From Takakia lepidozioides (lineage: Eukaryota > Plantae > Bryophyta), in NCBI GenBank assembly GCA_030704615.1, contig CM060733.1, forward strand, positions 49,538,001 through 49,602,000: a DNA stretch of 64,000 bases. Direction: 5' to 3'. This document shows, one piece after another, positions 1-64,000 of this stretch; position 1 is the stretch's first letter, and every line of letters begins with the position of its first letter. The position numbers were made by a program, and so were the translations under genes. The notes beneath the pieces are model-generated. The model was not told the DNA's origin. It did no database searches and saw nothing but the letters and a program-made list of their open reading frames with translations.

Positions 1-470
1 AATTCGGCATCCCGTTTGGAAATATGCCAAAGACAGTGTCCCTTGCATGTGGTGGCTATGACCCCTCCCAAGCCTTCACGAATGCCAAGGATATCAGGTC
101 ATAAAACTGAACATTGTGCGGTTTCTTTCGTGGGTTCCTGGCGTTGTATGCACCTAGTGGTCCAAGCTTGGAATTTTCCTTTGACGTATCCAGCAGAAAG
201 TGATCGAGTTTAGTGGAAGAAGCACACATGATAGTCAAACAAGAGCTGTAATCAACATCCTTGACGTCTTGAAACGTTTGGAATATCTACCACGTAGTTC
301 AATGCTGGAGCATGGAACAGCGCTGGCAGGAATTCTTTAAAGATCCTTCACAATGGTGCGCCTACAGCTCTGATAAGGTGCGTTTTCTTCATACATGATC
401 TGAATGTCAGAGGGGGGTTTTTACGCACTCGGGCATATCGAATTTTGTCATACTCATATCCTAGGTGTTG

Positions 471-1327
471 ACTGTTACCTTAACCAAAGCAAGGTCTTGC
501 CAAGCACAAGAAAAAAAGAGCTTGGTCTCAAAAGGTAGGGTTTATAAAGGGAGGGAGAGAGACTTCATTGTGCTGCCATTCATCAAAGATCCAGAGGAGG
601 GCTCCTAGGGAAACGTCATAGGCATGCAGGTGGTACCTCCGCCATCACTGTCGCGGTTCCTTTGTGCAGCAAAAAAACACACAACTGAGACGGGGAATCT
701 TCCCTCATCTCTAAGCCACCGCCATCGCCTTAAAGAGCCCGCCCAGGCGTCGCTCACAGGAGCCATAAACACTCAAGGATTGGCAGCTCAAGGTATCTGC
801 AGCACAAGCACCAACGCTCCTCACAAGCCGCCATTGCACGCGCTCTCGCAGTGCAAAAAGAAAGACATTAGGGTTGCGCAGGTTTTCCCTGTCTGGCCCG
901 TCATTCATCCTTCTCAGGATGAAAAACATCCGCCGGTCTGTCCGCCCGACGGACGTTGTCCGTTTCTCATCCGTGGAAGATGAAAGACATCGTGCTTTCA
1001 TCCTGTCTTGCACTCAACGGATGTAGTCCGTATTTCATCTAGGTTAGATGAAAAAACATGGGTTTTTTTTACCTGTCTTGCCCTCTATTTAGGTCCCGTC
1101 AGATGAAGTCCTTTTTTCATCCAGGTTGGATTGAAAAAGTAGAAACTGATGGGAGTTTTGCAACTCATAGGTTTTTTTAGTGAAGAAATGTTTCACTAGG
1201 ATTTTTTTTTTAAAAAAATCATTTTGGATAAAAAAAACTTCCAAAATTCCCTGCAACCCAATTTTGCAATTTTTTCCAATTTCCTCAAAAATGGAAGTCG
1301 GGACAACAATTCCATAAGCCCAGTGTC
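471..1327. repeat. ~860-bp direct repeat, copy 1 (copy 2 at 4878-5735)
   Basis: Near-identical from ACTGTTACCTT..CCAAAGCAAGGTCTTGCC to CATAAGCCCAGTGTC; contains several inverted TTTCATC/GATGAAA motifs. Confidence 0.93.
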
Positions 1328-2001
1328 CAGAGGGAGAGAGAGGGAGAGAGAGGGAATCCCACCATCCAACCCCTGGTATGGCAGGCCCTTACGGAATGAA
1401 TGTGGTATGCACTCATCCCGTAAGGGAGTGCATACCAGACTCCTCTCCGAAAGGGCAAACTCTCCCTGCTCATATGCCAATCCTTCGGAAGATGTCCTGA
1501 AAAGGATTATCAGGCTACCCTTAGACAAACTGGGTATCCGAAACAAGTATATCAACCTTAATGGTGTAATTGGGGTATGTATTGAGCATAGACCCCGAAA
1601 ATAGAACTAGTTTATTCAAGGTATTACATGTATAAGAAACCAGCTGCTTTATGCATGGTTTTCTTTCATTTTGTTCCATCAAAAGTCAACAAATCTGCAT
1701 ACATAAGAGAAATGACATACCATTTTTAGGTTGTCAATGATCATTCCCAGGCATCAAAGTTCTTCTTGTGGATTGGGGAGAACTCTCCTGCCATCTGCCT
1801 GGATCGGTTCGACCCATGGCTCCCAATGTCGATTGTGGAGCAGGAATTAGATCCAGAGCCTCCATTGGATGTTCTGGTTGCGGACTTAGCATTCTCGGAG
1901 TTAGAGTAAGATTGTTGTTTCTGCCCGAACCTGCCACCTCTTTGGTAGCCCTCACGTCCTCTAAAATTAGCACCCATGCCCTTGTTGGGTCTCCCTGTTT
2001 G

Positions 2002-3351
2002 CTAGAAAGTGTTCCCTTCAATGCGTTGCCGTTTATAGCTATTAAACGCAGGTTTGGGGAGGCTGTCGGAGAAAGATCCAGGTTTGATCAATCTCTCAAT
2101 GAATCTAGCCCCTTTGGAGTCCGGTAGCTTATCAAGCAATTTTGCCTTGGGGTTATCGGCAAAAGTTTCTGTTGCTTCCAAAAGGAGCTCCCGGATCATT
2201 TGGAATGTTATTTGAGCCAGTATTGCAGATCCGGCAGCCCTCATCAGCCATACAATGAAGCTATAGTACTTGCTTTGTGTTGAGGGGTATGTTGCATCAG
2301 GAAAGAAAGCCCCAAGATTGTTAATCATGTACCAGATCAAATGATCGAACCAAGCCACACTTCCAACACATCCAAACGGAGCAGCACCAGGTCCACAATT
2401 ATATCTTAGGTATGGCCTGTGCCAGTTCCAGAGTTGGCTTTTGTGATTCCGGGAACGGACAGATCCAGTAGGGGTATCATTTTTGGTCCTAAGAGTGATA
2501 TTGTCCCCTTTGTCACATAGCTTATAATAAAATGTTTTTAAGGGCCATGCAACAGCGATGGGCTCCTTTTTGAATCTCTGGAAACCATCTATAGCATCCT
2601 GATAACAACGTAGGTGTTCAGCATCAGTGATGTTACCCCACTTCATCCACATCTCGATGGAGATGGGTGCTAAGAGGTTGATGTTGGCTTGCGGATGCCA
2701 CATCATGTGTTCATTGTTGGCCACGTCGAGCTCAACGGAGCGAGGGGGTGTCCAAGGGACAAATTGCTGATTCCCCGAGGTAGCGCCTGTTGCCCTGTCT
2801 TGTTCCACCTGTGACATTTCCACATGCTCACAGAAATCCTTCACCGCATCAATTTCATGTTTGGGAAGACACATGTGACTTAGAAGCGGGTGATTGGTGA
2901 CAGAGGGGGTAAAATCTTGCTCAGCATTGGAGGACGATTTCTGGGTAGAAGGGGCATGTTCGTCTTCAGGGTTAGCCAGACGTAGTGCAGCCTCAATCTT
3001 TTCTCCTTTAAGACCACATTCCGAGAGTTCTTTGGTATCCTCTTCAAGGATAGTAGGCATATGTTCATGATAGTCAATCAGTCTGATCATGTACTTGCCA
3101 TTTTTATTTGCAGATAGGGACAGCTTAACCCAGTCCTCTAGGGCCAAAGTCTCAAGCAACAGGATTGGATTGTCATCACCTGAATCAATAGTTGTTGAGT
3201 CCAATGTTTGCACTTTAGCATGGAAGTCCATTGGCTTTGTTTGTGCCAACACAGCCTGAATAGCAAAGATTGGAGGGGGCAGCGGTGGCTGACATCCCAT
3301 GGCCTGCAGCTCAGAAATCCATTCCGGAGTCTGTTTGGTGGAACTCTGCAC
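2002..3351 (-). CDS. Uncharacterised ~449-aa open exon, probably the last large exon of a spliced gene or TE cargo
   Basis: Long stop-free frame starting at an acceptor-like TTTATGTGCAG; possible upstream exons at ~3730-3930 and ~4090-4330; no family recognised. Confidence 0.45.
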   Translation of the reverse strand: MQSSTKQTPEWISELQAMGCQPPLPPPIFAIQAVLAQTKPMDFHAKVQTLDSTTIDSGDDNPILLLETLALEDWVKLSLSANKNGKYMIRLIDYHEHMPTILEEDTKELSECGLKGEKIEAALRLANPEDEHAPSTQKSSSNAEQDFTPSVTNHPLLSHMCLPKHEIDAVKDFCEHVEMSQVEQDRATGATSGNQQFVPWTPPRSVELDVANNEHMMWHPQANINLLAPISIEMWMKWGNITDAEHLRCYQDAIDGFQRFKKEPIAVAWPLKTFYYKLCDKGDNITLRTKNDTPTGSVRSRNHKSQLWNWHRPYLRYNCGPGAAPFGCVGSVAWFDHLIWYMINNLGAFFPDATYPSTQSKYYSFIVWLMRAAGSAILAQITFQMIRELLLEATETFADNPKAKLLDKLPDSKGARFIERLIKPGSFSDSLPKPAFNSYKRQRIEGNTF

Positions 3352-4877
3352 ATAAACTGGAAATTTAGCCTGGTAACCAAAGGATAGTGTATGCAGAAAC
3401 CACTAAGCATACTGGACAGTAAGAGAAGGAAGATACTTTTTGTCATGTCAAGACAAAGACAGGACCCCTAGGGTCGTTGTCATGAAAGAATAAATAGACA
3501 TATCAGCCACATAACAGTGGCATTATCCATCAATCATCAAGCTTATAAAATCCAGAATTACATCCATGCACAGTAGTGTGTTCATGTCAGTATTATTCAT
3601 AATCCAGAGAGTATGCCACTGATGCTGATTGCCCATCAGTTAAGATCATGATACACTTACATAGGTCTGGGTGGGATGGCGGGTATTTGGCCATATTTTG
3701 GCCTTGATGTGTTGCAGGTCATATAGTCATACAGATTTATTGTCTGCAAACTGTAATCCAAGCATACTTACTAAAACCCCATGGGTGTCATGGAGGGTTT
3801 TCTTGAAAAGAAATGAACACTTGGATATCATAGATTTAAATACCTTGCCTTGCCAGTATTTGTTTAGACTGGTGTGCAGTACAACTTGCCCCCACAGGGG
3901 ATGTGGATATGTCTGGTAAGTTTTCCAGAACATCCCTATACCTTTATTTCTCGCTACAGCTGAAAATCAAAGCTCATGACACAGCAAGGTAAATATAAAT
4001 GACTGCATACACATCCTGTGACAGTTATATGATACTGTCAGTATACCCTTCACATCATTCCACATTTGACCATGTCATTACACCATGTTCAGGGGATATT
4101 TCCACTTGACCACCCTGGCTGCATAAAAAACCAGTTACCATTTATATTACTGTCATATTTCAGTGTCAGCCGAATAGCCACAGGCAGAAACTTCATCATA
4201 CCCTGGCCTAAGCATCTAGCTAACAAAGCCATCTGGATTGGAACATAACAGGGGTCTTTTACCAACAAAGGTAGCCGAGTAGCTGCAGCAACCATTTCCT
4301 TGCAGCCTCTCACTTTGTTTCCAACTACCATAAGGTAAGCAAAGCAAACTAAGGCCTGGAAAACAGATGTGTGTCTCTCACACACGCCATCATAAATCAG
4401 GTTGTCACCATATAACAGAGGTTTTCCACTGGCTGGGCCGAACTAGCCCATCGTAGAAAGCATTACACTTGTTCTTAAAAAATCAAGTAAGGAAAGAGGT
4501 AGGATTGAGAAAAACCATAGAGTAGTTTAGTTTGTCAACATTTTAAGATGAATCCCTGGCAAGCGATTCTTTCCCCTGCAATCCCACTTGGCATCCAACA
4601 GCACCTAGACATCAGAATATTAAGTGGAAGCCCTCACATGTGCCCGTCCCAAAAACAACCACAACGCATTGTGAGTTAGTGAGGATGCACGAGGTGAGTA
4701 GCAGGCTTCCACACTTGCTATCGAGGTCAAATACACTTCAATCTAAGCGCAGAGAATGTCAAAGCAAGCAAGGAAGCAAAACCAACAGAAAAAAAAAACA
4801 TTTTTTTTTGTTTGGGGGAGAGTCGTCATCTCTCCACAAGCCTAACCGTGTAGGGAAGACTCCGCCAGCACCACAAC

Positions 4878-5735
4878 ACTGCTACCTTCACCAAAGCAAG
4901 GTCTTGCCAAGCACAAGAAAAAAAGAGCTTGGTCTCAAAAGGTAGGGTTTATAAAGGGAGGGAGAGATACTTCATTGTGCCGCCATTCATCAAAGATCCA
5001 GAGGAGGGCTCCTAGGGAAACGTCATAGGCATGCAGGTGGTACCTCCGCCATCACTGCCGCGGTTCCCTTGTGCAGCAAAAAAACACACAACTGAGATAG
5101 GGAATCTTCCCTCATCTCTAAGCCACCGCCATCGCCTTAAAGAGCCCGCCCAGGCGTCGCTCACAGGAGCCATAAACACTCAAGGATTGGCAGCTCAAGG
5201 TATCTGCAGCACGAGCATCATCACTCCTCACAAGCCGCCATTGCGCGCGCTCTCGCAGTGCAAAAAGAAAGACATTAGGGTTACGCAGGGTTTTCCCCTG
5301 TCTGGCCCGTCATTCATCCTTCTCAAGATGAAAAACATCCGCCGGTCTGTCCGCCCGACGGACGTTGTCTGTTTCTCATCCGTGGAAGATGAAAGACATC
5401 GTGCTTTCATCTTGTCTTGCACTCAACGGATGTAGTCCATATTTCATCTAGGTTAGATGAAAAAACATGGGGGGTTTTTTTACCTATCTTGCCCTGTATT
5501 TAGGTCCCGTCAGATGAAGTCCTTTTTTCATCGAGGTTGGATTGAAAAAGTAGAAACTGACTGGAGTTTTGCAACTCACAGGTTTTTTTAGTGAAGAAAT
5601 ATTTCACTATGATTTTTTAAAAAAAAATTCATGTTGGATAAAAAACATCCAAAATTCCCTGGAACTTAATTTTGCAATTTTTTCCAATTTCCTCAAAAAT
5701 GGAAGTCGGGACAACAATTCCATAAGCCCAGTGTC
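4878..5735. repeat. ~860-bp direct repeat, copy 2
   Basis: Matches 471-1327 with scattered substitutions and indels. Confidence 0.93.
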
Positions 5736-6441
5736 AAGATGGAGAGCCTAGGGAGAGAGATGGACTGTTGAGGGGGGGAGGAAAAAAAATAAAAAAATGA
5801 GGGGAGAGGGCAGCTGCTCCAGTCACTTTCCCACCCCCCCCCACCGTTTTTTTTTTTTTTTTCCCCTCAACAGTCCCTCTCTCTCCACATCCTGATGGGA
5901 CAAAGGGACAAAGGGAGAGAGAGAGGGAGAGAGTGGGAGAGATGAAAGAAGAAAAATAAAATAAAAAAGTTGGGAGGGGGGGGGGAAGCGACTCAGCAAC
6001 TGCTGCTGCTCAGTCACTTCCCCCCTCAACATTTTCGTTTTTGGTTTGTGGAATGGTGGGGAGTGTTGAAAGCAGCTTGCTGCTGCTGGTCTTAGGCCCC
6101 CCCCCCCCGACCTTTCATTTTTTGATTTTGGCAATGGTGGGGGGCGCTGAGAGCTACAACAGCAAGTACTTGCTGCTGCTGCTCTCAGTCCCCCCCACCT
6201 TTTTTCTTTTCTTTTTGAAATGGTGGGGGGCTGACAGCAGCAGCAAGTGCTGGTGCTCTCAGCACCTACCCACCCACCCCCCCCCCTCTTTTCATTTTTT
6301 GCTTATCAGCAGAGAGAGAAAATGGGAGACAAAGATATAGAGACATAAAGATAGAGGAAGGGGGAGGGTCAGGCCTTGTTGGTTTTTGGCATGTGAAATC
6401 ACATGGTAGTAGTGTTGTGGGCGCAGGGATAAGCTGGTAGT

Positions 6442-8281
6442 ATGGCGAAGGACAAGGAGAAGGGGCCGCCGAAGGACAAGGAGAAGGCGCCGCCGAAGGA
6501 GCAGAAGCCGCCTGCCGCTAAGGTAGGGAAGCTTGACAACGCTCCCATCATTGACGGCCGTGTGACACGGTCCACTTGGTCCAAACTCACCAGCCCTATA
6601 GGCGGCTATGTGAGAGGACCAAGCCGTAAGGCCGTCGAGGCCTCCACGCCCTCGAAGGTTGAGGCTGGGGATGAGCCTCCACTTGAGGGTGGTGCACCCA
6701 ATGTTCAGGCTGGGACGCGACCCCACGAGCTGATGGAGGGCCCTGACTTTTACGCGGGGAAGCGCATTCTTAGATCTGCCGCCAGGTATGGGCAACTTGA
6801 TCTTAGCCCCACCGCGAATGCATTTTTCCCCTTCTTCTGCAGCCAAGAGGGCTTATAAGGGGGGGGCTCAGAAGGGGGTGGGTTCCTCCTCACCTTGGGA
6901 GAAGAGGGAGGCTTCAAAGGAGGCCGCAATGAGGTGGAAGGAGGAGGAAAGGAAGAGGGAGGAAGACAAGAAGAGGGAAGAGGGAAATAAAGGGGCACGG
7001 GAAAGGGAGGGGGAAGAGGAGAGGGTGACACTGGCTATGGAGGGCCCCTTGTGAAGTCCGTCACCTGAACGGTCAATGAAGAAGACCCTGGACTTTGGGG
7101 CACCGCCTGCGAGCCTATTGGGTGCATGGGATAGGCTTCCACCCTTATTCCGAGAGGGCCTTATGGGGGGTGCACCACAAGCGGGGACCGAGGGCAACAT
7201 TGAGGTCATGGACGCAAAGGTGAGTCTCTTTCCTTCACTTTTTTTCCTCTCCTTTGCCTTTCATTTTGTTTATGGTTTGTTTCTAATTTTGTGGGTTTTG
7301 TGTTCAGGAGCTTGGCGCATTCGTGGCTAAGCTTGTGGCAAGCAGTGGGATTGCCACCGACAAAACAGGGACAGTGGTGGTGCCTATCCGTGGGGACGGT
7401 AAGAGGAAGAGGAAAAGACGTCGTGTCCTCGAGGTTCCCCTAATCATCAAGGAGGGTAGGGAAGTAGTGGAGGGGAAGGGGAAATGACAGGCCCAGGAGA
7501 GGGAACGTAAGAGAAAGAGGCGTAGAAGGAGAGAGGTGCAGCCGGGGGAGGGCACTAGTGGGGGAACAAAAGACAAGGGGGAGCTAGTTCAGATGAGTGT
7601 GCAGCCGGTGGAGGGCATTAGCGGGGCAACAAAAGACAAGGGAGAGGTAGTTCAGAAGAGCGTGGACGAGGTAAAGACCTCGGGTCCCCGCAACCTTGAT
7701 TTGCCAAAGATGAAGGTGCCCCCTTAGAGACTAATAAGGTCGGTGACCCCATTGGTGAGTATTGGGAGGCCATGAAAAAATTAGTCTTCGACTTGGCGGC
7801 GAGGTGGTTCCCTTGGCATATTGATTGGCCACGCCAATCACGTCGCCATAGGCGAACATTCGTGCAAGCACTTGAGGGCACATTTCTAGGTGAGTGGAAT
7901 GAGGGGGAGCTCTTGGAGCTGGTGGGAAAGAACCTCAAGGACAAGAGGTACCGTGCGCGACAAACCATTCGCAAGGCACTCAAGGCGGGGGTCGAACCAA
8001 CGACCATGCCACATGGAATAACCCAAGGTAAGACGCACTTCATTTGTCATTGGTGTCTTTGAATGCATGTTCATTGCGGTATGGAGTTCATTAATATCTA
8101 TAGTGTCTTTGTTGGGGCTGGACAAGAATCTTGGGAGGCTCTCATCGCAGGGGAGAGGGAAGACTTGAAGGCGGAGATCTTCGCAAGGGGACGTGCGGCA
8201 ACTGCAGCCCGCCTCGAGAAGTGTGCAGAATCAACATACAAGTGGGGGCCCGGCGGAAGCAAGAGTTTTGTCACCCGATTC
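6442..8281 (+). pseudogene. CACTA-1 TnpA/PTTA-like (Transposase_24-type) gene, 5' part, frameshifted
   Basis: Charged low-complexity N-terminus, then MKKLVFDLAARWFPW..ESWEALIA..TYKWGPGGSKSFVTRF|GTAAGT; continues at 45463. Confidence 0.65.
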
Positions 8282-9099
8282 GTAAGTGTTCTTTCTCTTG
8301 TCATACCCATTCTTCTTTTTTACACTAGAAGCATTCGTGTCTTTTCCGATTCGACTGCATGTCCGCGACCACTCCGGGAACCACTTGGTAGTAAACGGGA
8401 CTACTGGAGAGTCGAAACAGACAATGTGGGCCCACGGGGGCATTTCAGACGGCGGACAGAAGTGGGGTCAACGACTCCGGAGTCGTAGCAGAATTCCGGG
8501 CTATTTTACGAATTGCGTAAATACATAAAATTTGAAAAAGCCAAAATTACAAGTTGTTGTAATTACTGCACATGCGACTACAAATTTTCTTTCCTAATTC
8601 GATTAATGGAATAAAGATATTTATTCATTAAAGTGAATATGTAGTCGACTCAACGACTCCATGAACCACTGCGCATTCATTGCACCCATGACTCGGCAGC
8701 ACATTTGCTGACGTGGCTTTCACAAAAAGAGGTAAACAAAATGTGGCCTTGGGGGAATAGATATTTTAATACGTGCTGCCTCCACCTGCCAGAGACAAGG
8801 ATGCAAGTGTTGCGTCGGACATGGCGGGACGTGGGAATGCAAATCCTGACACGGCAAGGCCTTCGTATACTGTGAGCGCGCGTAGTGGCTTCTCAGAACG
8901 GTGTGACATCGGGGTCTTGGTCATTCAACATTTACAGAATGTGCTGGATGGAGGCACGATGGAGCGCGCATACGGGCATGCCTTTCTGGCATCAATTCCC
9001 AAGTATCCACGCAAGGTGAGGCTGCTGAATTGGGTTTTTGCCCGTCTAGTTTTCTGACAGCATGCTCGAAACGTTCATAGTGCCATTGAGTGGCATCGC

Positions 9100-9810
9100 A
9101 ATAATTTGATGTGTAGCTGCTTTTCCATTTCACAAGTTATACAAAAGGCGTCACAGAAGAAGATCGCAAAGACGTGAAGGCTGAAGAATATGCCCTTTGG
9201 TTGTGAACTACAATCATATCATGCCAAACCCCATTTTGCCCACGCAGATGAGGGAGACATTCTGCATTTGCGAGTGGGACTTAATTCCTCTAAACCCAGC
9301 TTGAAGGCAGTTGTGACACCAGAGAAACTGGAAACTACCTCCAAGAAAGTTGAAACTCGCAAGATAGTCATGTATTCGTCTCGTTATCTCCAACTGGGAT
9401 TCCGCGTTATCATCCGACCCTTTACATGTGCGCTGGAATGGAGTATAATTCTGGTTTAGGCAGTTATTGCCACCAGACGTTCGCTTCTCCAATTTTTACA
9501 TTTAAGGATCTGTTTGTGTTTATGGCACTCTTTCTCCCAAGGAGGCCTGAGTACCCCCCTGTACTTGCAAGAATTTGATGTGTAGCTGCTTTTCCCTTTC
9601 ATAAATTATGAAGAAGCAGTCACAGAAGAAGATCGCAAAGAGGTCAAGGCTGAAAGCATTCATTAAGGTTGTGAACTACAATCATATCATGCCAAACCAG
9701 CGGCGGCAGATGGTGTCATGAGACATTCTGCGATTTGCGCATAGGTGGACTTAATTTTGATGTTGACTTGAAGGCAGTTGTGACACCAGTGAAACTGGAA
9801 ACTACAGGTA
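9100..9810 (+). repeat. Diverged duplication of a ~240-bp exon-like segment (~9100-9340 and ~9572-9810)
   Basis: AATTTGATGTGTAGCTGCTTTTCC...CACAGAAGAAGATCGCAAAG...GAAACTGGAAACTAC occurs twice. Confidence 0.8.
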
Positions 9811-10637
9811 AGATGATGGCGTGCTGCATCGCGACATAAACCTGCATTTGACATTCAGGCTTAGGATTCATGCAATTTGGTGCTAGTCAGGCCTGCACAG
9901 TTCCAGAGCACAAGTGGGAGCCCATCCGAGGGATGGGGACCTCGTAAGTGCTTCTTCATTTTGTACTCACCTTGTTTTTGCATCGCATTTGTGCTACAAG
10001 GGGCAAAGCCATTCATTTGGCTGGAGGTTCAATTTCTCTACAAGTGAGTTATTCTCGTGTCACTACAATCAGTTAGATGTGTTTGTGGTCGTTGCTGGAT
10101 TTGCGGCTCTGGGGTGTCTTGCCAAGTGCTTGCAGGGATCAACGTTAATGTGGACGTGGCAGTACATGTAGCAAAAAAGCTCATTCACTGGTGAAGAACA
10201 CCATGTTGCAACATATGTCATGCTATTGCTTCGAGAGTGCTGCTGTTGGGCAGGTGGGAGAATGCAACAACGGTGAGAAGGAAAGCAAGGGAAGCACAAA
10301 AAGATGTCGTTCGGTCCTGCTCCTTTGGAGACACCCCCCATTCCACTGGTCTTTGTTCCTGGAAAGCATGCAGATGGGCCAGAAAATGCATGCACACATT
10401 CACGTCTACTTCCCGTACATGAAGACGATCCTCTCCTCACATGTCAGAAACAATATTGGCAGAACAAAAAAAGGTTTGTTCACAAGACAGTACGGACCAC
10501 ATACCGGGACATTATCGATACTATTAACTGTCTCGCCCTTGCGCGCTTGCAGGACTGTACAAAATGGGTTCTAAGGACAGTAAAAGTCCTTAGCATAGCT
10601 CTCGTCTATGAGCTGTTGGCTTAATGGACACTGAGAT

Positions 10638-13600
10638 TCAGCTAGGCTCACTATCTGTATCCAAATAATCTTCCCCTTCACTACCCACATCTGCAATTTG
10701 CCTTGCGGTAATTACCAACCCTGGAATGTCTTCCTCATTAAAGATAACTGCTCCTTCCCAAGAGACTGGTTCGGCCGTATCTGGTAGATTTTGTGGTTCC
10801 CTCAGACCCGCGTGGTCGGCATTCTCCCCTAGGTCCAGATCATGGACGTCGGCCACGACTCGTTTGGCCCGGAGGTCCTTGTGAAAAACCACCTTCCATC
10901 CCGGCGCATGGGTGTCGTCTGAAAAGAAAACTTGCTCAACTTGCGATGGGAAGATAAATGGCTCTTCATCTTGTGGTAGCATTTTTCTGAAATCAGCAAG
11001 GAGGAACCCGTACTCATCCCGTTTCATGGTGGCATTCTCTCCTACCATATTGGCTTTTACCCAAGAACAACGGAATAGAATTGGCTTCACAAGACCATAG
11101 TCTAGTTTAAGGATCTCTTTGATCACTCCTACATATTGCACATGGCATGAAATTGGATTTCGATCTCCTGCACAGCTCCTACTCTCTTGTTCAAAAAATG
11201 ATGTCACTCCGCTGTCATAAGTCACCAGGAGGTGGTGTTGGCATCGTCCACTCTATAGTGATTGCCATTTGCTTTCATTGACCGGTACGAAGTGGCAATC
11301 AGCCCTGGGGGGAATGACAGACTCACCATGCCCTCATCTGGGTCCTCGTTCTCTGATGCGTACACTGCAATTGCAGATCTGACCCACACTGTAAAAGGCT
11401 GCAGCTCCTCTATTGTTGTGGGGTACTCCGCCGGGGATCTGCGCCTACGACCGCCCCTCCGCCATGCTTTTGCAAATGCACTCCGTTCCGTTTTCAGGCG
11501 GACCTTCTCCGCTGCGTACTTTCTGGCAGAAACCAAATAGAAGCTGCAACTCGGTCCCCCTGACCAACACCGTATTGTACATGCATGCCACATGCAGAGT
11601 GTGTGTCCTTTCAAGCACACTGTAGTGATGCAGCCTACTTCATAATCACTTGCAAGCAACAACCAAGATCTACGAAACACCCTCTGTAGTCGTCTGAAGC
11701 ACCCTGTTAGTACACGATCCCACTCCCATAGTGGCCGGAATGACTTGTGACAATATATATGTAATTCCAGCATACAAAGACCATTAAGAATAGCACAGGA
11801 GGGATGTAAGTTGGCACCCACTGTCTCCATGGTGTCATGGTTGTTGTGTTGTTCAGCACATAATCATGTGCCACATCCCGAAGGTGTGGGCTCATGGCAC
11901 GCTTTGTTCCACCACCTTCTAGGACCTCGCCTACAACTCCTTCTTCCTCATTCTCGTCCCACACCCGTCGTTGTATTGCATCAAATGAAGACACATACTC
12001 TGTCATGAAGCCGAGGGCTTCGTCGCGGATGTAGCCCTCCGCCATACTCCCCTCTGGCCGTGCCATGTTGCGTACATACCCCTTCAGATCCTTCATGTAC
12101 CTCTCCATGGGGTACATCCACCGGCTGGCTATGGGCCCACACACATGCAACTCCTCTACAAGATGCACTAGCAAGTGCGTCATGACGTCAAAGAATGATG
12201 GAGGGAATTCTTTCTCCAACAAACATAGGGTCATAGCCACATCCTCATGCAACGATGTAATGTCCCTCGGATCCCACACCTTCGCACAAATCTTCCTAAA
12301 CACTCGACTTACACGCATTATGGCTGTTCGAGGACCTGGCGCCATCGTATCCCGAATGCACACTGGCAAAATCTGTTGCATCATCACATGTAGATCATGT
12401 GACTTCATCCCCGACCATTTCTTGTTTATGGCATGCTTTTGGAAAGCACCCGAGAATCCGGTTGGCACTTTCATGGCTCCCAATGTCTTCAAAAAATCCT
12501 CTTGCTCTGATTTGGTCAAGACGTATGATGTTGTTTGCATGAGCACTTTGCCTGGTCTATTTGGATCAGGCCTTAGCCACAGATGTGACCGTATCCATTC
12601 AATCTCCATGTCCTTTCGTACGTTTATCGTATCCTTCTCCCCAAAGATAGTCTTCAGAATGTTCTTGCAGAAGTTCTTCTCACAATGCATGGGGTCCAGG
12701 AGGTACCGCTGCAAGAGGTTCTGAAATGCCAAATGTCCTCCTATGAGACCAAGTTCTATTGTAGTGTGAATGCAGGGGACAGAACATTACATATGTTTAC
12801 CATTACGACCTACATCACTATGACGGAGTGCCCGTCATCCCAACTGCAGAAAGGATGTATCCCTTCATGTAGGTAATTTCATGAGCGCACTGAACTTATG
12901 CTTTGCCAGGAGAAAATGGCTAAGTCATGACGGTACACATTTTCATCCATGCGATGAACGTTTTCATCACTGGTTCTTGACCTAAAAGATCGCGGGTTGA
13001 GAAAAACGAAGAGGAAGATGACGGATGGCTCGTAGCGGCTGTTGTAAGCAGTGGTGTCGGCAGGGCAGCCTGTGTTAGGAGGTTGTACCTGCGCGGTGAG
13101 ATCTTGCTTGGCTTAGGAAGCGGCATTAAGACGCCTCTGCTTGGTATTCTGTGTAGAAAGAAGCGGTGCCGCCTCTCTCGTAGTGATGATCAATTCCAAG
13201 AGATAGAAGCATGTAAGGAAAGCGGCGCACCACCACTGCCGCCAGTGCCTTGAAGATGATAGTTATGGGCAGATGAGCAAGCAAGGAAAAGGCCAGCTGC
13301 TGAAAGCACAGGGAAGAGAGTCTGGGCACAATCAATGGGGGGGAGGTAAAGCATGTGGAGTTCTGGCTGTATGGTATCTCAGGTTCTCTGTCATTAAGCT
13401 TCTAGCTGCTTTGTGTCTCCTTGTTATAGGACCAGGCTAATTCGAGAGGAAGAATTGCATAGCGTAATCTGGTTGTCAGGCCACAGGATGGTCCAAGTGA
13501 AGAAGGGGAGCCATCATGGCGTCATAAGGTCTGGAATCAAGACAAAGAGAAAGGGTTGAAGTGGCTGCTGACGGGCGATGGCAAGGTGCCACCTTGACAG

Positions 13601-16600
13601 GCAGACCCGCCGCTTCACTAGTGGATAAAAACAGATAAGTCGATGAACAGATGCTTCTTTTTGGCCAGGACTTAGAAATTGCTTTGGTAGATTTAGGACT
13701 GCCATCTTGGCAGAAGAGAAAAGGTAGAGACATGTGACAAGAAAAAGTTTTTGGAATGGGAATGGGGACTCTGGACTTCAGACCAGAACGTGGAAAGGAT
13801 GGATGCACCTGATGTTGTGATGACAGTGAGAGAAATAAGTGAAGAGAGAGAGAAAGAGAGAGCCTGTTCGTCACTGAATTCAGAATGGTCACTGTTGTCT
13901 TCATTCTTGCATTTTGATTCAGTGTCATAAACCTGGACACCATGCTGCCGTGTGTAGTGATAACCTGGAACCAATGTAGATCTGGCTTGTTTGTTTGGAG
14001 AGATCAATGATGGTTAGCTGGAGTTGCAAAAAAACATGGAAAGGATAAGGTGATTTCACTATGGGATCAGGATCTGAACAACTGCATTCCACAGTTGAAG
14101 GGAAAAGAGGGATGTTGGGGTATTTGGGTTGAAGTCTGACAAAAGAGATGAGAGCTGTTTGAGCGATGGGTCATTGGAAAAAGGGACAAGAGAGAGAGAA
14201 AGAGAGAGAGACTGATGGATGGGATGGTTGTGTCTTGAGAGACCGAGGATGACTTCAAGGCTGGCCGCACTGGATGCCTAGCAGCGTGTGCATTCACATT
14301 ACATGACAGATCTGCTGCTTGTGAAATAGTGGGGAACCTGGGGACATAGACAGAGATAGTGAAACAGACAAAAGGGGAAAAGAAAGAGAGAGAGTGAAAA
14401 ATGGGATTTGGGTAAGGAGAGAGCTGCAATTCAAAAGGGCTGTTGGGGGGGGGGTTTTGGCAATTTGGGGAGATGAGATGAAGAAAACCTGAAAGAAACC
14501 AGTGCCCCTGCAGACCATGAAGATCTGAGCTGCCTCCTCCTAAATCTGTGTCACCACTACAAAAAGGGGATTTCCGACCTGTCACTGCTCGAGTGGGCTT
14601 CACATAAAGGATCGTGTTTACCGCTGCCATTGGGCTGATTTGCATCACTGAATACATCGCACCAGCATAGCTGCTGCTGTACCTGCTGATAGGGGATGTG
14701 GTGTAAAAGGTAGAACCAAGAGTGAACGACAAATTGACTCCCCATCCATGTCTTCCCTTCCGCTGCGGCGTGGATGAGGATTGCTTGAACTCTGATCACG
14801 GAGGAGCTGAGGGAAACCCACAGCCAAGTGACGACAGTTGGACAGATTAGAAAGAACGCTTCTTTCCTCTTGCTCCGCAATCAATGGAGGGGAGCACAAT
14901 TAGAATTATACAGAAGGGGATTCACGCCCCTTCTTTTCACACTACACTATGGGCAAAAAAAGTAGAATATGTGGCAGAAGTTGTCCATGTTACTACATTC
15001 TGCTTTCAACAACTCCACGATCCTCTCCACAGTGAGGTGTATGACTTCAACATCTACTGCATAGTAGTTACACTGACTTAGGAGTTGGTGGAAGGACTCC
15101 TGACAGTAAAGGTAATTCCAGGAAGCACAATGTGAAAGAAAGTGAGTGAATGGGGGGGGGGATTCATGCACCTTCCAGTATGGCAAATCCCAAAGGATTG
15201 TCCGGCGCTTCACCCCGTGCTCCATGGCTGGATCCGCACTACTTCCTTCTCTCCCTCCAATCTCCATGAACGCCTCTTTCTCCTTTGCAAATTGCAATGT
15301 CTCCTGTGTCACAGCATTTGGTGCCATTCTCTTTTCAACACATCCATTGAAGTGTCTTCTTGCTCGTCGGTAGGGGTGGTTTCTTGCAAGGTAACGTCGA
15401 TGCCCTATGTATATTGTCTTCCCTAGTGGCTTTGAGTGCCGTGAATCCACATAGGGCCCACAAATGGGGCACCCTTTGTAGCCCTTCGCCTTGCAACCCG
15501 CAACAAGGCCATATGCGGGGAAATCGTGGATTGACCACATGAGTATGGCACGGAGGGTGAAACTCTGTTGCCCTACTGGTTTCAAAATGTCGTAAGCTTC
15601 AACTCCAATCCATAGTTCCTGTAGCTCTTCAATCAATGGTTGCAAATACACATCTATGTTTGCATTTGTCACGGACTCCTTGCCTGGAATCAAGAGAGAC
15701 AACATGACAAAGAATTTCTTTGTTGTCAACCATGGTGGCAGGTTGTATGCCACCAACTGCAGGGCCATGTGGACCATGTGCAACTCTTTGATCCGTATGG
15801 GTTTACTCCATCCGTAGATACAGCCAATCGCACATTGCGTGGGTCCTCGGCGAAATCGGGCCAATTTGCATCTATATGCTTCCATGCAAGGGAATCTGGG
15901 ACATGCCTTACCAAACCATCGTTTGAGGCATTCTTGGAATGCCAAGTCATGAGCTCACTAATGGTCTTGCATTTGTACATTCGTAATAGACGGGGGATAA
16001 GGGGAAAGTGCCTCAACACCTTGGCTGGCTGTTGTAACCTGCCCACATCATGGTATCGGGCTGCACCGCATTTGGGGCACTCCATAGCATCCTTGTACTC
16101 TCTTCTGAAAAGTACATGTCCTTTTGGACATGCATGTATTTTCATGTAGTTGAGGCCGAGCTTCCCAATCATTTGGTTGGCCATGTGACAGCTTTTTGGC
16201 ATTTCATTTGGTTGTGGAAGCAAGTTCAGCCAAAGCAAAGAGAACAACTCGTCCACAAAATGGTCTGAGACACCGTGGGTTGTGCACAGGTTCATCAACA
16301 ACATGGTGGCAGCAAGCTTTGTGGATTTGCATCCCTCGTATAGTGGCACACATGCTTCTTCTAGTGTCATGTGTGCAGAATTCAATTCTCCATCTCCACC
16401 TCCTTCCACGCCTTCCCCCACGTGAATGCCTTCATTTCCTGTGTCATCACCATCCCCAGTTGTCGCAGCGCCGTTCCCCTCTTCAGCATCGTCCATGATG
16501 TGGAATGCTTCCTGCAACATTCGAGTAATCTCCACCCCTCCGTCCATGCCTGGTTCATGTCCTGCGCCCATGACATAGTCCTCGTCTGGCCTGTCTGTAT

Positions 16601-16897
16601 GGCTCCCTCGGGGTGTGCATTGTCCAATTGTGCCCACTCCTCATCGTCTTCGTCTGCAGGTCCATCTCCAATCCACACCCGAAATGCTTCATGTCTTTTG
16701 TGGTGAAGGAGATGTGTGCGCACACCGTCCTCAGATCTACTTATAGTGCCCAAACAACGTTCACATGGGCATGGCATCCTTGAAAGCCCAAGGGCTCGGG
16801 CACGTGTCACTTCTCTTTCCCACAACCTGTCATCTCGGGTGTTCTGTCTACAGGGGTGATTAATTGGAAGTCCTCCGCATGGGCGAGGGGAACTCAT
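10638..16897 (-). pseudogene. CACTA-2 TnpD transposase (transposase-associated Zn domain, Transposase_21, DUF4218, DUF4216), spliced, several frameshifts
   Basis: MPCPCERC; IHACPKGHVLFR..CPKCG..KVLRHFPLIPRL; YNLPPW..IDVYLQPLIEEL..HDFPAYG..CPIC; LDPMHCEKN; MKSHDLHVMMQ; WMYPMERYMK..RPEGSMAEGY; YVGVIKEILKLDY..LFRCSW..EPFIFPSQVEQVFF. Confidence 0.93.
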
Positions 16898-18596
16898 TTT
16901 TGTTGGGGAGCCTCTTCAATGTTGTTTGTGCACGCCGTTGCAGGGGGCCGGATTCTCCTTTGCAGAGATTTCTCAATTTGGCTCTGCCACTCCCATTTCA
17001 CTACCGTCAATTTCCTCCTCCTGCAATCTCAATTTGAAAGGTTCAGCCGCACATCCTTTGGCAGAGAAGACAGTTGACATTTTATACCAACCGGTAGATT
17101 CCACAACATGATGAAAAGTTGCACTCAACAGCAAACCATTTAAAAGCCATCACGATGCTTCCCATCATAACTACAATCTTTTCAACAAGACACTGAGAGA
17201 AATGACCAAAATCGACTCAAACAACGACATCCTGGAAAACCACCTGTCTCTACAGTTCGTGTGTGTGTGAGGAATCGGAGGACGTACGTGGAATTTCAAT
17301 TTTCACGATTGAGGACGTTGTGATCTTGGGCATATGGTTGAATGTGTATGAAATGTGTGCATTGAAGTGTGAACAACCTGACTACAAGGCCAGAACCTGC
17401 GCCACTTGTCTTAGGCCATCTCCAAATCACGTTTCGGCGGACAATCCCGTTCAGTTGCCGTGAAATTGCATCGTGGCGGGAAGGGAGTCCATTTGTGTGG
17501 CTCTATCACCATGGCGGGAAGGGGAGCATGTTAAAAATGGAGCATTGCCCTGCCACCTCACTCATTTGCTGTTTGCAGCTTCTTCCACCATCTTTCTTAC
17601 TTAATTCTGATTCTTGCAATGCTGCCCTTGAGACGGCAACTGCAAGTGACCGGATCCTTTGATCGTCGCATTCAAAGACACTTACGTGTAGCAGATCGCA
17701 GACCCCCAAATGCCTGGAGAGAAAGCCAGACGGCAGTCAATGCATGCGCTGGTTGGGACGGAGTGGGGTGCAGAGGAGGCGTGTTGTGCCCGAGTTCGCA
17801 TGCCTAGCATCCTACAGCCGGCGGCTTTTGCACGTTGGGCAGCAGTACCCTCTGCTGTATGATTACCATTTGTGGTACAGACTCACCGGCCTCCCCTGTC
17901 CACTTGGGTCTTGGGACAGCGACTTTTGGAGTATGTAGACAGAGTTGCATGTCGCGCAGGTACACCAAAATCTCCCATGTAACATAAACCCATTTCTCAT
18001 TCATGCTTGCATGTGCTCCACGGGGTAATTTCCATGTTCTCCCAGCTGATGTGGGTTCGCAAATTCTCGGTGTGTAGGTGTGTGTGTGAGGACCTCAACC
18101 TCGCATGGTGCGATGGGTGTCAAATGGACCCTTCTCTGCGATGGGAGAACCACTACAGTTCAGTTTGTTTTTGCTGAATCATTTGGCAAAGCACTGTGTT
18201 CACTTCTCACACATCATGCGCATTTTCTCCAAGAATGCATGTAAAGCGGAGCCATACACGGCATCATTGCAGTGTGTTTCCTTTGCCTAATTTTGAACGA
18301 AAAAAAGTTAACGGATCCATGTCAGTTGTGTGAATCACTACATCTAGTTGTCTGGAGGATTGTAAGTGGTTTAGGGTTTAACGTCTCAAAGTCGAAAAGG
18401 CCATAGTGTCGGATGCATGACACGTGTTCATATTTGAAATCAACAACGGCCGGATCTTCACTACAGATCGGGGGGGTGTGTGATCACACTCCCCTCATTG
18501 TCCTTCTTTCCTCCTTTGCATGTCTTGGTCTTCCTCACTCGTCTTTGTCTTGGTCATGGTCTATGTCCTCGCTCGTCTTCATCTTTGTCATGGTCT

Positions 18597-18896
18597 ATGT
18601 CCACGCCTAGTAAGAAACGCTCGACCGCCGAGGCAGCATCACCTCCTCCCACTTCTGCACATTCCAGCGCCGCGGTGCGAAGGAGCCCCCGCCTGGCTCG
18701 ACTGAATCCGGTACAGATGGCGTCGGTGCGAGAGGGAAGGTAGAGCGGTGGGCGGTCTTTGAGTTCGGATTTTGACACAAGCGAGTATAGCATGGGCGAC
18801 GACGATGAGGTGGAGGACAATTCGGCGGAAATTGCACCTCCATCTGCAGAGTCTCTCCAAAAGATGCGCAAACGGCACAAACCCGCTGCGCATGAG
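18597..18896 (+). pseudogene. Probable first exon of the CACTA-2 TnpA-like gene, divergent from TnpD
   Basis: MSTPSKKR..RRSPRL..acidic tract ending in GAG|GTGAGT donor; the LINE and MULE lie in the following intron. Confidence 0.5.
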
Positions 18897-18959
18897 GTGA
18901 GTTCTACCCCTACTTGTGTTCATGTTTTCTGGGCGTTGAGTTCTCCTGAAACTGAAACT

Positions 18960-19114
18960 GGGATGCACATATCCATAAAGTTGTTCAAACGGATCTCGTA
19001 GTATACAGGGCAGTAGAAGAAGAAGTGTTCTTCAGTTTCAATTTCCTTGTTGCGCCCTATGCAAGCTGGACATAGGCGGTCCTCCCGTTGCAGGTTTTCC
19101 CATCTGCCAGTCTC
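18960..19114 (-). mobile_element. LINE ORF2 3' end (Zn-knuckle), distal half of a LINE split by the MULE
   Basis: ETGRWENLQREDRLCPAC..ETEEHFFFYCPVYYEIR; joins in frame to 33445 when the MULE and one TSD are removed. Confidence 0.88.
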
Positions 19115-19533
19115 AGCGTAGCTACGGCGTGAGCCCAGCCCCGTGAGCCTGGGAGCTGAGCTCACGTTCAAGCTTTGAAGCGTGAGCTGAGCTCACGCTT
19201 CAGGGAAGCGTGAGCGGCATGAATCTGCTGGAGAAGCAGGTCCTATAGGCGAGGATTGCAGGAAGAGGGCCTATTACCGTGGACAAAACAAAGGAGGCCA
19301 CCATGCACCATGTCTGCAATGCGTGCCAAAAAAGAGGAATATGTAAATATGGCAGATTTGAGCTCAGAATGATTGACACAGTTTATTTCAATTCACAGAG
19401 AGACGCTTACAATGAATCGCAAGTGCATTTGCCCTGGTTCCGTGAACGAAATGTATATGTTTGTCATAAAATGAAAAGTCTTCACACGGCAACCTGGAAA
19501 CCAGCATGGGAAGCGGGCATGGCTCGTATGTGT

Positions 19534-22500
19534 TCAAAGAGAAGTTGGCGGAGCTCTACGCAAGGTGTCCCGCTGCAGAAGGGTGATGACTTCTCCGTAG
19601 CCTAGTGTGGCTTGGTGAATGAATTGGTCTCTCTTACCGTCACAACACATAATTACAAGGTATATGTAATATTGATGCTTGCAGGGGACCCACTTCCCTC
19701 TCATGCCGAGAGCGCCCTCACGCATTGTTACAAAATCCGGACAAGTGCACGATGGGAAATTCCCGATGGTAACCTGATATTCTTTGGCATGAAGAACTGA
19801 GCCAATTGACAGCACTGTGTAAATCCGTCCATACCCCGGGGAAGGGACTTCGGTGATACGAGTCACCCTAGCCTGCAAAATTCTAGCCGATTCCATCTTG
19901 CATTCGTGATCTGCACCCGAAGCAACACGGCGCACTGTTTTTCCATCTCTTTTTGTTGGGTGGGAGTCGGCACCGGGTGGAGGCATTGTCGGAGCATGTG
20001 GCACATCTGTGCCGACAGTGCATAAGGGCACCACCCGGGACCGTGCAAGACAAAACCCTCCCTCCTCCAGCATGCTTATCTCGGTTGAGGACAGCGATGT
20101 CCCAATTTTCACAGGCCAAATTGCGGGGGGAGGGGGCTTCATTATCACGGAAGGACGAACTGTTCCCTTCACGCATCGTGCCATATCGTCTGGGCAGAAC
20201 CAAAACTTGTGCTCTTTTGACTCCCCACTATGGTAAGGTCGGAACAACCCTGTGAATGTTGGAGCTGGAGTCCCCCTGGAGCCTTTGCATATTTTTGATT
20301 TGCATTTCTTGAATGAGGGGGTCCGAATTGCCATGCAAGCCACTCTAGATCCCGGTGGGGTGCGTTCTATATGCCAGTCACTATCAATGCAATCAGATTC
20401 CTGCACCATGGCCACCACCTCCTCCAATGGGATTTCCGCTGCTATGCTTGCATGTTCTGCACCTGCTCCACAGGAGGAGGACCCACCTGGGAAGGGGCCG
20501 GCACAGGACTTAGTCTGCACTGGAGACACCTTTGGCACAGAGAAATTGACCCTGTCTGGCCTATGGGAATCTCCATCTGACCCTGGAAGAGTGTTTAATT
20601 TCCTTTTGCATGATCCAAATCTTTCCTCGCCTTCCAAATGGGGGAGCCTGGATTGCAGAGGGGAGCCTTCAGTGCACCTGTTTAGAGCTCTGGCCATCTT
20701 TGACGGGTCTCCGGACCTACTCGCAGCCCTTAGCATCAACAAAGTCGTATCGGGGCCCTTCCCTCCACCCCGTCCCATCAGAAAATTGCGGTACCTGGTT
20801 TGTTGTGTAAGTGCCCGCACCATGTCATCAGCAGTGGCCACATACAAGTCACGACCTGCTTTGGTAGACTGTTGCATCCAGGCGTTGTGAACAGTCTCTG
20901 CCAAATTACACGATGGCATGTCGGCCAAGTCCTCCAAGGACATGTCCTGCAGGAGGCATTGCATGGAAATGTGAGGAAGGAAAAGAAATGGTAGAGGTTC
21001 TTCAAGTGACAATCGAACAACCCCAAATGAACAGGCACGATGCAAAGTGCATTTTGTGTTTAAGGAAAACTTGTGAGGCTTACCGTCGTCATGAAAGCTC
21101 CCCACTGTCTGTACCTGAAGTGCCAGAAAACCAACCAGTCCTCCAACTCCTTCAGGTGGATACCTGTAGCAGCACCAGAGGAGAACCACCAAGCCCGGAT
21201 TGCCTGGTAAGTGCTCTCAGCTTCTCCCATTGAGGTGGCATTCTTGTACTTCAGACAGAGCCTTCTATGCTCCAACTGAAGGTCAGGGCGAATGCAGCGC
21301 TTTGTATGACGTGCCAGAGATTGACTCCAATGGAAGAGGCATGTGCGCTCCCTATTTTCCATTGGGACCTAGGATCCCCCGAACCAAACACGCGCCGCAC
21401 TGCATTGAAATTTGCCTGTGCACTATCAGCCATGAAGCCCGCAAAATTTGTGTTCTGTATTCCATTGCGCTGCATGACGGCCAGGAGGGAATTCCACATG
21501 AGCATCTGGGATTCAGTGTCCTCCGACTGCATATCACAAATTGCTATGGAGAGCACACGCTGGTACGCTGGATCATACACATGGCACGCCATGGTTGTCC
21601 AACCCTTCACCCGTTTGCAGTGATCAAACATTAACCAACATTTAGCCAAATCTCCTCCAGGTTGCATTCGGCGGACAATGCTCACACCACTGCCTTGGCC
21701 CACAGCGGACATCTTGAACAAATACACTTTGGACGAGCCCTGGCCAGGGAACATACTGTTTTGAATGAATTCATAGCGACTCCTCCGTTTGAGGTCCATA
21801 ATGTTGTCCATGAATCCAGCAGTGCCTGTGCCCATTCTGAGTGCATTCACCTGGTTTCGAATATTGGGAGAGCTCAACACGGAGAAATGGTCCATGACTG
21901 CCTCAAGGGAATCTGCATCCAGCATTGGCTGTGTCGCATCCCCTTCACCCAGTATGTGTTTTTCCAGGAATGCCTTGCTAGCTGCAAGCGCTATAGCAGA
22001 AGGTGTTGCACAAGGGGCATTGTGGAACTCTTGCTTCAGTAGATTTCTAGCGATGTCCACGCTATCCCTGCAACTCCCTTTGGACACAGGATGCTCGTGT
22101 GCACCCATATGAATGCAGGCACGAGTCATTGTCTTGCATCGATGTGCCACCTGATACATACGAGCGTGGCAAACAGAAACACAGGACGGGGAAAGTTTGC
22201 AGAACCTGCACACAAAAGTATTGGTCTTGGGAGGTGCAAGCCCTGGGGTGAAAGGATTCAGGGGCACACCTTCCCACTCACTTTCGTTTGGCTGAGCGCT
22301 GTTTCTCAGCCGAGGGCAAGAAATATTCAGGCACTTGCAATGCCCAACGCAAACCGACCTCCGAAATTTCAAGCCAATGTCGTTATGGATGTTCGACGTT
22401 TTTGTCCTGCACCAAGGATGTCCGTCATGTTTCTTGTCCATGCCCTGCAGAAGCCCAGCCAGTCCACTGGAAGACGTGGGAGGGTTGAGCTCAAACAAGA

Positions 22501-23113
22501 TGTCCCCATCAAACTGAGCTGGCACGTATTGAACCCGTTGCACTGGAAGGGACTCCCAATCAACAAAACGTAGCTCGCTCTTGCACCCAGGCACACCTGC
22601 GAGGGCTTTCAATTTTGGAATGACACTTGTTATCTCTTGCAATTCGTCATCATCCAATAAGGGAGTTTGCACTGGCGGAGGAATCTCAGAAACATCCTCC
22701 GAGGACGAGTCCGAAAGAGTCACGAAGGTAGTGGATGTGCTCACCTCTTGTTTCACAGGAACTGTGCCCTTCTGTTGCACGACCGATGCTGCAGTGCCAG
22801 GGGTAACGACTGATCCTGCTGATTGTCTTCTCTCTTTTCCAAGGACACGGTATGTTCCTGGAAGGACTCTCCACTTCCTTCCACACTCGCCAACCAAGGG
22901 TTTCTCCAAGTGCCCAGAATCCAAATTCCCATCCTCGTCATACACCTCTTTCTGAACAAGCAGAGAACCCAACTCCAGCGGGAACACTGTAACCAGCTCA
23001 TCCTCATGAACAACTGCATACCCATCGTCGTCTGCAGTGGCAGTCAGTGGAAGAGTACCTGCATTGGAATGGAATCGAGCGAGTGCATCTCGCTCCCTCG
23101 ACATGTTTTCCAT
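19534..23113 (-). CDS. MULE transposase, ~1150 aa: GCM/WRKY-like Zn domain, DDE core, Cys-rich insert, SWIM finger; exons 23113-21084 and 20946-19534; one 1-nt frameshift near 21370
   Basis: DGHPWCRTKTSN..RSVCVGHCKC..C..CRFC..C..GAHEHP; LMFDH..FMADS..CLFHW..CNLAETVHNAW; FPSCTCPDF..PCKH; same intron position in copy B. Confidence 0.88.
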
Positions 23114-24046
23114 CACTGAACGAAACTGGCGATTCAGAACGGAATCCCCGAACTGAGAGCCCGTAATTATCGAAAGTGGAAATACCACCAGCAAACTGAG
23201 GTCAACAAGGGTAGCACCAAACCAAAGGCTGCCGGCGATGCATGCCAAGGATGTAGGGATGACGTGCACCTTCACCTCCCACCAACCAGAAAAACCGTTT
23301 TGAAAGACCAGAGCCACAAGAAGCCGTGCTGTTTTTGGATGGAAAACAAACCCTGAAAATGACATGAAACCATCCATTATGAAATGACGGCAACAACCCT
23401 GGAGAGCAGTAAACAGGAAGATCCGATTGTAATGAGATTGTGTTGCGCCAGAATAGCACAGAACAAACACTGACACTCCAAGAGATACCTCGCACGAATG
23501 TGTGCAACACATGGTCATATCCGACAAAATCCTTTATACCGAATGACCCCATGGGGACGGTCACGGCATAAAAAAAACCACAGGGCATGCAGTACAACAC
23601 ACGTGGATGCATATGTGAAGCATAACAATTATTGCGAATCTGGAAGAACTGCTCGGAATTGAAAAAGCACTACATTTCTACGGCACATTCGAATTTGAAA
23701 GAAGGCAAGGAGGCCGCCATGTATTGGCAGGCGGCGAAGTACATCTGACATATATCGCAAATGCATGCAACGGATGTTCTTTTTCTTCGGCGCTTTATTA
23801 GCTGGGTAATACAAAGACGCCAAAATGGATGAATTCCGTTCGCACACAATATCAACACCCGCATCCAAATACGGTTGACAACGTCCATTTTTATTTTTGT
23901 TACATGCGATACCAGGACTTGTTGCAAACGTCAAACTGGAGAGCTCCAGGGGCATCGTGGGGAGCCCTTGTTTCCAGCGGAGGAGAAAGAGAAGGAAGTC
24001 ATTATACTTCACGAGTTCTAGAAACAGGAATAGAGCTAGATATAGA

Positions 24047-27000
24047 ATGAGGATGGAAAGAGTGGAGGAAAAGGAAAAGGAGGAAGAAGAGGGAATACAG
24101 GAAAGTGTGGCAATGGAGGAGCAGGAATCTGGAGAAGAACAACAACCCAACATAGTTCCAGGAACAGGCGAGGAGGACACTGCGTCTGAGGGAGAGACAG
24201 ACGACATGGAGGAAGATGTTGACACTGGCCTCACGAAGAATGTGACCACGGGAAAGAGGAAGGGGGAGAGGCTCACCTACATAGTCGGCGAAGAGAGCAG
24301 CCCGAAGCGGAAAGGGTCCCCGGCAACTGGGGAGTCTTCTCGAGTACCTACGAAAAAGGTAAAATCTACAGGACCCACATTTGTGAAGAATTCGGCTTTC
24401 AATGGCAGGTATTTGAGAGAGAAAGAACCATTCAGTGGCAGCTCAAAGAGTGTGCGTTGCCGCACACTGTTTGAGCTGCACAAGTCACTGTTTAAAGTGC
24501 AAAATTCTTCCTTCAACGACACCTTTCTGAGGATGAAATGAACCCCGCACTTCCAGCTCAAACAGTGTGCGGCAACGCACACTGTTTGAGCAGATCTTCT
24601 CAATGTTTTAGGGTGCAAAATTTGGCCTTGGAGTCAGTTATCTGCGGGTGAAATGAACCCTTCACTGCCAGCCCAAACAGTGTGCGGCAACGCACACTGT
24701 TTGAGCTGAACATTTCAATGTTTTAGGGTGCGAAATTTGGACTTCAGGGGCACCTTTCTGAGGATGGAATGAACCCTGCACTGCCAGCTCAAACAGTGTG
24801 CGGCAACGCACACTGTTTGAGCTGAACATTTCAATGTTTTAGGGTGCAAAATTTGGACTTCAGGGGCACCTATAATAGGATGAAATGAACCCTTCACTGT
24901 CAGCCCAAGCAGTGTGCGGCAACGCACACTGTTTGAGCTGAACATTTCAATGTTTCTCGGTGCAAAATTTGGACTTCAGGGTGATCTATTTGAGGATGAA
25001 ATGAACCCTTCACTGTCAGACCAAACAGTGTGCGGCAACGCACACTGTTTGAGCTGAACATTTCAATGTTTTAGGGTGCAAAATTTGGTCTTCAGGGTAT
25101 GTTATCTGAGGTTGAAATGAACCCTTCGCAACCAGCTCAAACAGTGTGCGGCAACGCACACTGTTTGAGCAGATCTTTTCAATGTTTTAGGGTGCAAAAT
25201 TTGGTCTTGCTGTCTGTTATCTGAGGGTGAAATGAACCCTTCACTGCCAGCTCAGACAGTGTGCGGCAACGCACACTGTTTGAGCTGAACATTTCAATGT
25301 TTCAGGGTGCAAAATTTGGACTTCGGGGGCACCTATGTGAGGATGAAATGAACCCTTCACTGTCAGCCAAAACAGTGTGCGGCAATGCACACTGTTTGAG
25401 CTGAACATTTCAATGTTTTAGGGTGCAAAATTTGGTCTTGCTGTCTGTTATCTGAGGTTGAAATGAACCCTTCACAACCAGCTCAAACAGTGTGCGGCAA
25501 CGCACACTGTTTGAGCAGATCTTTTCAATGTTTTAGGGTGCAAAATTTGGTCTTGCTGTCTGTTATCTGGGGGTGAAATGAACCCTTCACTGCCAGCTCA
25601 GACAGTGTGTGGCAACGCACACTGTTTGAGCTGAACATTTCAATGTTTGTGGGTGCAAAATTTGGACTTCAGGGTGACCTGTTTGAGGATGAAATGAACC
25701 CTTCACTGTCAGCCCAAACAGTGTGCGGCAACGCACACTGTTTGAGCTGAACATTTCAATGTTTAGGGTGCAAAATTTGGTCTTCAAGGTATGTTATCTG
25801 AGGTTGAAATGAACCCTTCACAACCAGCTCAAACAGTGTGCGGCAACGCACACTGTTTGAGCTGAACATTTCAATGTTTTAGGGTGCAAAATTTGGTCTT
25901 GCTGTCTGTTATCTGAGGGTGAAATGAACCCTTCACTGCCAGCTCAGACAGTGTGCGGCAACGCACACTGTTTGAGCTGAACATTTCAATGTTTCAGGGT
26001 GCAAAATTTGGACTTCAGGGGCACCTATCTTAGGGTGAAATGAACCCTTCACTGCCAGCTCAGACAGTGTGCGGCAACGCACACTGTTTGAGCTGAACAT
26101 TTCAATGTTTCAGGGTGCAAAATTTGGACTTCAGGGGCACCTATAATAGGATGAAATGAACCCTTCACTGTCAGCCCAAACAGTGTGCGGCAACGCACAC
26201 TGTTTGAGCTGAACATTTCAATGTTTCAAGGTGCAAAATTTGGACTTCAGGGGCACCTATGTGAGGATGAAATGAACCCTTCACTGTCAGCCCAAACAGT
26301 GTGCGGCAACGCACACTGTTTGAGCTGAACATTTCAATGTTTTAGGGTGCAAAAATTGGACTTGCTGTCTGTTATCTGAGGGTGAAATGAACCCTTCACT
26401 GCCAGCTCAGACAGTGTGCGGCAACGCACACTGTTTGAGCTGAACATTTCAATGTTTTAGGGTGCAAAATTTGGACTTCAGGGGCACCTATAATGGATGA
26501 AATGAACCCTTCACTGTCAGCCCAAAAGTGTGCGGCAACGCACACTGTTTGAGCTGAACATTTCAATGTTTCTCGGGTGCAAAATTTGGACTTCAGGGTG
26601 ACCTATTTGAGGATGAAATGAACCCTTCACTGTCAGCCAAAACAGTGTGCGGCAACGCACACTGTTTGAGCTGAACATTTCAATGTTTTAGGGTGCAAAA
26701 TTTGGTCTTCAGGGTATGTTATCTGAGGTTGAAATGAACCCTTCGCAACCAGCTCAAACAGTGTGCGGCAACGCACACTGTTTGAGCAGACTTTTCAATG
26801 TTTTAGGGTGCAAAATTTGGTCTGCTGCTGTCTGTTATCTGAGGGTGAAATGAACCCTTCACTGCCAGCTCAGACAGTGTGCGGCAACGCACACTGTTTG
26901 AGCTGAACATTTCAATGTTTCAGGGTGCAAAATTTGGACTTCAGGGGCACCTATGTGAGGATGAAATGAACCCTTCACTGTCAGCCAAAACAGTGTGCGG

Positions 27001-30000
27001 CAACGCACACTGTTTGAGCTGAACATTTCAATGTTTTAGGGTGCAAAATTTGGTCTTGCTGTCTGGTATCTGAGGTTGAAATGAACCCTTCACAACCACT
27101 TCACACAGTGTGCGGCAACGCACACTGTTTGAGCAGATCTTTTCAATGTTTTAGGGTGCAAAATTTGGTCTTGCTGTCTCTTATCTGGGGGTGAAATGAA
27201 CCCTTCACTGCCAGCTCAGACAGTGTGCGGCAACGCACACTGTTTGAGCTGAACATTTCAATGTTTCTGGGTGCAAAATTTGGACTTCAGGGTGACCTGT
27301 TTGAGGATGAAATGAACCCTTCACTGTCAGCCCAAACAGTGTGCGGCAACGCACACTGTTTGAGCTGAACATTTCAATGTTTTAGGGTGCAAAATTTGGT
27401 CTTCAGGGTATGTTATCTGAGGTTGAAATGAACCCTTCACAACCAGCTCAAACAGTGTGCGGCAACGCACACTGTTTGAGCAGAACTTTCAATGTTTTAG
27501 GGTGCAAAATTTGGTCTTGCTGTCTGTTATCTGAGGGTGAAATGAACCCTTCACTGCCAGCTCAGACAGTGTGCGGCAACGCACACTGTTTGAGCTGAAC
27601 ATTTCAATGTTTCAGGGTGCAAAATTTGGACTTCAGGGGCACCTATAATATGATGAAATGAACCCTTCACTGTCAGCCAAACAGTGTGCGGCAACGCACA
27701 CTGTTTGAGCTGAACATTTCAATGTTTCAGGGTGCAAAATTTGGACTTCAGGGGCACCTAATATGATGAAATGAACCCTTCACTGTCAGCCCAAACAGTG
27801 TGCGGCAACGCACACTGTTTGAGCTGAACATTTCAATGTTTCAGGGTGCAAAATTTGGACTTCAGGGGCACCTATGTGAGGATGAAATGAACCCTTCACT
27901 GTCAGCCAAAACAGTGTGCGGCAACGCACACTGTTTGAGCTGAACATTTCAATGTTTTAGGGTGCAAAATTTGGTCTTGCTGTCTGTTATCTGGGGGTGA
28001 AATGAACCCTTCACTGCCAGCTCAGACAGTGTGCGGCAACGCACACTGTTTGAGCTGAACATTTCAATGTTTCAAGGTGCAAAATTTGGACTTCAGGGTG
28101 ACCTGTTTGAGGATGAAATGAACCCTTCACTGTCAGCTCAAACAGTGTGCGGCAACGCACACTGTTTGAGCTGAACATTTCAATGTTTTAGGGTGCAAAA
28201 TTTGGTCTTCAGGGTATGTTATCTGAGGTTGAAATGAACCCTTCACAACCAGCTCGAACAGTGTGCGGCAACGCACACTGTTTGAGCAGATCTTTTCAAT
28301 GTTTTAGGGTGCAAAATTTGGTCTTGCTGTCTGTTATCTGAGGGTGAAATGAACCCTTCACTGCCAGCTCAGACAGTGTGCGGCAACGCACACTGTTTGA
28401 GCTGAACATTTCAATGTTTCTGGGTGCAAAATTTGGACTTCAGGGGCACCTGTTTGAGGATGAAATGAACCCTTCACTGTCAGCCCAAACAGTGTGCGGC
28501 AACGCACACTGTTTGAGCTGAACATTTCAATGTTTTAGGGTGCAAAATTTGGTCTTCAGGGTAACATTTCTGGGGATAAAATGAACCCTTCACTGTCAGC
28601 TCAAACAGTCTGCGGAACCGCACACTGTTTAGGCAGAACATATCAATATTGAAGGGCGCAACCTTCGGCCCTCATGGGCACATATCTGAGGATGAAATGA
28701 ATCCTTTACTGCCAGCTCAAACAGTGTGCGGCAACGCACACTGTTTGAGCAGAACTTTTCAATGTTCTTTCCCTGTGAAAATCGGGAACATAGGGCAGGT
28801 CCGTGAGGATCAATGAACACTTACCTGGCAGCTCAAAGAACACTTACCTGTTTGATCCCACTTTTTCATGCATCAGTCGACGTTTCATTCCTCTCTTATA
28901 AGAATTTGAGTGAACAACCTTGCAGGAGAAAATGCAAAGTGTGGCGGATGAGGTCCCTCAGGGTCAGGGGAAGGAGACCATAGTTGATGTTGACGATGAG
29001 TTTTATGAAAGCAAAGCCGCTGAGATGCTGGGGGTCAAAAGGTGAACTCTCAGCTTGTGGTTCAAAGTATGCTTGCTCCTGGTGGGAGGTTGAAGATTCC
29101 CCTGTGTAGGTTGGTTTCCATGCCCGTCGTTCGTCCACCCCTTGTCAAAGACATTCTCAAGCTGGAGGCCGAGTTTGTTCATGGGTATTTGGATGGATCC
29201 GCAGTCTTTTACGTTTCTACTAGGGATTCTAGAGGTAACGAGCTCCTTGTGGATGAGTCAATCGTCGACTCCTGGGACCCCATTTGGAGACAGGTGAACG
29301 AATCCTTCGAACTTCTTCTCTCCAGGAAACCTTCCACCCAGGTATTCTCGGGGAAGATGTTTCACGTTTGGGATGGCAACCACCGGTTGCTTGCATGGAT
29401 GGCTGTCATTGGGAGGCTGCACTCACAGGAGGAAGAGTGGCATTACTCTGTTCGATCGATGGTGCTTGATTGTGACGACAACATGATGGGTCTTCTGACG
29501 GCAATGAATGATGTGAACAGGTTGGTTTCTCATTGTACATGTTGCACTTCTGGTTCCGTTCTTCCTTGATTCAAGTCCTTGAATTACATTCTGAAATTCA
29601 GATATCATTCTGCAGAGGGACGGAGACATCGCATGTCAAAACGAGTCTGGTTCACACACTGTATAGGATACAAAGGATCGGGCAGATGCCCTTGACCAAC
29701 TTCAAGACCATCCTTTCGGCAGAGATGTATAAGAAATGCGAAAGCTCCAAGACTTCGGAAACATGGTACTCGTTGACCCGTGAGGCTTTCATGGAGTACA
29801 TGTACACGGTGAGATACATCTTCCTTCATCTGGCCTTTCCATATTCCTGCTTCCACATGTTTGTTTCTGTCTGTCTCCCTTGACCTTGGATTGATGCAAC
29901 TCTCTTGCATTCCCTTGCAGCAAGACATTGCAGATGCAGGGGAGCGTGGCAAACTGGAATACTACAGCTCTACCCCTGAGGAGAGAAGGACAGCAAAGGG

Positions 30001-32658
30001 GGTTGAAAGTCACATCCAGAAGGAGATGAACGCTACAAGAAGGACAATAATGAGTGCTTTTGTGAAGCAGTTGAGAATGGCCGACCCATCATTCGGGCCG
30101 CAGTTTCTCCTGGAGATAAAAAACCATTATAACAAGCCAGGCAAGCCGGAGATGGCCCAGGAGAAGTTGCACAGGTTGTCTACCGCCGTCGTGTCTTCTG
30201 AACAGAAGGTGAAGTGGCTACAGATATGGAACTCCGATCCCACAGTTAGGGATACCCACATGTTCCCAAGGCCAGAGAAAGAGAAGAAGACCCAGCGTGT
30301 CGTTCCTGTCAGTGACAATGTGCTGGACACCTGGCTTCACAAGGCCACTTACTGGAGCCAGGTGTGATGTCCTCTCGTATCTCACTTTCTTTTCTCTTTT
30401 CCTGTCCTTCTCTTCCCATTGCCTCTTACATTCGCTGTGACTGTTTTTGGGTTCATTCTTCCATTTCAATTGTTTTGCAGTTGGAAGAAAGGGCCCGATC
30501 GGTTCTGCATACTCAGCTGGCTGACTATGGCATCACTATGACAGCTCCGAAGGTCTCCTTCGAAGCTTACATGAGGAAATGGAGAGCCACAGTGTGGCAC
30601 TCTGGTTTCTTTAGAGAGTTCAGCAAGGAGGGTGGCATCAGTCGAACAAATGAGCTTGACCAGCAGGAAAAAGGAGAGGAAGCCTGGAAACGATGCCTTT
30701 ACAGGTGCACACCCTTGCACTCTTTACTTGTGTTGTGGTTGCAATGTGTTGTGTGGCATACTGTTTAAGGGGGTCTTCCTGGTGTGTTGAAAAAGCTGGG
30801 ACACAATATGTGCACTGGAAAATGAGGCTGTGTCTGTTCCTGCAGGTACATTAGGTTTGTTCTCTTGGAAGAGAATTGCTTGGACAAACATCCAGATTTC
30901 GTGGACCTTTGGCTTGTCCCTGCTGGCAACCAGACCATGTTCACTGCTGGGATCTTGCATGACTGGGGCCCAGACCATCTTTCTTCTTGTGGTTGGTATT
31001 TGGATTGCCCTCCTTCAGAGACCCCAGCTGTAGAGTTGTCTTTGAGGAGAGAGAATGACCGTATTGCAGCCACTGCCGCAGCAGCGGACCTCGACATTCA
31101 TGAGCGTAATCTGAGGACTCTTGCAGAGAAGGAGCCTCCCGCTCAGGATACCCCGGGTAGAGGAAGAAAGGCAAAGGGAAAAGATGTTGCTGGTGTTGTG
31201 GGGAAGGGAAGGGGTAGAGGGAAGGTGGCACAAGGGCAGGGAAGTGTTGCAGCTATTGGCCCTGTGGAGCATGTCCAGCAGACTCCACCGCATGGTAGGG
31301 GATCCGGGAGAAAAAACAAGGGGGTGGTTGATCCAAGGACCCGTACCATGCAGTGGAACATCCCACGAGGGTCATTCGTCCAACCAGGTTGGAGATTGCC
31401 AACGTCGGGTTCCTTGCCATGATGGAGTCGAAGAAATCTGATTACAAGGGCGAGCCATCACCAGTGTGGGAGAGGATTGTCGAGTTCCTCAGCACGGTGC
31501 GTGTTCTCTTTGGGTTCTGTGGCTTCTGCTCTCTTTGTCTGCTGTGGGCATGGATCGTTTATAAACTTGTCAGAATTCCATTGTATTTTTGTTTGCAGGC
31601 TAAAATGACCAAATCGTGGGTGAACGGGAAGGAGAAGCCATATGCAGCGGAACTCATCATCTTGGACATCCCTGATGGGTTGGCAGTCCCGGATATCCCT
31701 CCATCGGGTGCTTGTCCGGGTTGGAATGCATTTGATGAGCGCTACTGGCGGTGGGTTTTTTCCTTTTGCAACTTCTTCCTTTCCGATGCAGGTGTTTTGG
31801 TTCTCATCCAGTCCATCGATGTTCGGTGTCGCCGTGCCCTTGCCAGCTATTTGAAAGCCTCGGGCATGAGAGTCGTGAAGACATGGAATTGTGTGAACAG
31901 CATGTACCTTACGAAGGGGGATCGTCCGGGAGAGATGGTGAGTTTCCCTTCTTCTTCCTCTTCTTTTTTGTTCTGGGATTGTGTTGTATAGGTCGCTCGA
32001 ACTCATATGTAGGGGCCCGATTTTATTTTGGTTCTTAGTTCCTTGTGGATGTCATGTTCGCAGACTCGTCTGTTTGAAGCTGTTTGTCTCGTCCGGGTGC
32101 ATCCACCAACGACTCCGGCCGGCATTACGGAGTTTGCCATCACTCACGGGGGCAAGTTCATAGATGACAGGACAGATCCTCCCACGGATGACATGCATCA
32201 CAACTACGTCGACAACAACTTGTGCTTGCGAAGGGGGAATGGGGTTCCTTGGAGAGGGGCGAGGGAGAGGAGCCCGGCTTTCATTCAAACGATTGTGGAG
32301 TGCTGCACCTACACAGACGCCAGAGTTCTGGATTTGTCGATGGGCACAGGTTCGTCTCTTCAACATTCACATTTCATGAGGTTTGATTGAGCTTGCACTT
32401 TCAGCACTTTCCACCGTTCCGAATGTGTCTTCAATGTTGCTTACTTCATTCTATTCCACTGCAGGTGCTTCGTACCACGCTTGCAAGGCCAGTGCGCGAC
32501 ATGTCTTTGGGATTGAAGGGGATGCTGAGATTTACAAGAACCTCCTGATGGGTTTGGGTGGACACACTTCTCAGGTCCTTCCGAAGCCCCGTCCCGCTGA
32601 TACTGGTACAGAGGAGACTTCTGACAAGGAGCTGGACTCCGACTTTGCCTGTGAGTAA
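24047..32658 (+). CDS. ParB/Srx-like domain fused to a beta-class N6A/N4C DNA methyltransferase fold, ~1080 aa, 9 exons (24047-24358, 28926-29520, 29616-29808, 29921-30361, 30481-30704, 30846-31496, 31599-31937, 32064-32349, 32465-32658); 1-nt frameshifts near 29030 and ~31330
   Basis: ParB-like IPLCRL..VRP..HGY..FHVWDGNHRLLAW; MTase motif-IV-like ELIILDIPDG followed by ERSPAFIQTIVECCT..VLDLSMGTGASYHACKASARHVFGIEGDAEIY; all introns GT-AG and in phase; intron positions shared with copy B. Confidence 0.8.
24420..28770. repeat. Tandem array of 38 ~115-116-bp units, each with a palindrome of up to 40 bp, in intron 1 of the ParB-MTase gene
   Basis: CAGCTCAAACAGTGTGCG-GCAA-CGCACACTGTTTGAGCTG counted 38 times (first and penultimate degenerate); a ~22-bp variable segment takes a few recurring variants. 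Confidence 0.96.
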
Positions 32659-33444
32659 GTTCAACCTGTGCATGCTTGCATTGTTGTTTCAATATCGAGA
32701 ATCGCTGTTCTTGAGGCAAAGTGCACATGGGAGACATCCTCTTCGTTGGACTTGTGCATTGCATCATTGTGTTAAAAATGGGATTTTGTGGACATGTGTA
32801 GGAGTCCGCGTGCTTCCACTTGCCCTCCTGGGCTATCACACCTATTTGGACTTGTTTTCAGTCCTCCTCGGTCTTGTGTGCTACCTGTCTATGCGGAGGC
32901 ACTCGCAGCAAGCATGTCCGTTCATGGCACTCAGAGTCCACCTTGCGATGGCCTTCGTAGAACACGTGGTGTTGGGGCCAGAATCTTTGTAGATGACATA
33001 GCACAGGAGGTGGACACTGATTGTGATGACTGCGACACTTGATATGAAGTATTCTTTTGGTTTAATTCTGGGACAAATTTGAAATGGGATGGTTGTGTGT
33101 CCTTATTGTCCTCTTTGCAATGTGTGCGTGGAATTCACATTCATGGTTCCAAACTATTGTTGGAGATGGGGGTTGCATGGACTGCCCGGATTGTTCCTTC
33201 AATATATTTGTTGTTTTGTGGACCTCACAGACTTGAGTACATTGCAAAAACAAACAAACCACTTTGTTCTCAATTCTCAATTCTCCCCACATCAACCCGC
33301 GGAAATAGGTGACACCACTCGGAAATAGGTGACATCCGCGGAAATAGGCACTGTTTGCATGCTGACGTGGCGTGAGCCTGTGCTGGGCTCACGCTTTCCT
33401 GGGCTCACAGGCTCACGCCTCCAGGCTCACGGAATAGCACCCCC

Positions 33445-34440
33445 CTGCCAGTCTCTATCCGTAGGTTGTGGGAACCCACCCTGAACCGCCCCAATGCCCT
33501 CAAGAGGGAAGGAGGTAAGGGTGCTGAAAGGTAATTTGGTCTGAAGATTCTATCATCGCGGAGCACCAAGAATGTCTCTCGATAGAAGTGGAGCTTTGTT
33601 GTGAGATTGGGTAGCATCCAAGTTCTCTTGACATGTAATTCCATAAGCTCTCTCCGAATGAGTCTGTTGCGGTCATGTCTGGATGTGATGTCCACTTCAT
33701 CTGGGTTCATTGGTAATAGGAAAGCAGTAGAAAGTTCGTTACGTTTCAATAAACTGTCCACTCGAGCATACCAGGAGTTCCCGAAACTTGCAGCTTTGAG
33801 CCTCATAGATGTTGTGAGGGCCCTTGCCACTAGCCCTTTGGGTGGAAGGGCCTGCAATCTATGGAGAAAGATTGTAAGCCTGAACTGTGCCTCGGATTGC
33901 AATGGTACACATGTGAACTCTGCACCTAGGATCTGAGATGGAGTTGTGCTCCTGGCGCTAAGCATTGATTGGAGAAAAGATGACTGTAATGGTTCCAAAT
34001 TCTTTTCCCACCAGGAGACAGGGACACCAGGTGCCCAGAACTCACAACCATTGATGGTAGCAGGGCTGACGATGGTGTCAAACAGCCACTTTTTGGTCGG
34101 GGGATGCCGCAGATGTATTTGCTTGCATTTGGCGTGAAGGCGGACGGAGGCCACCTTACCTTTAGTCAATCTGTCCAAGGCAGTGGCTGCAAAGTGAAAC
34201 TTGGGGGAGTGGATAACCAGACCTAGGTACCGGTATGATTTGACAATCTCAATTTCCTACTGGTTGAAGATGAATCTACGATCAGCCTGGCCATTGAAGA
34301 CCATGATCTTGGTCTTGCTAAGATTGACTTGCATCCCATAGTCTTTGCAGAACTATTCCAAAATTTTGAGATGGCGTTGCAGAAAGACCGGGGATTGTGC
34401 CAAAATGGCAACATCATAAGCGTAGAGGAGATCTGATTGG
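33445..34440 (-). mobile_element. 5'-truncated LINE ORF2 fragment (RT C-terminal part), proximal half
   Basis: LLYAYDVAIL (YADD-like), VNLSKTKIMVF, YRYLG, LFDTIVSP..GCEFW, FRVGSHNLRIETGR. Confidence 0.88.
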
Positions 34441-35499
34441 GCAGAAAATGAAGTTAGGCAGAAAACATCCCTGAACATGTTTTCAATTTGTGACATGGGG
34501 GAGGACATCGTGGAAAAACCTTCAGGTCTACCACTGTGTGCAGAGGGACTAGTTTTTAGGTCAAGGAAATGTTGCTTTGTCACGTCATTGCACCTGCGTT
34601 GGAGTACGCATTTGCTATATGCGTTGATAACTCCAACGAGGCTAGGTCTGCAATATCCTTTCAATTGAATTGTGTCTGCACCTGTGTTTACCAACATTGA
34701 GAGTCTTTAGGCCTTTTGGGGCTCCGTTGCTGGGCTCCGCCATACAGCCATTTGCTGATTGTGTGAATAGATGTCCACTGGATATGTGCAAAACCCGGAT
34801 GGATGGTAAGTTTCATGTGGTACTGATGTGAACCCGCCCACATTCTGTTTCTTCACCAATGAATGGTCTTACATGTTATGAGGACATTCTGTCCCTCTCC
34901 TTTTCAGTTTTTGGCACTTGCGCTGCAGGGGAGTGGGTTTGAGGTCAGCCAATCCATAGTTGTGGTTGTGGGATGGTTTGTGCTCTGGTGACGTTGTGTT
35001 CAGTAGGACTACAGCTGATGCACCTTGTGTGTGGGATGTTTTTGGTAGCGGAAGGGGAGTGAAGCTGCAGCAAAGCACTCACAGCCACCACACAATGCCA
35101 ACCAACACCAACCTTGGCACCCACCCCCTGCCGGATGGTCTCCACAACAGAGTGCACCATGGGGAGCCCCCCCTGCTTCGGGGTCGTGGCGCTGGCTTCC
35201 TGATGTTGCCACGTCACAATGGGGGCCTCCCACATCTCCATACGGCCCTCCCCCCTCCGGCACACATCAGTCACCCCCCACAACGTATGACGGCGCTGCT
35301 CCAGAGCATGGGGGCAGGAAACGGACATCAGAGCTGAGGAAGGAACGACGCCATGCCATGAAACAATGGGAAGGAGATGGAGAGGGAAGGGTGGCTGCAG
35401 GGCTAAAGCGCCACAAGGTGGAGGTGCATGGAAATGGAGTCATCAATGTTGGCTGCGAAGGTAAGGAACACTGGCAGCGTGATTTGCGTGGCTTGGCAT

Positions 35500-37465
35500 T
35501 GCGTTACCTTGACTAAAGCGTACAAGACATTGACCCGCAGTCCCAGAGTGCCATGTCAACAATAATAGAGGGCATAAATGGAATGTACGAGTACACACCT
35601 ATCCCTGCCAATCGTGATTTTATAGTGAAGCAATGTGGGAAGATAATGAAAGGAGAAAGAGCAAAACTGAAAGATAAATGGACGAAGTCTGGTGTGAGGC
35701 CAATGAACACTGAACCCGCCTATTGGGATAAGCTTGTTGCCTACTGGGAGTCCCCTCGTGGACTTGCAAAGGCTGAAGGGATGAAGCAAGTGCGTGCTTG
35801 TATCACGAACCCCTCGCGTTGGGGCCGGGCAGGAGTTGCAGGCCAAGCAGCCCGTTTGGTAATCTCCCTCACCCCCTTCTCATTGCTCTTACGTTGTGGC
35901 ATGTTCTGATGGAAGAGACACCCACGAGTGGGTTTTATTGCTTGTGCAGAATTAGTTGTTATGTGATATGTAGGGCAGTGCTTTGTCCATATGCTCCTGG
36001 CATTTTGTACTGACAGTGTGTGGATGGGCAAATACAGAAAAGACGCAAAGCGCGGAGCCCGTCACTGTCCGAGCTCGGGGCGGAGCAAAAGAACGCTGCG
36101 ACTGGCACCCCATCAGAGTCTGTTTTGAGCCAGGTATGTTTTGAAGTCCGGTTTCCATTCATGAATCTGTTGTTGTACTAAGATTTGGTGGGTATGTGGG
36201 GCCCCCACGCATGGTACAGGAGGGGTGTTATGCCAAACCCAGCCATCTCCGAATGCCTGAAATCCTGCACATTCGGCCTCTTCTTCTGGTTTTTAACAGT
36301 ACGGGTGGGTGTTTGTATGCGTAGGGAGCGGGGAACTCAATGGCAGCCCGCATCGGGGCCCTGGAGAGGCTTGCGGCTCTCTCTGTGGAGCGGGAGAGGG
36401 GAATGGAAGCACAACTGAAGAAGATAGTGGAACTCATGATGGGGCAAAAAGGGGGTGTGACGGGTGGCATTATGGAAGACCCCCCTGCTGCGACCATTGT
36501 ACCTGACAAGGAGGAAGTAATTGTAGTGGGTAGGGATGTGACAGAGGTCCGGGCTGTTGTTGATGATATTCACAGTGGGGGGCAGGGTCCACTCGTTGAA
36601 GAGGGAGAGGTCCAGCAAGTTGGTGGGGATGACATGGACGATGGGGGGGTCATTGCTCATGATGGGGGAAAAGGGGAAGCTGTAGGGGGAGAGGGTGGTA
36701 GTTTGCCTGGTCCAGGCTGCAGGGGGACCAAAACTTTGCCCTCTGGGGTGACTGTTGTCTCCCAACCCACTAAGGTGAGACCCCGTGACACCCCTTCAAA
36801 AGCTCCTTTCATAGAAAAGTCGAAACTAATTGTTCTAGACCTGAACGGGATCCTGTGCCACTCTATTCCTAACTTTCAGCCCAACCCGAGGCGTCATTGG
36901 CCATGGGTGTTGACCACCAACAAATATGTTTTCCCAAGGCCCCAGGTCTGTGAGTTTTTTAACCTTCTCTTCCGGTATTTCTACGTTGGGATATGGTCTT
37001 GTGCTTCCAAGGGGAATGTTGCAGACATCTTCAAAGTGGTGATGCAGGGGGGTCAAGGGTTCTCCCCTCTTTGTGTGGTCACAAGAGGAGTGTGACCCCT
37101 TGACAGAGCCACACCCCACAAAAGGGCCTGCTGTACAGAACTTACAGAAAAGACTGTCGAGGGTGTGGTCGGAATTTTCTGGATTTAACGAATCCAACAC
37201 CCTCCTAGTGGATGATTCACCACACAAGGGGAGGGGGAACTCCCCTTTGAACATGGTCCATCCATTGTCGTTTGATGTCACTGGCAATGTCAGTGAGGGG
37301 CCCGATTCAGACTACCTTTTAGAAACAGTCTGGCCCTACTGCCAAGATTTGTTTTGCTCCAAGGATGTGCGTGTCTTCACAAGCACGCGGAAGCTGACCC
37401 CAACTGGCAGCTTGAATGTAGGAGAGGATGGGGTCGTTGGGGGAAGTACTTCTGCGCCCATGCAG
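35500..37465 (+). pseudogene. CACTA-2 TnpA-like exons followed by an FCP1/NIF (HAD) phosphatase-like domain; further exons at ~44528-45060 beyond the gypsy insertion
   Basis: ERAKLKDKW..PAYWDKLVAYWES..SRWGRAG (TnpA-like); KLIVLDLNGIL..FPRPQVCEF..VGIWS..NTLLVDDSPHK (FCP1-like); frameshift near 37075. Confidence 0.72.
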
Positions 37466-37535
37466 GTGAAACTAACCTTACTGTTTGCAACATGACATCG
37501 AAGCCAAAGTCCATGTTTGTTTTGTTCCCCCTGGA

Positions 37536-38258
37536 TGTCGCGCACCTCACTTCGGTAAACTCCCCTTCAAGTCATAGTTAACCGCTTTGATGCGCGCGCC
37601 TGACTCCCAACCTGGCCGCCGGGCCAACTTGGAGTTTCGGCTACTCACCGGGACATAACGGTCCCCATTCGCTTCCTCTAAAACCCTCCACCTATTTGGG
37701 ACTAGGAGAATTCCCTTTGGTAGATGGCAGTCCGGAACAGCTCCCCACTCTTTGGTCGCTTTCCGGCTCGCACGATTACTCACTAGTTTTTGGTCACCAA
37801 CGGGCTTGCACCGTTCTCGGGGTTACTACTCCCTATATATACTTCTGTAGCTGTCCGCGGGGGTTTCATAACCAGCCATGCCATTTTATGGCGAACCACC
37901 ACGAAAACCCTCGACTCCCGGTGGTGAGTCGCGGTGAGTCTTGGCCCACTCACCGCGGCCCCAATGGACCATGATGAGTCCCAAGACTCCCCACGACTCC
38001 CACCTCGAGGTCTCCACCCCATGGTGAGTCCTATGCCACCCCCACTAAGTCCCACTAAGCTACCACCACCCCTTGTGGAGCCACCTCCACCGCAACCCGG
38101 TGTGCGGGGCTCCACCTAGTGAGCGCCTCCGCCTCCTTGAGTGCCTTGGGCACTCAAGGGTGCTTCAGCCCCCATACCTATCGTCGCCGCTGCCCCCACC
38201 ACAGGGGCAGCCCCTCATGTGTCCCGACCCCCTGCCCTCAAGGCAAAGGGCCGCGACA
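37536..38258 (-). repeat. 3' LTR (723 bp); PPT adjacent at ~38259-38270
   Basis: Near-identical to 43771-44484; GGTAGGGGTGTG on the minus strand abuts it. Confidence 0.96.
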
Positions 38259-39169
38259 CACACCCCTACCAACAGGGAGTCGATGTCCTCATCGACTTGT
38301 CCATTTTGTAGAAACGAACATCCAAGTTGTGGCGTCCCACATCAAGGAGTTTGTTTCCGTACCATGGCGTCCCATGGCAAAGAACCAAACCCCACACTTG
38401 ACTCCACTCTCCACTAGCTAGTTCGGCCGACTTCCTCCAAGTCCCGGCCAAGGGTGGAGCCTCTCCAGCTCCTCCCAGTGCACTCTTCTTGGCCTACTTC
38501 AAGGCCAAGGAACGATCCTCCCCGAGGATCGAATCGCCTTACTGCAACAACATTGCTTGCGATCGCTCATGATGCCGCTTTTGGCATCACCTTGAGCAAG
38601 GGTTCACCTGGAACCCTCTTTGACTAGGAAGATAACCTTGAACCAACCGTGCGCCCCAATCACTACAATTGGGTCCGCCTTGGAATGCTGGCCTGAGGTA
38701 CAGGAACACGCCGAAGCCGCACTACGACTTCGTCCCGAGGCTACACGATTATAGTACGTGAACGGAAGCACGTAGCTTCCGCGTTAGCCCGCACTACAAG
38801 GCAACCCCCTCGGTAGCGCAGTTATAGTACGCGCACGCGCCAGGTGCGCACTAGCACGTGAACTCCCAAATAAGGCGCAAGTTTCCTTGCCCCTTGGATG
38901 GGAGTCACCCGATTTCGGCACTGCGCAAACACACGATTAACTCAATTTACCTCTCCTACTTTTGTAAGCTAGCATGCATTCTACACACTAGTCAACCACA
39001 CCATGCATCACCATTTTCAAACACAATAGGACGCACAATATTTGGAACCCATTTCCTTTATAACAAATTTTTGTACAATACAAGTTTTTGCAATCGGATT
39101 CCTGAGCTAGCTAAACCGGGCTAAGATGCATTTCCTCCCCCACGCTCCAAGGTTGATGTCCCCATCAAC

Positions 39170-42100
39170 GTTTCTTCCGCTTTTGAGGTCGCCCTTCGAA
39201 CGCTGCAACTGCCTCGGATGCGTTTCCCATTTCTGAGGCACGCACCCAAGATGCCTCCACAAGATGATAGCCCTTCCATTTGACGAGATACTCCGTTTCT
39301 CGGTTCTTGAACCTCCTCGACTTAAGTATTGCCTCCACCTCGTACTCGGTTCATTTTCATGATCCAACAGCATAGGTGGCGGACGCAACACTTGCTGCCG
39401 ATTCGGACGTGCTTCATCTTTGAAGTAAGGCTTCAAAAGGGAGACATGGAATACTGGGTGCACCTTGCTGTTTGCCGGCAGCTCCAATTCATACACATCC
39501 TCATTCATAACCTCCGAATGCGAAAGGGACCCGCATACGGAGGTACGAACTTCGGACTCACTTCCGGAGGTAGTCGAAAATTCTTGATGTTCAACCAGAC
39601 CTCTGTGCCTGCCTCAAACTTCACTTCCCTCCGCTTCCGATTCGCCTGCCTTTCATACCGTTTCCTAGCTTTGGCAATGTTGTACTTTGCGAGCTTCAAC
39701 AAACGCTCGCGTTCTTCCAGTACCGCCGCTACTGCCGGTTCCTCAACGTCCTGGGCGGCCCAACTTGTCGGCACCAGAGGTGCTTTTCCATAGACCAATA
39801 CAAAAGGGGAAACTCCCGTTGCGGAGTGTTCTGTGTTATTATAACAGAACTCTGCCGCGTCTAAGTGTTCCATCCAGTCTGATTGGTCTGCCGACACGTA
39901 ATTCCGCAAGATTGCTTCACTACGGAATTCACTCTTTCCGTTTGGCCGTCCGTCGTAGGTCGGAAGGCGGTGCTCATCTTCAGCCTCGTCCCCATCTTCT
40001 TCCAAAGTGCTCTCCAAAATTTACTCGTAAACTTTGGATCGCGGTCCGAGACAATATCCTTCGGGACTCCATGATGCTTTAAGACGTGGGCGAAAGTAAA
40101 GTCGCCCTGTCTCCTGCGCCGTTGCCGTCTCCTTGGTGGGGATGAAATGGCCATTTTACTGAACCTATCTACCACCACCATGATTGCATCGAATCCTTTT
40201 GACAGCGGCATAGCAGTCATGAAATCCATCGAGACGCTTTCCCAAGTCCCCTCTGGAATCGGCAAGGGTTGTAACAGCCCCGCTTGCTTTTTTGTACTCG
40301 CTCCGGTTTTGTTGGCATGTGGTGCATGTCTTGACATACTCCTCTGCCTCCTCCCCTCAGTTTGGGCCAGAAATACTCTTTCTCAAGAGTGCCGCAGTGC
40401 GCTTGGCTCCGCCGTGGCCCGCAAGCGGGCTATCATGGCATTCTCTCAAGAGGCTATCTCTGATCCCTCCCTTTTGGCACGTAGAGACGTTTTTGCTTAT
40501 ACCGGAGCAGTCCATTTTGCAAGTGGAACTGCGATTTAACCCCCTTCTCAAGTCCTGCATCACGCGACTTTGCCAGCTCATCCTTCCGGCAAGCCTTCCG
40601 GATCTTCCTTTGGAGCGCCGTCTCGCCCTTGTACACCACAAGAGCTGCTGCTTTCTACTTAAAGCATCGGCCACCACTATGTCCCGTCCCGGTTTGTACT
40701 GGATATCCACGTCGAACACTGCCAAGTATCTTGCCACCTAAGTTGTTTTTGGGGACAACTTGGGCTGCGTGGCAAAATACTTCACCGTGACATTGTCCGT
40801 GAACACCTTCACTGGGTTGGAACCAACATAGTGGCGCCAGAGTTCAAGGCATGCACCACCGCCTTCATCTCTTTTTCGTGCGTCGGCCACCGTCGCTCCA
40901 CTTCATTCAGTTTCTTACTTTCGTAAGCCACTGGTCGTCCATCTTGCATAAGTACACCCCCAATCGCGAAGTCCGATGCATCTGTATGAATCTCAAACGG
41001 ACGATCGAACTCCGGGATTTTCAAGACTGGAGCTTCCGTCATCCGCTGCTTCAATTCAGCAAAAAGCTTGGCCACAAATGTGTTCCATACCCAGACTTTG
41101 GATTTACACAGAAGGTCCGACAGCGGCCCCGCGATCTTGGCGAAATTTCTTCACATACTTCCGGTAATAGGAGCGAGTCCTAGGAAGGATCGCACTCCCG
41201 GGACCGAAGTCGGAGGCTCCCAGTCCAAGATCGCCCTCACCTTTCTGTCATCCATTTTGATCCCATCCTGTGTAATCACATGCCCCAGGAACTCCACTTT
41301 TGTGAACCCCGAATCGCACTTTGAAGCTTTGGCATACAGCTTCCCGTCCTCCGCAATTTTTGGAACACCCTTTTGAGGTGCTCCAGGTGCTCCTCCTTTG
41401 TTTTCGGTACACCAAGATGTCGTCGATGTACACGATCACAAAGTCTCCAACCACTCCTGGAAAAAGGCTGTTCATCAGCGTGCTAAATGTCGCTGGTGCA
41501 TTGGTGAGCCAAAAGGCATCACCAAGAACTCATATGAACCATACCTTGTCCTGCACGCGGTCTTCTCCTCATCTCCTTGCCACCCGAATTTGGTGATAGC
41601 CGGAGCGCAAGTCGATCCGGCTGAAATACTTCGCTCCTGCCAACCGATCGAAGAGGTCGTCGATCCTTGGCAAAGGGTACCGGTTTTTGATAGTCACCTT
41701 ATTCAAAGCCCTGTAATCGACACACATCCGCAGCGTCCCATCCTTCTTGTCTGCGAATAGCACCGGGGCTCCGTAAGGTGACTTACTCGGCCGGATGTAC
41801 CCTTTGACATTAGATCCTTGAGCTGAGTCTTCAGCTCGACCAACTCTCTGTGGCTCAACCGGTAGGGGCGCCTTGGCAGCGGTTCCGATCCCGGTATCAC
41901 CTCAATCTTGTGGTCAACTCCTCTTCGCGGTGGCAAGCCGCTTGGTAAATCCTCCGGCATCACATCCTGGTATTTCTCCAAAATCCCCTTGATCCAATCT
42001 GGGCTCGGCTCCCCATCGCCTTCTCCTTCCACTTCTTCTCTAATGTAAAGCAAAAACTGGGACTCGTGTGCCTCCTCCACGGCCCACTCCTTGCTGACAG

Positions 42101-43720
42101 AAGGTTTATTCGCCCTCCCACGGATTTGGGCGTTTCCGACACTCGTAAAACCTCGCCACCATTCCCACATGGCAGCGTGACTAACTCTCTTGCGGCCATC
42201 TATGACGCTCCGGATTTGCTCAAAAAGGTCATCCCCAAAATGAGATCCACTCCATCGATCTCGCAGATAGTGAAGTTCTCACGTCCCTCCCAACTCCCCA
42301 GTTGAAGAGGAACATCAAACGCCAACCTTGTCGCCAACTGAGGTTTCCTTTGGCAGAGCGCACCTCAATAGAGGCCCCCACGTCACTTGTCGGGAGTCCC
42401 AACTTTCGCGCCGCCGCCGGCGTCATGAAGGAGTGCGACGCTCCTGTGTCCACCAACAACGACACGTTAGTTCCGGATATTATCCCATCCACGAACAATA
42501 ACTGACTCCCTTTACGCAGGGCGCCAGTTTCCTGATACAAACTCACAAGAATAGTTGCCTACCTTGCAAGTCCTGGCGACTACCGCTTCCACCAAACGAC
42601 TGATGGTATCTTCCGACAGCTCCGTGGTCGCCCGAGTCATGTTCAATTGCCGGGGCTTCGTGCACTTCTTGGCCATGTGCCCGGGCTCCCCGCAATTGAA
42701 ACACACTCCATCAAAGGTCGCCTTCTGTCCGCCATAAGCCGCTCCCCGCTTTTCCTTTCGAAGCACCGGGTGCCGCCTTGACGTGTGAAGGCCCTCCCTT
42801 CGATTTCCACGTGCCATTTTCGCCGCGTGGCCTATCCCACTTCTTTTCCGGTCGGAGGAGTCACCTTCCCGCCGGGTCTTCTTGTGGTTCAGCTCCGTAC
42901 GGCCTTGTCTCTCACCCCTAGGGACATCCGAGAAACATTCAGCTCTCTCAATTGCCTCGTTCAAAGTCTTGGGTGGCTTCTCCTCCAACTTCCGCCTAGC
43001 CCATGGGGCCAGTCCCGCCACAAAGTTGAAGACCATTTCTGGTTCCGCCATGTCCGCGACTTCGAGCAACAGCACATTGAAAGCCTGGACATACCCCGAA
43101 TGTCATCTGTTTGCTTCAAATTCCTCATCTTGTCCCCGGGCAAGCCAGGATGCGTTGAGGGGCACAAACTGTCTCTTCATCAATTCCTTGAACCCACTCC
43201 AGTTCAAGGTTTCCGGGCTTGGGCCTCGGTCGTGAAGGCGTTTCTGCCACCATTGTTGAGCATAGCCCCTCAAATAGGTGGGAGCCACTTCCACCCGATC
43301 CTCGTCACTCAACTTGGCCGCCCGGAAGTACTGCTCTAGCTCCAGGAGCCAGGTGTTGAGTGCCTTCCGGTTTCGAACGCCCTCAAAGGTGCCGGGTTCC
43401 TTAGGCTTCACCTTAAACTTTGCCTTAGTGGAAGTGGCATTAGCCGCCTTCAACACGTCTTTCAACGCCCCGCCAAACTGCCAACAACCCTTCCCAAAAG
43501 GCTGCTGGCATGGGAGGCATCTTTGGTTTGTCGGAGCTCTCGAGGATTCCTCGGGCTCCGACTCCTCGGATTCCTCCCGCTCTTGAGCGGCCTCGTTTTC
43601 GGAAACATTCATCGCTTCCTCAAACGGCCGCCTCGGTGACACGTCGCCCCCATCGGGCTCACCGGGATCATCATCTTTTGGCCGTTCCGCTTTCGCTTCG
43701 GCTTGCCCGACCCCATGATG
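39170..43720 (-). pseudogene. gag-pol polyprotein with many 1-nt frameshifts
   Basis: CFNCGEPGHMAKKC; LLVDTGASHSF; [19 protein letters not shown]; IHTDASDFAIGGVL; GHGG, WESVSMDF, TDGQTERVN; HPVFHVSLLKP; chromodomain YEVEAIL..YLVKWKGY. Confidence 0.95.
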
Positions 43721-43756
43721 AGGCCGATCCAAGGACGATCGCGTACTGAACTCTAA

Positions 43757-43768
43757 GCTCTGATACCA
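43757..43768 (-). promoter_or_regulatory. Primer-binding site (initiator tRNA-Met)
   Basis: TGGTATCAGAGC on the minus strand, 2 nt from the 5' LTR. Confidence 0.95.
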
Positions 43769-43770
43769 AA

Positions 43771-44484
43771 TGTCGCGCACCTCACTTCGGTAAACTCCCC
43801 TTCAAGTCATAGTTAACCGCTTTGATGCGCGCGCCTGACTCCCAACCTGGCCGCCGGGCCAACTTGGAGTTTCGGCTACTCACCGGGACATAACGGTCCC
43901 CATTCGCTTCCTCTAAACCCTCCCTATTTGGGACTAGGAGAATTCCCTTTGGTAGATGGCAGTCCGGAACAGCTCCCCACTCTTTGGTCGCTTTCCGGCT
44001 CGCACGATTACTCACTAGTTTTTGGTCACCAACGGGCTTGCACCGTTCTCGGGGTTACTACTCCCTATATATACTTCTGTAGCTGGGGGTTTCATAACCA
44101 GCCATGCCATTTTATGGCGAACCACCACGAAACCCTCGACTCCCGGTGGTGAGTCGCGGTGAGTCTTGGCCCACTCACCGCGGCCCCAATGGACCATGAT
44201 GAGTCCCAAGACTCCCCACGACTCCCACCTCGAGGTCTCCACCCCATGGTGAGTCCTATGCCACCCCCACTAAGTCCCACTAAGCTACCACCACCCCTTG
44301 TGGAGCCACCTCCACCGCAACCCGGTGTGCGGGGCTCCACCTAGTGAGCGCCTCCGCCTCCTTGAGTGCCTTGGGCACTCAAGGGTGCTTCAGCCCCCCA
44401 TACCTATCGTCGCCGCTGCCCCCACCACAGGGGCAGCCCCTCATGTGTCCCGACCCCCTGCCCTCAAGGCAAAGGGCCGCGACA
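43771..44484 (-). repeat. 5' LTR (714 bp)
   Basis: TGTCGCGCAC...GGCCGCGACA; matches the 3' LTR. Confidence 0.96.
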
Positions 44485-45462
44485 CTGGATGCCCTCTCAC
44501 GCAAGGCTGGCACTATATGTTTTGCAGGGACCACATGTACAGGGAGTGGTAGTGGGGTCGAATGTGAAGAAGGTGGGTCCTGCGCCTAGGACCATAGTGC
44601 TACGGCGGCGGCATTCCGGATTCCCCCCCTGGCATGAGGAGGCAGCGCCCAAGGTATGGTTGTTCCCAGCCCATCTCCGCAAACTTACTTGGTTGGTTTC
44701 CTTTATGGATACACTTCCTGAAGCGTTGCCAGAAGTATTCATTGTAGGTGAGCAAGAGGAGTGGGTTGTCCCCGACACCATCATCGCAGCAGGACGTGGT
44801 TCCCCAGGCATGCATTCATGGCTCCTTGCTTTGCCTGGCTGGTTTTTAGTAGGGTTATTTTTGCCAGGAAGTTGTAGTGTGCAGGGTCTGAGTAGGGTGT
44901 TTGTTAGCTTGCTCTGTGGAGGTGTGTTTATACCATTGCAACCACCAGAGTTCATGTTATTCTTATCCGTCTGACTAAACCTCTTTTTGCTGCTGCAGTT
45001 GAAGACACATGGGCAGCTTTCCTCAGTTGCCACCCTCAGCGACGAGCTTTGCTTCAAGGTACGTTGGTACACCGTGAATTTGCTGCTGATTCAGTATTGT
45101 GGCAACCAAGATCGTTTCCATGCCCAGCTGCGCTTGACTTTCACCCTGTCATTGCTATGTTTGTTGCTGAGTGGACCCTGATGTTGGTGTCTGCAGATAT
45201 CAGATCTTGTGTTTCTCCTGAACCCCCATGACAAGCGGTCAAAGTGCGTCCTTTACCACTCCAATCATTGGATGTCCAACCCAACTACCACGTCTGTTGT
45301 AACTAGTCTGTTGTAACTTCCAGTCAATCCCAGTTTTTTGACTTTTACGACTCAAAATGAGTCGTTACCCCAGTGGTAAATGACACGAATGCTTCTAGTG
45401 AATTAGCTTCTCCCTTCCATTATGAATTCTGACCTGTCATTGCATTTGTATGTCATGTGCAG

Positions 45463-45761
45463 AAAAAAAAAAAGTTTGAGAGGCCTCCCTCCGCCATCGA
45501 ACACACTTTTGCAAGACTCAGGAGTGGAAGGCCCTTGTAGCCTCAATGGCCAAGACACCACAATTGACGGAGGATAGTGCATCTGTAGGGGTGGGGATGG
45601 GTAGTTCAGTGGCTCGGCCGGATGGGGGAGAGCCAGTAGTAGGGGGTGGTTTGAAGGATGATGTAATCTCGGACTTGGCCTCATCATCCTCCAAATTGGA
45701 GGCCCAGCGTAGCTTGCATTCCTCGGACGAGTACACCTATGACTTAGGTGATGAGGAATGA
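45463..45761 (+). pseudogene. CACTA-1 TnpA-like gene, 3' exon
   Basis: TGTGCAG acceptor, then KKKFERPPSAIEHTFARL, a plausible continuation of ..SFVTRF at 8281. Confidence 0.6.
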
Positions 45762-45989
45762 GGGATGGTTCCCAGTTAGAGACATGTAAAGGTAGTACTC
45801 GCTTTATGTATATATTTCTTCAGTTACCATTTCAATCCTCATTCTAACCTTAATGGACATGTGGATTCTAATCTAACCTATAGATTAGAATGCATGCATT
45901 TCATGCAAGCACGAGGCACACCCCAACCCCCAAGAAAACCCGACCCCCCCCCCCCCAAAACGAAAAAAAAACCCCAAAACCCCACCCAC

Positions 45990-46644
45990 CCTCCCACCCA
46001 GCGACGTCGGGTGCGACCAACGACTCTGCTGTGATTCCCCGCCGTCGCAACAGAACCACGCCAACGTGGAGCTAGCGACGCCACAAGGGGCTTCGACGTT
46101 GTTGCGACTCCAGGGAGTCACACGAACGTGCCCTCCCATGGAGGTAGCGACGGCCCTGCGATTCCCGGGCGTCGCTACCAAACCTCCTTACCCATGGGGG
46201 TCTAGTGACGCCCCCAAATGGCGGCGACGTCATGGCGATTCCCGGGCGTCGTCGTCCGGCTGTGACATTTGGGCGACGCCAGCGCATGGCTAATTCTGGG
46301 AAGGGGCGACGTCCTTGCGACTGCCCCATGACGCAGGGGAAGGGATGGACCCCCCTCTCTGCCCTTTGTTGCGACTCCTGGGAGTCGCCATATTGCGACA
46401 CCCCGGAGGGGCGGCGTCTTTTTGCCGTCGCTGGTCGTGGCTAGGTGGACCCGGGGGATTAGCGATTCCCTTAGGTCGCTAATCTGCGACGTTCCGGGAG
46501 CGACGTGGCGGCGACTTCCTGACGTCGCAATTTATCCCCGGCGCGCCCCGGGCACTGTAGTGTATTTTCATTGCTAGGCGGGCGTTTGGAGGTCGCTGAG
46601 GGTCGCTAATCCCCCCCCCCCCCCCCCCCCCAAACGTAGTAGTG
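45990..46644. mobile_element. CACTA-1 right subterminal region and terminus
   Basis: Dense GCGAC/GTCGC motifs in both orientations ending in TAGTAGTG (CACTACTA reverse complement, 46637-46644); a second TGTAGTG at 46556-46562. Confidence 0.75.
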
Positions 46645-46970
46645 AGCGCGGAGACTGCAACACAAGAGCAGACCGAGAATGAGGCTACAGCTGTCAAACA
46701 ACCAGAGGGAACAATGAGCGTAGGAAACCAGACTGTGGAAGCAGAGATGATTCGCAAGGAAACTGAAGGAGGTGGAAGTCCGGGGAATGCATAACCGGGA
46801 AAATGTCTACAAACCCTAGACCAGACAGGAATTCCGACAGATGTGAAGGGGAAGAGAAAAGCTGCAGAAGGGGATCCAACTCAAAACCGAAGAAGGTGCC
46901 AGTAAGTGTTCTCCACCCTTCTTTTTCCTGTTTGCAGATGTACAAAGAAAGTGAGTGAAATGTCCTAGAA

Positions 46971-48950
46971 AGTGATGGTCGGTACCGACCATCACTATGA
47001 AGTCATGTTGATTTGCTTTGCATTCCTCTGTTTCAGGTTTTTCATACCAATTGTTTATGACTGGCGGTACCGCCATTCACTGTTCTTCAGATCATAGAGT
47101 CAGTATGATTGTCTTTCCAGCACTCTTTCTCTTTGATTCTCTAGCAGGAACCTGTGATTGTCGGCAACGACATTCTCTTTCATTTCAAAACTCACATTCT
47201 GATACAAAAGAAAGTGAGTGTCGGTGACGACAATAACTATGATCCAGTATTGATTTGCACCAAACGCAATGTTTTCCATTCGTGAGTGTTGTTAATGCCA
47301 TTCGATTCTCTTTGTGAGCTTCCTGTATCTGCATGCGTGGAGAGAGTGTGATGGTCGCCACTGACCATCAATATTTAGTCATATTGTTTTGCATTGCATT
47401 TTCTCTGTTTCAGGTTGAACAGACTAATGAAAAGGAATGGCGGTACCGCCAATCACTTTTCTTGAGACTATACTGTAGCTTCATGTCTAAATACAGTTGC
47501 AAAGTACATTCCAAAGAGACAAGAAATAGTGATTGTCTTTAACAACCATCACAATGGAGTCTCTCTTATTAACGTCAATCGCATTCCTTTGAAAACATAG
47601 ACTTGTTGCATTTTAGACAATGTGCATTCCACTTACTTTCTGTTACAAACTAAAGTGAGCACTACAACAGATCGCGGTAGTTATGACTGCCAAACCGTGG
47701 TAGTCATGGTTTTCTTGACTTTGACCATGACTGCACCATGTTTAGATGAAATTGACCTCCCGCGTTCATACGACTGTAGTCATAAGAATGACTATCTAAG
47801 TAGTCATCTGTATGACTACATGGCTCCGGAATGGGCGGAAGGCTGGTCAACGGCAATTGACCAGATTTAGCTCACCATTCATAGTCATTTCCATGACTAC
47901 TGGGGATTTTGTAATTTGGTGTGTATAATACAATTAAAACACCATATGATCACATGAATGACTAATGGGTGTATTGGTTAGCAAGTAGTGAACTATAATT
48001 TTTATAGTAAAGAGGTTGCAAGTTCAAACTCCTCTAAGTACAATCAAATGGATAAGATGGCCCTAGGGTTAGTAGGCGAGCTAGAGATAGCACGTGGTAG
48101 CCTAGATGGGCTGCCACGTGGTTTTTTCATTATTATAAAATACATTATGTCAGGTGGCACAATGCGGTGCAACGCAGCGTCCGACATATGTGTTTTTTTT
48201 TTTTTTAAATTTAATTTTTAATCAATTGCGCCTCGCCACGTGGCGACTGCAGTATGATGGTATATATGACTGCAGTGAGAGATATCACTTGGTTCATCTG
48301 ACTGTAGTCATCCGGACCGTACCATCTTGTACTCATTGTATTCACTTGGTTTGCATAACTTATAGTCATAGAAGTCATATGTACCGTTTATGACTGCAGA
48401 ATAGTCATATATACAGTCATAAATACTGCGATCTGTTGTAGTGGAGTGTCGGTGCCGCCAATCACTAAGAGATATATTTCTTTGCACCAAACCGATCTTG
48501 TCAGTCTTTTGAGTGTAATGTTTTTTTATCGTCGTTACGCCGTTCGCTAATGCTCAAAACCTTTCTGTACCTGCTTGGCCAGAAAGAGAGTGATGGTCGG
48601 TACCAACCATCACTATGCAGTCATAGTGTTTTGGTTTGCATTCGTTTGTATCAGCTTTGTTAGTGTAGATGGTTGTGATTGTCGGTGCCGCCAATCACTG
48701 TGATTTGAGACAAGACAGACTGATAGTCGATACCGACATTCACTTTGCAGACACAATGATTTGGTTTGCCATATTCTGCAACACAAGATACACATACAGA
48801 TTATGATTGTCGGTACAGCCAATTGTCTCTTCAGAACATAGAGAACTTTTTGTTGTAAAGAAGCTGCATTAAACATTTTTAATCACTTTGAAGTCACTGT
48901 GCTGTCATTGTTTTGCCTGTGGACTGTGATTGTCGGTGGCGACCATCACT
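46971..48950. repeat. About 13 dispersed palindromes, consensus AGTGATGGTCG-GTAC-CGACCATCACT
   Basis: Perfect 26-bp palindrome at 46971-46996; variants near 47057, 47154, 47213, 47347, 47433, 47528, 48589, 48674, 48721, 48803, 48924; one split by the CACTA MITE. Confidence 0.85.
47660..48443. mobile_element. Non-autonomous CACTA element, 784 bp
   Basis: TIR CACTACAACAGATCGC / GCGATCTGTTGTAGTG; 3-bp TSD GAG on both sides; ATGACT/AGTCAT subterminal repeats. Confidence 0.95.
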
Positions 48951-49509
48951 ATTTGCACATAACTGAGTGTCTGATCGGCATATCATCATGCAGAAAACTG
49001 TGAAGTCCAAGCTGACAGGATTAGAGGCAAAAGGTTTTGGAGATGGGGACGAGTTTGCCAAGAGCTCGGAGAATAACGATGAAACAGATGAACCTGAAGT
49101 GCACTACCTTGACAAGGTGAAAGAACTCATGTCATCCCAAAAGGTAAACTCTCAGGAGGTTATTAGGGACATGCTCGTCTCTGGAGGGCGTCTGGACATC
49201 CCACTATGCCGGATGATATCTATGCATGTTGTGCGTCCTCCACTTTCCCATGACAAACTGATTTTGTGCATGGATACAGACTTGGTACACAAGTTTTTTA
49301 TGTATCACTGACGGATACAAATGGGAAAAGCACATTAGTGTCTCCTGAGATCACCGATACCTGGGATGAGTGCTGGAAAGATGTTAATGAGGAGTTCAAG
49401 TTGGGCCTCATGATGGGAAATAACACCCAGCAATTCTGCAACCACATGGTCTACATACGTGCACCCGGAGATGCAGCAAGAGAAATTGCACCGGCTGGTC
49501 ATCTCCATG

Positions 49510-49830
49510 CACTAGAATCATTCGTGTCTTTTCCGAATCGACTGCATGTCCAAAACCACTGAGGGAACAACTTTGAGATGTTTGTTACTACTGCACAGTC
49601 GTAACGGATAAATTCACATTTCTAATGGCGGATAGAAGTTGCATCAATGACTCCGCAGTCGGCACAATATTCGCGGCGATTTAATTCAATTACGTAAATT
49701 GTTTTTTTTTTAAAAAACAGCAATTACAAGTGGTTTTAAGCACTAGAGAACGACTCTTAACAACTAGGCATTCATTGCACACCCTATTCAAAAATGGAAT
49801 TTTTATAAGTGCTCCACATGGCTCATGATG
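49510..49830 (+). mobile_element. Left end of a second CACTA-2-family element; right end not seen
   Basis: CACTAGAATCATTCGTGTCTTTTCCGAATCGACTGCATGTCC and downstream blocks (AATTACAAGT, GCATTCATTGCACCC) match 8323-8700. Confidence 0.85.
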
Positions 49831-50359
49831 TGGAATATTTTAATGTATTTTAGGGCTTGTGTGGCTCATAGAGATTGTTCTAATCGTCGGATGTAAAATG
49901 ATCTAAGGGTGGAAGAGTAACTTTGTCCTTTGCCTGAATTTGTCTAAGTGTTGGAGAGGGATGGAGGCTTGAGAGAGAGACGAACAAGTGATGCGAGAAG
50001 GACGAAGACCAAATCGAGGCCCATGTCTTGTTGTTGCAAGCGTTTATGGCGTCAAGGGCACATTATGTGCAAATGTGGGCTCTTGGCTCCCCTTTGTACC
50101 ATGATTTGGTATTCTTCCTGATCATCACAAGGTTCTTGGGGGAATCAGCTTGGTCTTAGCAACCCATATTTTAATCTCTGCCCGCTCAGCTGCACCGTGG
50201 TGGTTCTTACGAACCAATCCCACATTACCTGACTAGAGATACAAACAGCACGCACAAGAGGTCTTCTTGGGTTCATGGTCAGTCTAATCCGCAATGGGTC
50301 ATGACACAAGGTAGAGGACAATGTGGTGGGCACCTTCTTCTTCGAGCTATTTCAGCCTG

Positions 50360-51174
50360 TTTTGCCGAGATGTAGTGTCGTGGAGTGCGATGCTTGCATG
50401 GTATGCACAGCAGGGACGTGGGATGGAGGCTTTGGAGACCTATGAAGTTGCGAAGGGAGAGTTTGATAACATGGCTGAACAAGATGTTGTCTCAAGGAAC
50501 ACGCTGAATCTCACAAGATATGGCCACCATGTGTGCGGGATGAGGGTATTGGAGACATATGAGCAAATGTTGAGAAGAGGTGCAGCCTGACCGGGTCACG
50601 TTCATTTGTGTTTGCAATGCATGTGCAAACCTGGCAGCCCTGGAGACTTGGTAAAGGGCAAAGAGGTCCATCATGACATTGTGAAAGCTGGAACTGTACC
50701 AGATGTAACAATACCTCGTCGACATGTATGCCAAACGTGGGAGCATTCCCTTGTGGACAAGGGAGTGTTTAACAATATGGCTGAGCGAAATGTGGTGTGG
50801 TGGAACGTGATGATCGCAGGACATGCACAACATGGGCGGGGATTGCGGGTTTGGAGACCTATGAGCAAATGATGTGGGTCTAGGGGGTGAAGCCCGAGCA
50901 CATTACGTTTGTTTGTGTTTGTAGTGCATGTACGAGCTTGTTGGAGAAGGGCAAAGAGATCCATGGTTGCATCGTCAAAGCTGGAATTGTGGTAGATGTC
51001 ATTTTGAACATGAATACCCTTCTAGATAGGGAGTGTTCAACAATATGGCTGAGCAAAATGTGGTGTCGTGGAAAGTGATGATCGCAGGACATGCACAACA
51101 GGGGCGGGGATTGCAGGTTTTGGAGACCTATGAGCAGTTGATGTGGGAGGGGGTGAAGTCCGACCACATTATGT
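50360..51174 (+). pseudogene. Degraded PLS-class PPR gene fragments
   Basis: RDVVSWSAM, PDRVTFICVCNAC, GKEVHHDIVKAG, VFNNMAERNVV.WNVMIAGHAQHG; continues at 53838. Confidence 0.88.
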
Positions 51175-53837
51175 TCAGAGAGTTCAAATGCCACTCCACC
51201 ATGACCTTGCTTAGCTAACCATGCCTTGCTGATGTTGTTGTCTTGCACTTGAGCTGTTTTTGGACACTGGCTGGAACATCCACAAGGCGGCTCTGCTCGA
51301 GAGAGAAATCAGCTTGAATGCAGGGGCAGATTTTGAGATCACAATCGCCACTCAGAACGTTGTTCTTTGCACCGACATGGCATGTCAGCATGCATATCAG
51401 CCCAAACTCATTACTCCGTGAGCCTTCCACTGCCGGAGTGTAATTGGGTATCCAGTTAGGCAATGCTGGTTTCAAAACCCCGTTCCATCCCTGCGTTTCG
51501 AAGATCTGGCTTGAATGGGCTCCGCATCTTGGTCCATTAATCTGCTGCACATTGTGAAGTTTTCTGCCCGTTCACCGCAAGTTGAAGAAGGAGTATTCTT
51601 AAAACACGGGTACTCATAATCTGAAAATGGCTCCAGCTTATGTTGCTTGAGTGCGAATATGAGTGTGGTTGGCTTGGCCGCTTTACATCTGGTCCATCCC
51701 ACTCGATATGATGAGCAGGTTCAGCTTGACTTCTCTCACACAAAAGATGCTGCCAAGATGGGGTTTGCTGCCCTAGATGACTTCCCGTCGTTGTTCTGGG
51801 CTGCAACATACAATTAATCTGGCCCATGGCGAGGGGCCTTGCCTTCCACCAATCATCTGTAAGTCCTGTGAAACTGTTTTTGTGGCAGTTTGTAAGCAGT
51901 GGGCAGCCATGGTGGGCTGTTATAGGATTTGATGAACTCAATGTCGTGTACTGACAACAACCCCTCATCTCTTATGCAAGCATTCAACAAGCCAAGTTGA
52001 CTGCAGAGCATATTCAGCCCCCCACGTTTCTAGTTGCCTAATGTTCTTCATCTCCTGGGCAGAGCATTTTCCAGGGTCTCCATCTGTGATGACACACTAT
52101 CTTCTCATGTGGTTCAGCTTCTGGTCTTGCTCTTGTTTGCACCACCCCAATGAAGGGCAGTTCACCTGCTTGATTCTCTCTATATGGTTGTCTTGGGTCT
52201 TGGCAGGGTTTCCCACAACCGCCTTTCCTTTTCAGACTACCAGTCATCAGCCTCGTTCTCCAATGCTTCACTTTCTTCCCAAGTGAAGTGCTCTCCTCTT
52301 TTATGCTTCAACGTCCCTGCAGGTGTCTTTTCCTTCATCTCCCGTGGTGCTTTCAAATGAATGAGCACTGATTTACATCTGTTGGCAACACTTACGGTGT
52401 CCCTTTCCTTGCATGCCACTGCAAGCCCGCATTGACTTTCTTGGCAGGGAAGTCTCCTCCTTCTCCCTCATTTTCTGGCTCTGTTGGAGCCCCACTCACC
52501 ATGCTATCAGGGCTGCACTTATTTTTGTGGTGTTGCGCGAGCCAAGGGCGATCTTTCACTGGTCCGATTGTTGGCAACAGCTGATTGGAGTCTTCTTGGC
52601 AGAGTCTCCCACGAGCTCCCATCAATTTCAGGCATCAGGTTTTCTACCCTGCCCTTCCACTTTTCATAAGCGAGGTGCCTGTCTTCCTCCCTTTCACTCT
52701 CAGGCAGATTTTTCTTCATGCGATTGCTGCTCCCATACTTCCAGTCCTTGTTTCATTTTCTCCAGCCATCACCCTCAGATTTGACAAGGTATTGCTGCCC
52801 TTCCTGTGTCTTTCCTCACTCCCAGCTGCTGGTTTTATCCCAGATTCACCTCTCATCCTTGCCTGGGGTTTTGCTTGCCAAACAGCCCTTGTGTGGGGAA
52901 CTTCAACGAAAGGCAACATCTCATTCTCAGCTCCTGTCTTTGTACCTCTTTGCAGCAGTCCAGCCTCGGGTGCCTCACTTTCTGATTGCTGGGTTGCATT
53001 CTTCGCCACCAACCTTTGACAAGAAAGTGTGCTCCATCTTCCTCATCTCCTACTGGTTCCCTTGATGCTTCACCTCGTATGTCTTCCTCCTCATGTTTTA
53101 GCAGCAGCTCCCATGCTTGAATTGCTACTTTTCCTCGTAGTTGATCTTGTGCTTTCCTTTTTCTCCGTAGCCTAATCAACAGTTTTGTCTTGGCAGCTCC
53201 CTTGCCATGAGTGCCTTGTCTCACTACATCTCCCTTGGCTGCCACCATCCGTGGAGTCTTTCTTGCACTATTCTGACTCTCGTTGGCATGCACTTGCTGC
53301 GATGCCCCACATGTATTTGCTGCTCCTTTAATCATCAACATAGTGCTCCAGAGCCAATTCCTCATTGTTGACCAGTTGACCTTCTCAGCCCTTGGACCCC
53401 ATTTTCCTTCTCCCATGTTGCCTCGTCTTTCTGCTTCATCGTTTGCTTTACTTGCACGATGTTGCTTCTTCCCTACAGCTCATCATGTGTTGTGGCTCTT
53501 TCCCATGTTGCACTCACTCCCATCATACGTTGTGCAGTTGATAAGACTGAGATGAGTTGATGCAGGATAGGGGGAGGGCTTGCTGGTGTATGTTGTCCGA
53601 TAGGCCCTATGCACAGAGTCAAAGCTGGAAGTCAGCCTTGCAAGGACCCAAGTGAGAGAAGTCTGGTGGGGGTAGCATCTTGGGGGATGGCAGTTAGGGC
53701 AATGTGTGTCTAGGGCAATATATGTCATAGCAGCGGATGATGTACTGCCAATTTTGAGGATAGAGACAACCTGTAAGCTGTAGATTTGTATAAGTGGTTT
53801 CTTCTGACACATATTGCTCCCAGTTTGCCACAACCAG

Positions 53838-53985
53838 TTGTTTGCGTTTGTAGTGCATGTGCGAGCCTGCTGGGGAAGGGCAAAGAGGTCCATGGTTGCA
53901 TCGTCAAAGCTGGAATTGTGGCAGATGTCATTCTGAACAATACCCTTGTGGACAGGGAGTGTTCAATAATATGGCTGAGCGAAGG
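53838..53985 (+). pseudogene. PPR fragment continuation
   Basis: VCVCSACASLLGKGKEVHGCIVKAGIVADVILNNTLVD. Confidence 0.85.
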
Positions 53986-56900
53986 ATAGAGTGTAATGTC
54001 TTTTGGTGCATGTCTCCACCAAAGTCTGCATGCAAGCTAGGGATTTCTCCCGTGCATCTCTCCAAGGGACACCAGTCGACCTTTTCGAGGTTCGACCTGA
54101 GTCCACGTAATTGAAGATTACATCATCCTCCACAGGCTCGCAGGTGGGGTCAATGTGAGCTGCAAGGTCCCTCAACTGAAACTCAACAATACCAGGAGGA
54201 AGAGTGTCCTTACGCACCCTCACCAGGCACAAAGCTTCGAACACCCGAGTCTGTCAATAATCACGAAGAGAGCATGAGGCAAAAGACAAAACCAACTTTT
54301 GACATTTACATCAGAACCACTAAACTTTAATTCAAAGGAACCAACTCACTTTCTGCCTCGTGAACTCGCCCTTCGTAAGAGGCAGAGTGTTGATGCATGT
54401 CCAAGTTTTGATGACACGAAACCCGGAAGCTTTCATGTAGTTGAAAAGAGTTCTCCGTGCCGACATGTCCTTTGACTGCATGAGAAGAAGAGCCCCCGAG
54501 TCAGAAAGGAATTTGTTGTTGAATGAGAAGGCCCACTGCCAGTAACGAGAATCCGATTTGTTCCAAGTGGGGGTTGAATTGGAAGGCAACACATCAGGGA
54601 CAGGGAAACCGTCAGGAATGTCCAGCACCACAAGGTCAGTCGCGTATGCCTGCTGAACTCCATTCACCCAATCCGGCCTTTTTGTGACCTACAGCCAAAA
54701 ACAGGAGAGTCAGAAGCCCAATCCAGATCCAACAGGAAATCAATCCCATCGACAAGCCAGAACAAGTTGCCAAAACAAAATTATTCATACAACAGTTAAG
54801 ACATATGTGCTTACCTGAGTGAGAAACGAAACAAGCATGTCCCATGATTTCGAAGGCACCCCTTTGAATGTCGACTTCTTGGATTCCATCATTGCCAGAA
54901 AACTTTCATTCACCACCTTACGATGGAACTGGCCCAAAACCCTGGATGCATGTTCTCTCGCATTGAAAGGTTGCTCCCTCGACTTTGCTGTTCTCCTATC
55001 TCTCCTAGTTGGAGAAGGTTGTCTCTCAGCGACCTCTGACGGGCCTTGTTCCTGCGGAGCTGCACTCTTCCCCTTCCCCTTCGGATCCCCGGCAATCTTC
55101 CCCTTCCGTTTTGGAGTAGCAGATTTCTTAGGCTCTTTTGGAGCCAGAGCAACAATGATTCTGTCCTGAATGTCTTTGTCAGCCAGTGGGGCAAGTGCCA
55201 CGGCGTTGTCGTTAAGGTTTCTCAAAACAACTTCATCGAATGGTGTGTCCTGTTTTGGCAGATCGAGGTACCATCCACAGTCTCTGAAGTGCGCCCTGCT
55301 CCAGCCTCTGGCAATACCAGCCGTGTACATTGTCTTGTCATTGGAGGGGTCAGCCCACGAGTAGATGAAGTCTGGGTCATCACTAAGGTACTTTCCCGGT
55401 ATGAGGACATGATACATGTACCTGAATGACACACACACCCAAAATCCAGACAGTCAATCGATCTGATCAGGACACACATCACACATCACAAAAAGTGTAT
55501 TGGCATGCAGGTCAGTAATACTGATAAACTAATGTTTGAAAGCCCGATTCAAATTGCGTTGATGCAATGTTGATTCAAGCTGAAATGGAAAACACCAAAT
55601 TTGGAGAATTGCACTTTCAACAAGCACGTATGAGAGGGAAAGCCCATTATCCTAAAACATCTCATGCACAACATGGAACCCCAATCAACCTTGCGTTGAC
55701 GCAAAGAAGATTGGCGGATACACCTATGATAATGTAGCATTGAAAGAGACAGTGATTGGCAACGGAATTCAACATTGCGTCAACGCAAGGTTGTTTTCAT
55801 TAACAGAGGAAATGGAAAACAGTGCTTGAAAACAACCATCCATATCAGATCTTCTGGTATGGATATTCAACCTTGCGTTGACGCAATGTTGAATTCCTCT
55901 GCTGAAACACTTGTCCATGGTATTTGATAACCTTAACTTTCCTACCATTGTATGGAAATCGGGGTATTTAGGCGGGACATTTCTAGCAATCCATACCGTC
56001 AAACAACGTTGCGTCAACGCAAGGCTGTTTGTTGGTACAGTGTAAGCTCTAAACAACATTTCAAACAGACTCCAAACCGACTTTAAGTTCATCCTGGCAG
56101 CATTGCAACTGGAAACCACCAAAAAAACAGCCCAAGAACACAGGAAAACCTACACAGCCTGGCCCTTCATCAACCTTGCGTTGACGGAAGGTTGATTTGC
56201 CTATCAGTTTTTGCCCTTTCACATGCAGAATAACGACTTCATTGGATACCCCAGGTACATGAAAGTGAAACCAAAACAACAGGATACAAGCTTGCGTTAA
56301 CGCAATGTTGCTCGGCTGCACGTCCAGAGCCTTTAGAGCTCCCTGAAAACCTCCAAATTCGCAGTTCTACATGGAAAAAACGAAACAAGAACACAGAAAC
56401 ATACACTTCAAGTACCAGATTTGTTTCTTGGAGGTCACACCTGTACAACACTCGTTTCATTGCTTGCTCGCTGTTGTACTGGTTTTTGAATTCGTAGGAC
56501 CTAGAGATTCTTTTTTTTCTCTCAAACTCCCTGAAGAAACAGTTGTTCCAGACAGCAAGCTTCCATCTCCTGATATAGGCCTCCAGTGTGACCGGGGGCA
56601 AGCCATCTGGATTTTGGAGTCTGCCATTGACTCCCCAAGTGCAGCCACCGCTCGTTTTTCCAACTGCAGCAAGAAAGATCATAAGAATTGTGGAGAGAGC
56701 ACGGAGCAGCACAAGCATTTGAAAATGGTTTTGTGGAAACTTTACTTGGCTCCAGAAGATTGCTTTGTGTAGCCATTGGTCGAATGTGTGGTCGCTAACA
56801 ACTTTTATTGCTTGTGTCTTTGAGTCCCTCTCAGGAGATGGGAACATGTTGGTGTCTCTCACAAGTGGATCGGAATTCCAGATCTCCAACCACCTGATTT

Positions 56901-59158
56901 TGGTTGCATTGTCCACCATTGAAATGGAAAGGCGATGCAGTTTCTCTTGGGTCATTTCTGTTAATGTGCTTTCACCTGTTCCAGAAATTCCGTGCCAAGA
57001 CCTGGATCTGCTATGCGGATTTGTTTGTCGAACGCACTCATGAGGTTCTTCCTTTGATTGTTCATCTCAAATTTCATTATGTCCTCAAGCCCAGTAGCAG
57101 ACCTCTACTCTTATGTGTGGGAAGCATAGTACTCTGTTTTCGCCTTCAAACCAGTTTCTGTTATTTCTTGCTGCATACATTACAGGGAGAAAGAATCAAA
57201 CACTGCCGTTTCTTCATAAAATTTGCAGTAACATCAATCAAACAAATATCAAGAAGCTTACCGTGTACATGTAGTCAAGAAAAGCCTCCCTTGTCAGGCT
57301 GTACCATGTGCTTGTCTTCTTTTCAGCACACCTCTTCATTTGCTGAGGACTAAGCACGTTCGTGAATGACTCCAGTGGCATCAGCCCTATTTTCTGGATA
57401 CGGAATAGAGTGTGGCAGAGATTTGTCATCACATGGGAGGTTTCATTGGACCTGGAAAAACCTTCAACTCATAAGATGATTTCTAATTGTGCAAACGCAG
57501 ATCGGAACGGGAACAATGTTGGTAACTTACTTGTTTATGTCGTGCATGGCTGTCAAGAGCTGCGTGACACGTCCTTTGTGGTCGAGTACCATGGAAACCA
57601 CGCTCCAATGCCATTTGATCTCGTCCGAGTGCAAGCTTGAAATGTAATCCATCCAGGCAAGCAGTCTATGGTTCCCATCCCAGACAAAAAACATCTTTCC
57701 CATAAACGCTTTTGTGGAGGCCTTTTTGGACAGCTTGAACTCAAACTCCCTGTTTACATCCCGCCAGCATGCATCCCAACTTTGCTCTATGTCCTCCGTT
57801 ACAAGACACTCCTCTCCTTTCGTGTTCACAGTGGATACATAGAACACTGCAGATCCATTGACATAGCCGTGAACAAAATCGTTCTTCAACTTCGTGACGT
57901 CGTTCCTCAATGCGGGTCGAACCGCGGGCATGGAGATCATCCTGCATAGTGGGATAACCAGGTTTCCGCCGGGAACCTCCATCAACAGAATCACCTTCGA
58001 GGAGTTCACTTTCTGCCCACCCATAACCTCCTCGGCCTTGTCTTCATAGTGTCCCTCAAATGACTCCTCCTCACCATCACCTTCTGCCACTTCCGCATCT
58101 CCCCCCACTGATTTCCTTTTTCTTTTCCTCTGCATAGAATGAATATCCCTGTGAGTGACAGATTGAGCTCCCATGGATCTACCTTGCGTTGACGCAAGGT
58201 TGATTGATGGGGATGTAGCTTAGTCTGAAATGCATACCGCAACAGTCCATTGAAACAACTAAATGCTTTGCGTTGATGCAGGAATCTTTTGGTGGCTTCA
58301 GATAATCGACTTTCCCTACTTTGCATTTCCTGGTGAGAGACTTCAGATGCAGGGAGTGGCATCAAAATCAGCCTCGCGTCAACGCAAGTTCATGTCACCT
58401 TCATAAACAAACACTTTGGAGGTCGGCATCAACCTTGCGTTGACGCAAGTTTGATGTCGAGCTCTTAGTTTGGTGTTCAACAAACAAAAAAATCACATGG
58501 AAAGGCACATTGCAACTTATGGTTTCTTCTTGGCACTGTATGATGCACCGGGAGCATTCAACAGTTCCATGGCTGCCAGGCGTTCAGGGTTTGTGGGATT
58601 GAACAGAAAAGGCACACGAATCAACCTCGCATCAACGCAAGGTTGATTTGAGTGCAGCATCTGCACTCGTTTCATGCCCAGAACATACACTGTGGAGGTC
58701 GACATCAACCTTGCGTTGACGCAAGGTTGATGTCGACCTTTCTGATGAGCATGGAACAGACCAAAAAAAAAAAAAAAAAAAAAAGGTTGATAGTCACCTC
58801 CGGTTTCTTCTTTGCACTTGATGATGCTCCTGAGGCATTCAACTTTTCCATGAGGTCTGGAGCATACTTCCAAGGAGGTCCCGGTGGTGCGAAACAATGG
58901 CAGACGGTATGGTTCTGTGTCCATCTCTCCTCTCTGGTCTCTCAAGACCTGGTTCTCCACTCGCAGTGCTTCCTCCCGAGCCCAGCTGACTTCCTCGTCC
59001 TCCCCCCCTTCTATTGGAGGTTGCTCTTCGGTCGCCTCCGGGATCACTTCAAGACCTTCCTCTCCAAACAGTGGTTGCAGAATCGGGTTTTGGCGTTCGT
59101 CCTCATCTCCGCCGGAGGTTTCTTCTCCCATTCTAAGTTCCCGTCTCGCCTTCCTCAT
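53985..59158 (-). pseudogene. ParB-MTase gene, copy B, 3'-truncated before the SAM-binding motif
   Basis: FFVWDGNHRLLAW; DLVVLDIPDGF; WRDAREKSLACMQTLVETCT; six intron positions shared with copy A. Confidence 0.85.
55545..58740. repeat. About 13 intronic palindromes, consensus ATCAACCTTGCG-TTGA-CGCAAGGTTGAT
   Basis: Seven copies in 55545-56315 and six in 58175-58740; 44-bp version at 58696-58739. Confidence 0.9.
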
Positions 59159-59910
59159 CCTCTCCTTAGCGTGTACCCTTTGCTTGTTTGATGTGAAGTA
59201 AAGTGTTCTTCAACGTTTTCTTCTCCCTCGTCTCTACAGAATCCAGGGTTGCAAGGACAATATGGAGAAGAAGGAAAAAATGGGGCTACGGTGGGTTCAG
59301 CGCAAGGCCTTCCACGCCTAGATGCTCGCTCGGAACGACCTGTGCGCCACATGCTCATTCCACATGCATGGCGAACACGTGTCTATCTAACCGTTATGAA
59401 TATCTCTGGAAATCATTTTTTTCTCATCCACTGAAATTCGTTCGGGTCCACCACTCATCCGAAAAAGTTCATTGATGAGTAATAGCTTTCGGGATGTTTC
59501 AGAGGAATGTGAAGTATGTACAGTTGTACAGTGGTGCAGGTGCCATTAAAATTGAATGGAAATGGGCATCTCATCTGGAATCTCTGACATGATAGGCAAA
59601 TGGCGGCTCTGTCAGTCAATCTTGCTGAGTTGGTTGTCCAATGCACTGGTGGGGCACCTGTGAGGAAACAGTTGAATTCTTTGATTAGGGCTGACATTAT
59701 CCACTCCGCATTTGGGCACTTTGCGACCGTCCACTTGGTACACATTTCTACGATGTGCCGAACCGCGTTAGGAGACCTGCAAGCGGGTGCGACACCTGCA
59801 ACTGTGTGTAAGGACGTCATCTATACAGCCAAAAAACTCCGCTCTAGTACAACCTGCAATCATAAGCAACGTCGGACTCTGAACTGTTCGTTTTGAAGCA
59901 ACATTGACAG

Positions 59911-62900
59911 ATGGCCTCCCAGCCCATGGGCTCCCTTGATGCGGACTTCTTCAGTGAGGACCACCCTGTCCCCTTTTCTTACGAGGTGGAAGATGACGGT
60001 TTTGCGGTGGTGCATGAACACGTGCTCGCAACGCAGTTTCGGTGGAAAATGGAACTCTATTCCTTGAAAGAGAAGTGTACGATGCCAATGGAAAACTGCT
60101 CAAGTACGCATTCCATAAACCTTCACATACTGCACCAACCACACAATGGAGAGTGACTCCAGGACGATACAGGGTGCTAAGTGCTCCTCGGAGACAGTCT
60201 GCAGGATCGTTCGTTACTCCTGCACAGCATCAATGGCCCAAGAGAAAACACCCGTGGTTGTCAAGAAGGAGTCAAGTACCATTAACACTGTAGTTGAGCG
60301 TTCGGACTCATCCTCCGATGACGCCTGTGAAATACCGCCCGTGGATCAGCCATGTCCACATCAGGAAGCAGATGTGGAGGAGATCACCAATGTCATTCCT
60401 AAACTGAAAACCATGGGTGGGATGGCAGGATTCAAGAGTGAGTTGAGGGGGATTGACTGGAGCACTTTCAATGTTCAGAGGGTGGCATTCTTGCTGGAAT
60501 CTTTTGATGGTAATACTGTTTTTGAGCTGCCTCCTCCTGGTCGCGTTGGGGGCATTTCTAGTCTCATGGAAGGAATGGACAAAAAGCACGATGGGCACCC
60601 TTGGTGCCGCACAAAAACCTCTAATATTCACAACCACGACAACCTCATATTCAGGTGAACAGTCTGTAATGGGCACCTGAAATGCAAGAACATGAAATGC
60701 AGACACTTCGCATTGTCGGGTGTGCAAAACCAAAGCGAATGGGATGGTGTCAGTGAGAATCTATTCAAGCTTGGTGTGACACCTCCATACAGTAACACTT
60801 TTGTGTGCAAGTTCTGTAGGGTGCCACCTTGCTGCCTTACAATGTGTGGCACCAGAATGTACTATGTGGTGCATCGATTCAAAACCATGACTAGAGCCTC
60901 TGTCCATTTCGGTTTTCACAACCACCCTGTGTCCAAGGGGATTACAGGGAGAGCGTTGAGACAGTCTCGCGTCTGATAAGGCAAGAGTTGGATACCAATC
61001 CAACTGGAATCACATCTGCAATTGCCATGGGGGCGAGCAAGTCCTTTCTGGAAAGCCGTATTTTGTGTGCATCGGATTCGGTTGGAGGAAAACTGGAGGG
61101 ACCAGCTTTGGATACTATTATGGACCATTTCTCGATTTTGACTTCTCCAAACATTAGGAGTCAGGTGAACGCTTTAAGAATGGGTTCTGGGAGCCGAGGT
61201 TATATGGACAATATTATGGATTTGAAGAAAAAGAGCATGTACGACTACATCCAAGACAACATTTTCCCGGGGCAAGGAGCCAGGAAAGTGTTCATGTTCA
61301 AAATGTCCACAAAAGGTGAGGGCAGCGGAGTCAGTCTGGTTAAACGTATGCAGTAGGGTGGCGATCTAGGCAACTGCTTCCTTATGTTCGATCACGTCAA
61401 GAGGGTTAAAAACTGGACCACAATGGCATGTCATGTTTACGACCCTGTGTACCAGCGTGTCTTGACAATTGCAGTGTGTGACATGCAGTCAGAGGACACA
61501 GATTCACAGTAGCTCATGTGGGAAGCTCTCATTCGTGTTATGGCCTCCAATGGTCTCCCATCTCCCAATTTTGTTGGTTTCATGGCCGACAGTGCTCAAG
61601 ATAACTTCAACGCTGTCCGCATTGTATTCGGGTCGGGAGATCCAAAAGTGCCAATGCCTGGAAGAGAACGTATGTGTCTTTTCCATTGGACACAATCCCT
61701 GGATAAACACACAAAGGCAGACATCAAGCCAGATATGCAGAGTATGCATCGTCAACTGTGCAAACAGTACAAAGACGCCAAAACTATGGGGGAAGCGAAT
61801 ACATTGTTCTAGACAATTCGTGCCTGGTGGTACTCATCTGGAGCGGCATCGGAGGACAGCATGAGGGCACTGGAAGACTGGTTCGCATTTTGGCATTTAT
61901 GTTACCGACAGTGGGGAGCGGCCATGACAACGGTGAGCGGTTTGCATTCACCTTCCTTTGGGTGCTTCGGATATATCTTTCAGGGTCCCATCCTAATATC
62001 GGCTTTGTGTTTTTTTGCCTTGCAGCATATGTCCATTGAGAAGATGGCGGACATGCCGTCTTGCAATCTAACGGAGACAGTGCACAATGCCTGGTTGCAG
62101 CAATCCGGCAAAAAGAGAAGAGATTTGTATGCGACTACGGCCGATGACCTTATCCGTGCTCTGCAGCAGCAAACCAGATACAGGTAATTCTTGAGGGGTG
62201 GCCTTGGAGGCAAAGGCCCGGACAGGAGCGAGTTGATGTTGCGGGCAGCCAGAAGATCGGGGGATCCCAGCAAAATAGCGTGGGCAGTGAGCATATGTGC
62301 AGATGGCACCCCTCTCGTGGGAAGAGTTCCCCATCTGGAAGGCGAAGAGAGATTCGGGTCTTGCAAACGGAAATTGGATACCCCTCCCGGATCGGATGCA
62401 GACTCCCATAGGGTGGACAGGGTCAACTTCTCGAGGCCACGTGTTCCCTTGGATCAGAGATGGAATTGCGGAACATCCACAGGTGAGGGCCATTCTGCCC
62501 CAGACCGGACCCCTGCATCAAGCACTGTGACTGCAATGGTTGAAGACCAGAACGTGGTGCGGCATGTAATAGAGTCCATGTGCTTGGACGAGGTTTGGCA
62601 TATAGAACGCACAAGTGCTGGATCGCGTGTGAAATGCGCGGCGATCAAGGCCACCAATCATGAAAAATGTACATCATTAATATCCAGAGGGAAAGAACGC
62701 ACTACAGCTCCTACATTCACTGGTTTGTTTCTCCCTTACGGCCAAGGAGAGGCAAAGAACCACAAGTTTTGGTTTTGCGCTGACGATTGCCGGAGATGTG
62801 TGCGTGGGACAGTGAGGCCCTCCGTGGTGAGGAAGCCTACTCCACCAACCGTGTGGCCTGTGAAGATGGGCACAAGTCTCACTCACCAAGAGATCGCAAT

Positions 62901-63408
62901 GCTGGAAGAGGCGGGTTTCTCCCTAGCCAGACATTCCATTATACGTGAAGGTGCTTCAAGTATAAGCGGTTCACGGGTACCTCCGCCTGACGCTCACTTG
63001 TGACCAACCAGACGGAATGGGAAGCTGGTTCGACGATTCCCTCCAACCGCAGAACACTATGGCAAAATCGAGTCCGCGAGAATGCTTCACGCTCGTGTTG
63101 CGGGAAGAATGGAAGTGCCTGATCCAGGGTATGGTCGGGTCTTCAACATGATCTCATCCGCATCTGCGCTGTAGGACAAGACGTACGACATCACTGTTTC
63201 CAATTTTCCCAATTGTACTTGTCCTGATTTTGTTGGTATGCTTTCAAGTAGTTTGGGAAAGAGAGGGAAGTTCATACCGTGCAAACACCTTTACTTCGAC
63301 TTCTTGAGAAGGATGGTTTGTGATCCAAAGCGGGACTTCTTCATTCACCAAGCCACTATGAGTTTCAATGAAGTCAACACACTTCTACAACGGGATACAA
63401 GCCCATAG
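59911..63408 (+). pseudogene. MULE transposase, copy B, with multiple premature stops and frameshifts
   Basis: KKHDGHPWCRTKTSNIHN, LMFDHVKRV, FMADSAQ, CLFHW, CNLTETVHNAW, FPNCTCPDF..PCKH; stops near 60656, 61354, 61510, 61810, 62185, 63001. Confidence 0.92.
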
Positions 63409-63607
63409 AAAGCATTCACTTGACACTCCGAAATCTGTGTTTTCCTTGACTACAACTTGTAATGGAATGACTGTTCAAGTCCAGTGTCTCTCAATGTATG
63501 TCGTCTAACATCTTTGCTATGCGTGGGTCAATGCATTTGTCGCATTGGTCTGTCATTCTGTTTTCATTAGCAAACACAAGAAACTACCTTCAGATAGACA
63601 GATGATC

Positions 63608-63830
63608 AAATCAACCTCGTGCGTTAACACGAGGATTACTTGGAGTTTTCCAAATCCCCCTTGTGCCGACACAAGGTTGATTTTAGTTCTAAGAAAAGAA
63701 GTATGAAGTTCTCTGAATCAACCTCGTGTTGACACGATGTTGATTTTAGTTCCAGGAAAACAACCTCGTGTTAACACAACGTTCATTTCAGTTCTAGGAA
63801 ATGAAGCTCATGTTAACAGAAGGTTGAACT
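63608..63830. repeat. Five subterminal palindromes of type ATCAACCTCGTG-TTAA-CACGAGGTTGAT
   Basis: Degenerate relatives of the copy-B intronic palindrome, downstream of the transposase. Confidence 0.75.
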
Positions 63831-64000
63831 CCAGGAAAGCCCGAAACCCTTCATCCGTTTCACCTTCATGTGGTGAAATCAGCAGTTGGGGGCCCCACGG
63901 TTATAGGCCCACCTTCTTTGTGGTGATGTGGCATGACCTGGACCAGGCTCACGCCACGTCAACATCAGCGCCACATCAGCTGCGTGAGCGTAGGCTCACG

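Follow-up and report, generated by a model that had tools for sequence, protein, structure and literature searches.

Family-specific palindromes, candidate docking sites of a ParB- and methyltransferase-like accessory protein, in Mutator-like transposons of Takakia lepidozioides

Three co-resident transposon families (A, B and C), each with distinct candidate sites, are present in the window, a 64,000-nucleotide stretch of Takakia lepidozioides DNA (GCA_030704615.1 CM060733.1:49538001-49602000), and relatives add about ten further types of site. The sites are palindromes whose types are family-specific and follow the tree of the accessory protein, related elements sharing types by descent. This protein is predicted to join a ParB/Srx fold to a beta-class amino-methyltransferase fold, and we consider it probable that the palindromes are docking sites for a dimer of each family's own accessory protein.

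Table 1. Features of elements A, B and C in the window
Feature	Position	Strand	Remark
Left target-site duplication, 11 bp	19104..19114	+	Same letters as 33445-33455
Element A, 14.3-kb Mutator-like transposon without long TIRs	19115..33444	.	Flanking direct repeats
Left subterminal cluster CGTGAGC / GCTCACG, element A	19127..19216	.	6 motif matches
MULE-type transposase gene of A, frameshifted copy	19537..23110	-	Columns conserved in B and 8 loci
Accessory gene A: ParB-like, helical middle, amino-methyltransferase-like	24047..33042	+	Putative spliced model
Array A, 116-bp tandem unit, 38 palindromes	24421..28766	+	In putative intron 1 (24359-28925)
ParB/Srx-fold exon, DGNHR motif	28926..29521	+	Model pLDDT 80
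Beta-class amino-methyltransferase-like exons, motif IV DIPD	31596..32655	+	Riccia blastp E 1e-7 to 1e-3
Right subterminal cluster of terminal motif, element A	33370..33431	.	4 motif matches
Right target-site duplication of element A	33445..33455	+	Same letters as left one
LINE-like ORF fragment split by element A	33445..34680	-	Rest at about 18900-19114
Family C palindromes, about 13, dispersed	46971..48951	+	
CACTA-ended non-autonomous element, GAG duplication, among C sites	47660..48443	.	
Relic ParB-like exon of C	48967..49457	+	No further exons
Accessory gene B, cut short inside methyltransferase domain	53966..59209	-	
Seven B palindromes, intron between exon-5 and exon-6 homologues	55547..56312	.	
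Five B palindromes and one half-site, putative intron 1	58177..58739	.	Partly old 276-bp duplication
Transposase gene of B, divergent from B accessory gene	59941..63405	+	
Four to five variant B palindromes, TG-N4-CA core, downstream of transposase	63610..63830	.	
Terminal motif cluster of B, as at A ends	63947..64000	.	Runs past window edge

Results

Element A and its transposase

The 11-bp duplication flanking element A falls within the range of 8–11 bp given for MULEs in PMC6446971; a duplication of 9–10 bp, with shifted ends, fits too. The empty-site junction is represented by loose ends in runs X1, X6 and X7, and variant contigs of the element at 90–99% are numerous in run X1. The insertion interrupts a LINE-like ORF, the frames of which join across the element through the duplication; zf-RVT (E 0.04) matches the left part only, and we take the remaining motifs to be those of a LINE. 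Long terminal inverted repeats are absent: the ends consist of clusters of a 7–8 bp motif in inverted arrangement, which fits the non-TIR type of MULE. The motif is common to both ends of A and the right end of B, and the subterminal CGTGAGC / GCTCACG clusters are likely transposase sites. Among 67 loci, the terminal motif GCGTGAGC was found in one, so it is not general among the relatives.

The transposases combine a GCM/WRKY-like zinc region (the GCM-like label follows from pattern matching), a D..D..CxxH..E arrangement and a SWIM finger. The D, D, CLFHW and E columns are conserved in A, B and the loci, CLFHW being present in both A and B, and the SWIM finger is recognized in B (PF04434, E 6e-4) and as a matching CxC..CxH in A. 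A Pfam search gave no MULE match, so the MULE assignment relies on the reading of these motifs; together with the ends, they support a putative MULE-type, non-TIR carrier, like VANDAL. Element A holds two genes, none further having been found. The accessory gene had also been considered as part of a surrounding CACTA element, a reading ruled out by A having its own transposase and ends.

The palindrome array of A

The three palindrome families initially described were recovered, with 38 copies counted for A and about 13 each for B and C; the initial annotation had placed all of them within 24420..28770, a span that the B and C copies lie outside. Only A has a tandem array, the B and C sites being dispersed. 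TRF describes this array as 37.6 copies of the 116-bp unit (24421-28766), and the 28-mer palindrome is found 21 times exactly, 37 times at ≤2 mismatches and 38 times at ≤4, always within 24445-28746. Its 11-6-11 geometry (arm, spacer, arm) is extendable to about 18-4-18, the arms usually reaching about 18 bp; in the first copy, the spacer runs in the inverse orientation. Within the array, variation is lowest in the palindrome, one of whose 28 columns is polymorphic versus 33 of 93 elsewhere (p 6e-4), a test that weighs less because the array was recently homogenised. Across 37 aligned units, 72 of 74 CpGs are retained, the CpG o/e of the window being 0.58. The unit also contains further invariant stretches, and in form the array is a classic minisatellite, with higher-order structure.

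Sites of B and C

The B palindrome as first quoted has one exact match in the window and 13 at ≤6 mismatches: seven in 55547-56312, four in 58177-58731 and two at 63654 and 63717. Inside the accessory gene of B, two-armed sites number 12, degenerate copies included, and their arms reach 18–20 bp, as in A. The C palindrome has one exact match and eight at ≤6 mismatches, rising to 12–13 with a degenerate consensus; copy C is a truncated 5' fragment in which the methyltransferase exons and the transposase are absent. The location claimed for all arrays, intron 1, holds for A and B (58130-58797 in B) with limits inferred from splice signals and phase, and further B sites lie in another, later intron and past the transposase gene. 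The CG-N4-CG core proposed as common to all is present at 6 of the 7 A sites sampled, at 10 of 13 sites in B and at 9 of 13 in C, and is not a rule in the relatives.

The B and C sites mostly have unrelated flanks (median identity 0.30) and spacers in both orientations, as would suit a double-stranded site. A and B have terminal motifs in common, different palindromes, and non-coding DNA that does not align. In 3-kb tiles outside A, B and C, the best palindrome family had one member, the exception being three in a duplicated segment at 1–3 kb. For B and C, we rejected a CRISPR-like reading on account of irregular spacing (45–190 bp) and only two genes found. We also discarded a tyrosine-recombinase reading of the 11-6-11 geometry, which resembles that of dif, no such domain having appeared in any search.

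The accessory protein

The exons of accessory gene A are homologous to Riccia proteins, to B and to the relative loci; within homopolymer runs the gene has indels of one base, the public contigs being one base longer there. The description of its product as a ParB-methyltransferase stands as regards the predicted folds; the catalytic DPPY, however, is replaced.

In Foldseek, almost all top matches of the ParB exon model have the ParB/Srx fold (best E 0.02). In VIA, the best matches are CTP-binding ParB, PadC, Noc and KorB, with middling scores (Z 6.1–6.7; 6.7 for Myxococcus ParB 7bnk, rmsd 2.7, 89 aligned), Srx/SerK entries scoring 4.5–5.7. Sequence searches of Pfam, NCBIfam, PHROG and PDB with this exon gave no match. 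R37, DGNHR and a C-terminal D-x-N are invariant; we take them to resemble ParB boxes, and equally Srx/SerK-type motifs. Of 124 pattern matches in viral contigs and 33 in prokaryotic genomes, none was a relative of the exon, so these searches identify no donor, and phage ParB/methylase proteins match the accessory protein by fold only.

The middle region is confidently predicted to be helical. Searches covering it, which were filled by the methyltransferase domain, identified no sequence-specific DNA-binding domain, HTH or C-terminal dimer domain, and it had no usable atlas match and no outstanding match in structure libraries, which does not imply a new fold.

The methyltransferase assignment draws largely on homologues: VIA gave Z 15–17 (rmsd 3.2–4.1, about 200 aligned) for homologue P0166, a profile search with the Riccia homologues reached 5hek at E 1e-8, and PF01555 matched homologue P0162 at E 5e-5, below the curated cut-off. 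The motif order in the Riccia homologues is IV...I, and the window exons align to them; used as sole query, the methyltransferase exon found no longer homologue. The catalytic (D/N/S)PP(Y/F/W) is replaced by DIPD in A and B, by DLPT, DMPS or DMPT in Riccia, by DVPF in Adiantum and by DYPE in locus L004, the aromatic residue being absent from A, B and Riccia. The bdelloid N4CMT loses its activity when SPPY is changed to APPA (PMC8885841). That the altered active site transfers methyl groups is conceivable, with the balance tilting somewhat against it.

Palindromes in related elements

Family-specific palindromes in non-coding DNA, as initially proposed, were found in the relatives too. In seven of 26 independent loci, an even-centred palindrome particular to the locus occurs at least three times upstream of the ParB exon (19 have no family of three); such families occur in 0 of 26 shuffled upstream regions and in 1 of 20 real control segments. 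With repeats masked, palindromes with 10-bp arms reach 0.71/kb (6-bp spacer) and 0.94/kb (4-bp spacer) upstream of that exon and 0.15–0.16/kb in the flanks. They are present in 13 and 15 of the 26 loci, respectively, about 6 being expected (p 0.002 and <0.001), and odd-spacer palindromes show no enrichment upstream of the exon. In the common geometry, arms of 10–11 bp enclose a 6-bp spacer, and pyrimidine-purine steps are frequent at the centre; a few sites are centred off-register (one B half-site, one at the B end, one in L060). The 14 motif types are nearly diagonal over 37 regions and have no match in 126,558 flanking bases; within these flanks, the palindromes were not common outside the elements, the case named at the outset as refuting. 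Two unrelated types each occur in L008, L019, L023 and L066, which one protein does not simply explain. An abundant repeat of about 800 bp lies upstream in several loci.

Whether palindrome type tracks the protein phylogeny was a question raised at the outset. It does: half-site similarity drops with protein distance (18 loci, rho -0.41, permutation p 0.001). Descent alone predicts this, and the upstream DNA of related loci is still alignable at 66–80%. Between related copies, which carry many stop codons, the arms are no better kept than the flanks (223/281, 79%, versus 3105/4099, 76%; p=0.19), so the suggested co-evolution is not borne out.

Discussion

We propose that the transposase would use the short terminal motif common to A and B, and that the accessory protein, probably by means of its helical middle, would read the long palindrome. 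Tandem duplication would multiply the site (now in A, earlier in the 276-bp duplication of B), after which spacers would drift and sites end up dispersed. Through occupied sites, a family may mark its own copies, shield them, or control the expression of its own gene. If binding holds, ParB-like spreading of a clamp could follow, though we find this step doubtful. It seems rather unlikely that, on MULEs, a ParB clamp with a rewired methyltransferase loads at the 10-6-10 sites of its own family, spreads, and, by writing or reading a mark other than 5mC, keeps its own copies active.

The palindromes could instead serve the transposase, whose GCM/WRKY-like region would bind them as internal sites for activation or synapsis, the accessory gene being merely their host. 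There are precedents: the AtMu1 transposase is described as a sequence-specific activator of cognate copies (bioRxiv 10.64898/2026.08.24.746577) and MULE transposases carry WRKY-GCM1 domains (PMC1702500). Moreover, the zinc region diverges between A and B as much as the accessory exons do (57% identity versus 43–64%), and the variant B sites lie downstream of the B transposase. However, the ends of A and B, the usual place of transposase sites, have a different, common motif, and most palindromes lie in the accessory gene, several kb away. In addition, the red-algal arrays of inverted repeats described below go with a ParB-like gene on an EnSpm-type element, a different superfamily, so arrays may follow the ParB-like gene, not one transposase. 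Binding by the transposase is therefore, in our view, improbable.

Equally improbable is that the arrays are neutral, a hairpin-prone palindrome seeding slippage and tandem growth inside a large intron while self-templated repair keeps the symmetry of the arms. The minisatellite character of array A and the lack of excess arm conservation between related copies would suit such an origin, as would the compensated arm changes, which exceed those in shuffles (37 versus 20), a comparison biased by the choice of sites. Yet neutral growth does not predict that families with unrelated sequences keep one length, an even centre and one gene position, nor the invariant spacer of A or the many B and C copies with unrelated flanks.

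Arms of up to 18–20 bp in A and B and the mostly intronic location would also suit a structural role, in which pre-mRNA hairpins, cruciforms or sources of small RNA formed by the palindromes control how the element is spliced, silenced or recombined. This is most improbable: deviations are mostly one-sided (in most families, unpaired positions far exceed compensated ones), both spacer orientations are found, and the families keep to an arm length near 10 bp. Genuine insertions do occur (the CACTA-type MITE in C, the ~800-bp repeat), but independent MITE or satellite insertions are hardly credible as the source of the palindromes, given B and C sites of 26–44 bp without shared body or flank, the 0 matches in 126.6 kb of flanks and an enrichment that survives repeat masking.

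Comparison with known systems

The palindromes had been likened to parS or VANC target sites; in form they are unlike either. parS is a palindrome of about 16 bp, and ParB works with a ParA partner. Bacterial ParB-parS, Noc and KorB have in common with the present system the ParB/Srx fold and repeated dyad sites near the gene; unlike parS, the sites here are of 26–28 bp with a spacer, and no ParA was found in the element. The methyltransferases M.MboIIA, CcrM, M1.HpyAVI, bdelloid N4CMT and Marchantia DN4MT1 agree in fold and motif order, and the beta class differs in having DPPY, SPPY or TSPPY where D-x-P-x is found here, on a transposon.

The idea of a self-binding ParB-like protein is already in print: it was put forward for PAG3 of red algae and for a ParB-methylase gene of Ectocarpus. 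PAG3, an accessory gene of Plavaka (EnSpm) giant transposons, has a ParB-like N-terminus, adjoining tandem inverted-repeat arrays and a proposed self-binding role (bioRxiv 10.1101/2025.02.11.637652); its best HHpred match is 7BNR, and 7bnk/7bnr are the top VIA matches of the window ParB exon. Compared by description, PAG3 differs in ending in a 2OG oxygenase, the methylase being a separate gene (PAG2), and in its red-algal EnSpm carrier versus a land-plant MULE; its main text gives no family-specific repeat sequences or geometry. The accessory gene of Ectocarpus Sola1-1_Ec32 encodes about 1100 aa with ParB-like and N4C/N6A methyltransferase domains, on the strand opposite the transposase, and a role in binding and modifying the element itself is proposed for its product (PMC12477816, which cites Iyer et al. 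2011 for similar proteins). Compared by description, it differs in its Sola1 carrier in a brown alga, and the main text of that paper does not contain the word 'palindrom'. Our literature searches found no report of a land-plant MULE form with family-specific 10-6-10 sites. If the load-and-spread reading is true, a large MULE family hosted by seed-free land plants would supply natural, orthogonal load-and-spread epigenome editors.

VANDAL elements with VANC are likewise described as non-TIR MULEs with an accessory protein and, in the non-coding DNA of introns, intergenic regions and ends, tandemly amplified motifs specific to each family. DUF1985/DUF287, which VANC has in place of ParB or methyltransferase folds, gave no Pfam match in the window exons or the full-length homologues. 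VANC motifs, for which demethylation by VANC was shown, are of 8–9 bp and not described as palindromic in the texts concerned (PMC5735166, PMC6446971), whereas the sites here are palindromes of 26–28 bp. If our reading is true, these elements would add to VANC a second system by which plant transposons recognise themselves sequence-specifically; its parts would be of prokaryotic type, and it may bring a ParB-type switch and 4mC/6mA chemistry onto plant chromatin.

Palindromes of elements A, B and C

Element A is a 14.3-kb Mutator-like (MULE) element with two divergent genes, encoding a MULE-type transposase and an accessory protein. It interrupts a LINE-like frame that resumes beyond it (zf-RVT, E 0.04), the empty junction of its insertion site is visible in public contigs, and the LINE fragment hosting it itself lies within a CACTA element, as judged from Pfam. 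Sequence matches suggest that close copies of A are numerous: 13,909 short contigs match the tested stretch at 90-100% identity (run X1), a figure that does not represent a copy number. Element B has the same gene pair in reversed order, with 43-73% identity to A depending on the region, and only coding DNA aligns between the two; C is a 5' relic. A short terminal motif, distinct from the intronic palindromes, is common to both ends of A and the visible end of B. Just inside the right end of A (33295-33348), a 19-20 bp repeat, GGAAATAGG, is present in three copies.

The initial annotation described a different intronic palindrome in each of A, B and C, all with a CG-N4-CG core. The A palindromes were recovered as described, with 38 copies (at most 4 mismatches) within a 116-bp tandem repeat of 37.6 units (array A, 24421-28766, in the inferred intron 1 of the accessory gene). 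Other parts of the window contain the B and C palindromes, which number about 13 per family once degenerate copies are included; these sites are dispersed, not tandem (median flank identity 0.30). The core proved less general: it is frequent in A, B, C and one palindrome type of L008, a related metagenome locus, but in other relatives it is either replaced by other pyrimidine-purine steps (L012, L020, L019, L006) or absent (L023, L002, the second L008 type). At the B end (63610-63830), variant sites are altered symmetrically in the two arms, and TG and CA stand in place of both core CpGs.

Features of the window surrounding the palindrome-bearing genes
Feature	Position	Strand	Remarks
4.4-kb unit	471-5746		between long direct repeats (90-97%)
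466-aa ORF in 4.4-kb unit	2005-3402	-	no match in Pfam search
Large CACTA element	10641-16915; 35049-37495; 45400-46644	-; +;	Tnp2 by Pfam
Element A	19115-33444		11-bp direct repeat on both sides
Gypsy-type LTR retroelement	37535-44398		near-identical LTRs (99-100%), two palindromes per LTR
CACTA-ended MITE, 784 bp	47660-48443		16-bp terminal inverted repeats, GAG duplication, ATGACTG-type internal repeats
Decayed PPR gene	49950-53960		2929-bp-spaced duplication adjoins cut end of gene B

The large CACTA element also gives a weak Transposase_24 match (E 0.18) and carries a NIF/FCP1-like phosphatase gene as cargo (E 3e-7); its right end is marked by TAGTG at 46644, where GCGAC/GTCGC motifs occur 22 times within 1 kb, and its left end was not found. 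The Gypsy-type element is probably recent, given its near-identical LTRs and a CpG o/e of 0.91. Repeated imperfect palindromes occur in the 4.4-kb unit at 1033, 1124, 5442 and 5535.

Palindromes in related loci

One metagenome scan yielded 67 loci, dereplicated to 36 groups, of which the 26 with at least 600 bases upstream were kept for palindrome counts and 10 were dropped. A divergent transposase is present in 8 groups (L012, L019, L027, L044/L046, L051, L062, L067; L019 and L046 counted apart), within which L026, L053, L064 and L065 are duplicates. At least three copies of the locus's own palindrome were found upstream of the ParB exon (which codes for the ParB/Srx-fold domain) in 7/26 loci, compared with 0/26 shuffles and 1/20 real flanks. 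Even-centred palindromes show an enrichment of about 4-6 fold and odd-centred ones none; it holds with repeats masked and drops to 2-3 fold without the two richest loci.

Two unrelated palindrome types per element lie upstream in L008, L019, L023 and L066. Half-sites are chained head-to-head and tail-to-tail in 16-17 bp steps in L002 (1-200), L008 (1263-1600) and L046 (near 9820), a single arm thereby belonging to two palindromes. A repeat of roughly 800-900 bp, rich in palindromes, precedes the ParB exon in several clades (L023, L032, L051, L066, L067) and is also found in the flanks of other loci.

The check suggested in the initial annotation, whether palindrome type follows the protein phylogeny, came out positive: the more distant two proteins are, the less similar their sites (rho -0.41, p 0.001), on a tree whose deep nodes are weak. 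This does not amount to a demonstration of co-evolution, since the upstream regions of related loci still align and the palindrome arms are not better conserved than their flanks (p=0.19). The A and B half-sites have 4/10 bases in common, compared with an average of 7.9 for pairs at the same distance (n=16 pairs); there is a weak hint that sites may have diverged fast between these co-resident families.

The accessory protein and its candidate sites

Sequence searches found no family match for the ParB exon. Its predicted model resembles ParB/Srx folds, with a middling score (VIA structure comparison, Z 6.7, rmsd 2.7, 89 residues), and the exon belongs to a large family, with 1,300 representatives at E<=0.001. 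The named long homologues come from the liverwort Riccia sorocarpa (26/26 matches) and the fern Adiantum nelumboides; together with the spliced genes and PPR relics, they suggest a plant host, probably a seed-free one. The C-terminus of these homologues adopts a predicted beta-class amino-methyltransferase fold (VIA Z 17.2, rmsd 3.2, 198 residues), as seen in a model of homologue P0166; the window exons align to these homologues. Catalysis by this domain is uncertain because motif IV reads D-x-P-x, not DPPY. The two domains are separated by about 320 residues confidently predicted to be helical. Four Riccia homologues (P0162, P0160, P0163, P0171) bear the UniRef automatic name 'Trimethylguanosine synthase', apparently a mislabel.

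The palindromes could be docking sites of a dimeric protein, which best fits their fixed-geometry dyad, their family-changing sequence, their invariance in a varying repeat (in array A, 1/28 columns vary in the palindrome versus 33/93 elsewhere) and their occurrence in both orientations. We consider it reasonably likely that they are docking sites for a dimer of the element's own accessory protein. Binding by the transposase is unlikely; the accessory protein is the likelier partner, since a separate terminal motif, shared between A and B, probably serves the transposase and it is in the accessory gene that the sites are concentrated. It is also doubtful that the palindromes are neutral repeats seeded by hairpins. 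An action through structure seems improbable. Independent insertions are very improbable; the 14 motif types hardly occur beyond the locus or clade to which each belongs, and no match to them lies in 126,558 flanking bases. By analogy only, binding by the accessory protein might serve spreading, methylation or anti-silencing.

Comparison with known systems

The layout resembles that of VANDAL/VANC (PMC5735166), whereas protein domains and motif form differ in the Takakia elements, which are therefore not members of that system. A ParB-parS system was rejected for these elements on the features tested. No description of this MULE family from land plants, or of the sites specific to each family, turned up in our literature searches. 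Petroll et al. describe PAG3, a ParB-like accessory gene of red-algal Plavaka (EnSpm) transposons with adjoining inverted-repeat arrays, and put forward self-binding, and the Ectocarpus paper describes a gene with ParB and methyltransferase domains on a Sola1 element. The observation made here is real, and represents a new form of a kind already proposed in algal transposons.

Follow-up and report, generated by a model that had tools for sequence, protein, structure and literature searches.

A Mutator-like element in the window (the whole stretch of 64,000 nucleotides of Takakia lepidozioides DNA analysed here) carries a gene of eight exons and about 970 codons, whose first exon almost certainly encodes, by structure prediction, a ParB/Srx fold. 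The best explanation of this gene and its neighbouring palindromes, which we favour by a narrow measure, is that the product is a palindrome-loaded, nucleotide-gated clamp that regulates or shields its own element. The ParB-like accessory protein (~970 residues) would bind palindromes beside its own gene, nucleotide binding would close the palindrome-loaded protein into a sliding clamp, and the closed clamp would regulate or shield the element. The likely purpose would be long-range control of two divergent genes or sequence-specific anti-silencing, for which KorB on its plasmid and VANC on VANDAL elements are analogues. A preliminary description had proposed a nucleotide-gated clamp working for a plant transposon. 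The predicted ParB-like DNA-binding region and the clusters of palindromes lend support to the clamp, and the transposon context stands, the carrier being a Mutator-like element; which nucleotide would be bound, the motif does not tell. That description made no mention of the fused methyltransferase-like domain, the Mutator-like carrier or the frameshifts of copy A.

The first exon of copy A and two further copies of the gene are placed as follows.

28926..29520, plus strand: exon for the ParB/Srx-fold domain, first of eight, with a frameshift near 29030
29369..29398, plus strand: Box II motif WDGNHRLLAW (GxxRxxA) of copy A
29516..29518, plus strand: Asn162, the predicted Box III asparagine, kept in 77 of 89 rows
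53966..58219, minus strand: copy B, with the same exon layout, broken, its 3' end cut
48967..49509, plus strand: copy C, frameshifted, with an internal deletion, truncated where a CACTA end begins to replace it at 49510

As the preliminary description had it, the exon belongs to an intron-containing gene: AG precedes 28926 and a GT at 29521 ends it, introns being placed solely by GT-AG signals plus agreement among A, B and homologues. WDGNHRLLAW is indeed identical in copy A (29369, plus strand) and copy B (57682, minus strand), and the two share 61% identity across the exon's 162 residues, slightly above the rough half estimated earlier. Copy C (49198, plus strand) shares the IPLCR..VRP block ascribed to it, and a 43-residue fragment is 65% identical to A, but the HGY block is frameshifted and unreadable and WDGNHRLLAW is absent. 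The copy C family does have this motif, since a contig loose end at 49454 runs into it.

Conservation among 152 aligned rows shows that the intact GxxRxxA motif is not a chance match, in agreement with the earlier claim. Counting the rows that span each column, Gly115 is kept in 117/135, Asn116 in 130/134, His117 in 123/134, Arg118 in 104/133 and Ala121 in 98/131, as is Arg34 in 108/135. The G and R of Box II GxxR, and likewise the Box III asparagine, are thus conserved across the family. In the aligned rows the family reads GNHR, and the double-arginine P-motif (GERRxR / GARRYR) of canonical ParB and KorB is absent.

The AlphaFold model of the exon (pLDDT 95.1, pTM 0.89, from a 100-row alignment) returns the fold that had been anticipated: Foldseek ranks 1–17 are all ParB, Noc, PadC, KorB or Srx, and ParB/Srx proteins are the top matches in three structure libraries. 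In a structure search of 48,161 chains, just 13 score Z 2 or higher, with KorB first (Z 7.6, rmsd 2.6, 88 residues aligned) and PadC (Z 7.4), Srx (6.3) and SerK (6.3) among the others, values under 8 being ones that, as the tool cautions, may reflect a common structural arrangement. Asn162 pairs with residue 146 of KorB as the final aligned pair, and in KorB Asn146 is required for hydrolysis and clamp closure (bioRxiv 10.1101/2024.02.16.579611). Against this stands the lack of a match at the sequence level. No Foldseek E-value falls below 0.001, the ParB-like exon matches no Pfam or PHROG family, the Pfam ParB N-terminal family PF02195 is, among the families listed, matched neither by copies A and B nor by a single one of 100 members, and phmmer and profile searches of the PDB return no solved relative of the exon, chance matches only. 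The DGxHR-type motif gives faint matches to DndB in 4 of the 100 members.

These data bear on a different reading, in which the domain is an Srx- or SerK-like enzyme or a nuclease module and does not act as a DNA clamp. The palindromes would then be sites for the transposase, relics of hairpins or small elements that had inserted. In favour of it, Srx and SerK lie on the single domain within about 1 Z unit of KorB, the palindromes fold as hairpins, and there are the faint DndB matches. The sulfiredoxin motif, however, carries a catalytic Cys, a position occupied here by Asn in 130/134 rows, and the plant protein is multi-domain, whereas Srx, alike in fold and GxxR, is a small stand-alone enzyme. 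When the following exons are included, the alignment to complete ParB chains is much better than that to Srx, and the palindromes track the ParB-like exon rather than the element ends. We therefore regard this reading as very improbable.

The remaining exons continue the gene.

29616..30704, plus strand: exons 2–4, a helical region that by prediction forms a DNA-binding domain of ParB type and contains long insertions, from GT-AG introns and a homologue model
30846..31496, plus strand: exon 5, a conserved block, then a low-complexity linker, with a second frameshift near 31330
31599..32655, plus strand: exons 6–8, a beta-class N6/N4 methyltransferase-like domain with DIPD as motif IV

The match of the helical region is drawn from a homologue, Riccia P0141, which is 32% identical to exon A and 17–24% identical to exons 2–4 and whose model has a pTM of 0.52. 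This model aligns with M. xanthus ParB over 190 of 194 residues (Z 8.9, rmsd 6.0) and with B. subtilis ParB over 198 of 199 (Z 8.5, rmsd 6.5), Z-scores against ParB chains comprising the NTD and DNA-binding domain being 8.3–8.9, whereas Srx covers 89 residues only (Z 6.3). The isolated ParB DNA-binding domain ranks 42nd in a wide search (Z 4.2, rmsd 7.1). The homologue model is closer to nucleotide-bound ParB than to DNA-bound forms (rmsd 10.5–11.7), a closed pose that may stem from AlphaFold training. Taken as predictions, the Box III asparagine and the ParB-like DNA-binding region are together a probable assignment.

As to the nucleotide, a recent survey reports that 17 of 28 purified ParB-fold proteins bound no NTP, that PadC binds without switching, and that CTP specificity and hydrolysis are unpredictable from sequence or AlphaFold3 (bioRxiv 10.1101/2025.10.10.680097). 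For these reasons the motif does not reveal the nucleotide. We infer that the plant ParB-like protein is likely to bind an NTP; that this is CTP in particular is less probable than not. Binding to the cognate palindrome would also be probable, and the chances of clamp closure and spreading appear evenly balanced.

Four groups of palindromes, with no strand assigned, accompany the three copies.

24421..28766: 116-bp tandem array of 37.6 units, each holding a single palindrome of ~32 bp that may be a loading site
58176..58732: 5 copies of the copy-B palindrome, directly upstream of the copy-B exon
55546..56313: 7 copies of the copy-B palindrome, inside intron 4
46971..48950: 12 copies of the copy-C palindrome, split by a 784-bp CACTA mini-element

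The three palindromes have 38, 15 and 12 matches, each restricted to the surroundings of one copy or its element, and all 38 matches of the copy-A palindrome lie inside 24441–28719. Within the array unit, which has a folding z of -5.15, the palindrome columns are 97.9% identical versus 87.7% in the rest. Each window copy (3/3) is closely preceded by a palindrome family of its own. Among metagenome loci, 16/26 show a palindrome family of at least three copies in the upstream 2 kb, compared with 6/130 other 2-kb bins and 0/520 shuffles, a comparison in which the control bins include coding DNA and the 26 loci are related and mostly decayed; such an upstream family is absent in 10/26. About ten distinct palindrome sequences can be counted by eye in these loci. 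Elements A and B have terminal motifs in common but not the palindrome, so that the transposase has other candidate sites. The ParB-domain tree groups some like palindromes (L015/L069/L071, L036/L047 and L040/L065) but not others (L022/L027); because kin share labels, we claim no co-evolution of protein and palindrome. A putative recognition helix is readable in few loci only.

The same palindromes could be occupied by an ordinary site-bound regulator or scaffold, a ParB-fold protein with or without nucleotide that neither closes nor slides. Many tandem sites could stand in for spreading, as with the tandem targets of VANC (PMC5735166). PadC and certain other ParB-fold proteins bind without switching, and 17/28 bound no NTP (bioRxiv 10.1101/2025.10.10.680097), and the second arginine of the canonical motif is here a histidine. 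On the other hand, the asparagine essential to KorB for closure and hydrolysis is kept in the 77 of 89 rows noted above, and the predicted structure of the homologue resembles nucleotide-bound, closed ParB. We consider the site-bound reading unlikely, though deserving of weight, and prefer the nucleotide-gated clamp.

The C-terminal part very likely adopts a methyltransferase fold. Riccia P0159 (1207 aa) carries both the ParB-like and the methyltransferase-like ends, and methyltransferase exons lie downstream in 6 of 21 locus clusters having at least 2.5 kb of downstream sequence. The Riccia methyltransferase profile matches the spliced model of copy A, in which the final intron has its donor GT at 32350, with an E-value of 7e-9 in a two-sequence search to which exon 8 added nothing. 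Among five Riccia relatives, PF01555 is above cut-off in two, below it in two and without match in one, and the window's own methyltransferase exons give no direct PF01555 match. The motifs of the domain run in the order IV ... X-I and finish with a Gly-rich SAM loop, its PHROG matches are to DNA methyltransferase, and a profile search of the PDB gave CcrM and DpnA as sole matches (E 0.75–0.91).

Motif IV has the general form (D/N/S)PP(Y/F/W), TSPPY being an instance. This catalytic motif is not kept in the plant proteins, which read DIPD in A and B and DIPE in locus L005; an aromatic residue occupies the fourth position in one of the 17 matched proteins and is absent there from A, B and L005, and the first proline is also replaced. 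It is doubtful that the domain is an active standard 4mC/6mA writer, and more likely that it serves, without catalysis or in an altered form, to bind SAM or a base or to make a dimer contact. The reading in which the protein is an active ParB-guided methyltransferase writing 4mC or 6mA on its own element would accord with the beta-type motif order and SAM loop, with the PF01555, PHROG, CcrM and DpnA matches, with the active 4mC enzymes of the same beta class in Marchantia, and with the proposal of a ParB-methyltransferase writing on its own algal transposon (PMC12477816). Against it stand the altered motif IV and the missing PF01555 match of the window exons, and we judge it improbable. In the scanned part of the 180 listed ORFs of the window, there is no ParA.

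The clamp proposed here has parts in common with several known systems. KorB of RK2 and ParB/parS share with the plant protein the NTD fold, the Box II Arg and the Box III Asn (bioRxiv 10.1101/2024.02.16.579611; 10.1101/2025.10.10.680097), the predicted DNA-binding region that follows, and palindromes, here putative sites, on the same mobile element. The plant protein differs in its GNHR, an NTD enlarged by an insertion of ~45 residues, a helical region with long insertions, introns, and a methyltransferase-like C-terminus in place of the small dimer domain of KorB and ParB. Phage ParB-N6_N4 methyltransferase fusions have both domains in identical order (bioRxiv 10.1101/2025.10.10.680097); however, there is no detectable sequence similarity to phage records or prokaryote genomes, and the plant protein has a helical DNA-binding-like region between the domains. 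VANC of VANDAL elements likewise has a Mutator-like carrier and family-specific tandem motifs upstream of genes and in introns, whereas it is a DUF1985/DUF287 protein with short non-palindromic motifs and demonstrated activity (PMC5735166), as against a ParB fold, 20–32-bp palindromes and putative activity here.

The closest descriptions come from algae. Sola1-1_Ec32 of Ectocarpus has an accessory protein with ParB-like and N4C/N6A methyltransferase domains, encoded, as here, on the strand opposite the transposase (PMC12477816, which cites Iyer 2011 for green algae); compared by description only, it differs in being a Sola1 carrier in a brown alga rather than a Mutator-like element in a land plant, and the passages describing it mention neither palindromes nor nucleotide motifs nor catalytic status. 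In red algae, the Plavaka PAG2/PAG3 cassette, which moves among Plavaka, Mutator and Zisupton elements, combines a ParB-like domain (assigned at an HHpred e-value of 0.29) adjoining tandem inverted-repeat arrays with PF01555 (bioRxiv 10.1101/2025.02.11.637652). There the parts are two genes, ParB-2OG oxygenase and methylase-SET; here they form a single fused gene with a degenerate motif IV. Chlorophyte ParB-HTH fusions belong to a different Dam-like clade (Iyer et al. 2016, PMC4738411). The literature search found no ParB-methyltransferase gene of a land plant or a Mutator element, though subscription journals, Repbase and preprint supplements (Bostrychia Table S6) may contain one. As ParB-methyltransferase accessory genes have already been noted in algal transposons, the plant family is a land-plant Mutator variant of them.

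Such genes have so far been only annotations in algal transposons, and the plant family extends their range to land plants, offering a confident predicted fold, two catalytic residues for mutation, and many natural protein-palindrome pairs. A recent survey of the ParB/Srx fold gives sulfiredoxin as its commonest eukaryotic form, and its main text contains neither "transpos-" nor "plant". If clamping and sliding are true, eukaryotes would have a nucleotide-gated DNA clamp like that of bacteria, Mutator-like elements would have a second silencing-escape route besides VANC, and there would be a possible orthogonal DNA-loading tool set. More speculatively, nuclear transposons of seed-free land plants might run a true ParB/parS-type system. 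An NTP-gated (possibly CTP-gated) sliding clamp would then load onto the palindrome array particular to its family, spread from there through the chromatin of the element, and bring with it a pseudo-methyltransferase by which host silencing is blocked or rewritten, while protein and palindrome would diversify in step and so form a code for self-recognition.

The carrier lies in a nest of elements.

19115..33444, no strand assigned: Mutator-like element A, 14.3 kb, carrier of the ParB-like gene, with a flanking direct repeat and inverted CGTGAGC subterminal motifs
19104..19114, no strand assigned: left target-site duplication, 11 bp
33445..33455, no strand assigned: right target-site duplication, 11 bp
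19537..23533, minus strand: transposase gene, probably of Mutator type with a SWIM finger, spread over several frames and pointing away from the ParB-like gene
33456..34706, minus strand: LINE-like reverse-transcriptase frame hosting element A, continuing left of 19104
8323..45400, no strand assigned: outer CACTA element, host of the nest, with Tnp2 at 10.6–16.9 kb on the minus strand
60042..63399, plus strand: transposase gene of element B, probably of Mutator type, interrupted by stops
63898..64000, no strand assigned: subterminal motifs of element B, common to element A, the terminus being just beyond the window

Target-site duplications of MULEs are 9–11 bp, and removal of element A restores a 331-codon frame of the interrupted LINE, whose left piece matches zf-RVT (E 0.018) and whose right piece has no Pfam match. 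The element A transposase gives sub-threshold Pfam matches to Transposase_mut (E 0.16) and SWIM (E 0.024); it is 53–63% identical to the copy-B gene by tblastx, and the D, D, CxxH and E positions are, by eye, kept in both. Long terminal inverted repeats were not found in the Mutator-like elements, which have short inverted subterminal motifs only; non-TIR MULEs exist. The outer element matches Transposase_21, DUF4218 and DUF4216 in Pfam, its terminal inverted repeats are identical at 23 of 25 positions, and no matching 3-bp duplication is seen in its flanks. In run X1, contig depth, used only for boundary placement and not for copy number, drops from ~800 to ~20 beyond 45.5 kb. This CACTA element (8323–45400) was considered as the carrier and dropped, the gene being nested in the MULE, inside the LINE, inside the CACTA element. 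Elsewhere, a Mutator-type gene lies upstream in 5 or 7 (two counts) of 14 clusters having 8 kb of upstream sequence; at locus L080, a CACTA Tnp2 lies directly upstream instead.

All three window copies are broken. A reading of the gene as a decayed passenger, of which no copy functions today, would agree with stops or frameshifts in these 3/3 copies and in 29/33 metagenome cluster representatives (4/33 are without stops). This is extremely unlikely, however, given that both frameshifts of copy A are filled by an extra base in contigs of 4/4 runs, that silent changes make up 17 of the 29 coding variants examined (among the 40 of 327 variant rows listed), and that the motifs are kept from liverwort to ferns. 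The extra base accounts for 161/2349, 13.9/13.9, 73.7/122.8 and 4.4/4.4 of the depth at 29029 in the four runs, and for 699/2689 at 31332 in one run and all depth in the remaining three. Prokaryote genomes yielded no relative of the family (19 pattern matches, 0 confirmed), nor did phage records, and viral contigs gave a single 23-residue match. A word-based search found no longer homologue of exon B among 498 candidates, and an alignment search found four, all from Adiantum. The family comprises 550 clusters, with named members in ferns and a liverwort.

The gene copies, the carrier of copy A and its tandem repeat are placed as follows.

19115–33444, element A, a Mutator-like element
24421–28766, the array, a 116-bp tandem repeat between the transposase gene and the ParB-like gene of element A
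28926–29520 (+), exon A, the ParB/Srx-like first exon of the eight-exon copy A
48967–49509 (+), copy C
53966–58219 (−), copy B

The sequence WDGNHRLLAW (Box II, with arginine R118 in the numbering of the exon A model), reported as common to A and B in the preliminary description, is found at 29369 (+) and 57682 (−), and the upstream block ascribed to copy C is present at 49198 (+). The estimate that A and B are roughly half identical was somewhat low, the measured identity being 61% over the exon. A search with exon B of 1.84 billion representatives (E of 0.001 or better) returned 550 matches, 188 of them at 1e-10. Among 30 relatives looked up, picked mostly by length from the 150 matches listed, seven are from Adiantum and three from Riccia, the other 20 being environmental records; a seed-free land plant is therefore the probable host. 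Kept across 152 aligned family rows are R34, a helix ending in GY, DGNHRxxAW and the Box III asparagine N162, together with a roughly 45-residue insertion rich in Trp.

The exon has no match in Pfam, PHROG or PDB sequence searches. Its AlphaFold2 model (pLDDT 95.1, from a 100-row alignment) supports the ParB/Srx fold proposed earlier: ParB, Noc, PadC, KorB and Srx proteins fill Foldseek ranks 1–17, no match having E < 0.001, and phage ParB proteins are the top matches in a viral structure library (best E 0.005). A full structural scan of 48,161 chains yields 13 at Z ≥ 2, all of ParB/Srx type (including SspE, Osa and BrxU, which we take to belong there) except a salicylate methyltransferase (Z 2.3). 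The top match is KorB (Z 7.6, rmsd 2.6, 88 aligned residues), and the alignment stops at model residue 162, equivalent to KorB chain residue 146; KorB N146 is reported to be required for hydrolysis and clamp closure (10.1101/2024.02.16.579611). From the models, the exon product is predicted to adopt a ParB fold with the Box II and Box III residues. ParB-fold proteins are described as including CTP, ATP and GTP binders, with 17 of 28 binding none and no predictive rule (10.1101/2025.10.10.680097), so that the motif does not tell which nucleotide the exon product would bind.

The A gene has seven predicted introns (95–141 bases, GT–AG ends) and about 970 codons, the start codon being approximate, and the exon junctions of copy B fall at matching places. 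Exons 2–4 are helical. When modelled, the Riccia homologue P0141 (pLDDT 68.6, pTM 0.52) can be aligned over nearly all of the N-terminal plus DNA-binding region in five ParB/Noc structures from bacteria (Z 8.3–8.9, rmsd 6.0–6.6), and it fits the DNA-bound ParB forms worse (rmsd 10.5–11.7); Srx aligns to this model over 89 residues. The isolated ParB DNA-binding domain is at rank 42 in a wide structural scan, which counts against this match. A ParB-like DNA-binding region behind exon 1 is predicted by the modelling. That the protein is an Srx-like enzyme is improbable.

Exons 6–8 resemble a beta-class N6/N4 methyltransferase. A second Riccia homologue, P0159 (1207 residues), has ParB-like and methyltransferase-like ends, the latter below the PF01555 cut-off (E 5e-5) that two of five Riccia domains scanned do pass, and a profile of the Riccia methyltransferase domains matches the spliced A model. 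A methyltransferase fold is predicted at the C-terminus. The catalytic motif IV is degenerate: A and B read DIPD, and one of 17 matched proteins has an aromatic residue in the fourth position. That the protein serves mainly as an active self-methylase is quite unlikely.

The transposon context noted earlier holds. A 37-kb CACTA element was considered as carrier and rejected: the gene lies inside it and is part of a nested Mutator-like element, bounded by 11-bp direct repeats (19104 and 33445) that flank inverted CGTGAGC motifs. Excision of the 14.3 kb between these repeats rejoins a 331-codon frame (14 and 56 in the other two frames), which reads like the terminal part of a LINE reverse transcriptase. 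Element A comprises, in this order, a transposase gene of Mutator type (−; SWIM finger, weak Pfam matches), the array and the ParB-like gene (+); element B has the same layout, inverted, with terminal motifs common to both. Among 122 relatives, 80 metagenome loci form 33 clusters, 14 of which have 8 kb upstream. An opposite-strand Mutator-type gene lies upstream in five or seven of these (two scans), one has a CACTA Tnp2, and in the remainder nothing could be detected there. At locus L080 the Tnp2 is directly upstream (0.8–2.1 kb) of the ParB-like exon match, which suggests that CACTA elements may carry the gene as well.

Each unit of the 116-bp array holds one palindrome; all 38 matches fall within the array, and the palindrome columns are 97.9% conserved versus 87.7% elsewhere in it. 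CpG is strongly depleted across the array (observed/expected 0.38), yet the palindrome core retains its CG pairs. Copy B has a different palindrome with a related core (five upstream, seven in intron 4 and three weak ones near the far end), and copy C a third, with 12 copies upstream. After exclusion of seven metagenome clusters with < 1.5 kb upstream, a palindrome family (three or more copies) occurs within 2 kb upstream in 16 of 26 clusters, compared with 6 of 130 bins elsewhere and none of 520 shuffles (Fisher p 1e-10, too strong a figure given the kinship among the loci and the coding DNA in some control bins). Two loci, L015 and L071, have a second cluster 2.3–2.8 kb downstream, as in B. 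A separate array in L034 (13 palindromes at 72-bp spacing, 9.0–10.2 kb downstream of the match) is perhaps upstream of another such gene beyond the locus.

The anatomy of gene and element and their linkage to palindromes are direct observations. For their role, we give slightly better than even chances to a mechanism in which a dimer of the ParB-like protein would recognise the palindrome, bind an NTP, close and then spread, and so control the two divergent genes or keep host silencing off the element. KorB, described as acting at a distance (10.1101/2024.02.16.579611), is a model for long-range control, and VANC, described as working via family-specific tandem targets (PMC5735166), for anti-silencing. 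A binder that does not slide is rather unlikely.

Two frameshifts interrupt copy A; contigs from four of four runs fill both of them. Coding variants are silent in 17 of 29 examined, above the quarter expected without selection. B and C are more broken than A, and one contig shows that the C family has the motif; stops occur in 29 of 33 metagenome cluster representatives, whose motif is a given, the search having selected for it. A gene of no function is very improbable.

This kind of gene is already published, as annotation, in algal transposons: Ectocarpus Sola1-1 is described with a 1104-residue ParB-like and N4C/N6A methyltransferase protein opposite the transposase (PMC12477816), and red-algal Plavaka elements with a ParB-like PAG3 beside tandem inverted repeats (10.1101/2025.02.11.637652). 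Related literature includes PMC4738411, 10.1101/2021.02.12.428880, PMC6431247 and 10.64898/2026.08.24.746577. No land-plant or Mutator-borne ParB–methyltransferase fusion was found in the literature searched; supplements and Repbase could contain one. The observation is real and the kind of gene barely described so far; new are the land-plant lineage, the Mutator-like carrier, the degenerate methylase motif, the family-specific palindromes and, from predicted models, structural support for a clamp-type layout.

Further features of the window are these.

471–5764, 890-bp direct repeats (94% identical) enclosing a 466-codon minus-strand frame without Pfam match; probably an older LTR element
8323–45400, CACTA element, terminal repeats 23/25 identical, flanks not matching; much shorter once nested LINE, Mutator-like and LTR inserts are subtracted
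22076–22810 (−), Cys/His-rich stretch before the Mutator-type DDE domain, similar by eye to a GCM-type zinc-binding domain, no Pfam match
35250–37495 (+), within the CACTA element but opposite in strand to its Tnp2, a TnpA-like frame (by eye, no Pfam match) and after it a NIF/FCP1-like phosphatase domain (PF03031, E 2.7e-7)
37536–44484, LTR element of Ty3 type with a 5-bp target duplication; its LTRs share 98.5% identity across 726 bases, and gag and zinc knuckle are encoded on the minus strand
46020–46527, 28-bp GC-rich repeat in six copies, then a CACTG/TAGTG-like end; possibly subterminal repeats of another element
47660–48443, 784-bp CACTA mini-element with 3-bp target duplication, within the copy C palindrome cluster
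49510, start of a second left end of the 8323–45400 CACTA family
50366–51175 and 53838–53983, high-copy repeat whose minus-strand frames resemble PPR-repeat fragments by eye; one piece truncates the 3′ end of copy B

Follow-up and report, generated by a model that had tools for sequence, protein, structure and literature searches.

Introduction

The VANDAL elements of Arabidopsis are Mutator-like elements (MULEs) with an accessory gene, and the VANC protein binds motifs that its own MULE carries, amplified as tandem repeats, in introns and in intergenic DNA (PMC5735166). A second point of reference is the beta class of DNA amino-methyltransferases (MTases). In N4CMT it is the fourth motif IV residue that stacks against the flipped target base (PMC10406627), and the substitution Y107G inactivates the beta-class enzyme HP0593 (PMC3036652). 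METTL14, which is proven inactive, retains the acid and the prolines of this motif (EPPL) with the aromatic residue gone (PMC5023411), and Trm61 methylates adenine using D-x-P (PMC5007650). Among the proteins covered by a survey of eukaryotic N6-MTases are phage MTases linked to ParB, inactive domains in DIRS1 and, from a chlorophyte, a ParB-HTH fusion that belongs to a different structural group; the family described below was not found in the part of that survey available (PMC4738411).

We analyzed a 64,000-nucleotide stretch of the Takakia lepidozioides genome (assembly GCA_030704615.1, contig CM060733.1, positions 49,538,001 to 49,602,000 of the forward strand), referred to as the window. 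The original prediction for this DNA had recognized an MTase fold with non-canonical motifs between 31599 and 32658, in two copies (A and B), and had asked whether it is an active 6mA/4mC writer or a pseudo-enzyme. What it had missed is that a Mutator-like transposon, which has arrays of palindromes in its interior, carries the gene as cargo.

Results

The cargo gene of element A and its predicted product

The segment 31599..32658 does hold the motifs, but it comprises only the last three exons (7-9) of a nine-exon gene on the plus strand (24047-32658). The product is 1,078 aa long, and the MTase domain forms its C-terminal part and begins earlier than was predicted, in the motif III region at about 31390. 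All eight introns are of the GT-AG type. Exon 1 (24047..24358), whose start is inferred, encodes an acidic low-complexity N-terminus; exon 2 (28926..29520) encodes a domain with the motif DGNHR; and exons 3-6 (29616-29808, 29921-30361, 30481-30704 and 30846-31496) encode a conserved middle region, a linker and the motif III region. Exon 7 (31599..31937) contains motif IV, DIPDG (31665-31679), a P-x-W-N sequence and the strands following motif IV. Exon 8 (32064..32349) contains a variable region, motif X, WRGARERS (32250), and motif I, VLDLSMGTG (32325), which is interrupted by an intron, and exon 9 (32465..32658) contains motif II, FGIEGD (32506), the tail and the stop codon. Motifs IV, X, I and II lie at residues 829, 982, 1007 and 1029 of 1,078, the permuted order of the beta class. 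Both glycines of motif I are kept in the window copy.

The single 1,078-aa frame is obtained only when one base is added at each of two sites, one near 29029 in exon 2 and the other near 31332 in exon 6. Contigs from all four sequencing runs (one of which may be the source sample) have the extra base at both 29029 and 31332, so open copies of the cargo gene exist; at these two sites the copy in the window has suffered either damage or an assembly error. No exon-exon joints at the predicted introns were seen in the contigs examined.

Taken singly, the window exons matched nothing in Pfam, among the PDB sequences or in a word-indexed set of long proteins, and profile A1 had no PDB match under E 0.1. 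An Atlas query with exon 7 returned unnamed first matches, and the named ones (0.85-0.89) were MTase families, which serve as leads only. The spliced product of A aligns with Ceratodon KAG0631975.1 (P0001; 1,147 aa) at 32% identity over 983 columns (E 9e-140), the MTase domain included, and P0001 scores 30.4 bits on Pfam PF01555 against a cut-off of 26.7; the two results together argue that the motif resemblance is not due to chance. Three further relatives (P0081, P0121 and P0122) match PF01555 below the cut-off. HHalign gave 98.5% against five phage enzymes, those five having been chosen together with P0001.

For structural comparison, we modelled the MTase domain of Ceratodon KAG0605740.1 (P0081, of the D-A-P-E type); a single-sequence model of P0001 reached a pLDDT of only 34. 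The P0081 model (pLDDT 65.5, pTM 0.43) has two confident halves that are misplaced relative to each other, and each half matches MTases. Foldseek ranked beta-class DNA MTases at all of positions 1-10, the best with E 2e-3 and none under E 0.001. The half with motifs X, I and II matches N4CMT structures (Z 4.9, rmsd 2.5, 67 residues). For the motif IV half, 5ccb, the human m1A58 MTase, is the joint best VIA match (Z 5.4, rmsd 1.9, 60 residues), and TrmM, Trm11 and Trm14 equal or exceed that score in a wide search. The beta-class assignment implied by the original prediction is upheld by PF01555, Foldseek and HHalign. With MTase matches for each half of the model, the lack of an MTase fold that the original prediction had named as a refutation is not indicated.

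The DGNHR motif of the N-terminal domain is, as we take it, reminiscent of ParB/Srx. The ParB label is weak: the domain had no match in Pfam or PDB, and only one of five DGNHR-bearing queries (P0119) matched PHROG 1033, at E 0.044. The motif itself is conserved across nearly all stop-free rows. By its sequence, the cargo protein combines a DGNHR domain with a beta-class N6/N4 MTase domain.

A Mutator-like element carries the gene

The cargo gene is almost certainly carried by a transposon. Element A is a 14.3-kb Mutator-like element (19115-33444) in which the cargo gene stands head-to-head with a putative SWIM/DDE transposase gene. An exact 11-bp direct repeat (19104..19114 and 33445..33455) flanks it, in keeping with the 8-11 bp given for MULE target site duplications (PMC6446971), and the flanks joined without the element form one open LINE-like frame. 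The left end (19115..19215, plus strand) has a short degenerate terminal inverted repeat and subterminal GCTCAC/GTGAGC motifs, which recur at the right end (33345..33444, minus strand). The inverted repeat spans only about 42 bp, with 29 of 42 bases matching the other end in register; long inverted repeats are a MULE feature that non-TIR MULEs lack. A neighbouring CACTA transposase was considered as the carrier and ruled out, because it lies outside the target site duplication.

The transposase gene of A (19534..22600, minus strand; 5' limit approximate) encodes a C-terminal SWIM finger and has a frameshift near 21300. Its SWIM match is under the cut-off (E 0.0027), and that of a piece of copy B is over it (19.8 bits); neither transposase matches the Pfam MULE family. 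The D..D..CxxH..E residues were assigned by eye.

Element B has the same gene layout. Its cargo pseudogene (54002..58174, minus strand) has DGNHR at 57679 and DIPDG at 54622, ends at about 54002, before motif I, and carries stops and frameshifts upstream; its transposase gene (59900..63405, plus strand) is likewise broken by stops and frameshifts. The original prediction had read DIPDG correctly in both copies, A on the plus and B on the minus strand; its motif I is present in A, as are the flanking WRGARERS and FGIEGD sequences, and B has neither motif I nor motif II. Remnant C (46967..49457, plus strand) consists of a palindrome family and a decayed DGNHR-domain exon.

We collected 80 metagenome loci by their DGNHR domain. 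MTase exon 7 follows downstream in 23 of them, many others being too short to show it. Where at least 5 kb of upstream DNA was available (27 loci), a transposase lies upstream on the opposite strand in seven and is never placed otherwise; the other 20 have none within reach. Only 23 of the 54 DGNHR exons examined from other loci are stop-free; decay of most copies is as expected of transposons.

An acid replaces the aromatic residue of motif IV

Ten proteins, one of them full length (P0001), were retrieved when the upstream domain of B served as the query. For motif IV, we used the 82 proteins found with exon 7, removed two repeat artefacts (P0019 and P0075) and added A, B and P0001. The motif is complete in 81 of 84 aligned rows. 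Its first position is D in 66 rows, E in 10, Q in 3 and N in 2, and its third is P in 70. The fourth is E in 46, D in 26, S in 3, N in 3, K in 2 and F in 1, that is, acidic in 72 rows and aromatic in one. The D-x-P-acid motif spans about 80 clusters at 50% identity, so the loss of the aromatic residue, proposed originally from two copies, is conserved far beyond them. Since A had been the seed of this set, we cross-checked it with genes that were retrieved solely by their DGNHR domain. Their unbroken motifs are DYPE (L009), DIPE (L024), DVPE (L087), DMPD (Selaginella), DPPS and HFPS (Adiantum) and DTPF (Ceratodon P0001), with an aromatic residue at the fourth position in one of seven, and in none of six further motifs that are decayed.

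Motif I could be compared in 14 rows: the D and the second G are present in all 14, S/T in ten, the first G in six and F in two. The E of motif II is found in 8/8 rows. No row with a readable motif X (0/14) has the His in register, most having Gly instead, and P0001 has a His two places on; the K/R of motif X is conserved in the family. Fern copies retain F-x-G-x-G and, by eye, Selaginella retains the G-D of motif III. A tree support of 85/80 bears on whether the D-T-P-F of P0001 is ancestral.

The named relatives come from Ceratodon, Selaginella, Adiantum and Riccia, the Riccia gene model being without the MTase part. The viral contigs searched held no relative, and the prokaryotic genomes searched gave only one intron-bearing contig and one 11-residue match. 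We fetched five phage MTases for comparison. L081 and L083 have D-I-P-Y together with D-P-C-A-G-S-G, and the methylase L082 has D-F-T-M-G-S-G, which closely resembles the D-L-S-M-G-T-G of copy A. The DIP sequence and a motif I without Phe are therefore also found in annotated phage MTases, which are predicted enzymes, and only the change of the fourth residue from Y to D/E is exceptional. The weight that had been placed on the odd motif I is not supported, and the acid at position four is the real novelty.

Two further ideas were not retained. Descent from the phage D-I-P-Y clade was suggested by N-D-S-F and A-D-I-P sequences shared by eye, yet the profile scores (L081, 41 bits; L085, 36.5; L082, 36.2; L083, 28.8) do not separate the candidates; the tree with phage MTases carries a long-branch warning, and a query with P0054 returned no phage MTase. 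An invariant P-x-W as a stand-in for the lost Tyr is not favoured, since the W is present in the phage D-I-P-Y enzymes too.

Exon 7 is under purifying selection

Between A and B, pN/pS is 0.33 for the DGNHR exon and 0.42 and 0.59 for two MTase exons, in which pS is 0.72 and 0.63, so that silent sites are near saturation; one further piece, read in a wrong frame, is left out. Among copies of exon 7 in the four runs, 33 differences are listed, 18 silent and 15 replacement (pN/pS 0.24, p 5e-5). Two of the 15 replacement differences are stops, present in one run only; the 27 differences that recur in at least two runs comprise 18 silent and 9 replacement changes. The DIPDG codons are covered by all four runs and no difference is listed there, a missing row not being proof of identity. 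Purifying selection on exon 7 implies that the motif is kept rather than decaying. Both comparisons lie well below 1, and the neutral decay for which the original prediction had proposed this check is not indicated.

Palindrome arrays

Intron 1 of A contains an array (24383..28837) in which a 116-bp unit is repeated about 38 times, every unit holding one long palindrome with the core TGCG-GCAA-CGCA. In element B, palindromes with the core TGCG-TTGA-CGCA lie in introns (55682..58740), with more at 63613-63792. Elements A and B and remnant C each have their own palindrome family, and these internal palindromes are distinct from the terminal GCTCAC motifs. Short repeat families occur between the two genes in all seven loci that hold both, a count made without a control. 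Palindrome families of at least four copies were found in 12 of 28 upstream regions and in 1 of 16 controls (p 0.015), a comparison in which the A, B and C regions were chosen after their repeats had been noticed, the controls were unmatched and related families are not independent.

Nine of the 11 families have a YR centre in the majority of their copies, against a background of about 0.23; merging related families leaves 7 of 9. The pattern CG-N-YR-N-CG, or its deamination products, fits 10 of the 14 families examined, with arms that differ between families; the CG core is absent from the remaining four (L004, L052, L058 and L080). The central CG is kept in 1/13 copies in B, 0/11 in C and 3/6 in L030, and the outer CGs in 19/26, 18/22 and 12/12, respectively. 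This contrast was not found in L033, L077, L056 or L027. The tests of centre and CG are partly post hoc, and the copies are not independent.

Discussion

We propose, with slightly less than even confidence, that the C-terminal MTase domain is a pseudo-enzyme and would act as a VANC-like anti-silencing helper by binding the arrays of the element that encodes it. The two parts of this proposal deserve separate weights. The protein is probably not a canonical methyl writer; given that, binding of the arrays for anti-silencing becomes a reasonably likely role. The loss of the stacking aromatic together with the degraded SAM shell favours a pseudo-enzyme: normal 6mA or 4mC transfer would fail with the base-stacking residue gone and several SAM-contact residues degraded, and the residues that persist (D and P of motif IV, D/G of motif I, E of motif II) may hold the fold and perhaps SAM or SAH. 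We prefer a DNA-binding anti-silencing helper because the combination of a MULE, an accessory gene and family-specific repeats is the VANDAL/VANC layout. Beta-class MTases act as dimers that share DNA recognition, which would suit two-fold palindromic sites. A dimer of the cargo protein might then recognize the CG-N-YR-N-CG sites, leaving the separate terminal GCTCAC motifs to the transposase, and its binding would shield CG sites or recruit activating chromatin factors, as VANC for VANDAL.

Several observations weigh against a pseudo-enzyme. The catalytic acid (76/81 rows), the proline at position three, the D and second G of motif I and the E of motif II persist from moss to fern as in an enzyme; the motif I glycines of the window copy, the F-x-G-x-G of ferns, the G-D of Selaginella, the D-T-P-F of P0001 and the D-x-P of Trm61, with its non-aromatic fourth residue, point the same way. 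As for array binding by the cargo protein, the arrays may instead serve the transposase as binding sites or function in a promoter. Also against the proposal stand the four families that have no CG core, the limits of the region comparison given above, the 20 loci in which no transposase was within reach and the weak ParB label.

One alternative is that the protein is an active MTase of unusual chemistry, in which the Asp and the new acid transfer a methyl group without base stacking and so mark the element's DNA against 5mC silencing; its candidate products would be 4mC at CG, 6mA at the central CA/TG, a methylated ring nitrogen such as N1 of adenine, or a methylated basic protein residue. 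The conservation of Asp1, Pro3, the motif I D/G, the motif II E and the motif X K/R, the constraint on position four (acidic in 72/81) and the sufficiency of D-x-P in Trm61 (PMC5007650) all favour it, as does the tie of 5ccb as best match to the motif IV half. A Z of 5.4 is, however, in the range of a common arrangement, and TrmM, Trm11 and Trm14 do as well or better; the motif X His, the motif I Phe and the first Gly are degraded in most moss-type rows, and loss of the Tyr inactivates HP0593 (PMC3036652). We regard this alternative as rather unlikely. Silencing may also be uninvolved, the protein being a structural transposition cofactor like MudrB whose DGNHR domain and dead MTase domain clamp DNA or provide a scaffold, either in the transpososome or in the choice of target, and the arrays belonging to the transposase or to a two-way promoter. 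The fixed head-to-head layout, the reported necessity of mudrB for integration (PMC6446971) and the DGNHR motif retained in nearly all stop-free rows fit such a cofactor, but the CG-rich palindromes with family-specific arms, lying in cargo introns and distinct from the terminal motifs, would be left unexplained, and we think it unlikely.

The preferential loss of the central CG in B, C and L030 raises a different idea, namely that, by flipping out the central C of CG-N-CG-N-CG and having two acids in its pocket, the domain promotes deamination of this base or exposes 5mC for removal. The contrast is missing from four other families and the copies descend from each other; moreover, hairpin-loop deamination, loop inversion or selection on the outer CGs would account for the pattern without an enzyme, so we consider this very improbable. 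A broader version, in which a ParB-MTase fusion of prokaryotic derivation loads on the arrays and edits them through its D-x-P-acid site, making it a transposon-borne epigenetic writer or eraser that opposes silencing, is unlikely; the edit would consist either of a methyl mark of an atypical kind or of a central C that is flipped and deaminated. Least credible is neutral decay of a captured gene as the origin of the motif changes. The two single-base gaps of A, the pseudogene in B and the minority of stop-free DGNHR exons are what decay would produce, but the motif is shared by about 80 clusters, pN/pS ranges from 0.24 to 0.59, and the extra base is present at both gaps in 4/4 runs.

The element offers candidates for an effector as well as for a target sequence. 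Two questions become testable with it: how, in elements other than the VANDALs of Arabidopsis, transposons actively escape silencing, and whether loss of the stacking aromatic still leaves an amino-MTase able to work or to be reused. It also cautions against taking PF01555 matches in a moss or fern genome as evidence of 4mC or 6mA.

How, then, does the family compare with described systems? A full-text literature search, with subscription journals mostly outside its scope, found no description of the element, and the word "methyltransferase" does not occur in the available text of a MULE review (PMC6446971). The domain has the order III-IV...X-I-II of beta-class MTases (PF01555: M1.HpyAVI, CcrM and M.RsrI, and the phage enzymes L081 and L083), but it has an acid instead of Tyr/Phe at motif IV position four and G-[PA]-R-E-K in motif X where they have H-P-T-Q-K, and the cargo gene is spliced and places the domain behind a DGNHR domain and some 500 further residues, inside a transposon. 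N4CMT of rotifers and MpDN4MT1 of Marchantia are likewise eukaryotic beta-class domains of likely prokaryotic origin. Those two are active and keep SPPY/TSPPY (PMC10406627; 10.1101/2021.02.12.428880), whereas the present family has D-x-P-D/E, is multi-copy transposon cargo and has S at the first motif IV position in none of 81 rows; strict kinship with them, as suggested in the original prediction, is not supported. By its predicted motifs, then, the domain is of the beta class but lacks the signature both of active N6/N4 MTases and of N4CMT/DN4MT1. Inactive N6-MTase domains inside DIRS1 provide a precedent from another MTase clade (PMC4738411). METTL14, also of another clade, has like this family kept the acid and proline and lost the aromatic (PMC5023411); it partners an active subunit, for which a protein of the P0001 type with D-T-P-F is a candidate here, and the motif II acid is kept in our family. 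The likeness to VANDAL/VANC is one of layout, since there too an accessory gene sits in a MULE whose introns and intergenic DNA hold family-specific repeats (PMC5735166); here the cargo has an MTase fold and the motifs are palindromic with a common CG core, the arrays being its cognate sites by inference. By analogy, the element is VANC-like in layout and METTL14-like in motif and would belong to neither group, and its cargo apparently adds to the eukaryotic beta-class MTase domains a family not described before, which a DNA transposon has spread through mosses, a lycophyte (spikemoss) and a fern.

Insertion of element A and other transposons in the window

The Mutator-like element A interrupts a reading frame on the minus strand that encodes a LINE-like reverse transcriptase, one part of which lies at 18950–19114 and the other at 33445–34800. 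Because this frame is split by element A, element A is the younger insertion. Within array A, the tandem palindrome array in intron 1 of its cargo gene, the loop of unit 1 (24439–24478) is in the opposite orientation relative to those of the remaining units, the kind of inversion that template switching at a hairpin would be expected to produce.

Beyond the limits of element A lies a fragmented CACTA transposase gene (10638–16897, minus strand), for which Pfam identified the Transposase_21, DUF4218 and DUF4216 domains. An LTR retrotransposon at 37535–44485, with gag/pol-like frames on the minus strand, has an LTR pair that is 98.5% identical across 726 bases; this element inserted recently. 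It is adjoined by an ORF on the plus strand (36340–37095) with a Pfam match to NIF/HAD phosphatases (PF03031). The window also contains a direct repeat of approximately 890 bases (471–1355 and 4878–5764; 94% identity between copies), and the 432-aa ORF between the copies (2002–3300, minus strand) had no match in a Pfam scan.

In element B, the 3′ end of the cargo pseudogene has been replaced by a piece that is related, with 89% identity across 149 bases, to PPR-like repeats identified by eye at 50366–51308 and 53728–54036. The GCTCAC/GTGAGC motifs at 63940–64000 resemble the end motifs of element A and probably mark one end of element B, truncated by the window edge.

Family members elsewhere

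Ceratodon possesses both the D-T-P-F type (P0001/P0011) and the D-A-P-E type (P0081/P0128) of the MTase motif IV, encoded on different chromosomes. Of the two, the D-T-P-F type, which has a His close to motif X, is the stronger candidate for a version that is active or resembles the ancestor. A complete family gene with introns and the motif DVPED was found in a contig assigned to a cyanobacterial MAG (L087:1-4691), and the contig is likely plant contamination. Another locus, L078 (8123–8702 and 9226–9632), carries a tandem unit of 116 bp, the same period as that of array A, together with a recurring palindrome that looks like bacterial parS.
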